A stretch of DNA of 54,617 nucleotides, the filler included, from Sluysia triapertura (lineage: Eukaryota): NCBI GenBank assembly GCA_046118255.1. It is 4 parts of 4 records of this genome, joined end to end, with 100 filler letters (N's around TTAATTAATTAA, not from the genome) between each part and the next. Parts side by side here need not be neighbours in the genome. Positions count along the whole stretch, not along the records: positions 13,847 to 27,184 come from JBJNIA010045792.1; 3 more parts are not named here. One strand, written 5' to 3'. The notes beneath the pieces are model-generated. The model worked only from the letters and a program-made list of their open reading frames with translations. It was not told the DNA's origin and made no database searches. Positions within the stretch are counted from its first letter, which is position 1. Every line of letters starts with the position of its first letter. This document shows positions 1 to 54,617 of this stretch, piece by piece. A program made the translations under genes and the position numbers.

Positions 1-13846: not shown

Positions 13847-14553
13847 TCTGACTTGAGGAAATAATAAATATCTTCTAGCTTCTTCCATTGTTTTCTGATC
13901 ATATAATCCACTTTTCATTAAATTTTCATTTGTTTTGATTTTAATATTATGATCCAAATTCGTTAATTCAAAACTTTTAGGAGGTGGAATCGAGTCAAAG
14001 ATGGTGTAATTACCCAAGTAGTTTCTGATAATTTATATGCTGGCGAAAAAAGTGACGAACATTGAATTTTCTTAACTTGCGTAACATCAAAAAGAAGTAA
14101 TCTAGTAACTGGTTCCATATAAACTGATTTTCCTTTACAAATTACTAATAATTCATGGGAACATATATTAGTTCTATTATTATATTCTTCAACCTCTTTA
14201 CATTTAAATATTTGTAAAATTTCACCCATGATTCTACTGAAAACACCTTTTTCCAAGGGATTTAATGGGCCTGCTATATTTGGATTTTATAAGACCAATG
14301 CCATTTTTGTTCTCAAAATTTCTCTATTTAATTTACAATCATTCATTATCATCTCACGATATAAATCCTGGATTTGTCGTTGTTGGTGATGATATAAAAA
14401 ATCTGTTTTATTATTAAAATAAGTAGAAAAATTAACATCTGTTTTATGTAAAATAGAGTAAAAATGACTAATTTTATACTTTGATATAAAAATTTTATCA
14501 TAGTTTGTTTTATATACTTTATCTCTTCTAGCTAGTCTTTCAACTTTGACCAA
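13847..14553 (-). pseudogene. Endogenous chuvirus-like (class III, gB-like) glycoprotein fragment
   Basis: Joined translation YFNNKTDFLYHH..QIQDLYREMIMNDCKLNREIL..*NPN..GEILQIFKC..TNICSHELLV..EPVTRLL..CSSLFSPAYKL..W / SGLYDQKTMEEARRYLLFP is colinear with the recalled chuvirus G pattern YxNSK..QxxxLY..CxLE..GEVxHxxKC..CYxELPV..PxTxIL..SGIY..IMFP. One stop (14287-14289) and one frameshift (~14015). Confidence 0.8.
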
Positions 14554-15257
14554 ACCAACAGTGACAATTAATATTTATTTGTGATAATGCTAGTAATATT
14601 GATAACTTACTTGCGATTAAATCTTATTTTGATTCCCGATCTAAATACAAGAGTTTATTTACACTATTTAAATGACTTAAAATTCTTATTATTACTACTG
14701 TAACTATTATTATTTTCGTAATGATAATGATGTATTAAGAAATTATCATTTTACATGATGACGTTCAACAATATAAATATGATATTTTCGTAGGATTGTT
14801 AAGCAACTTTTTTTATTACGAGAAAGTTTTTCACAAAAATTACGTACATATATTTTAAAATGAATATGTTAACCTTTGATTTTATGAAAAGTAGTGTTTG
14901 TATAATACATATTCATTAAAGGTATAAAAATTGTAGATGTATAATTTACACTCATAATGTAAATTCTTAAAATAAATTAAAATTTTTGAAATGAATTTAA
15001 AATCTAGCACTGAATAAAGAATTTTAATTACTCTAAAAGTACTAATATGAATTTCTAAATTATTATATACATCCTATGAAATTAATGTTATGAAAATAAA
15101 GAGTGTAATTATGTTTTAAAAAAGTATTAATTAGTTTGTATCATATTTACAAAAATTTGTTTAAATACACATTATTTTCAGCAATCATAAACGTGATTTT
15201 AAAATTATATTTTTGTTTGTTATATAAAACTAGTAATTAATTTAATATTTTAGAATT

Positions 15258-15566
15258 ATGTCTGGAAACCAAAATGATGTTGAACAACCACCGATTGAAG
15301 TGTTAACAACAATAGTACGTAGTATACCTGTTGGTTTGGGAGGGTATATTATTGGAAAGAAAGGTGGCTTCAAATCAAAACTATTAGAGGAATATGGAGC
15401 ATTCTTAGTTTTATATAATGATGTAAATGATTGTGGGAGACAAATTATTACTTTAAGCTGCCCAGCAGATCAAAAAAAAATTGTGGAAGACATTATAGAT
15501 TATAAAATTGGTCAGTTGCGGAAAATAACAATTAAAACTGTTACAAGCCGACCATCTTTACTAAGA
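15258..15566 (+). CDS. KH-Tudor protein (TDRKH/papi/AKAP1-like), KH exon
   Basis: IPVGLGGYIIGKKGG is a KH GxxG loop. Phase-0 GTAAGG donor at 15567. Confidence 0.8.
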
Positions 15567-16038
15567 GTAAGGTTATAGTTGTTAATTTATTAGGTCATGG
15601 TAAATACCATTGAAAGTTTGAGTTGTTTTGTACGATTTGATTTTTATCATAAATGAAGGAAATGACTAATTCTTCATTTAATTTGTGATTTTAAGTCTTT
15701 ATTTCGATTGTTTTTGGGCTTTGTACCAAAAGTTTTTAAGCTTATGAATATGATAGTTTTATTTAAATTTATCACATTTTTCCACTTTAATCTATGTATG
15801 ATGATCAAACACGTCAAATTAACGATGAATCTGAAATTTAAATCTTAATTGAATTCTTCAGATTATATAGGTGCAATTAATCGTTTTTGAATGGAATTAC
15901 TTTGAATTATATACATAATATTTTAAGTTGAAAAGTTAACAATTAAGTAGAATTGCATCGAAATCGAAATTCAATTATTGATGCAATATTTTTGCAAAAT
16001 AATTTTTCTTGTTAGATTTTGAGGTTATGTTTATTTAG

Positions 16039-16430
16039 CCGCTTGTGCAGCTTGGTAAATTGGTGCCAGGATACGTTATGAACTGTGGGGAAATCGACGA
16101 TTTAATTATTTTGTTAGATCCTCCACGAAGCTCTCGGCAGAAATACACAGACGACTTCTTGAAAATGCATATTGAATTGCAGAAGGACTATGGCAGTGGG
16201 CGTTCCTCAAGTTCGAACATTAACTCACCTCCGCATTTACCACGACCGATATCATCAGGCTGCATATGCGTGGCTCATGGAACTCGCAACCAGTTTTACA
16301 GAAGCCTAGTTCTGCAAGTTATGAACGACAATTTTGAAAATTCCGGTGTTGGAGGTGGTTATGCCGTGGTATATTTCGTGGATGTCGGCAAGTTTGAATG
16401 TTTACCATTCGAAAGATTGTTTAAAATACG
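16039..16430 (+). CDS. KH-Tudor protein, extended Tudor exon
   Basis: TTTAG acceptor in phase 0. G-x-ICVA..FYRSLV..VYFVDVGKFE is the Tudor signature. GTTAG donor at 16431. Later exons were not identified. Confidence 0.8.
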
Positions 16431-17762
16431 GTTAGATTTTTCAAAATCAACTTAAAACATGTGAAATTAAAATTTAATTTATGACTAATTTCAAATTCGG
16501 ATATTTGTCCATTCTGCTCTCTTTTAAACTATAAGAATTACAAAAAACGCTTTATTTTTAAATCCATAGTAACTGTGGATACGCTTCGATTGATTTATTT
16601 TTCAAATACGATTTTTAACAAACGCTTCGCTTACAAAATATCAATTTATAGCAAGTCTTGTTTGATTCAAATTAATTCCTATTTCGAATTTATCGATGAT
16701 AAAGTAGCCTCAAGTTGTAATACATGATTTTTTAAAATTTTTTCATCCTGAGAATTGCTAATATTTTTCAAAAACCTACTAGTTTGTCTTTCTATATTAA
16801 AAATAAATTGTTTCAGGGCACCAGATTCATTGTGTATTAATGTGCAGCACATTGGAATTTTTCGATTAGGATTTCTTAACAATGAATATTGAAAATAATG
16901 ATTTAGACCGCTAAAGATTTCAATGTAAGAAACACAATGAGTGATTTAGTACTCAGTAGATATTAGTGCTCTGTAAGTTAATGTATTATAAACTTATTAA
17001 ATTAAATTGTTTTACATATTGAAAAGTGTTTTATGTTCCAGTTAATTTATTTTTAAGAATCTATAAACGGGTCTTATTTAAATTATCATTACGAAATAGA
17101 AATTTAATGAGTTTCCTTGTAAGCTATGAAAGACCTGTAGGATTTTGAACTGATAATTCCTTAATAAACTTTATCGATTGTTGGTGGGATTTTCTCGCCA
17201 CGTTAATCCAAAATATAGAATTACTTAAATCAGAAACAAGAAACAATGCTGAAGTACATTGAGCTCAATAATTTACTTCTACTAAATTGATAATATAGTT
17301 ATCATGGAATCAGTGTTCTGGATTTATAACTTTTCGGCGTGGGGTAGCACAAATTTACTGCTATGATAGTTTTTTTATATTGAAGTTATTCTTTTGGTAT
17401 CATATATAATATGCTACTGGAAATGTGTTTGATGTTCTGTTCAGGCCTGCTTAAAAAAGCTTAACAAATATTATGTAAACAATAAAAAAGGCATGTTTTT
17501 CTGCATAAGAATAGCAAAAATAAAAGATTTGACTGGTTAATACCCTAGTCCATAGAAATTGCATTATTGGGTACAGTTTTCCTCTTCCTAACCTCCAGAT
17601 TTTTAGGAATTTTAAAAATTATAATAGAAAACTTCTCCAGTTGCCAGTTCTGTTAACCGCCACATTTTAAAAAAAATATTTTAATGCTTTATTTTTACTT
17701 TTGACATGATAAAGTTGTTTTAATATTAATTGTTTATGAAAAATTTTTCATTGGACCTTAGT

Positions 17763-17830
17763 TATGGTAAAACGAAAGTGTGTAAAGTTAACTGTTGAAA
17801 AAATTGAAATTTTGAAGTACATTGAATCTC
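17763..17830 (+). mobile_element. Tigger/pogo transposase N-terminal (HTH psq) remnant
   Basis: Reads MVKRKCVKLTVEKIEILKYIES, resembling the KRKxxxLTxExKxEIx start of Tigger transposases. Confidence 0.45.
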
Positions 17831-18544
17831 AATATGTATATTCAGATAACAGAGTAGCAGAGGTTGATAATTTTAATGGATTTGTTTCTAAAGCACGGAT
17901 ACTTGATTCTCTTTGTGAATATGAATAATTTTAGGTTTTACTGAATATGATGTAATTGTAGAAGAATTTGATTTTGAAAGTAAAAATCTTAAAGAAAATA
18001 CTGGAGTTCAAGAAGTTTTTACAAGTAATGATAAGTTAGATGATGATGAAAAAGAATCATCAGATAATGACATTCATAACGTTGTGTAGGGAAATCACTC
18101 TTCATCACATAAAAACATCGCACATATACACAGATCATTAAACAAACTACTAACTTCATTCAAAAAACAAACATAACCATTGCACGTAATTGTCTTGAAC
18201 TACAGCTTTTATTATAATTCAAATCGTATTAAACTATATATAATAATAATAGTCATTATTGTTATATAATATGATTATCAAATAATAAATTTCATAATAA
18301 CTTTCATATTAATATCACCAACATCATTCTAAATTATATAATAACCGCGTTATTGTTATCAGTATTATTTTTTTAATCCTTATTATCAATCTTTCTTTTT
18401 CCATTTATATATTTATATACGTGTACGATCTGAAAGGAAGATCCGTTAACACATCCATTAGTAACAAATCTGTTGAAGATTTGTTTATTGTTTATTCGAA
18501 TTTAACGATTTACATTTTATTCGCTATATCGATTTGCGAATACA

Positions 18545-18972
18545 TGTATGAAGCCCATCCACCACACTACTACAAATTTAAAATAGCCAATAATTGGTCA
18601 GATGATAATCCAACGTGTGATCAAGTTATGAAGCATAATCCGAATGAAAAATGGAATTTAACTACCGAAGTTTTTAAATATTTTGTCATTATTTTATCAT
18701 TTATCGGAATATTGAAGGAGTGGGCTCAGATGATCACCAAACGTAAACATTATTTAAATATCGAAAATTGGATGGAATGGTTTTTATATATTCTATCCTT
18801 TGTCACTGTATTTGATATGACGTCTTTTACCATCGTAGTTTAGGAATTAGAGAAGCCTGGAAATGGCAAACTGGCTCAGTTGCATCATTTATTTGTATTG
18901 CTAATTTAGTCTTATTTATTCGCAAAGTACCATTTTTCGGGATATTTGTTGTTATGCTTCCTGATATTATGA
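18545..18972 (+). pseudogene. TRPA-family channel transmembrane fragment
   Basis: KEWAQM..KHYLNIENWMEWFLY, then after a frameshift (~18835) WKWQTGSVASF..NLVLFIRKVPFFGIFVVM: the S2 to S4-S5 linker pattern of TRPA1/pyrexia. No ankyrin repeats or pore are present. Confidence 0.8.
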
Positions 18973-19324
18973 ATGATAATGGAAAACAAATCATTTACTA
19001 TTCAACATTTAAATTTAATCCACAAGATTTATCTACAATGATCGTATAACATGTACTGTTCAGAATCGTGCAACTCATTTAATTATTAGTAAAAATAGTA
19101 TTGTACATACTTGTCACAGTCAATATTATTTTCTACAAGTCAAATATGTACAAACTGATGTATCAGTACTTTGTCTGCTCTCCTTTGTTATCCAATAATT
19201 TCTTGTTCCTTAAAAGCATCCTACAATAGAATATTATAAATAAAAATAAAACAAGAATAATAAAAATTATTATTATTATTAATTAAAAATTTATGATACA
19301 AAAAATCAATTTTTTAAAAATGTT

Positions 19325-20526
19325 CTAGTCTATATAATGTTTAAATCTAATATGTTCTGTTCTATTTTGGATAAATTTTATGACTATTGAGGGCAGATTA
19401 TGTTTTAAAATTTTCATTATGTTCTGATTTAAATTTACCGGTGGAATATTTTTTATCAACTTAGAATGTTCATAATCTTTACAAAGTTTTAGGTTATTAC
19501 TATTACAGAACTTGTGCTTAAGGCACTTCAAATTATTCTCATTAAATTGTTGACGACAATAAAAATAACAGAACGTGATTTTATTCGTATAAAATTTGTA
19601 TACATCCACAGTAGTTTTTATTTTATAACCTAGTGTCTTGCACAAAAAATCTTACATAAACAATTCCTCGAATCGATAAGATCGTAACTGTCTTCGTTGA
19701 CCGTCACATTTAATTAGTGATACCGTTCCGCTAATACCACCTGCTACGATAAACACACTAGCGTAACTAACAATAAAACATATACTAACATGATTAACGT
19801 CAAAGCAATCATTTATGTAATTGATTTTAAAAGATCTAGTAATGTAATTGGCTAAATAATACGTGACAGTAATAATAAACGAATAAGGATAATCAGCCAA
19901 ACCGTCACAAGACATGGTGGTATCCCTTAAAAATTATTCAGTTTACTTAATGATATAAAATAGCGTAAATATTGATCAGGTGTTGGTAGAGACAATACAG
20001 TCGAGTGCTTTCACTACATCTTTTTAACATCACATAATTCTTTACGAGTTTATTTAACAGCAATAAACAAACACATGACAATGATCTTGCTACAGGCTTC
20101 CTTGTACTGTGCACTCACTTCATACAAGCCTTGATCTACCGTTTCAACAGCGGTTTGATAACATTCGTGATCGGCTCCATTCTTTTTTTGAAATGGCAAT
20201 TCAAATGGATAAAGTTTTCTTAAATGAGAGCCGGGAGAGATACAAAATTCAAATTCAGTATGATCCAAAGCGTCAATCAAATCTGGTGATTGCTTCAAAT
20301 GGGTTTCGTTTATTCTTCGAATGACATCGTTGTTTCTTCGTCAGCTTCTCTTTGTAATTGTCTGGCATATCGAACATCAAGTTCCTCTAACATATCATCT
20401 ACTTCTTTCATTAAACTGTATTTTCATTATTTACTTCAATTTCGAGCATTTTCCGTCTTGAATCAGGATTTTTGTTTGTTTGCATTTCAAAATATTAAAA
20501 ATTTTAATTTCATGCAAAACAATTTG
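19325..20526 (-). pseudogene. Broken coding-like sequence of unknown family
   Basis: A chain of 82-106 aa ORFs with interspersed stops and frameshifts. Confidence 0.3.
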
Positions 20527-21755
20527 NNNNNNNNNNNNNNNNNNNNNNNNNNNNNNNNNNNNNNNNNNNNNNNNNNNNNNNNNNNNNNNNNNNNNNNNNN
20601 NNNNNNNNNNNNNNNNNNNNNNNNNNNNNNNNNNNNNNNNNNNNNNNNNNNNNNNNNNTTATACATTTAAGCAAACTTTATTAAATGCTTAATAGACTGT
20701 TTTAAAATTAAATATTAAAACACAATCTTTAACAAAACAGACATTTTAGTAATTAATTAATTACTTTTCACAGTTAATATTTTAATATTATAAAATGTAA
20801 TATTAAATCATTTGCTGAAATTAAATTTTAAACATTTAAAAGAAGTTGCGAAGACTGAATATAAGTGAAACAATTAACTTTACATTTTAATATTTACGAA
20901 AAAGAACCCTGTTTTCTAAGATAATTAACATCATTTTAATTAAAATATTTACATTTCAGAATTTATTTCAAAATTTAGTTATTTGCTTTTGATTATAAGT
21001 AACTAAATAAATAAATAATTTAATAAATTGAAAATAACCAAAAGCAAATCCAAAAATAAAATTCCAAATAAATAAAATGATGCGTTACGTCAATAAATAC
21101 TTTTGTATGTAAGGTAAACGTTTTAAACTATACAAACATGTGCAAAAATATAAACGTATTTTCACAATTTAATGATATTTTAAGTAAAATATTGTGATTT
21201 TCTGAAAAATATTTTTATACATATAAGTTATACTTGTTATTCCGGTAGATTAGGTACTTCCCATTTTTCCAAATGAATCTTAAGACTGATACCTAGGCAA
21301 TTAGTAATACTAATGCTTATATTAATTGAAATCGAAATAAAATGATTTCATAAAATTCAAAGTCACTGAACCTTCGTAGAACTTCATAAGAAATTTCTTA
21401 TATACTTTATATACATGAAAGAATCAAATAATTTACTGACTTTAAAATTATCAGAAACATTAATTTTTTTGTTCCGTTAAATTCGTCGATTTCAAATCTG
21501 GATTAAACACGTTCAGAGTTTTAAAATTACAGTAATAAATATGATAAAAGGAGTAGTATTGTAGTGATGTCGAGGTGGCAACAAATGTTACATATAAGAA
21601 AATGTTAATAAAAAAGATTTTATTACGCGTTTATGATTTGCCGGAAATAAAAGTGTGATACTGCAGATATTGTAAATGTGTTCTATTTTGATATGATTTT
21701 TGTTTGTGATGGATGGTGATAATGGATGAGATGTATGTGATATAGTGGGATGTAA

Positions 21756-22031
21756 CACCACAGATGGGTTAGACCAATCATAGATACCGGCGCTACTATT
21801 GCTGTGGTTCACAAAAATTTTCTAACTACTTGGGAATCGATATTCCTAAACAGACCAAGTTTAATAACATATAATGTTAATCAAACACCAATAAATATAA
21901 ATGGAACGCTATTATGCTATATAGAAGTATTAGGACAATATGTACAAACTTTAGTAAATGTTTGGGATAATAGTCCATATGAATTGATATTAGGGATGGG
22001 TGTTATAAATAGATTAAGTATGGATTTATAA
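21756..22031 (+). CDS. Retropepsin-type aspartyl protease
   Basis: Extending ORF 21804 upstream gives RWVRPIIDTGATIAVV (DTG at 21783-21791), with the C-terminal YELILGM motif. Confidence 0.8.
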   Translation, partial: HHRWVRPIIDTGATIAVVHKNFLTTWESIFLNRPSLITYNVNQTPININGTLLCYIEVLGQYVQTLVNVWDNSPYELILGMGVINRLSMDL

Positions 22032-22069
22032 GTAAGTATGGATTTATAAAAATACCACCAGGTTCAAAC

Positions 22070-22933
22070 ATGATTATACCCCACACATTAGTTCCACAAG
22101 TTGGTGATGAATTAACTCTATATCAAATGCCTATGTCAAATCCACCATTACAAGTTTCGGACTTACCATTACCTGACATTATTGAATCTACATTCCATCT
22201 ATCAGATGTGTCATGGGGATCACCATCAACAATTACATCAGAGGAGAATTCGGATTCAGGAATCAGCTCTGACATACATGATACAGTAATGATAATAAGT
22301 AATATAAGAAAAAGAAACCACCTTAATAGAAATTGTTTTAGGAAAATAACTTGTTGGTTTACTATCTTGATTGCGATTTTTCTATCACTAATAACTAATG
22401 CCATAGCAACAGAAACGGACGAAGAATATAAAAATATGAATATAGCTACAAATCATGGTAGAGAACAGAAAATAATGATTACCGATATTTACAACCAATT
22501 TTGGAAATTTGAATTCATTTCTAAGAAAATGATTCTTCGACACAAATTCGAAATTTATTGTGTCTATTTGAAGCCATTGCAAGTTGGAAAACCACATCAT
22601 TTAAACGGTATCCCACATTGTTTACATTACGGTTATAGACCAATGTTAATAATTTTCTCTTTTGATACTCCAAGAAATACACGAGACACACAGAAATTTA
22701 TTAAACAAATAGATCAATTGCGAAATAAAGAAACAACGAAAACACAGACAACTTCACCTGTATATAGTACAATTAAGAAATCAATAGGTAATTCAAACAA
22801 TTTATATACAAAATGTACAATAGAAAATCCCTATAAATGTACAATACTACATATATTTTGGACCGTACTCTATTTGTTTCAAATAAGTAAGAAAATACGG
22901 GTTCCACAAATAATAAAAATCTTATACCTTTAA
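22070..22933 (+). CDS. Membrane polyprotein, part 1 (unknown)
   Basis: 287 aa: acidic linker, basic patch, then signal-like hydrophobic ITCWFTILIAIFLSLITNAIA. Confidence 0.6.
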   Translation: MIIPHTLVPQVGDELTLYQMPMSNPPLQVSDLPLPDIIESTFHLSDVSWGSPSTITSEENSDSGISSDIHDTVMIISNIRKRNHLNRNCFRKITCWFTILIAIFLSLITNAIATETDEEYKNMNIATNHGREQKIMITDIYNQFWKFEFISKKMILRHKFEIYCVYLKPLQVGKPHHLNGIPHCLHYGYRPMLIIFSFDTPRNTRDTQKFIKQIDQLRNKETTKTQTTSPVYSTIKKSIGNSNNLYTKCTIENPYKCTILHIFWTVLYLFQISKKIRVPQIIKILYL

Positions 22934-23025
22934 TTTTAATTACGATAGCTCAATGTCACGAACAATCTTTTAAGACGGAATATTTCGAATTCTATAATGG
23001 AGACAATGAAGTAAAAGTAAAAATA

Positions 23026-24498
23026 TTGAATGAAAACATTCATGCCAATTTTGCATGTTTAAAACCTGCCAGACTTAATTTTAGTTCATGGATTATACAC
23101 GAAAATTATATCGATAATGAATTAAGATATCCAGTCACGGTTTGCTCAGATATTTTACAGATCGAGGATAGACATATTATAGTAAGATTTCGCCATTTAC
23201 ATTTTGCATTTAAAGGAACAAGAAAGAATCTAACAATATTGGAGATACTACGGAATAATCCAGCGTTAGTAATATTAATTGCAGCGGAAATACTGTTCAT
23301 AATAGCTTTGGCTATAGTGGTATTGACTATCATTATGTTTATCTCGAATAGATGTCGATACCCATGCCTACCACATTACAATAATAATGATGGCAACGAC
23401 GCATACACAGTTCCACATAGAAACAATTACGCTCCTCCTCCAGGTATGCCAATACTTCAAACTCCCATTTACGAATATGCTACAAATAATCAAATACCGC
23501 TCGTATATGGAGATTGGCAAATGACTCAAGTCAAATCTATAATCTTAATATGTATTTACCTGTCTTCTATGTCTAGTGCAAATGATCTATCAGAAAACAC
23601 CACGCCTAAGGTAATTTTAGTCTCTACTCAAAAAGACGTATATGCTAGAATAATTGACAAAATTAAGTTATTTTCAGCTAAAATAAAGTGTTGTATAATG
23701 GATTGGTGTGAAATTGAAACAAGAGCAAGTAAACAGGACTTCTATTGGTTTATATCTTGTATTGATCTTGCCGAATTCCAACTAATTAGTGTAACAATAA
23801 CAATGGAACTAGAATATGATTCTCAAAGTGACTCCAGAACTATCCTAATACGGTATTATAAGATAAGAACTAAACCTTTTATTTTTCGACAATCTTCAAC
23901 AAAAATTGAATTTCCAATGATCATCTATCGCGATCTCCGAAATGTTGTACGCATTCACAATCCACTACACAATAATACATTATTGATCTCTTACGAACTG
24001 AGTAATGGATTGCGTTATGGAATAATATTGCCTAACGAAACTATTCGTTTATATCATATTCCGAATAATACACTCATGTTTGTTAAGTTCTGGATAATAA
24101 GAAAAGATGAAATACTTAATTCTAAAGGATTTTGGCCATCGATTAGGTATCACGACGTGCAGGTGCCAATTATAGATAAGAACGGAAATGATTCAGATTC
24201 AAAACCAAAGAAAATACTTCAAATTAATAACAATAGTACGAATGTATCGAATAACGAATATAGGAACATTAATATGACTACTACCAGTACAGATAAGATC
24301 ACAATTCTAAATACTACTAAGTTAAATGAGAAATCGAATAACGAAAACACTAAATGTTCAATTATAAAAGAATCCAACAATAATTTCTTGACAACTGTAA
24401 ATTACATTTTAATAATAACTTCTTTATTAACCTTAATAATTAATTTTATTATTCCAAAGTTTTACGTGTTTATTAGGCATATGGCACATTTTATATAA
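23026..24498 (+). CDS. Membrane polyprotein, part 2 (env-like or accessory, unknown)
   Basis: 490 aa: TM helix, Pro/Tyr-rich tail, second signal-like segment, ectodomain with many NxS/T sites, N/T-rich stalk and a C-terminal TM. Confidence 0.7.
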   Translation: MNENIHANFACLKPARLNFSSWIIHENYIDNELRYPVTVCSDILQIEDRHIIVRFRHLHFAFKGTRKNLTILEILRNNPALVILIAAEILFIIALAIVVLTIIMFISNRCRYPCLPHYNNNDGNDAYTVPHRNNYAPPPGMPILQTPIYEYATNNQIPLVYGDWQMTQVKSIILICIYLSSMSSANDLSENTTPKVILVSTQKDVYARIIDKIKLFSAKIKCCIMDWCEIETRASKQDFYWFISCIDLAEFQLISVTITMELEYDSQSDSRTILIRYYKIRTKPFIFRQSSTKIEFPMIIYRDLRNVVRIHNPLHNNTLLISYELSNGLRYGIILPNETIRLYHIPNNTLMFVKFWIIRKDEILNSKGFWPSIRYHDVQVPIIDKNGNDSDSKPKKILQINNNSTNVSNNEYRNINMTTTSTDKITILNTTKLNEKSNNENTKCSIIKESNNNFLTTVNYILIITSLLTLIINFIIPKFYVFIRHMAHFI

Positions 24499-24741
24499 AT
24501 TTTTAACACATATTGCATAATTGACCATATGTAATGGCACTCCCATTCATGTTGGGTCATGTGTAATATTAAAATTATAAAATCAAATTTGTAAATATAA
24601 TAAGGATTGTGCATATGACTGTATGTGGTGGTTTACCACCCATCTCGAGTCATGCACTTAAAATATTACTTAAAATTAATATAAGTTTAGGATTTTTAAT
24701 ATTATTTATTTATTATCTTATTATATATTTTTATTTTTTAG

Positions 24742-25200
24742 CTAGTACAAACAATAATTTCCTTTTCAACGTGTGCCATCTGTCTGCGCTCCCTTCGTAA
24801 GTATTTTGCAAAAACCTCTCCTTGCTTCCACCGTTTCCACTTCTTTTGTCTCTACCATCTTTTTGAATCTTCTCCTACACCTTTACCAAATTGTCCTTTA
24901 TGCAGAATTACCATCCATAAATGTGACATTTTTTATAAGCGTATTTTTCGACGATCGTATGAATTCACGATCAAGTATATAACAGACGAGTCAGAAGAAC
25001 CTGGCATTGACTTATATCAACCAGAATCGCCTTTAAGAAAAAATAACACAAGACCGCCTCCAAATTTTCCCAAAACTTTAACTAAGTCACAAAGACGCAA
25101 CAGGAGAAGGCGTCAGTTAAAGCATTTTTATAAGCAGATAGAACAAAAAACATCTAAACCTTCTAAAATCCCTAACCCATTCTTAAAAAAGAGATATTAG
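24742..25200 (+). CDS. RING-H2 finger + Arg-rich motif exon (152 aa, no start codon; absent from ORF track)
   Basis: After a T-rich TAG acceptor at 24741 the frame reads CAIC-x13-CFHRFHFFC-x14-CPLCR ... TKSQRRNRRRRQLK ... KKRY*. Confidence 0.85.
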   Translation, partial: LVQTIISFSTCAICLRSLRKYFAKTSPCFHRFHFFCLYHLFESSPTPLPNCPLCRITIHKCDIFYKRIFRRSYEFTIKYITDESEEPGIDLYQPESPLRKNNTRPPPNFPKTLTKSQRRNRRRRQLKHFYKQIEQKTSKPSKIPNPFLKKRY

Positions 25201-25312
25201 GTTTTTCAAAAAATTGTTTTCATTATTATAATAAAATTAAAATAATTACAATAAGCTTACTTAATTATAATTTTTTTGTGTACAATTTTATGTTTTATTC
25301 TCCTCTATATAG

Positions 25313-26652
25313 ACAAAAATGCAAGCCAAGATCCTGAATCAGCCCAAAAATTTTTACGTTCACGTGGATAAATTCTGCCACCAGAGTATTACCCCCGCCT
25401 TCTTTTCTTGCTCAGTTGAAACACCTAACAACCTTAAATCAGAACTAAACCTTAATCTAGCAACACATATTTTTTCTTTGAAGCCCGAAACACCTTTAGT
25501 TTCACTTGATGGCTTATCCCAAATCCCTGAAACAATAGATTCCTTGTATTTGGCTGTAGCACGAGGAGTAGTTAAAGTTGCGTTATTTGATAATGGCGTT
25601 CCGTTTCATACTCGTCTCCACATGTTTTCCTCGTTGTATATATCAAAAATACACAAAAAGTGTAATATAGTTATTGAGGCTAATGAATATCCTACCTCAA
25701 TTGCTCTTCTTTTTCCTTTACCACTTTCTTCTTTTCAGTCCTTTCTCCCCAATTTGTATAAGGAAGATAGTGCTAACCTGACACGATGGAAAAATGGAAC
25801 ATCTTTTACACATGTTTCACCCATGTCGGTTGAGGATGAAGACAGTTTAGTCTTTGTTGCATACTCATATGCCTACGATTTTTTAAATCAACCCCACATA
25901 CTCAAATATCCTGTACTCCTTATTCCCGACAATTTCATAATGACATAAACATAAAGCCGCGTCTGCGTATTAAAAACTTTGTGAGGGACGTACATGAGAT
26001 GAAAGATTCGGATATTTCCGAAGCAAAGGATATTGATGATGTCCGCCCTTTCTTGCTGGGACATCTTCATGATAAGATAATGGTCTCACTAAATCCGTAC
26101 CTTATTATCCATGACTTAGATCTTCCATTTGGTTGGCTCAAAGGGATTATTAATTTATCTAATAATAATCTAGTATCTTATTCCACAGACAACGCAATCT
26201 TAAGAGGGAGACAGACTTTTAAATTGCTCTATCCAATACCTCCTCGGATGACATGTTCACGAATGTCATTCGAATTAGTTGCCTTGCTGGATAAAATTCG
26301 CGAAAAAGATTTAACATTTATTGCTAATTGTTCTCTTCCTCCTTCACTTTTTTCTGGTTCTTCTTCTCTCAATCATAATACTCTTGTGGCACCTATGAAA
26401 TCGACAGCAACATCGTCAACAACATCTGACCCAGTATCAGTAACAGCGCGGTCCAGCCAACAATTATCATCATCATCATCTACTATACAACAGCGAAATT
26501 TACATCCAGAATCGCCTCGGCCAACACGAATTCCACTGGGACCGAATTTAGCATTTCCACAATATAAAAAGAAGAGTTATCAATCACTCACCAGTCCACC
26601 TGATCCGACTGTGTGGAGTGACGACTCTGATGTGGACTTAGATGACTGTTAA
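25313..26652 (+). CDS. Unknown protein split into 209-aa and 223-aa ORFs by a probable frameshift near 25930
   Basis: AG acceptor at 25312 is in phase with the ATG at 25319. The second frame is open upstream into the end of the first. S/P-rich and acidic C-terminus. Confidence 0.6.
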
Positions 26653-26734
26653 CCATAACGAATTTTAACTCTGATTTATATTTTTCTTTATTTTATTTCA
26701 TTTATTTATTTTTTTTATTGTTGCCTGCTTCCTC

Positions 26735-27184
26735 GATTCGAGACGAATCTTTCCGAACGGGTAAGTATTGTAAATATTAAAAGTATCTGTAAAGTAAACA
26801 GTATATATATTTTTACGTATTTTTATTGTCAATATTTTTAATTTTTATAATATTTAGCTTAATGATATTAATTATAAAATTTAATAAGAATTGCAAATTT
26901 AGTAATTTTTGAATAATTATATTGATAATTATAAATACAAATCTAAGTAATTATTATTTAAAATTATTCATCTAATTTTTATAAACAAAGTTTATTACAA
27001 ATTTAGTTAATTATTAATATTTATGTTTATAAAGGAAATTTACAAATATAAAGGAAGTTACAAAGTTTGTTACAAATCTAGCTAATTAATATTTATGTTT
27101 ATAAAGGAAATTTACAAAAGGAAGTTAATATTCAATCGAAATTTAATTATTCAAATAATTATTAAAGGAAATAGCTGATTTAAT
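26735..27184 (+). mobile_element. Gypsy-like PPT region and start of a putative 3' LTR
   Basis: TTCGAGACGAATCTTTCCGAACGGGTAAGTAT|TGTAAAT (TGT at 26769) resembles gypsy pre-PPT/PPT junctions. The AT-rich downstream part has a ~70-bp tandem duplication (~26988-27128) and is cut by the contig end. Confidence 0.55.
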
Positions 27185-27284
27185 NNNNNNNNNNNNNNNN
27201 NNNNNNNNNNNNNNNNNNNNNNNNNNNNTTAATTAATTAANNNNNNNNNNNNNNNNNNNNNNNNNNNNNNNNNNNNNNNNNNNN
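27185..27284. other. Artificial contig spacer
   Basis: 44 N + TTAATTAATTAA + 44 N. Confidence 0.97.
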
Positions 27285-28603
27285 CATTAGTGTGTCAGGT
27301 TGCTCTATTCTATCAGCTAAACCTATTTTTCTTAATAATCTTCTTGATTTAGAACTGTGTGGGCTGCCTTCCTGGCTTAAATAAAGTAAACATGACCTGA
27401 TACTTTGTCTGTTAAACATGTCTAAATTCATTTTTAAAAGTGTATTTAAATTTTATCCATATTTTTGTTAAAAACTTTATTATGTTATTTTTAAAATATA
27501 TTATTTTTTTCAGCAAAATTTTATTATTTTCATTAAAAACAAAAAGGAAGGACTTAAAGTCCTGTAAAAAAACATATCATTGAATTGAAAAACAAACAAG
27601 AATAATTAATTCCATTTATTAAACAAGTAGTATAAACAAAACACAAAAAAATGTGTTATGAAAATCAAAACTAGATAAAATTTGTAACTTTATAAAATTA
27701 TTAAAACCTGGAACAAAGTTATATTTCCAACTAAAACTTTGAACGCAAGAAGTGATTGCATTTCCGTAAGCAAAATAAAATTCTCGTAAATCCACGGCAT
27801 TTTGACTTAAGCATGAAGCACAAAGATTAGCAATATATGCTCGAGTGAAACTGTAGTGAGACTCTTGATTTTTTTTGAACTATTTTAGCTGCCTTCCGTT
27901 CCTTCAGCTTCGCTTTTAGTGTAGCATAACTTAAAGACAATTTATTTGGAAAATCATCATCTCACAAAGTCCCGTTTTTTTGAATATTAAAATAAAATAA
28001 AAGTAACTTCATTTACATTGTCTAAATTATTTTTAGTATTTACTTGTTCAAAGTCTACAACGCGTGCACTGACGTTTTTGTGTGACTTATTATTGGCTCT
28101 GCTTTGTAATATTTATATTTTTATTAAAAGTTCATGTGAACTTTTGGGAAACATAAAAATATTTCATCTGAACGCTTTCTGTGGACTTTTTTAGTTTTAA
28201 AGAATTTAGTTTTATGAATTACCTTTAAATTTTAATATTAAAACAAAAATTAAAAAGGATAAAATATTTATAAAATTTCTTTTAAACTTTATTTGTATTT
28301 AAATCTTGTTTTGGTTATTTTATTGAAATATTCTTTTAATTTTTTTATGTCTAAATATTGAAAACATTTGTTTTTATAGGTTCCGTGGATCTTTCAGAAA
28401 ACTACAATGTTTCGTGCTACATGACAAATGTATAGTACAACAAATACAATAAAAATGATAATCACAGTAGGACGGCAAAAATATGACCTGTAGTGGTGTT
28501 TTTGAAGATGGGAACGATACCGTAAAAAAAAGTATTAGATCACATTAAATCAAAAAAGAAAACGTATTTGGTCATTACGATTTTAGGGAGATTAAATTAA
28601 TTT

Positions 28604-28849
28604 TGTTGTAAAATTTTATAGTTCGAAGTTTTAATGCTTTGTAGTTATGTTAAAAGTGGTAAATTAATAATGTGTGAGGTGAATTTGGCGTATGACGATG
28701 TGTTAGTAATAGAAATTGTTGTTGGAGTTTGCGTATAATTTACTTTGAAGTTTCAAATGCATATTGACCATATGTGAATGTTTTAAAATGTGTGAAAAGT
28801 ATCAAAATGTTTCGCTTGTGAATCGTGTATAGGTTTGTGTGTAACTACA
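28604..28849 (-). repeat. 3' LTR of the Gypsy element
   Basis: Minus strand PPT AAAGGAGGGCTAA is immediately followed by TGTAGTTAC... and ends ...TACAACA. Confidence 0.7.
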
Positions 28850-31800
28850 TTAGCCCTCCTTTTAAGAAGCGGAGCGAGCGTAATCATTTTTGGTGCATAT
28901 TATATTGGCTTACTTTTGAGGTTACGTGGCCCTTTTTATTGTGATAATATGGATGTGGGTCGAAGGACACTGATTTTTTGATGATTTACCAGTATAGTGG
29001 CCGGTTTTAGTATACACCAGTTAATTGTTTTGTCTTGTCCGCTGATATCGACAATAGCGGTGTTATTTTCCAATTTAAATTTTTTAACTCGATGGGGTCC
29101 GGCATACTTTGGCTCTAGAGAAGTTGGGTTTTCGATTGATACCCAAACAAATTGACTATCTTGGATGTTTTGAGGGATGTGGATATAAGAATTATTGTTA
29201 TGACGGGTAGATTTGGCCAGTTGGTTGAAATATTCTCGGAGAAGAGATGAATAAACTTTCTCTGTGGGATTATAAGATTCAAATAGTTCGAAAGGTAACC
29301 TTATGTTTGTTCCTAGAACTATTTGAGCTGGCGAATATCCAGTTGAAGTATGTGGAATATTATGCCATCCTAAGAATATTAAAGGTAATGCGCCAACCCA
29401 GTTATGATGTACAGACTACGCACGCAAGGAGTTTTGAGGGTGCGGTGAAACCTCTCAATCATACCATTAGATTGTGGATGATATGCTGTTGTTCGGAGTC
29501 TAGTGCTGCCCAATTGTTTTATTAAATTATTGAATAAGCCAGACTCGAATTGAGCTCCTTGATCTGTGATAATCCTTTAAGGAACTCCGAAGTGAGAAAT
29601 CCAACGTGTAATTAGGATTCTGGAGATAGTCTCCGAAGTTATATTCCTAATGGGAAGCATCTGGCCAGCGGCTATGTCAGTCTATAATTGTTAAAAGATA
29701 TGTGTAGCCACGGGATTGTGATAATGGACCGACAATGTCCATACGAATAGTTTCGAATAAGTGGCCAGTTGGGAAATGAAGTTGTCCCGGTTTAATATGT
29801 TTGTGGACTTTCACAGACTAGCATATTAAACAAGCTTTGCACCAGTGTTTGATATCTTTGTGCATTGAAGGCCAAATCACTTTGGAACGTAATACTTCAT
29901 ATGTGGCCTTAGCCCCAGAGTGAGTGATGTTATGCATGTATTGAAAAGCTTTAAATCTAAGCTTTTGGCCTAAAACTGGGCGCGATATACCTGATAGCTG
30001 ATGGTCAAAATAAATTCCCTCACGCAAAAGTGGCATGGTAGTGAATTGGGAGATTTTGCTGTAGATCCTACGGGGATAAGGCGTCCGCGACCACATCTTC
30101 TTGTCCCGGAATATATTCAATATTGAAATTGAATTGGGAAAGATAACTGATGTGCCGTTGTTGCATGGGTGTTGGATTCTTCATGTTAAAGATGTGTAAC
30201 AGCGGCTTGTGGTCCGATCGTAATGTGAACTGAGCTGAAAGAAGCAAATATTCGAAATACTTTACTGATAAGTAAATAGCCAGCAATTCACGATCGAAAG
30301 CGGAATATCGTGTTTGTGGGGCAGACAACTTGCATGAAAAGAATTTTATAGGTTTTGAAGTTCCTTGTTGCATCTGCGTAAGTACAGCGCCTAATGCTAT
30401 GTTAGAGGCATCCGTAGTGAGGATAAAAGGTACTTGTGGCAGAGAGAATGACAAACTGTTCATAATGACTTCCTTGGTGCGATAGAAAGAAACCAAAGAA
30501 TTTTGATCCCATTGAATTGATTGCGATTTTTATATGTGAAAGCTTCGGTATAAATCTTCGACAATAATTGACTAGCCCTAAGAGACTCCGCATTTGTGTA
30601 ACTGTTTGTGGTTGCGGAAAGTTTCTTATTGCCGACGTACGGCTTTCTAATGGTTGAATGCCGTCAACGGAAATATGGTGACCTAGAAATGTAATTCTCG
30701 GCTTGAAGAATTGTTATTTCGTCGGTTTAATAATTAAACTATTGCCGGCCAATTTCTTGAGCATGGTATCCAAATGAATTTGGTGTTGTTGGATATGTCA
30801 ATATAGGCCGTTGAGAATGGCAATCCTTGAAGAACTTGGTCGATATGACGCTGAAAAGTTTGTGCAACATTGTGTAAGCCGAAAGGCATTCTGATATATT
30901 CAAAGAGACTAAAAGGGTAGTTATTGCCGTTTTGGGTATATCAAGATCGTGCACCGGTATTTGGTGATAGGCCTTGGCTAAGTCAATTGATGAAAAGACG
31001 CTGCATCCAGAAAACCAATGTAATATATCCGTTATAAGAGGCATCGGGTATGCGTCGGGTATAGTTACCTTATTCAACATTCTATAGTCGCCGCATATTC
31101 GAATATTACCATCTTTTTTCTTTACGATTTGTAGAGGTGAGGCCCAAGGTGGTGGGGATCGCCGTACAATTCCTCGTGTTTCCATGTCAAGGAATTCTAA
31201 CTCTGCTTGTGCACGGATTTTCTGAGATAATTCTCTCTGCGTTGTCTGCAAGGAGGGGTTGGTAAAGTCTTGATAAAATGCACTGAGTTAGGTACATGAC
31301 TTGAATTGGATTGTTGATTAAGTAATTCAGGGTAAACCTGCTCCACATAGGAAATAATATTTGTTTCATTGAGTTGTTGAAGTTGTATCCTTATGTGGGA
31401 CACTTGTCCAGAGCTTTTACTTAAAGTTTTTGATCTGAGAAAATCTGTTCCCAAGATTGGCTGTTGAACTGCAGCTAGCTATAAGAAAATTCCATTGGAA
31501 TACTTCAGTGACGACCATTGGCGTGCTCAGTTTTTTGAGGCTGTGTCAAATGAATTAAACTGATTACAGCCGTCCATGCATCTTTTGGCCAGATCTTTAA
31601 AGTATGCATGGTAGATAAATATATTTTTGATCCTCAGGGTATTAAGTTTATTTGGGTATTTGCAACATAGTACGCAGCATTTGGCCTTCTGCTGGAACTT
31701 ATTGTGGTAATAGCAGATACCATTGAATTTCCTGAGGTTACTGGATGATTTGTGCGATGTTGAAGACGACCTAGAATTAGAGGGTGAGTTTTGTTTGAAA

Positions 31801-32070
31801 GTTTTTTTATTTTGTTTGTCGAGAAGATTTACTGAAAGCATCTTGGTTATTTCTCCCATTTGGTTGGTCAGTGCATCGATTCGTTGAGACATTGCTTCGA
31901 GTGCACTGTTAGACGTGGCAGTGGATGATGAGGCCTGTAAGTGTGATGCGCCTTTCATTAGATTTATTTTGTCAGGGCGGTCGGTACTCCATTGAATTAG
32001 AATATTGTCCGCCAAGAAGGTCATATCGTCGATATCAGTGGTCCGACTGACAGGCAAACAGCCTTAACAA
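28604..32070 (-). mobile_element. Decayed, 5'-truncated Ty3/Gypsy retrotransposon (CsRn1/Kabuki-like)
   Basis: Gag with CYYHNKF..AKCC motif; protease remnant PILGTDFL; RT WASPLQIVKKKDG..CGDYRMLN..PDAYPMP..IDLAKAYHQI; RNase H LTTDAS..YSAFDRELLA..SDHKPL..VADALS; integrase HHCC, TAYHPQSNGMIERFHR, YAGP. Many stops and frameshifts. Confidence 0.97.
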
Positions 32071-32499
32071 TGTTTCACTGATAGTTTAATTTTGCTTGAA
32101 TAAGCGGAAACTAAATCCTTGAGCCATATTTCCAATTTGTATAATTCTCAAAATCCACATTTCAACCATGACCACTTTTAATTACTGCCCATTAACTAGC
32201 ATTACAATTGGTATCGTTAGTACATAATAATGAAAGTCACTAATTTTAGTCAACATTATAAAATAAAATAAACCATTTAACCTCAATTCAAATCCTACGA
32301 TCTATCCCTTAAATGTGTAAGCCTAGGATCGTAGGATTGTAATAAATAACATCACAATTTCTTTCCTCTTCAACAAAAATTCATCAAAAACAAAACAGTA
32401 TGTTATGGGCTATTGGCGTCACATATATATAATGACCCCAATTTCTTGTCACAAATATGTGACGATTGTCAATTATCAGTTTAGGACAAGTCTGTATGA

Positions 32500-32583
32500 T
32501 CGTGCCATACAAATAGGTACATGATGTTATTGGTCTGGCGATATTTACTTTTTGCTCTTAGGCCCTGGTATCAAAAGGGTTAA
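32500..32583. mobile_element. Possible piggyBac-type terminus
   Basis: A GC-richer stretch ends ...AAAAGGG|TTAA. No partner end was found nearby. Confidence 0.35.
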
Positions 32584-32711
32584 ATGTGTTATAGAATTTG
32601 ATAAAATGATAATTAGAAAGTGTATTAACAAATACAAAGAACTAGAAACAAATGAAGCAACTAGCATCTCTTTTAAATTTTAAGATGAAAATGTGAAGAC
32701 TTGAATCTAAT

Positions 32712-32986
32712 CAGTGGTTCTTAACCTTTTTAATGGTTGTAACATCACTTTGAATTTAAAAACAAGTTGTTGCATCTCCTTAAAAATGTTATTTAAGGAA
32801 TTTCATCTCTGAAAGAAAACGTCTTCCTTTCTTCTTAAAGTATGTTTACACATGTACGTATAAGCCAGTTTATTTATTGCATTTGCTTGAGGCAACGATA
32901 GAAAATGAATGTAGCATAATTTTATCGAAATTAAAAAAACTTTATCGCACATCTAGGGTGTATTCAGCACAGATTAAAAACTACTA
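32712..32986. mobile_element. hAT (Charlie/MER5-like) non-autonomous element
   Basis: CAGTGGTTCTTAACCT ... AGATTAAAAACTACTA form a degenerate TIR pair. The 8-bp TSD is not preserved. Confidence 0.5.
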
Positions 32987-33527
32987 ATCAGTAGTACTTA
33001 AAGATTTAGGATAATGTTGTTGTGTTACAATAAAAGATTAGCAAATTTAGACACAATTTTCTGCAATTTTATTAAATTTTAGTGCATTAGTTTCACTTTG
33101 ATGGTTTTTAAAATTGAGTAAAATTTGGATAAGTTTTCTGTTAACCTTATAAATTTAACTATAAAAGCTGATACTAAAACATCTATGTACATTCAATTCA
33201 AATCATTTACAAACTTAACCATGTTATAATTCTCATAACTTTACATATTTTACAATATCTTGTTACACTTCTGACCACTTAAAATAGAACTCTATCAATC
33301 ACGACACAATTCAATGCTAATTCTATTTCTTATATTTTGTAATAATTACTTAAAAACAATTTTAGTAAAATACCTTTTATTAAGTATTCAAAAACGTTTA
33401 AAATAAACTCATAATAAATGCATAATAAAATTCTCCCATTAGAAAAACATTACAATTCTCTTAAATATATCATAAACTTCTTGTAATTCTTTAAGACAAC
33501 GTTTTATTAAAAATCTCAATATCATTT

Positions 33528-33547
33528 TAATAATAATAATAATAATA

Positions 33548-33578
<31 letters not shown>

Positions 33579-33596
33579 TATTATTATTATTATTAG
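33528..33596. repeat. (TAA)n/(TTA)n head-to-head microsatellite
   Basis: Read directly from the sequence. Confidence 0.9.
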
Positions 33597-33722
33597 TTTT
33601 GTTAGTAATCTCTGTTACCTACAGAATATTTTGCAATGATATAAATACAAAATAGATTATTGTTGGATTTAAGTCAGTTAAAATAATTTTTTGTATTTTT
33701 AAATTATTGTAATATAATTATA

Positions 33723-36091
33723 CGCCAATACCTCACTTTGCGTCGGAGTTACGACACAAATTGAAATGACGCAATAGCAAACCATGTAAAGATCGAAGAT
33801 AGGTTCCAGGGTTACGAAAATACTACTTTTTAAAAAGAAAATTGAACAAAGTAAACATGAAAAAAATAAAATTTTATTACATACATACAAAAAACAAAAA
33901 AAACGTATTCAGTTTAAATAAAATAAACTATTCAATTAATTTATGAAAAACAAAATTAAAATAAATCACTGTCTGATGAGTCTATGGTGGCTGTTATCGA
34001 AAGTCGGCTTTCTTTGACAAAAAAATTGGTCAAATTCTTGCCGAACAGCTTTTTTTCAAAGTAAAATAAATTTCCTTGTAGCAATTGATATTCGTAGCTA
34101 CAGCCTGGGACACTGTAAAACTCCTTCCGCTGTCAGGATCGTTTTTTAAAAAATCTCCATAGCTTCGTCAATCAAACACATCGCTTTGGAAATTTGTTTG
34201 GAGGTTAAATTTTGTTCTTCGGAGATTTATATTGAACGATTACTGTCATTTTCTTCATTAGCAAATTGCAATTCCAGTTGCAATAGTTCTTCATTAGAGA
34301 ATTCTTAGTTGTGCGAGGTTAGCAATTCGTTTATGTCAGTTTCCTCCATACCTTCAAAATTAGACTCTATAGCTAAATTAGAAATTTCATGACTAACAGC
34401 TGGTGCACCATCAACTTCTTCAGCGCATATTCGGTGAACACATTCAGGCCATATTTTGCGCCAAACACCATTCATGCAACATGGTTTAACCTCCCACGAA
34501 TCGGGAATAATTTCTATGGCTTTCGTAATGTTGAACTTTTTCCAAAACTCTAGCATGGTAGGCTTATCTTGTCCATCAGTCTCACTTAAAAGAAGTTTAA
34601 ATGTCGATATTACTTCCTGATCCATTGGCTAAATAACTGGTGTCGTATTAAGCGGCAAAAATACAAATTTCACGTTTTCTGACTACTCATCATGTATTGG
34701 GTGGCCAGGAGCATTGTCTAGTAGGACCAAAGCCTTGAAGTTTAAGTTTTCTTTGTTGCAATAAGCTTTAATTTCAGGAATAGCACAAGTCGAAACCCAG
34801 TTTTGAAATAATGATGTTGTCATCCATGCTTTTTTGTTTACTCGCCAGTGGATAGGAAGCAGATTCTTTGAACAACCTTTCATAGCTCTTGGATTTTCTG
34901 ATTGAAAAATGAAAAGTGGTTTAAATTTGAAATAACCATTTGCATTACCACCAAGAAGAGTCAGTCTATCTTTGCTAGCTTTAAATCCTGGCGCAGATTT
35001 TTCTGTTTTAGATGTGAAAGTTCTGTTAAGTAGATGTTTCCAAAATAACCCAGTCTCGTCAACATTAAAGACTTGTCTCGGATCATATCCACATTCATGA
35101 ATTAATGCTTTTAACTCTGTCGAGTAGTGTTTTGCAGAAGTTATATAAGCGCTAGCTGCTTCGCCTTTAAGAGCAATGCTGTGCAGATTTGCTCGAATTT
35201 TGAATCTCTCAAACCAGCCCTGACTAGCTTCAAATGTTTCATTCTTGTATGTATTACTACCACTAGCATTATCTTTGGATACTGCTTTACTTTTTATGTC
35301 ATCAAATAAGCTTTTTGCTTTTGTCTGAGTTACCATTTTACTTAATGGTATTCTCTGCGCAACTTGATTTTCAATCCAAATAGAAAGCAAGGACTCTATT
35401 TTTATCATCAAAGCACTCCTTGTACGAGTTACCGTTTTAGCATATAATGATGTTGCAGATTTTGCAGCCTCTATTATTTTATCACCATCTCGATCTCTAA
35501 TAGTTCTGACAGTTGTTGCAGCCAGACCAACAGCCTTTGCTATCTCCACAGCCTTTTCACCCTTATCATATCGTCTCAGAATATCTAATTTTGTCTCCAA
35601 GCTGATAGTTTTATTATATTTTTGGTAATTCTACCAGCAGTGCCCTTTCCACTCATTTGGCTAAAAATTTACAAATGTAATTAAAAAATAATATAATTCT
35701 GCCAATAAATAAATTGGAAAAATATTTACCTTTTTTGTAACCCGTAAAAATTTATAAAAATTTATCATTCTCTTTTAAAAAAAGCACAACACATTACATA
35801 ATTGAAACCTGAACTAAAATTGGCAAAACAAAGTGAAAATAAAACTGTATTAAAATTGCGTTGATTTTCAGTTAGAAATGGAATCCAGAGTTTTGATGGC
35901 ATGGCGCAATTAGAAACAAAAGTTGTGCCATCTTTTAGAAAAAAGAAAATTACAAAAAAAATTAAAGACTCGAACCCAAAACAACGTAACGTCGAAAATC
36001 TAACGACGCACAATGAAAATTAGTACTAATTAAGCAGCGACACAACTTCGAAAAAGTGCGAAACGAAACGATGCAAAGTGAGGTATTTTAA
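33723..36091 (-). mobile_element. Tigger/pogo DNA transposon with decayed transposase (~35656 to ~33965)
   Basis: TIRs AATACCTCACTTTGCGTCG (33727-33745) and CGATGCAAAGTGAGGTATT (36069-36087). Translation includes ASQGWFERFK, GEAASA, VFNVDETGLFWK, LLLDNAPGH-like, QPMDQEVI motifs. Frameshifts and stops present. Confidence 0.97.
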
Positions 36092-37039
36092 TAAATTTCT
36101 AAGTTTTTATTAAAATTGTAAAGGGCGATTCCACTCATTGAGGGTAAATCTTAAAATACACTTAAATACATTCGTATCATTATTTTTAATCCACGATTTA
36201 CTGAAGCTTAAAATCATTTTTAAATATATTTATAAAAAAATTCAAGGCCAAAGAAAGGCTTTAATTATTAAATCCAACGGTATCTTATTCTTTTTCTAAT
36301 TTCACATCTGATTCTTGAATTTTATAAATTTTTTAACAATAAATATTCACGTTAATGTGTTTTGTTTTGAATTTAGTATAAACTTAAGAATCTCCATTAT
36401 TCGTAAGTGAGCCAAATATAAGGAAGTTATTACTAACTTTGAAATAGAATAACTACGATGTTGGATAAAAATGAAACTAAGTATTTTCCGCATTAATAAA
36501 TAGAAAAAATATTAGTTAAAAGTGTCAATTTATAGCTACAAGTATTCCCACTTGTGCACTGCATACTGTAGCTGAACCCTACTACAATTTATTTTGTCGT
36601 AGTTAAGAAAACCACAGAATTATTATTACTTTCTTAAAAAACATTATTTTCCTTATCGCTTGTTTCTAAATAAGTGTTATCATTTAAATCTAGTACGTAG
36701 TCCGGTTTCTTTATCAAGATTATCAGATGAATCAGATATCAGCCAATCAGAAGCAAACAGAATTTTAGAAAATGTTGCATTCTTTTTCAATAATTTAACA
36801 TTAATTTTTATATTTTTTAAAGATTTTAAATGGTTGTGGTTACAGCCTAACATTAACAGGTGGTGAAAATAATCTACTCTTACAACTGAAATAAATTATA
36901 TAAATCGCGAAACGAATTATATTTTATTTCTAATTTCTGTCCAAATCTGTAAATGTTAAAAAATACACAAGCATAATATCTTTAAAATGAATTTTTTTTA
37001 TGAATTTTTCATTTTCAGACATTAAGAACATTGAATTAA

Positions 37040-37414
37040 TATTTTATAATTTTTATATGGTACAGGTACGTTTTTCAATCTTTGGACATGTGTTGTTTAG
37101 TCTGGATTGGTGTGAGCAGATGTTTCTTGATAGTTAAACCGAACATGGAAAGAAAGTATCTCGAAACTCGTATATCACATATTTGTATTCCAGTAGGACT
37201 GGTTTTGTTTTCTATTGTTATAGGAGTATTTCAAATTATTATTCGGAAACCAGCAATACATTTGAATTTAACTTTTATTTGGTGTTCTATCAATCCCAAA
37301 GAAGATATTTATTCCATTCTAGGTATAGGTAATGCATTGATAATGATGCTAGTATGCTATACAGTTATATTTATTACTGTTTTACGACAACAGAAAAAAA
37401 TAGCAGATATGAAG
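37040..37414 (+). CDS. Rhodopsin-class GPCR exon (TM3-TM5)
   Basis: LVWIGVSRCFLIVKP (DRY-equivalent), TM4, ECL2 WC, TM5 LVCYTVIFITV, basic ICL3, then a GTTAG donor. The 5' junction may be damaged. Confidence 0.7.
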
Positions 37415-38118
37415 TTAGTTTGTATTTGCAGTTTTTAAAGTTTAAAATATTAAAAAATAATTGTTATACATTATCACGAGTATCTTTAGTCGAAAGAGTT
37501 TTAAATTATTAGGATAATTTTAAGAGAACTATAATTAATGTTACTATAAAGAACTTGATATATACAAATTGAGAATAAACAATTTATTTAATGAATTTGC
37601 AATTTTCAATAAATTGTTTATTTCTCAAGCATACGAAATCTAAGTATCATTCTTAAATTTCTAAAGTTTTTAAAACTCTTCATTTGTTTAGATCTAAGCC
37701 TAAAAGTGTCAATTAAAGCGACTAAGAAAATAAATTGACTGAATTAATTACTCATTTAATTAATTATTTCATTTAATTCAAAACAGTTTTTTAAAACAAA
37801 TTTAAACCATGTTTTAACATTATTAGATTACAACATTTGTAAACACCATAATTCCGATTGTCTTCACATTATTGTCATCATTATTTATTTATTTTCCATT
37901 TAAGTAATAAATTTATTCTATACATTAAAGGAAAAGAAACGAAATTTGGAGGTAACAAATTCGTGTTTTTGATTGAATAACTGTCATAGTGTAAACGAAG
38001 TGTTAACACTACTATATGCAAACGAATTTAAACGGATTCAGCGTCAAAATAACGAAATACAAAATTTATTTAAGCAATTTTTGATTGAATTACTAAAAGA
38101 TTCAGAAACAGCAAAGTA

Positions 38119-38272
38119 CACCTATCCCCCGATTTACACGGTACTTGTTTTACACGTTTTCGTTTTACACGGTTTTTCAAATAAGTTTTTTTTTGTTTTT
38201 ATCGTTTTTCCAAATAGGTTTTTTTACGTTTTTCTCAGGAACGTATCTACCGTGTAAATCAGGGGATAGATG
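38119..38272. mobile_element. 154-bp Tc1/mariner-pogo type MITE
   Basis: TA|CACCTATCCCCCGATTTACACGGTA ... TACCGTGTAAATCAGGGGATAGATG|TA: 25-bp TIRs with 2 mismatches and a TA TSD. Confidence 0.9.
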
Positions 38273-38459
38273 TATTTAACAAAAAAATTCTATAATATCG
38301 TTTTATGGGTTTAGCATATCACATAAGTTATCCGCCATGTGAATTTGAAAAGCAATTTCAAAGTTTTATGTAATTCAATTATGAAAGAAAACTCTTAAAT
38401 ATAAATTAATTCAAACTTTAATAAATCAGTAATAATTATTATTTTAATGTTTAGAAACT

Positions 38460-39300
38460 GATATAATACTATAATAAAAATATATTAATTTATATTGCGC
38501 TCAAATATACTGCAAAATAAGTACTCAAAATAAGTACTATAATGTTTCTAAAATAGAAAAAACTTTGCCTGTTTCTTAAATACTTCATAATTTTCCAGCA
38601 ATTTGACATTCTCTGGTAGCTGGTTGTATATGTTTGAACCATAAACGGCATATAACCCATCATGTAGCATATTATCACAGTCGATTCTGTATAGATTATT
38701 ATGTCTCAATTAAATATTTGTCTTGGTTTCTAAATCTTTTATTACTTCTAAGAGATTCAGGACTTCCGTAATGCAAGTATTTGTAAATTATTGTCATGAT
38801 TTTGAATTTTACTCTTGCTTTTATTAGAAACCAATGTAATTCCTTAAGGTAAGAAGATAAGGAGATCTTCTTCATACTTCGAAAATTAGTCTTGCTGCTT
38901 GATTAATTATTAATTGTAATTTTTTCACTTTTATACATGAAATTTAGTGCAATATACCATTGTTAAAATCTGTGTTATTAGTTATCAATGAATGAACAAT
39001 TAGTTTATCTGTACTTTATTAATAAATTTTCCAACATTTGATATTTTCTTTAATTAATATTTACACCTTTTAACAAAAGAATAAATATTTTCTTCCATGT
39101 TCAATTTTGAATATATATAACAGCCTACATTTCGCACTTTTAGTTTCGCATATAGCGTCTAACCACTTACAATTAACTTTGTTTCGTTTATTTTGGTATT
39201 GTGGCCATTTTTATAACTAAAGATTATAAATTCTGACTTTTCTTCACTGATTTTCAAGTATATATTACCAAACCATTTTATCAATTCAAATCAAACGGAA
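38460..39300 (-). mobile_element. 5'-truncated L2/CR1-group LINE, ORF2 C-terminus and 3' end
   Basis: Broken translation WF..YLKISEEKSEFIIF..VRNVG..LIVHSLI..NQAARLIF..LKELHWFLIKARVKFKI..IYNQLPENVK..FKK, followed by a GAGCGCAATATAAAT tail. Confidence 0.85.
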
Positions 39301-40630
39301 TAATAGTATCAAAAAATATTTTCAGTTTAGCTGAATCAATAGAATACTATTACCGATAATAAACAACATAATATTTAAAATTACACAATACTTATTTTGT
39401 CTCGTTTATAGTCTACATCGGAAGATTTAAAAGAAGAGAAACAAAAGCTTCAATAGCAACTTGTTTTTGTTATGCTGATTCATTCTTTTCGTTATGTAAC
39501 ATACTTGTACATAAAATATTGTTCCAGAATCATCAACACTATATTTATATTTATTACAATAGTCAGTACATTAACTTTTGTCCAACGTGAATTTCTAATT
39601 CAATTCAAGTCATCATCGGCTTGTGTTTTTTTCGAGATTCTCTTTTACATAACTCATACTCTTCCAAATTAATAGTTACACCATTTCCTTCACATGTCAA
39701 CAGAGAATGTCACAGCTTGCAGTTTTACAAAAAATGTATAAGTACATAATTTAATTAATTAATTTGATTTAAATTGTTTGATAATCATTTTAATCAATAG
39801 CGCATGAGAAGGCATCACATGTAATAAAATGCAATTGTGAAATTTATTAGTGTTATGAACACCGAGATAGTACGAACCACATCAGCGTAGATAACGTAAA
39901 ATCATCAGTTTTAATTAATTTTCTTTATTATAAAGTTAAATTTCTGTATTTTTATAATGGGCATACACAGTAAAAGTATATATCAAATTAATGCTCATTA
40001 AGAGATCATTCTATACCTTACTGAAATTGATGTGCTATCGTTAAAATGTTGCACATTGTATTACAAGTTATTATTGAAAATAAGTATTATATTTGATTAG
40101 AAATATATTTAAGTTAATGCATTGTATCAATAATATTGATATAACTATGATGTTAAATTTTAATTTTATTATTTTGAAAAGATAAGATAAAAAACTCTTT
40201 ATCTTTAATAATATTAAAAGGGAAATTCGACGGAAATTTATGTTCAAATTTATAAATAAAAATGATCGGCATAAAACCGACTTCATGAAATAAGTTGTAA
40301 GATTTCATTAAGAAAAGGCAAAGAACTTAACCAAGCTTTAAAAGCATATCAAAAAAGTTTTTACAAAACTCAAGAATGGCAAAAAGATTTCGATAAACAT
40401 AATTGATTTATATTTTATTGAATTATTTTGAGATTGATTTATAGTGAATTATGATTAATTGTCATAAAGAGCCTAATTTATTTTGAGTTAACTGTTACTT
40501 GATATATTTTGTGATACAGTTATAATATATTGATATTCAAACTCATTTAATTGTGTTTTTATGTTGTTAATTTACAAACATAAAAACACAGCAGAATTAA
40601 AAATTGTTTTTGTTTATAGTTTAAATTCAT

Positions 40631-41047
40631 TTATTTATCCAAACAAAATATTAAACACGTCTTGTATTTTTTGATTTCGATGAATAATGAAAGTGACAAT
40701 CGTCGAATCACTATGATAGCCTGGTAATATTGCTGAGTAGATGGTGGAACTCTTCCATACCGGATCGTATTTTTAAATACAAACAGTTGTACCCTCATTC
40801 TCATCTTCATCACTGCATTGTTAGACTTCGTAAAATGGACTGAGCGGGGATCGAACCCGGGACCTCTTGCTGCGCCGGCTAACAATTTTAGATTAGAATA
40901 TGGCACTTTAGGCCTTTTTACCTCAACAGCATCAGCATCGGAATTGTTTACTGCTGCACTTACTTCGCTTTGTGAACAATTACTTTCATTGTTTTCAATG
41001 TCAGCCTCATTATTATCCATAGCAGGACGATTTTCTTCCTCGGTCAA
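40631..41047 (-). pseudogene. Coding-like acidic sequence interrupted by a repeat/tRNA fragment
   Basis: Acidic N-terminal exon, an inserted tRNA half, then a coding-like frame with an internal TAA. Confidence 0.3.
40835..40875 (-). pseudogene. tRNA-derived fragment (3' half, B-box; Ala-like)
   Basis: GAGGTCCCGGGTTCGATCCCCGCTCAGTCCA gives a variable loop, T-arm and acceptor 3' strand. The 5' half is absent. Confidence 0.75.
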
Positions 41048-41843
41048 AAAATATTCTTTTAACTATTTTTATAATGCAACTTAATTTTTAAAGGAAAATA
41101 AACGATAAAGATGCAATTTATTTGCACGAATATCATACTCTAATGATTTTCACATGATTGGATACAGATTCCACATAATAATATGTGTGACTGTGATCAC
41201 ATTGTGGTATAATAATACGCATTTAGTGTAAAAAGCTAATTTAACTCCAAATTTAAATACTTACTTTTTAGTGTTAATGGTTAATTTAAAGTAAAAAAAA
41301 CTACATGCAATAACCAAAAAACTTAAGTTCAAAGTTTAAATGTGACACTGAGTGACATCGTGATGCGATTAGAATTAATAAAATTAGTTGTTTAAATGAA
41401 TTACAATTAAATAAGTTTAAATAAAAATATTTTCATGTTATAAACGTATATGGTTTAAAAATTAAATCAGTCTTGAAGAAATTGACAGTGATAATATTAA
41501 TTATTTTTTTATTTTAAATAATTTGACGTATTTTTAAGTAAAAAATATGAAAAACGAAAAGAAATTTCTTTTAAATCTTTAAATACCAGTAAGATTTTAC
41601 GAGATTAAATCTGAACTTAACTTTGCAAGAGAACTTTGTTGAACTTATTTACTGAAGAAATCAAATGCTTCAAAGAAAACAGAATTATTCAAGTGCTTTA
41701 ATAGTTTCAACAAAAATTTGGCATCATACATGCAATTAATAGAAGTTTATAAAAATATGATATGCCGCTTCCAATTTATTAATTACTTATTTGTTTTTTC
41801 AAAACTTTAAGATCTTTTGATTATTGATCAAAAAGTATTTTAA

Positions 41844-41978
41844 CCCTTTCAGCCCCGGGACCGCCATATGGCGTCAATGGCGATATTTTCTCTTACACAA
41901 CTGCTATGCAAGATCCTACTAAAGTAATATGAAGAGCATAATCTTTATATCTGGAGGAAGCTAAAATTATGCTCTTCG
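41844..41978. mobile_element. Possible piggyBac-type left end, cut by the contig end
   Basis: TTAA|CCCTTTCAGCCCCGGGACCGCCATATGGCG: typical CCCTT terminus with a palindromic subterminal GCCATATGGC. Confidence 0.55.
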
Positions 41979-42078
41979 NNNNNNNNNNNNNNNNNNNNNN
42001 NNNNNNNNNNNNNNNNNNNNNNTTAATTAATTAANNNNNNNNNNNNNNNNNNNNNNNNNNNNNNNNNNNNNNNNNNNN
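41979..42078. other. Artificial contig spacer
   Basis: 44 N + TTAATTAATTAA + 44 N. Confidence 0.97.
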
Positions 42079-44799
42079 AACCATTTGAATTCAGTAATTG
42101 TTAAAGTATAACATTTTTGATCCAACTTAACGTTATAGATTTTTGATTCGAGATCACACAGAGCATTAAAGTAACTAGGAAGAATCTTTCTGACCTCCAT
42201 TTCATTTTTAAGACAAAGAATCCAACGGTTGGCCATTAAGTTGGTAAGCCCAATACGTTGGTGAACTCACTACTTAAGTTTTATTCTCCATATATACATA
42301 CTTTTCTTACAGTTTCATGTCTGATCAATTTAGAATACTTAGATGATAACATCTAAATTCGAATGTAAGTAGCGTGATGATCAGCAAAATAACTTTTGAA
42401 ATCTCCTTGGATATCGATATCCACGCTGAACTGTGCCAACTGAAAATCTAAGACGTACAACCATTTTACCAAATAATTCCACTATACGAGTACTTGGAGG
42501 CAACGGTTGCTTCGGTTCATCTTCTTTATTGCATCGTAACAGCAGAAGTTCACACCAATTTTATTAATCTTAATTTTTACAGCCTTTGTATACGATCTCA
42601 AAAGAAGTTAAAAGAATTTCTATTCTATTTTTAACTTTTTTCAATATTCAAAGTTTTTCAGATTTTATTTTTAATTTTTTAGCATTTAAAAATCAAAATA
42701 TAAAACCATAAAATCTAACATAAACAATAAAGACAATAATAATAACAATAATAAAATATGACCGTTATTAAATTATTATAAAATATTACAATCAATATTT
42801 GAGCTCAATGTTATGAAATTTGGACTTTCACAAACACACAAAGAGGCATTAATGATTATTCAATGGCTCAAATTTGATTTAAATATTTCACTCTCTGACA
42901 CGATAAAAAAAGGTAAGAACATCTCCTATATTTTCATGAAAGTGAAAAAAATCCTAGAGACTTATCTTAGCAGTAATGTTGCGTCTTTAGTATTATCAAG
43001 TAGACTTTCAATAAATGCTGTTATCACAAAATTGACTATATATATATCTTAAATCTTATAATTTTTACTCTAATATCTATTCATTCAAAATATTATATTT
43101 CGCATTCAGATTAATAGTAATTTAATAATCAAAAAAAACAAAAATTTTATTAATTTAGACTTTAAAAATAAGATCATTAAGTTAAATACAAATAAATAAA
43201 TAAAGAAAAATCATAGTAATCTTATAACAATATAAATACAATTATCCGATAAATAGAAAAGGGATGACGCACCTAATAAAGGAGAATCCCTAAAACACAA
43301 TATATTAGTGTCAAAATATGAAATAATAATGCGAATTCCCAAAAAATTAAATTAATATTTATTTAAAATTCAAAATATGGATATCCTTAAAAATTTTGTC
43401 TTCCCTTTTTTCTTTTTTCGTTGTATTTAACAGAATTTTAATTATTCCATTTTATAATTTTGTGTCGTCCAATCATTCCTAAATTCACAATCAGGAATTA
43501 CTCTTACACAAATCGTCAAAGATTAAACCGACCATAATACCCTTGACACTTGCATGGTATAACCTCTCAAGCAGAACATAAGAATTCGATTAAAAATCAA
43601 CTTGTATTTTTACTTCTATTCTATTCGATTTATCTTTCATGAATAACTTCTTATTTTAAAATAACAATTATTATTATTTTCATAGTTAAAAATGATGAAT
43701 TTAATTTTAGTTTTTGCAATTTAATTAATTTTCAATTCCTCACTCTCAATTTCCTAATGGAAAATGTTTATAGTTCTCATTCCAAAACAAACAATTTCAC
43801 AAACATTTCAATCTCATATTGGATTCTCCTTTTTCATATTCAACTCATTATCTTTTTATCATTCTAAATATGAAAAATTCGGCATTTATAATTAAAAATT
43901 AATTAAAATTCTATTTTGCACAGTATGAAGGCTTTGCTCGCTTGAACTCGGTCAAACATTAACTTCATCGGAAGATCTCTTTAAAACACTTATATGCACA
44001 GTTACAATTTTTACGTATCATTCCTCATTCAAGCGTCATTTTTCTTAATGTTTCTTAAGATTGTTGTAAATTAATTAATTAATTAATTTAACTTATTTTA
44101 TTATGGTTATAAAGTTGTTACACACTTTATAAGGTGGCTCCAGATATTTTCACCTTCACCACTCTATTCCTTTTTCTACTATTTTATGTTATTTTCTACT
44201 ATTTATGTATCATTAACCGTGATTTTAATTCTTGAACGTTTTAAAGGTTCCAAAAATTTAACAAAGTAACTCGAAGATCTTAAATGTTTGTTAAGGTCTC
44301 AAAGGTTTTCAAAAGTTCCAGAAGATCAACATAGTCTTAACAAATCCCCAGATTCAAAGGTATCTTCCTACTTCAAGACATCTTTCCAAACCTTACTTAA
44401 GCCTTCTTAAGGGTCTTAATATCTTACAAATGTATTTGAAACTCAATGATTTCAAAATGATTATAAACATTTTATCGTTCATTATTTAATTATACTTATT
44501 TAAGTATACTTAGCTATATTTAATTGTACTTATTTTATATCACTTTTTCTTATATATATTTTAAATTCTCCAGCCTTTTAACCTATTTTCTATACACTAA
44601 CTGGGTAATCCCAACATTAACACAAGAAATTTAAATATTCATTTCCTTGGAAATTTCTATAAAATTATGAGATTTCTACAGAACATTTATGATTTCGAGG
44701 CAGTTCAGAGGAAATGACAGATTGATCATATATTAAAGTGTTATTATCATTTTTGTTATCTCTTATCATCGATCTTCCAGATTTGGTTCTTACTGTATC

Positions 44800-45571
44800 T
44801 GAGTTCAAGTACTGGAAAATTTCTTTTAGAAAAATATTAATTTAATATTTTACTATTAATTTAAGCCTATTTTTTAAAAAAGAAATCTTGTTTTCTAAAA
44901 AAGAAAATTCCTTAATATAAATAGAAAAAGAAATTTATAGAATGTTCTAGAACATTCCAGAATTCTGTTCACTAGTTATTGGATGTTGGCTTGTGTAAAT
45001 AGCTGCAGTTAGTTATAAAGAATCACAATATTATAATTCAAGGATTCCATTTAAAAGTTTATTTAGATTTTTGGACTTCAATTATCAAATTTTGTGTCAC
45101 TACTTCTATTCAGGCTAATTTATAGTTTTCTGCAGATTATCAATATCTTCTACAAATTCCATGATATTAGTAAGCTGTTTTTGTTAAGGCGTTTTTATTT
45201 TCGTAAAATTCAACTAAATTAATTTTTATAATTATACTTTATTTGCCCCGATAAAATGAGGGGAATTTTTTTAAATAAAATTTTTAATTATCAAAATTAA
45301 AGATTCGTCAGGATTTTATTTTTAAAATATAATAGTCGAATTTTTACTGCTTTCTTTTTACTGCTTTAATTTAATAAATGTTAATAAATCTTTGTTTTTT
45401 AATTATTATTTGTAATCGGATTGATAAAACCCTCGTGAGCAAGATTCTTTTTAAGATTTACTCAGATATAGTTTTAGGAACGCCTTATATACGATCTAGG
45501 TTGTTATATATTACCGGTCCCTGCCCAAAATTTTATTTTAGCGTAGGATTAAATTTAAAAAAACCGCAGCA
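44800..45571 (-). repeat. ~0.8-kb LTR-like repeat family, copy 1
   Basis: The reverse complement shares TGCGGTTTTT..AAAATAAAATT..GCAGGG.CCG, TTCCyCTCATT.TATCG and GAACATTCTAGAA blocks with the other copies. Confidence 0.75.
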
Positions 45572-45855
45572 TGTTTAAAACTTCAAATAATGTAATAAGA
45601 AATCCTAAACTCACAATTTTTTCAATTTTATTATGATTTATAACATATTAAACAATTATATTATTGAAACTACATAAATTTTATATTCATTTAAAACGCA
45701 ATCTACATTTTTCTTAATATTTATAGAGCTTAGGAAATTAACTGCACGAAAATGAAATTCAAAATTTAAATAAAATATATAAATAAAATATATAAATAAA
45801 ATATATAAATATTGACTGTCACAGAATTTAAACAAAATCCTTATAGTCTTTATTT

Positions 45856-46644
45856 TCTGTGGTTTTCTTAATGCTAAACCTACGGCAAAATAAAATTGAG
45901 CATGGTCCACTTACAGTAAGCGTCTTACAACTAGTACTTTGCACCTCTGTAGCTAATCTTACTTAAAAATCTTACTTAAATCACTTGAAAATATCACGTT
46001 TAACACCTTCCTCTAATTAGGGTCTCATTTAATTATGACAATTATACCAATTTAACAAGAACGAAAAGTAACACTTAATTTTTATTGTTAAAATACTTAC
46101 AAATTTAATAATATAATATGAAATAGCGCTCTTTGTAATTAAATTTATTTAAGAATCTTTATTTTGAATTGAAATTTTAATAATATAATATTCCTCTCGT
46201 TATATCGAGGAAAAACAATAATTAATAAAAGATTTTAAGATATTATTTAATATTTTATCTTCTCCAGGAAACACAAATTACCGTAAGCATGAAAAGTATC
46301 CAATAATCCAATAAGTATCCAATTATACAATTAAATTCGTAGACCAACTATTAATGTTGAAAAAACCAAAATTGAATTTGTGTAACTGATAAAATAACTA
46401 AAAAATTGATGACAACTGTAAAATGGCGATTTTCATTAAACATTCTAGAAGCTTCTATTCTATTTATAGAAGCAAATTATCTTTTTAGAATTTCTATTTT
46501 CTTTTTTGAAAAAAAATTTTTTTCTTTTTTAGAAAATAAAAATGTTTTTGGATATTTGGAAACTTTAAAATATTTTTTAAATGATTTAAAAATTTTTTAA
46601 TAATATTTTATGTAATTTTTGAGGATCGTGATGGCAATCTAACA
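45856..46644 (+). repeat. ~0.8-kb LTR-like repeat family, copy 2
   Basis: Shares TTACAGTAAGCGTCTTACAAC with copy 4 and TTTTGGATATTTGGAAA..GATGGCAA..TAACA with copy 3. Confidence 0.85.
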
Positions 46645-47679
46645 ATTTACTTTAATTGAGTAGAATACATGAAGAAATAATACATAGTCCTGGTTTTCGT
46701 TATCGAGCAAATATTGTGAATGGTATGCAGAATGATAAATTATGGTAGGAATAATTGCATCTAATATAATTATATCAATTTTTCTATGTATGAATTTCCA
46801 TGAATTTAATTTCTGTCAATTAAATATATCCCTTCACATGCATTTTGACCCGAATTTTATTAATGACGAATAATTTTTAAGCTGAGCAAAATCTCATTTC
46901 ATGTACAATTTGTATTGCAAAATAAATGATGCCAAACAAAAATCATTTATTGCATAATTAATACAGCTATCAAGAAAAATATATAATGAGCAAAACCTTT
47001 TAAACTGTACAATCACATTACTTTTGAAAATTTTTACATCATCTTATACTTCAAAGTACTTCGAAATATGAAATTAAATATTTAAATATAACTGTAATTG
47101 GAGAGACTGTATTTTAAATATTAATTATTTCAGTTATTTTACTAACGAATGAATGGTTAATTACGAATTGCATGATTCTTCAACCTTTAGTACTTCAGTG
47201 CAATTCAGTTTTGTATTTTCACATCAAACCGTAATCAAAATTAAGTATCTTTAAATATATTTCGCAACGAATTTCCAATGAAATCGCGGTAGATCAAAAT
47301 AGTAAATTTCCAACAATATCGTAATTAATACCACATGAATAATTTATGTTTTATTACTTTTAAGTTTAAGTGAAATTGATTTTATATCATTAAAAATCTT
47401 AACTAATTTAGTAAATTTTATTTTTGTAATCAATTCTATATTTCATTTTAATTCTGAACTTTTCCAGATTCTTTGAAAAATTCCAATTATCGTGAATAAT
47501 TGACTAATTAAATTATGATTCAATTTTAATTTCATCGTTTTACTTTAATTAATAACCCATTTCTAAATATTTTAGTAGTTAGTTATCTTAAATCGCTTTT
47601 TGTGGTAGAGATGGAACTGCAAAATTGTTGCACTTTTAAAGTCATTCTAAGATTAGATTGTATGATATAAAATAATCAT

Positions 47680-48390
47680 ACGGGCGCTTCTGTAACTAAT
47701 AAGTTGAGAATCTTACTTAAAAGTATTACGTTTAACACATTTAGAGGGTCTTAACGATTTATCAAAAACGATAAACAATACCTAATTTTTATTAATAACC
47801 CGTAAAAATTTTGATAATATAATAAAAAGAGTATAGTTTTTAATTAAAATTCTCCTGGAATTTTTAATTTAATTACTAAATTTAATAATATAAAATTCCT
47901 CTCATTATATCGAAGAAAAACAATATTTAATTAAGGATTTTAGAGTAATATTTTAAAATTTTTATCTACTCCAAGATGATAAAAATTCCCTGTAAACATG
48001 GGAATAAATGATCCCCAATAATCCAAGGAATATCCTAGTAAAGAATTCTGCAAATAGATTTGTTAAACGAAATATTCGTATCAAAAAACCAGATAAAGCA
48101 TGTGCCAAAATTTGAGTGACTGATAATTTAAAAATAACTGAAAAGTTAAAATAGCAATTTTCATTAAACTGATGCTAGTTTAAATACAAGTCATCAGCCA
48201 ATGAAAATCTATGGACTGTTATAGAACATTCTAGAACATTTTTGAAGCTAATTTTCCTTTTTCTATTTTCTTTTTTAGAAAATAAATGTTTTTTGGATAT
48301 TTGGAAATTTTAAAATATGTTTTTAATGATTTAACAGAATCTATAATAATATATTATGTAATTTTATAGGGTCATGATGGCAACTTAACA
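47680..48390 (+). repeat. ~0.8-kb LTR-like repeat family, copy 3 (5'-truncated)
   Basis: Shares GCTTCTGTAACTAATAAGTT with copy 4 and its 3' end with copy 2. Confidence 0.85.
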
Positions 48391-49831
48391 TCATCATTTA
48401 TTATTCAGTCATTCTTAATTTTTGTAACCTCATATTTCTTACGCAAATCATTTCTATATTTTTTGAAAATCTACCCACTATTGACAACTCTGACAATTAC
48501 GTAATTAAATATCATAAAAACGGATTAATGATCAACTGTTATTTCTATCTAGTTCATTCGGTACTTTTATTCTTATATTTTGTAATTATGCATTGATTTA
48601 TATTAGTTTGTGCCTGCTGGTCTCCTTTTTATTTCCATTTTAATAAAATAATAGCTATTTTTCGTTTTTCGGTGCTTTCGTTTGATCAGTAAACTTTTCG
48701 ACTTCGTAATCTAAAATCAAACAAATTTTATTAGAAAAATATTGATTGTTTCTATAGATATTAATTATAGATATTCTTATAGAAATAATTTTAAGATGCT
48801 TTTTTATAATTTTAAACTACTTTTATAAAATTACTTTTCACAGTAAATTTGAAATGATATTAATTAATTATAAAATTTAAAACATTATTATAAATGCGAT
48901 TTTATTTGTTTCAAATATAGAAAAAGAAAATCCATTATAGATGTAAATAATATCAATAACATTATAGTACATAAAGTTATAATCAAACATGAATAAATAA
49001 TTTTATTCTTCTAAAAATGTTGTTTTGCTACAATACTTTACCAAAATTTAAAAACAGTTTATAAATAGAGTAGGAAGGTTTTTTTATAATTATCTGGTAA
49101 CTGTAAAATTTAAAAAATATAAAACTTTGTTAAAAATATTTCATTATTTTATTCAGAAAATAACCAACAAGATATTGGCCCAGTCAACAATATATTTTTA
49201 TTATAAATAAAATTAATATTCATAACAAGGTTGACTGATTGTACAATTAATATGAGTACACTCAACTGGAAGTGCACTAATGCATGCATTAAATAATGAA
49301 GGGCTATCTAAATATGGACTAACTTCAAACTCTGGTAAAAGCATAATATAATGTGACGTAAAATATCCTTCGTTAATCAATACTACTCTACATACTTGTA
49401 TTGTTTTCATAAATATTGTATATACGCATACAATGAAAGTGAATTTTATATGTACATATATGCATATATTTCAAATTCAGATTCCCATATAACAAGTACA
49501 TACAAATATTATTGATATAATAATACACAGTTTGTGTGTTTGTTTGCTTATTAAAAGTTATCTTTTATTTCATGAGGACATTTTGAATATAGCTAGTGTT
49601 TTCGTGTTTATAATTTTATTTAATTTTACAATTAGCGCGCGCATTGTTTGAAATATTATTATTTTATCGTGATTTTGGTTAATCATTTTTATATTCCTTA
49701 TCATATTCATTATATTTTTCAGTTTGAGGATATACTAAACGCAATATTTTATTGATCTTTTATTTTTATTGAGTTCAACGTTATTTTGTGGATTTATCAA
49801 ATTAAAAATACAATATAGAAATTGATTAAAA

Positions 49832-49886
49832 ATGGCAAGTTTTATAGCTAAGCAATTGGTTGGTAAACAGTTAGAGTCAGTTAAAG
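49832..49886 (+). CDS. cpx: Complexin, coding exon 1
   Basis: Reads MASFIAKQLVGKQLESVK(G). Phase-1 GT donor at 49887. Confidence 0.93.
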
Positions 49887-49961
49887 GTATTAATTTATGT
49901 GCATTGATAAATTGTGTGAAATTATCAATATAATGATTTGATCAATTTGAATTGAATTAAG

Positions 49962-50125
49962 GAGCACTTGGTGATAAGAAAGAGGAAGGAAACGCTGAAA
50001 CAAAAAGTGGTGAAATTGATCCTGAAGTAGAAGCTGCTCTTAAGGAAGCAGAAGAGCGACGTCAAGAAAAACATAGAAAAATGGAAGAAGAGCGAGAAAC
50101 AATGAGACAAGGTATTCGTGATAAG
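49962..50125 (+). CDS. cpx: Complexin, coding exon 2 (accessory and central helix)
   Basis: After a 75-bp intron: GALGDKKEEG..EAEERRQEKHRKMEEERETMRQGIRDK, then a GTAATT donor. Downstream exons were not found in the window. Confidence 0.95.
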
Positions 50126-50136
50126 GTAATTGATTA

Positions 50137-50273
50137 AAATATATTTATTTAATATATAAAATATATTTATTTAAAATATATTTATTTAATATTTAATATT
50201 AAAATATATTTATTTAATATTTATTTAATATTTAAAATATATTTATTTAATATTAAAATATATTTATTTAATA
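50137..50273. repeat. AT-only minisatellite (AAAATATATTTATTTAATAT)
   Basis: About 6 imperfect copies in the complexin intron. Confidence 0.85.
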
Positions 50274-51429
50274 ATGTTAATATTACTTATAAATGTATTT
50301 ATTTATAACTGAATATAAATACATAAAAATGTTATTTTTTGTGATATATTTATTACATATAAAAATGCATCACGAAATTGTTTTTATTGTTGAATTATTT
50401 CAATGTAAATTTTACAACTTAACTATTTTAAATTTTTTGCAACACTTTAAATTTATATTTGCAATGGCTTTTATTTATTTATTACTAGTTGTTTTTGAGT
50501 AGACATTTCAGAATAGAGAAGATAGTTTTAGAAAGATATGAAATTATTAAAATATTATTGTTTCAATTTTATTTAAAAAGGTTTTCTTTTGGAAACTTAA
50601 ATTTATAAAAATACATAAAAATGCAGTATATTGTCTGGAAATTTTGTTTTTCTGACTTAAGACAGCAATAAATGAGAATTGTCTGTTATAAACATGTGCT
50701 TTCAACAAATGATTTCTAATAATATATAAAGTAAATACAACTGAAATTGGAAACCGTAAACAAAATAATTAAAATAAACAAAATTTAAAGTACTTATAAG
50801 TTGATGAATTTGCACCTATAAGTTTCTACTTTAGTATAATATCATATTCTATTACAAATTAACTCTCATTTAACAGATCCGAATGGAAAATTATGGAAAA
50901 CGCTGGCTATTATTTGAAAAATAATTAATTTACACGATTTAATTTAATTAATTAATATCAAATCGCACTAATCAAACATGAGAACTTGGAATATATGAAA
51001 ATTTAAATATTTTTCTTTAACCTAAAATATAACAATATTACATTTTATCATTGAATAACATAATAGAAGACGTCATTCTTTTTTCCATAACTTTTATATA
51101 ACTAGATGAACATTTGTGCTTTTCTTTGTATTTGTATCAAATTCTAAAGCTATTTATTTAGTCATTCAATTCTTCAAACATTGAGGATGAGTCACCAACA
51201 TCGTACGAAACAAATATGTACATTAAGGAATAGATTCGATAGGAAGAAAAATTAAGCATTGTTATTCTTTTTTATGTTTGTTTCTCTAGTACAACATTAT
51301 ATTACAACTTAGATTACCTGATTACTACTAGAAATTGACCATTAGGGCCAATTTATTTCGTAAGATTGAATCAAATTAATAATATTCTTGTCAAAAATCT
51401 TTAAAATTAAGTTTTTATTCTATTATTAA

Positions 51430-52040
51430 TGTTGATGCGGTTTTTCTTAAAGCTAAACCTAAAATAAAATAAAATTGAGCAGGGTCCGATTACAGTAAGC
51501 GTCTTACAACTTGGAGTTGGGGCTTCTGTAACTAATAAGTTAAGAATTTTGCTATATTTACTTAAAAACTCGTTACTATCTTAACTAATTTTATGAGGGT
51601 CTTAATTATCTTACGTTAAATGTGTCAATTTAACAAAATGAAAACAATAATAAATTTTTATTAATTACACTAGAAATCAGATAATAAAAAGAAAAAAGGT
51701 ATAACTTAAAAAATAGAATTCTAAAACAATATTTAATTTAATTAATAATTTTATTGATTTAAAATTCCTCTCAGTAGATCGAGATAAAAACAAAGTTTAA
51801 GCAAAGATTTTATCGTAATATTTTAAAATTTTTATCTGCTCCAGGAAATAAAAAACAAATTACCATATTCATGGAATAAAAATTGCTGCGAAATATCCAA
51901 AATCAGTGAATAAAATTCTTCAGAATATCCATTGAACCAAATATTCGTAGCTAACAAAACTAGATAAAACAGCTGGTTTAGAACAAAGATAAAAATAATA
52001 CGACTAACTATTGCACTGATGTCTGTTTATATACTAGTGT
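51430..52040 (+). repeat. ~0.8-kb LTR-like repeat family, copy 4 (3'-truncated)
   Basis: Colinear with copy 2 from TGCGGTTTTTCTTAA through CTCCAGGAAA and ATATTCGTA. Confidence 0.85.
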
Positions 52041-53975
52041 AAAGGTGTGCAAAAAATTTTTATATTTTATTTTATTATTAAATTATTATTATTTAAAAAA
52101 TTATTATTCTAATTATATTAAAATTAAAATTATTATTCAATTACTTTAAAAAATAATAAAAAGAGAAGTTTCCAGAAATAAAATTATTTTATCAAATCAA
52201 AATTTTAAATTTGTGCTTTATATACAAAAACTATATAAGAAAAGACGAAGAGGAGTAAGGCTGCCTTTGTTAATAATACGCCAAATTAGATAGATTGTAA
52301 TCAATTCGAAATTAACATTTTCACATCAACCAAAATTAATTCGTCAGCAAGTTCAGTGTTCCAACAATTATCAAAGTTATCAATCAAGTTATCAGTGTAA
52401 ATCCAGCGTCTTCGATTAGAGGGATAACAATTTCCAATCATCAACGCTCCAACCTATCAAACAAATTCGAAAAACATTTTTGGAAACCGATCCTTGATAT
52501 TATTGATTAAATTAGTAAGTTTTTTGTATATAGTGTGAACACTCATTTTTTGAGTTAACATCTATATTTAAATATTAAGTTTACGGTTGATCCTTAAGGT
52601 CAATCACAAAATCAATTCAAAATCTACATTCATTGCTCTTTAGTTTGCCCTTAAAGTCAATTATAAAATCAGTATCATAAGGTAGAATCTCTCGGCTAGA
52701 CCTTTATTATAATTTAACTTTTATCATTATTATAATTTTATTATTTATAAAGTTTTATCATTGCTCTTTTGAATTTTATAAATCTGCAGTAGTTTTATTT
52801 TAATTTTGATTGTTGTATAATAAAACTTTTTGATTCTTATTTTGTTATAATTTTTTTTACGTGAATATTGTAACATAAGTCGGGTCTATATTCTTCATAT
52901 TACGATCATTATATTAAGATCTAACTAAGAGTTAAAGATATATAAAGAACGATACATTATCAACTTTATTTTTACATTAACTCAAATATTACATAAGCCA
53001 GTGTTGGTCTTGATCATTTTTAAGCTATTTAGTATCAGTTGACATAAATGACGATTTTGCCCACTATTGTTTAAGTTAAGGCAAAGAGTATTTTTATACG
53101 ATTAATCTTAATTGTTTTCACGTAATTTTACAGGTACGCTATTAGTAAGTCGTATACTGTAAACGGACTCTGAATAATAATAATGTTCGATTTCTCTATA
53201 AAAATCAACAATTATAATTTTAAATAAATAGATCCGTTTGTATATTGCGATTTACGTTTGAACGAGGACGCAATTACAGATATAGTACTAGAATAAATTG
53301 AAGCTTTCTTACAAAACAAAAGAAAGAGTCGCAAATTTTCCTTTAATCGTTATAAAAATTATAAGAATCCTTTCTGTTATTTTGGTACACTTGATTAGTA
53401 TCACTTTTTACTTACTTTATGCAAAGTTTAGTTTAATGTATCATTTCAAATTACAATTATTCACTTAATTTTAATTTACAACTATTAATCTAGTATACGT
53501 CTCGAAATATTTTTGCAATTGTTAACTTACAATACTTCTCGAAATATTACAATTATTAACTTAATATACTTTTCTAAATATATATCTTAAAATATTATCT
53601 CTGCGAAATTTCTACGTTATTAATTCGATCTTATTAGTTCAAAATATTTTCCACGTTATTATTATCTCAATGTAACCTACAACTCAATAAAGCAAAAAAC
53701 ACATGAATACCAAAGTTTTATTAAAGAAACGAGAATAAAACAATATACGACACAAAACATAAATAAATAACTTTAAAAATAATGATTTTCTTTATTTATT
53801 TTAAATTTTAAAATTATTTAAGCCAGGTATAATACTTGGCGTATACAAATTAAGAGTTTAAGTATGATTTTGACACAGAAATACTTTATAATAATAAATC
53901 TATAAATTATCAACTTACTTTACAATTCTTTCAAAGAGAATCCAATTTAATTGTTTAATCAACAGCTCCAAAAAT

Positions 53976-54140
53976 CGATAATTCCAAATTAATTTACAAC
54001 CAAATTTGTTCCGCGTCGATATTCGATAATTTCCAAGCTATAGCAAACTTATCATCGAATTTACTCCAAATAAATAGTCGACAATTTCCAAGATAAAACG
54101 AACTTGCAACCAAATTTATTCCAAATTAATAATCGTCGTC
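53976..54140 (+). repeat. Degenerate ~55-bp tandem repeat (3 units)
   Basis: Units start CGAyAATT(T)CCAA at 53976, 54024 and 54079 and contain AATTTrYTCC. Confidence 0.65.
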
Positions 54141-54617
54141 AAATCTCTTTTTTCGTTGATAATTTTTTTGTGCATTCGCAAAAATAATCTCTTAGCTTTT
54201 ATATGATTTTTGATAGATAGTTGATAAATAATTTTATGTATTTTTTTAATATTATTTTATTGTTTTCAAATCATAATAATTAGATAAAAAGTTTGTTTCA
54301 CAGTATAAAAATTAAATAAAAATCACATAAAATTCTTTCTTTTATTTTATTACAATATTAATTAAAATTCTGTTTATAAAATTATTGAATTAAAATATTA
54401 ATTTTATTTACAAAGTAATCTTATTAAAAATTAAAATTATTTACAGAAATTAAAAGCAAAAAATTTTGTTCTATTTTATTAAAAGTTGAAATTATTTACA
54501 AAATAGTATTAAAAAATTTTTTTTACAAATTTACAAATAAAGATTTTATTCTTTACAAAAATAGTAGTTAATGCACTTAATAAATAAATGATAACATTGA
54601 GATTATTTTGTGATTTA

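Follow-up and report, generated by a model that had tools for sequence, protein, structure and literature searches.

What kind of genetic unit occupies positions 21756-26652 of a 54,617-nucleotide stretch of joined Sluysia triapertura contigs (hereafter the window)? Six same-strand (+) frames follow one another in this block:

21756-22031, + strand, stop-free frame of 91 aa (protease)
22013-22933, + strand, stop-free frame of 306 aa (M1)
22891-24498, + strand, stop-free frame of 535 aa (M2)
24742-25200, + strand, stop-free frame of 152 aa (RING)
25313-25948, + strand, stop-free frame of 211 aa (U1)
25840-26652, + strand, stop-free frame of 270 aa (U2)

Stop-free runs of at least 90 aa cover 92.6% of the block on the + strand, compared to 6.7% on the other strand, and ORF coverage in 500 order-2 Markov simulations averaged 6.1% and reached a maximum of 25.5%. 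The ORF density of the block is far above chance, in agreement with the ~5 kb of dense same-strand ORFs described in the initial annotation of this DNA. Three frame breaks are present in the assembled sequence (near 22010-22035, 22890-22935, and 25840-25950), so that the ~800 aa of membrane coding sequence and the ~440-aa ORF of that annotation are each split between frames. The block comprises 5 segments in 4.1 kb, compared to 15 in 3.1 kb for the more decayed neighboring gypsy element, and the presence of three frame breaks and no internal stops in 4.1 kb suggests that the copy is young. As also claimed previously, a Pfam profile search detected no reverse transcriptase (RT), RNase H (RH), or integrase (IN) in the block; the RT/RH/IN domains located between 28.9 and 31.3 kb are part of a different element, which lies on the opposite strand past a contig linker. 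Compared to the PR-RT-RH-IN order of Metaviridae (Ty3/gypsy) Pol, the block has only a PR-like frame.

Three features mark the left end of the block:

21586-21757, - strand, 172-bp LTR-like box with 8-bp inverted TG..CA ends, which abuts and truncates the protease frame
21756-22031, + strand, retropepsin-like protease with DTG and ILG motifs and its N-terminus missing; PF13975 match below cut-off
22043-22141, + strand, first part (about 33 residues; HHalign) of a dUTPase-like domain, in the next frame after the protease

The retropepsin assignment of the initial annotation was supported by a DTG active site and a downstream ILG at the spacing expected of a retropepsin (clan AA, family A2-like). 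The Pfam match is weak: gag-asp_proteas (PF13975) aligned to residues 4-86 over profile positions 9-92 of 92, with an E-value of 0.0017 and 19.3 bits compared to a cut-off of 28.2. This gag-polyprotein-type family was the sole Pfam match to the protease at E ≤ 1, and no Ddi1-type family matched at that level. Two structure models, both from single sequences, were unusable (pLDDT 33 and 52); the one with pLDDT 52, of the protease, was all helical and not credible as fold evidence.

Directly behind the protease, the dUTPase-like start gave an HHalign E-value of 0.066 over 34 columns against 11 dUTPases and scored highest among all 32,916 window positions against a 16-column profile that was selected with the motif already known. 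The tests for this motif and for the DEDD motif described below were both designed after the motifs had been seen; neither motif appeared in the Pfam and PDB search results, and NCBIfam returned E-values of only 0.055 and 0.15. The dUTPase-like match stops after about 33 residues and is followed by a low-complexity linker, which is the pattern that a deletion would leave, and its location immediately after the protease favors an internal deletion of pol. A heptamer at the protease end resembles viral slippery sites, and programmed frameshifting was considered and rejected: the heptamer sits in a short tandem duplication, and no window downstream of it is among the 15 best folders, which together make a mutational scar the likelier origin of this break.

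The 172-bp box probably belongs to another element in opposite orientation. Its TG..CA ends are weak evidence alone, because the window contains 18 such boxes. On the minus strand, the GC content and GC skew of the box (0.285 and -0.63) are similar to those of the neighboring gypsy 3' LTR (0.289 and -0.56), to which it has no sequence likeness, and no target-site duplication was seen around it. The box was also rejected as the block's own 5' LTR, being unlike the DNA after 26769 (p 0.31). In an unlikely alternative, the order of the block is native, the protease goes with the membrane precursor, either as an envelope-side protease or by a rearrangement as in Burro, and RT and IN lay upstream and were cut off at 21757. 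The protease, linker, and first signal segment are indeed contiguous without a gap and little decayed. Moreover, as described for the planarian giant gypsy-like element Burro, env lies between gag and PR in one frame (PMC6431247), and the Atlas belpaovirus is described as encoding Gag-Pol-Env in one frame (PMC9094657). By contrast, a dUTPase-like start marks a Pol-type PR, which normally leads on to RT, and no stop-free frame longer than 41 aa is found to the left of the box.

The middle of the block encodes membrane-associated sequence:

22013-22933, + strand, M1: linker rich in P/S/D, basic stretch, hydrophobic segment resembling a signal (22352-22408), and domain A of about 150 aa
22891-24498, + strand, front of M2: signal-like start, domain B of about 100 aa, transmembrane (TM) segment at 23266, and Pro/Tyr-rich tail
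22891-24498, + strand, rear of M2: signal-like segment from a Met at 23521, domain C of about 270 aa, TM segment (24397-24453), and short tail

M2 contains two TM peaks and 12 N-glycosylation sequons, domain C carries an Asn/Thr-rich stalk, and the two short signal-like segments of M2 were identified by eye. To judge from its sequence, this region would encode three type I proteins of small size. The initial annotation had called it envelope-like, a label that found no support in a Pfam search for F, gB, or Gc envelope proteins or in a search for a furin site (R-x-K/R-R). The largest ectodomain is about 270 aa, compared to the one large ectodomain of F- and gB-type Env and the about 500 aa of phlebovirus-like Gc. 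In addition, the membrane units are parts of long frames with ectodomains of 100-270 aa, unlike the short single-TM sORF2/FAST-like fusogens as these are described (10.1101/2025.03.14.642691). M1 had no noteworthy family or homologue match in profile searches, and M2 had no homologue in a 5.8-billion set, the Atlas set, or metagenome contigs and 0 matches at E ≤ 0.001 among 1.84 billion representatives.

Between the membrane frames and the last gene lie a folded spacer, the RING frame, and a second spacer:

24499-24680, + strand, spacer that separates M2 from the RING exon and contains two long RNA hairpins
24742-25200, + strand, RING-H2 exon without an ATG (PF13639), with an Arg-rich motif at about 25090-25116
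25201-25312, + strand, intron-like spacer of 15% GC with a pyrimidine tract, ending in an acceptor-like AG

The first spacer has a predicted folding energy of -45.8 kcal/mol (z -3.86; 0 of 200 shuffles as good), and the sense strand folds better than the minus strand (z -2.05). Its hairpins rank 1 and 3 among 157 folding windows, and no other RNA of this contig folds as well as the spacer; the second-best window (20980-21079, z -3.86) lies in the flank, which indicates that such scores also occur outside the element. No Rfam family came near its threshold for these hairpins. The RING-H2 domain was confirmed by zf-RING_2 (PF13639; E 6.9e-8) and C3H2C3 ligands at RING spacing. Acceptor-like AGs with pyrimidine tracts were present at 24741 and 25312, where the initial annotation had placed them, and account for two of the five sites of this type detected between 21400 and 27184 on the + strand; the term acceptor-preceded is partly circular, because both AGs are also the TAG stops that bound these stop-to-stop frames. 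The lack of any Met in the RING frame is a better argument for splicing than the acceptor AGs.

Residues 102-129 of the RING frame matched Pfam REV with an E-value of 0.047, and their Arg stretch is the only 6-of-8 Arg run in all six frames of the window. No Rev was found among the PDB matches to the Arg-rich part, and the Arg run could simply be a nuclear signal. The sole export-signal-like pattern of this frame falls within the RING itself, and a leucine-rich export signal could lie on a missing upstream exon. In lentiviruses, Rev is a small Arg-rich protein made from spliced RNA that acts with the RRE, a structured intronic RNA close to env. The block resembles this arrangement in having an Arg-rich motif on a putative spliced exon and hairpins in a spacer near the membrane frame; in contrast to Rev, the E-value is only 0.047, the motif is fused to a RING-H2 domain, and there is no clear export signal, and we claim no homology.

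PDB matches to the RING included an alphaherpesvirus RING (E 0.0014), and cellular E3 ligases matched about as well as viral ones. The latter is what a host gene cluster of a Ddi1/ASPRV-type protease, surface proteins, and a RING ligase would give, a reading that we consider very improbable, because the frames of the block are kilobase-long and intronless, whereas the host genes of the window consist of short exons, and because the protease runs into the membrane precursor, the frames are broken, and no Ddi1-type family matches the protease at E ≤ 1. Another reading is that two unrelated repeat fragments, a protease-membrane half and a RING-nuclease half, were joined as a mosaic or in an assembly chimera. 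The halves differ in GC content (0.30 compared to 0.36-0.38), as they would in a chance mosaic, the assembly is fragmented and contains linkers, and one sequencing run contains 0.44 of the words. Nevertheless, the halves share the same strand, tight spacing, and equally low decay, and the structured spacer falls exactly at their join, which leaves a mosaic or chimera improbable.

The last gene of the block is split between two frames:

25313-26652, + strand, one gene in two frames (U1 and U2), with its own ATG at 25319 and an S/T/P-rich tail
about 25948-26136, + strand, DEDDh-exonuclease-like core around the second motif (HHalign)

The DEDDh-like core had an HHalign E-value of 1.7e-4 and was the best of 361 window frames, with 15.7 bits compared to 5.2 for the next and 0 of 1000 shuffles as good. 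Neither the Asp and Glu of the first DEDDh motif nor the catalytic His could be aligned in U1/U2, and U1 alone gave no DEDD match. A second DEDD or Maelstrom-like domain in U1, proposed by eye, was rejected (z 0.3 local and 1.9 global; internal repeat p 0.68). Searches with U1 found nothing in viral contigs, PDB, or the Atlas set (best 0.78, chance level), and homologue searches with U2, including PDB, were blank.

The sequence beyond this gene had been annotated as a PPT|TGT junction and an LTR:

26653-26768, + strand, T-rich tail, the previously claimed PPT, with a strong splice-donor consensus at 26761
26769-27184, no strand assigned, AT-rich DNA (14% GC), the previously claimed LTR, which reaches the contig end (N-linker from 27185)

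This annotation was not upheld. A PPT precedes the 3' LTR in Metaviridae and none was found in the block: the four purine runs of at least 10 nt in 21400-27184 are not near 26769, and the pattern that detects the neighboring gypsy PPT at 28863 has no match in the block. The DNA after 26769 has 14% GC, compared to 29% in the neighbor's LTR and 20.5% in the left flank, and has no repeat partner in the window. Instead, the GGTAAGT at 26761 is the single occurrence on the + strand of the window, and the tail has no RNA structure (z -0.10). Within the window, no paired TG..CA LTRs were found, both block ends being cut. Terminal inverted repeats of the block were rejected, since the end regions align no better than chance (p 0.18); one 8-mer is inverted at the two ends and occurs nowhere else in the window.

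The lack of a confirmed LTR feature and the inverted 8-mer would fit an endogenized piece of a nuclear DNA virus, or another non-LTR mobile element, whose cassette would comprise a RING ligase, a gene resembling an exonuclease, and small membrane proteins that modulate immunity. DNA viruses commonly carry RING, DEDD, and dUTPase genes, and the alphaherpesvirus RING match points the same way. We regard this origin as doubtful: a retropepsin with a dUTPase-like start behind it is the order of a retroelement, the two ends of the block align only at chance level, and the block contains no polymerase, capsid, or PHROG match. Other searches were also blank. The protease had no relative among longer proteins, PDB, or metagenome and viral contigs, the RING had none in viral contigs, six exact look-ups gave no hit, and tblastn showed no likeness between the block and the rest of the window. 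These blanks do not imply a single-copy sequence, because eukaryotic repeats are poorly covered by these sets.

With moderate confidence, we favor the interpretation that the block is likely the middle and rear of an undescribed, accessory-rich LTR retroelement that lost RT, RH, and IN by internal deletion behind the protease and whose front was cut by an opposite-oriented insertion. The initial annotation had likewise proposed that the block is a copy, internally deleted or non-autonomous, of a large LTR element not yet described, with envelope-like and host-modulating cargo; this reading gains support from the dUTPase-like start, the nuclease-like gene, and the structured spacer, whereas its one positional argument, the PPT/LTR, failed, and its envelope-like component found no support. 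New here are the dUTPase-like start, the DEDDh-like core, the Arg-rich RING exon after a folded spacer, and the opposite-strand 5' box. No gag, PBS, or target-site duplication was identified for the block, alongside no LTR, PPT, RT, or IN, and the copy in hand is incapable of autonomous movement.

The literature search, which covered open-access text, turned up no element that carries this combination of genes. The nearest described parallels are the bdelloid rotifer LTR retrotransposons Juno, Vesta, and TelKA, for which the available account reports a dUTPase between PR and RT, LTR elements with DEDD ORF3s, and a non-autonomous TelKA2n in which env is retained but most of pol is missing (PMC5408684). 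These elements resemble the block in the dUTPase after PR, in additional ORFs that encode a DEDD exonuclease or small TM proteins, and in an env-keeping, pol-poor derivative. In that account, by contrast, the nuclease is DEDDy with intact residues and each family has one ORF3 type, whereas the block has a DEDDh-like core without a visible first motif, alongside three membrane domains and a RING exon. Cer1, a C. elegans Ty3/gypsy element, uses a spliced protein, CERV, for RNA export (PMC10309623), and is similar as a gypsy-type element in which a spliced 3' exon gives a nuclear protein required to export unspliced RNA; CERV, by its description, differs from the RING exon in having H, M, and G domains and a Cys loop and no RING finger, and Cer1 is described without a membrane precursor. 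Burro, as described, has a dUTPase-like domain between PR and RT (PMC6431247) and shares with the block its location after PR, ubiquitin-system cargo that includes a RING-type motif, and an oddly placed env, but its cargo lies within a single giant frame, its F-type env is upstream of PR, and it spans 25-30 kb. As in the block, ectodomains bounded by signal and TM segments are described 3' of pol in errantiviruses with an Env of F or gB type (PMC13524379) and in Atlas, which has Gn/Gc and a precursor that host proteases split into two glycoproteins (PMC9094657); the block differs from them in having no fold match, ectodomains of about 100-270 aa, and no furin site. Troyka is described as having CG..CG ends and no envelope (PMC12440569), whereas the block has a membrane region and no identified ends.

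In the parent element, a long RNA would encode Pol and the membrane precursor, and cleavage of this precursor by the signal peptidase of the host would yield three small surface proteins of type I with predicted attachment or host-modulating roles. A spliced RNA would join an upstream coding exon to the RING exon, and the resulting Arg-rich protein would recognize the hairpins that unspliced RNA retains and promote the nuclear export of this RNA, by the logic of Rev and CERV, and/or would ubiquitinate a host factor. A second spliced RNA would encode a protein of DEDDh fold, probably without activity, which would weaken small-RNA defense by binding to the ends of RNAs.

A bolder extension, which we put forward as speculative and rather unlikely, is that an invertebrate LTR lineage independently assembled a complex-retrovirus toolkit: an envelope module unlike F, gB, Gc, or FAST that consists of three small proteins released by signal peptidase, a RING-fused Rev/RRE-like pair, a dead DEDDh decoy against small-RNA silencing, and an RT-less protease-envelope form that spreads as a helper-dependent satellite. 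Envelope-bearing invertebrate retroelements have so far been sorted into F, gB, and Gc types, and CERV is the one worked invertebrate example of regulated export of unspliced RNA in the literature found, as that literature presents it. If the extension is true, both lists would grow, by a membrane module of three parts unrelated to the known types and by an Arg-rich protein fused to a RING and paired with a structured intron element, together with a decoy of nuclease fold, and the lineage would provide a small, testable model for the convergent origin of complex-retrovirus regulation. Even if the block is just a dead, deleted copy, it still signals an unannotated family.

The plus strand of 21756-26652 (the block) is tiled by six frames, and stop-free runs of at least 90 aa cover 92.6% of it, compared to 6.7% of the opposite strand; none of 500 simulations exceeded 25.5%. 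Thus, the dense same-strand ORFs described in the initial annotation were borne out. In all six frames, third codon positions have a lower GC than first positions. Three frame breaks interrupt the block, which otherwise contains no internal stops: three segments tile 21758-24498 and two tile 25313-26652, compared to 15 segments for 3.1 kb of a separate, neighbouring gypsy element. Therefore, this copy is young, or the assembly introduced some of the breaks. The reading that we judge best, at slightly better than an even chance, is a young copy of an undescribed LTR retroelement rich in accessory genes, truncated at its 5' end and deleted internally. This retains the deleted LTR element proposed initially, but not its PPT/LTR, and leaves the envelope-like cargo putative.

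The window is AT-rich, with GC outside repeats of 17-32% per kb (20-27% in the flanks). At 13747-13846, 27185-27284, and 41979-42078, the same 100-base linker (a 12-mer with stops in all frames, flanked on each side by 44 N) joins contigs, and the sequences on either side are possibly non-adjacent in the genome. The block's contig stops exactly at linker 27185, close to a short tandem duplication (27010-27130). Pfam searches gave the following features.

Pfam-supported features in the window
6257-6715, minus: CCCH zinc-finger exon (E 7.4e-6)
15246-16455, plus: Tudor-domain host exons (E 2.3e-5)
28640-32063, minus: neighbouring gypsy, ordinary and badly broken (RT, RNase H, integrase zinc finger)
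34305-35630, minus: Tigger/pogo-type transposase split over two frames (DDE_1, E 6.5e-18; CENP-B/Tc5 HTH)
37040-37438, plus: rhodopsin-family receptor exon (E 0.0038)

The Tudor, CCCH, and receptor exons, together with the GC of the flanks, suggest an AT-rich animal as host. An exon upstream of the Tudor exons looks KH-like, which presumably implies a KH-Tudor gene of the piRNA-pathway type. The hydrophobic plus-strand exons at 18313-18950, which we take to be TRP-channel-like, gave no Pfam match. A unit present in three diverged copies at 45863-51855 (stretches 73-83% alike, spacing 1.7 and 3.9 kb) probably represents tandem host paralogues. That the block itself is a cluster of host genes is very improbable.

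The 91-aa protease frame (21756-22031) contains DTG and ILG motifs, and its single Pfam match at E<=1, gag-asp_proteas, falls below the cut-off (E 0.0017). No relatives were found among longer proteins, PDB entries, metagenome contigs, or viral contigs, and the structure model was unusable. The following frame (M1, 22013-22933) opens with a stretch resembling the start of a dUTPase, which HHalign matched over 34 columns (residues 10-43, E 0.066) to 11 dUTPases aligned for this analysis. With a 16-column profile, this stretch was the best of 32,916 window positions. Because the columns were picked after the motif was seen and Pfam reports no dUTPase there, the evidence for a dUTPase-like start is moderate. 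The likeness ends after about 33 residues, where a P/S/D-rich linker takes over. Bdelloid Juno, Vesta, and TelKA (PMC5408684) and planarian Burro (PMC6431247) carry a dUTPase or dUTPase-like domain between PR and RT; the block likewise has its dUTPase-like start behind the protease, but broken off. This arrangement is the main new reason for reading the block as deleted in pol, with a junction that would lie between about 22140 and 22290. A native protease-envelope order is one alternative reading, and we consider it unlikely.

Hydropathy of the membrane region (M1 and M2, 22891-24498) showed three strong segments, at 22352, 23266, and 24397, and two shorter signal-like segments, one near 22915-22956 and one starting with the Met at 23521, were seen by eye. 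These segments delimit three ectodomains: two of roughly 150 and 100 aa and a third, of roughly 270 aa, that has an Asn/Thr-rich stalk. M2 contains 12 N-glycosylation sequons; no furin site was found in the region. Neither Pfam nor the other family libraries searched matched the region, and M2 had no homologue among 1,835,955,588 representatives. The region does not fit the F or gB (PMC13524379) or Gn/Gc (PMC9094657) Env patterns, nor is it a short protein of the sORF2 type (10.1101/2025.03.14.642691). TM segments and sequons are insufficient to call an env, as PMC5408684 cautions. The precursor would be cleaved by signal peptidase, and a fusion role is putative. That the block is a DNA-virus or other mobile cassette is quite unlikely.

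Folding of the 24499-24680 RNA gave two long hairpins (-45.8 kcal/mol, z -3.86, 0/200 shuffles); the opposite strand folds less well (z -2.05, 5/200). In 157 of the 161 possible 100-nt windows over 20660-27184, these hairpins rank first (z -4.54) and third (z -3.80). The second-best window (20980-21079, z -3.86), in the left flank, is possibly a small inverted-repeat element. Rfam had no family near threshold for the spacer, and the hairpins may alternatively be miRNA-like. The RING-H2 exon (24742-25200) lacks any Met and therefore requires splicing. Its tail holds the window's only 6-of-8 Arg run, with a weak Pfam REV match (E 0.047) that a PDB search did not reproduce; the run may instead be a plain nuclear signal. 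The hairpins sit in the presumed intron upstream, where an export element would be expected. In the gypsy element Cer1, a spliced protein serves export of unspliced RNA (PMC10309623); this protein, CERV, is not a RING protein, whereas the block's Arg-rich motif lies on the RING-H2 exon.

The last gene comprises U1 (25313-25948), with its own ATG six bases past an acceptor-like AG, and U2 (25840-26652). Two NCBIfam 3'-5' exonuclease models match U2 weakly at residues 37-86 (E 0.055 and 0.15), and HHalign to a profile of 15 DEDDh proteins gave E 1.7e-4 over 57 columns, a test not independent of the NCBIfam match. Among 361 window frames, U2 scored highest, at 15.7 bits compared to 5.2 for the runner-up. 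When U1 and U2 were joined with X at the break, 0/1000 shuffles reached the resulting score; z was 8.2. Because neither the His nor the first acidic motif aligned, the alignments suggest a dead nuclease fold. By contrast, bdelloid elements include ORF3s of the DEDDy type whose residues are intact (PMC5408684).

On the left, the protease frame begins at the border of a 172-bp box (21586-21757). The box carries the inverted TG..CA ends that 18 boxes in the window have; the ends alone are common. On the minus strand, its GC (0.285) and skew (-0.63) resemble those of the neighbouring gypsy LTR (0.289, -0.56), with no sequence likeness. No frame longer than 41 aa lies to its left. We infer an opposite-strand LTR from another family, which would have removed the front of the block. 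That the block is a mosaic is improbable. Within the window, the 8-mer TTGTTGCC is confined to 21570-21584 (minus) and 26718-26736 (plus), each time closely followed by CCTCGA; the two sites may share a primer-site-like motif or agree by chance (alignment p 0.18).

On the right, the PPT/LTR junction placed at 26769 was not supported. No purine run of at least 10 occurs nearby, and the pattern that recovers the neighbouring gypsy's PPT does not match. In that element, a PPT-like run lies at 28863 and a TG..CA box of 210 bp spans 28640-28849; no 5' LTR partner was found. The claimed PPT coincides with a splice-donor consensus, the only plus-strand GGTAAGT in the window. Beyond it, the DNA is 14% GC and unlike the 172-bp box, and it has no repeat partner in the window. 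Because the contig ends 415 bases on, an LTR may still follow.

Since RT/IN, a PPT, and a known Env were looked for and not found, the block is not placed in Metaviridae, errantiviruses, or Belpaoviridae. Literature searches covering open-access main text did not find the combination of modules. Every module type has precedent, and the block is like a complex retrovirus in layout.

Follow-up and report, generated by a model that had tools for sequence, protein, structure and literature searches.

A RING-H2 frame with an arginine-rich motif in a probable gypsy-type relic of Sluysia triapertura: a candidate spliced accessory ubiquitin ligase

Gene content of the window

The window, that is, the whole stretch of 54,617 nucleotides from Sluysia triapertura analysed here, is AT-rich animal DNA in which several pieces of host genes were recognised: an Unkempt-like CCCH finger (6257-6715), a TDRKH-like gene with KH plus Tudor domains (15246-16455), a piece of a channel that is presumably TRPA-like (18313-19049), a weak 7tm_1 match (37040-37438) and complexin (Synaphin, 49833-50134). 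Mobile or repeated sequences were also found. A gypsy element whose RT, RNase H and integrase frames are broken (28936-32063, minus strand; Pfam RVT_1, RT_RNaseH and Integrase_H2C2) is unrelated to the element described below and separated from it by an N gap. A fragmented Monjiviricetes_fusion glycoprotein at a contig edge (13799-14574, minus strand) could be the env of another retroelement or a piece of an endogenous RNA virus, and a broken transposase of the pogo/Tigger type (CENP-B_N, HTH_Tnp_Tc5, DDE_1) occupies 34305-35630 on the minus strand. Three diverged copies of a unit of several hundred bases, 71-73% identical, are spread over 45863-52000; they contain no long frame and no Rfam match, and are possibly a tandem gene family with short minus-strand exons.

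The window is interrupted by three gaps of 100 nt (13747-13846, 27185-27284 and 41979-42078), each composed of 44 N, a 12-base linker with stops in all frames and another 44 N, and by a gap of 132 N without linker (20527-20658). Since the pieces flanking the linker-bearing gaps may be concatenated, adjacency across these gaps is not to be trusted.

A run of intronless frames around a RING-H2 frame

The piece 20659-27184 carries a 5-kb run of intronless frames, all on the plus strand, with a weak protease remnant on its upstream side and the end motif of gypsy elements on the other. Within this run lies a frame of 152 codons plus stop (24742..25200, +), called here the RING frame, which is a probable spliced accessory exon. 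An earlier note on this DNA had described it as an open frame that lacks a start codon and directly follows a polypyrimidine-TAG acceptor; both points held, in that the translated frame contains no Met and opens right behind an acceptor-like TAG at 24739-24741, with pyrimidines at 14 of the 19 nucleotides before it. An equally long frame arose in none of 2000 shuffles of 24500-25500.

The upstream end of the run is a remnant of a retroviral-type aspartic protease with a DTGA motif (21756..22031, +). It aligns with positions 9-92 of the 92 positions of Pfam gag-asp_proteas (E 0.0017), with a score of 19.3 bits that stays under the cut-off of 28.2; no match was found in the PDB, among 54 homologue candidates or in viral contigs. 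A 172-bp segment bounded by terminal inverted repeats of 8 bp (21586..21757, unstranded) truncates the protease frame on its 5' side. This segment was considered as the 5' LTR of the element and ruled out, as it shows no similarity to the putative 3' LTR and 41 of 100 shuffles score equally. An 18-bp tandem duplication (22015-22049) marks the junction between the protease and frame A.

Four further frames, for none of which a family could be assigned, surround the RING frame. Frame A (306 codons; 22013..22933, +) has a signal-peptide-like hydrophobic segment at residues 108-135. Frame B (535 codons; 22891..24498, +) resembles a pair of small type I membrane proteins within a single frame, as it has 12 N-glycosylation sequons and two segments of transmembrane type. 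On the other side, frame D (211 codons; 25313..25948, +) starts at an ATG at 25319, six bases behind a TAG acceptor of its own (25310-25312); it was predicted by single-sequence AlphaFold at a pLDDT of 33 and has no neighbours in the ESM Atlas. Frame E (270 codons; 25840..26652, +) overlaps frame D and carries a Ser/Thr-rich tail. The three ectodomain-like segments of the element are unlike one another. Overlaps in different phases occur between the protease and A, A and B, and D and E, which look like broken frames. A spacer of 118 nt with an AATAAA at 25230 separates the stop of the RING frame from frame D and, given this signal and the acceptor of frame D, the cassette appears to be expressed through several processed mRNAs.

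The RING finger and the basic helix

Residues 11-54 of the RING frame form a RING-H2 (C3H2C3) finger (24772..24903, +), with Arg55 directly behind it. The claim that the finger is complete was borne out: all eight zinc ligands (C11, C14, C28, H30, H33, C36, C51 and C54) are kept at the canonical spacing, and Pfam zf-RING_2 matches with 33.1 bits against a cut-off of 27.3 (E 6.9e-8). RING ligases made up the top rows of a PDB sequence search, the best being AMFR/gp78 (E 0.00064), which aligned over the 44-residue finger. In this alignment, I13, L15, P52-L53 and R55 of the RING frame are in register with the AMFR RING, and we take these residues to have E2-contact and linchpin roles. Judged from its sequence, the finger has the E2-side hydrophobic residues and the linchpin Arg of RING E3 ligases.

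Behind the finger, where the earlier note had placed it, stands the Arg-rich motif TKSQRRNRRRRQLK (residues 114-127; 25081..25122, +), at the start of a predicted helix that spans residues 115-137. It is the sole stretch with at least 6 Arg in 7 residues across the six frames of the window and, since its Arg codons are mixed, it is not a microsatellite. The helix 115-137 was predicted by single-sequence AlphaFold at a block pLDDT of 80-88, residues 71-105 were of low confidence, and the model left the RING unfolded. On this prediction, residues 115-137 form a helix whose basic character could suit nuclear import or RNA binding. The look-alikes of the RING frame in the ESM Atlas (scores 0.88-0.90, 124-145 shared features), to be read as leads only, were generic small RING proteins, many or most of them from large DNA viruses.

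Ends and identity of the element

Downstream of frame E, the run is closed by a Ty3/gypsy-type end motif with a degraded polypurine tract (8 of 12 purines; 26735..26768, +), 18 of 19 nt of which match a metagenome locus, L006. Six such loci were retrieved from metagenome contigs with a pattern made from this end region plus a known motif; as the pattern was partly built from the window, the match is post hoc. The end motif closes a Ty3/gypsy integrase (rve + SH3_Tf2-1) in L006 and precedes the start of an LTR in L002. A TG(T/A) within 4-9 nt after the motif and a purine tract were found in all six loci, of which L005-L007 are mutually related and not independent. When the L006 motif was scored in the window, the site reached 31, which none of 40 shuffles attained, versus 24 for the next best; with the L002 version, 2 of 40 shuffles attained the score. 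The L002 locus itself (1-2097, minus strand) is a short LTR element without coding sequence; besides sharing the end motif, it has a primer-binding-like site and shows TGTCAC/GTGACA at the border of its LTR. Directly behind the motif in the window lies a putative 3' LTR (26769..27116, +), which starts with TGT and has an inverted 7-mer of its start at 27038 and 27110. The contig ends at 27184, about 400 nt past the LTR start, and no 5' partner of this LTR was found within the contig.

Frames A, B, D and E gave no Pfam match to RT, RNase H or integrase, and B, D and E gave no PDB match to them. Regarding gag, no CCHC knuckle was found, and the longest open stretch in 20659-22100 is that of the protease (91 codons). 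The element does not belong to an autonomous Ty3/gypsy family and, with gag, RT, RNase H and integrase missing, it could have moved only via an autonomous partner or is a deleted relic. We consider it quite probable that the run represents the 3' portion of a gypsy-type element that has decayed or is non-autonomous.

Searches for relatives were blank: none was found for the RING frame among 35 candidates of near and 106 of longer lengths, for frame B among 1.84 billion representatives, or by exact look-up of 10 frames; viral contigs held no relatives of the element frames and no match to its DNA patterns, none of 317 stretches of metagenome contigs matched, and PHROGs gave chance-level matches only. 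As the collections searched are poor in animal repeats, these blanks carry little weight. A single 27-aa match to a viral contig (L001, E 4e-4) was taken as chance.

The absence of the core retro-enzymes, together with the predominance of large-DNA-virus RINGs among the ESM Atlas leads and the resemblance of the acceptor to host acceptors, would also fit a terminal exon of a host RING gene, or a cargo insertion from a DNA virus or another source near retroelement debris. Such an origin is unlikely. No recognisable host-type exons lie upstream, and long intronless frames make up the flanks; neither Pfam nor PHROGs gave a match to genes of a DNA virus, Maverick or Helitron; a conserved host ligase should have a database relative, and none was found in the collections searched; and the protease and end motif enclose the run with the order and strand expected of such an element. 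The location in a mobile element proposed by the earlier note agrees with what surrounds the frame, namely the protease remnant upstream, the gypsy end motif downstream and intronless neighbours, a layout unlike that of an ordinary intron-rich host gene: the five long same-strand intronless frames contrast with the short exons of the host.

The acceptor and the start of the RING frame

A very AT-rich tract, rich in T, leads up to tandem TAG acceptor candidates at the opening of the RING frame (24739..24745, +), where splicing is predicted. A junction at 24741 would be in phase 0 relative to the frame, and the second TAG (24743-24745) in phase 1. The GC content rises from 3% in the 40 nt before the first TAG to 43% in the first 60 nt after it, and a similar step, from 17% to 50%, follows the TAG at the boundary of the host Tudor exon. 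Among 25 frames of at least 100 codons, two, the RING frame and frame D, open after a TAG with at least 13 pyrimidines in 19, the background being 122 of 8495 stop triplets; an equally good pyrimidine tract stands before 82 of the 2070 YAG sites of the window. It should be noted that a consensus donor at 24797 lies inside the RING; splicing from it would delete the greater part of the finger and might yield a different product. Another donor, at 22032, was set aside, as it falls on the junction of the 18-bp tandem duplication.

The RING frame is predicted to come from a spliced mRNA. A donor, likeliest in the lost 5' part of the element, would join this acceptor and bring the start codon, as in env or ORF3 messages, and of the four start routes considered we favour this one, a cis donor within the leader that was lost with the 5' part, for which the ORF3s of rotifer LTR elements, made from spliced messages (accessible text of PMC5408684), are a precedent. 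As the neighbouring frames look broken, the absent ATG could also be the result of decay.

The phase of the acceptor 24741, which lets all 152 codons be read, is also what operon-like trans-splicing would require: a leader would be added at 24742 and its terminal AUG would serve as start codon, as in flatworms, with no cis donor involved. The spacers before and after the RING frame (243 and 118 nt) are under the 300-nt threshold of flatworm operons given in the accessible text of PMC12582326, the AATAAA at 25230 stands ahead of the next acceptor, flatworm leaders are described as ending in an AUG able to initiate translation (accessible text of PMC9851317), and the spliced mRNA of Cer1 takes SL1 (accessible text of PMC3315495). 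However, trans-splicing of this kind needs a flatworm host, whereas the complexin, KH-Tudor and TRPA-like genes identify the host no further than as an animal; moreover, the spacer between frame B and the RING frame has no AATAAA and no SL RNA was found in the window, over which Rfam and ARAGORN returned nothing. We regard this route as improbable.

The membrane-protein character of the neighbouring frames, and their broken appearance, raise another reading in which the RING would be the cytoplasmic end of a membrane-anchored ligase that down-regulates host surface proteins. Two routes could lead to such a protein, a broken frame from an ATG at 24615 or a cis-splice from a donor in frame A (22887) to the acceptor at 24745. 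The ATG at 24615 opens a 61-codon frame, which has a hydrophobic segment and overlaps the start of the RING frame; under block shuffling, such an open frame arose in 88 of 5000 cases, and one with a hydrophobic segment in 31 of 5000. However, the GC content of the segment is 7%, versus 17-32% in the other hydrophobic segments of the element; its excess of T at second codon positions is not significant (1752 of 5000 shuffles, a weak test that only one of the four other segments passed); the other two spacers read hydrophobic too; 7 of 70 short ATG frames in the window are as hydrophobic as this one; and the ATG sits in a hairpin arm. The donor at 22887 follows a hydrophobic stretch and is phase-compatible with 24745, but such a fit is expected two-thirds of the time given two acceptors. 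A basic motif of nuclear type also fits a membrane protein poorly, and we hold the membrane-anchored form to be rather unlikely.

Hairpins in the spacer and the resemblance to Rev

Two hairpins are predicted in the 243-nt spacer upstream of the acceptor. Hairpin 1 (24510..24569, +), a long one, folds at -22.0 kcal/mol on the plus strand versus -13.1 on the minus strand, a sense bias that arises through G-U pairs, and 3 of 1000 shuffles were as stable; hairpin 2 (24609..24657, +) folds on both strands, and none of 1000 shuffles was as stable on the plus strand. The spacer as a whole has a z score of -3.59 (0 of 200 shuffles), and, of 343 windows folded across the element, the best three fall within it, the spacer having been chosen post hoc. 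Outside the element, z fell below -3 in 16 of 1078 windows, and in none of the 1078 was this combined with an MFE of -20 or lower, as it is in both hairpins. Rfam gave only chance-level rows for the hairpins, and the 3' end region of the element showed no unusual folding (z -0.63). Strong folding (z -4.2 to -4.9) was also seen in the 70-nt windows 10531-10600, 13006-13075, 32266-32335, 39286-39355 and 48151-48220, which may be small inverted-repeat elements.

In a Rev/RRE-like loop, the Arg-rich helix would bind the two hairpins of its own intron and free unspliced RNA from nuclear retention, while the RING would remove or modify a retention or silencing factor. The folding statistics and the sense bias of hairpin 1 are consistent with it, the Pfam REV match covers profile positions 24-50 and so extends beyond the Arg run, and a precedent exists in CERV, the spliced export factor of Cer1 (accessible text of PMC10309623). 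Against this, control windows also reach z below -3, the choice of the spacer was post hoc, and the hairpins could be pre-miRNA-like instead. The REV match scores 14.2 bits with the whole frame and 16.8 with the tail, below the cut-off of 22, while RNase P protein (16.3) and RFC1 (15.5) score alike. No Rev chain appeared among the 56 PDB rows at E<=1, and the 46-aa motif region returned no row at E<=10. The sole match to a leucine-rich export signal, searched with one regular expression, lies inside the RING, with none after the motif. By these comparisons the RING frame is not a Rev homologue or family member, and the likeness is likely convergent, in line with the earlier note, which had called it short and probably convergent; a functional Rev/RRE-like loop is doubtful. 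Equally speculative is a broader proposal of an undescribed, complex invertebrate gypsy lineage with a retrovirus-like accessory set of three small membrane glycoproteins and a spliced RING protein with the Arg-rich motif; this protein would bind the hairpins of its intron and, through ubiquitination, release unspliced genomic RNA from silencing or nuclear retention, so that an independently evolved Rev/RRE switch would be fused to an ICP0-like ligase, possibly started by a spliced-leader AUG; we think it unlikely to hold.

Proposed role of the RING frame

Taken together, the sequence features suggest that the RING-H2 and Arg-rich frame is an accessory gene, predicted to be expressed by splicing, of a gypsy-type LTR element now decayed, and that its product would act as a nuclear E3 ubiquitin ligase. 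We put the probability of this reading at about 0.5, a value that applies to the whole chain, every step of which beyond the presence of the finger is inferential. The RING would recruit a host E2; the basic helix would direct its localisation to the nucleus or nucleolus, with RNA binding as a possible further function; and by tagging a host factor that acts in silencing or defence, the ligase would let the RNA of the element survive.

To our knowledge, export of unspliced RNA and resistance to silencing by LTR retrotransposons are known for few animal elements, Cer1 with its CERV protein being one case. The RING frame is a small, directly testable candidate for an anti-defence protein and belongs to a five-frame cassette without a database relative, although its value is limited for now, as it rests on one decayed copy.

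Comparison with known systems

In the open-access literature, supplements and Repbase aside, no stand-alone RING-H2 exon with an Arg-rich motif was found in the accessory region of an animal gypsy element. The closest likeness of the finger is to cellular RING-H2 ligases (PF13639; AMFR/gp78, Arkadia/ARK2C and synoviolin), with which it shares the ligand set and spacing, the hydrophobic residues at both zinc sites and the Arg after the last Cys. In these ligases a Trp is usual in the central helix, whereas the RING frame has a Leu there; it also differs from them in having no known flanking domain and in its mobile-element location.

The comparison with ICP0 made in the earlier note holds loosely. 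With the ICP0-type ligases of herpesviruses the RING frame shares an N-terminal RING, a basic tail of low complexity behind it and a proposed counter-defence role, and the PDB search matched the EHV-1 RING domain 1chc to the RING frame (E 0.0014). The type of finger differs, since ICP0 fingers are of the C3HC4 type and an H2 finger is found here, the best PDB rows are cellular RING-H2 ligases, and no similarity extends outside the finger. With HIV-1 Rev (PF00424), the motif shares 8 identities in 14 positions, taking the Rev sequence as quoted in the earlier note, as well as a predicted helix and a Pro-rich stretch before the motif that lies inside the profile match. Unlike in Rev, it is fused to a RING and followed by no recognised export signal, and no first helix was confidently predicted.

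Among LTR elements, those of bdelloid rotifers carry non-env ORFs downstream of pol, including small transmembrane proteins, that are expressed from spliced messages, and include a non-autonomous family without most of pol (accessible text of PMC5408684). Their ORF3 cargo is described there as GDSL, DEDDy, coiled-coil or transmembrane, usually in a single ORF, whereas five frames stand in a row here. The word RING does not occur in the accessible text of that paper, nor in the accessible main text of PMC13524379.

CERV, encoded by the Ty3/gypsy element Cer1 of C. elegans, is an accessory protein made from a spliced mRNA; it is nuclear and required for the export of unspliced RNA (accessible text of PMC10309623). 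As described there, it is set apart from the RING frame by its 517 aa, its exons in the gag region, a Cys loop, a G-like domain and a candidate NES, and the RING finger and Arg-rich motif of the RING frame are not mentioned for it in that text. Export has been shown for CERV and is only hypothesised for the RING frame.

The giant gypsy element Burro (GYPSM1) of planarians bears ubiquitination and apoptosis cargo, including an AIR1 RING-bearing domain, MATH/TRAF, BIR and Ubi/SUMO-like domains, and accessory ORFs (accessible text of PMC6431247). Burro-type BIR, MATH and BCL2 motifs gave no Pfam match in the present element. According to the same text, the cargo of Burro lies mostly inside a Gag-Pol of about 4,900 aa, upstream of the protease, whereas here a separate, putative RING-H2 exon stands downstream of the protease, near the 3' end. 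Ubiquitin-pathway cargo in the Burro polyprotein (PMC6431247) and a spliced nuclear export factor in Cer1 (PMC10309623) are, by the accessible texts, already known, and the element described here resembles Burro in being an animal gypsy-type element with ubiquitination-related cargo.
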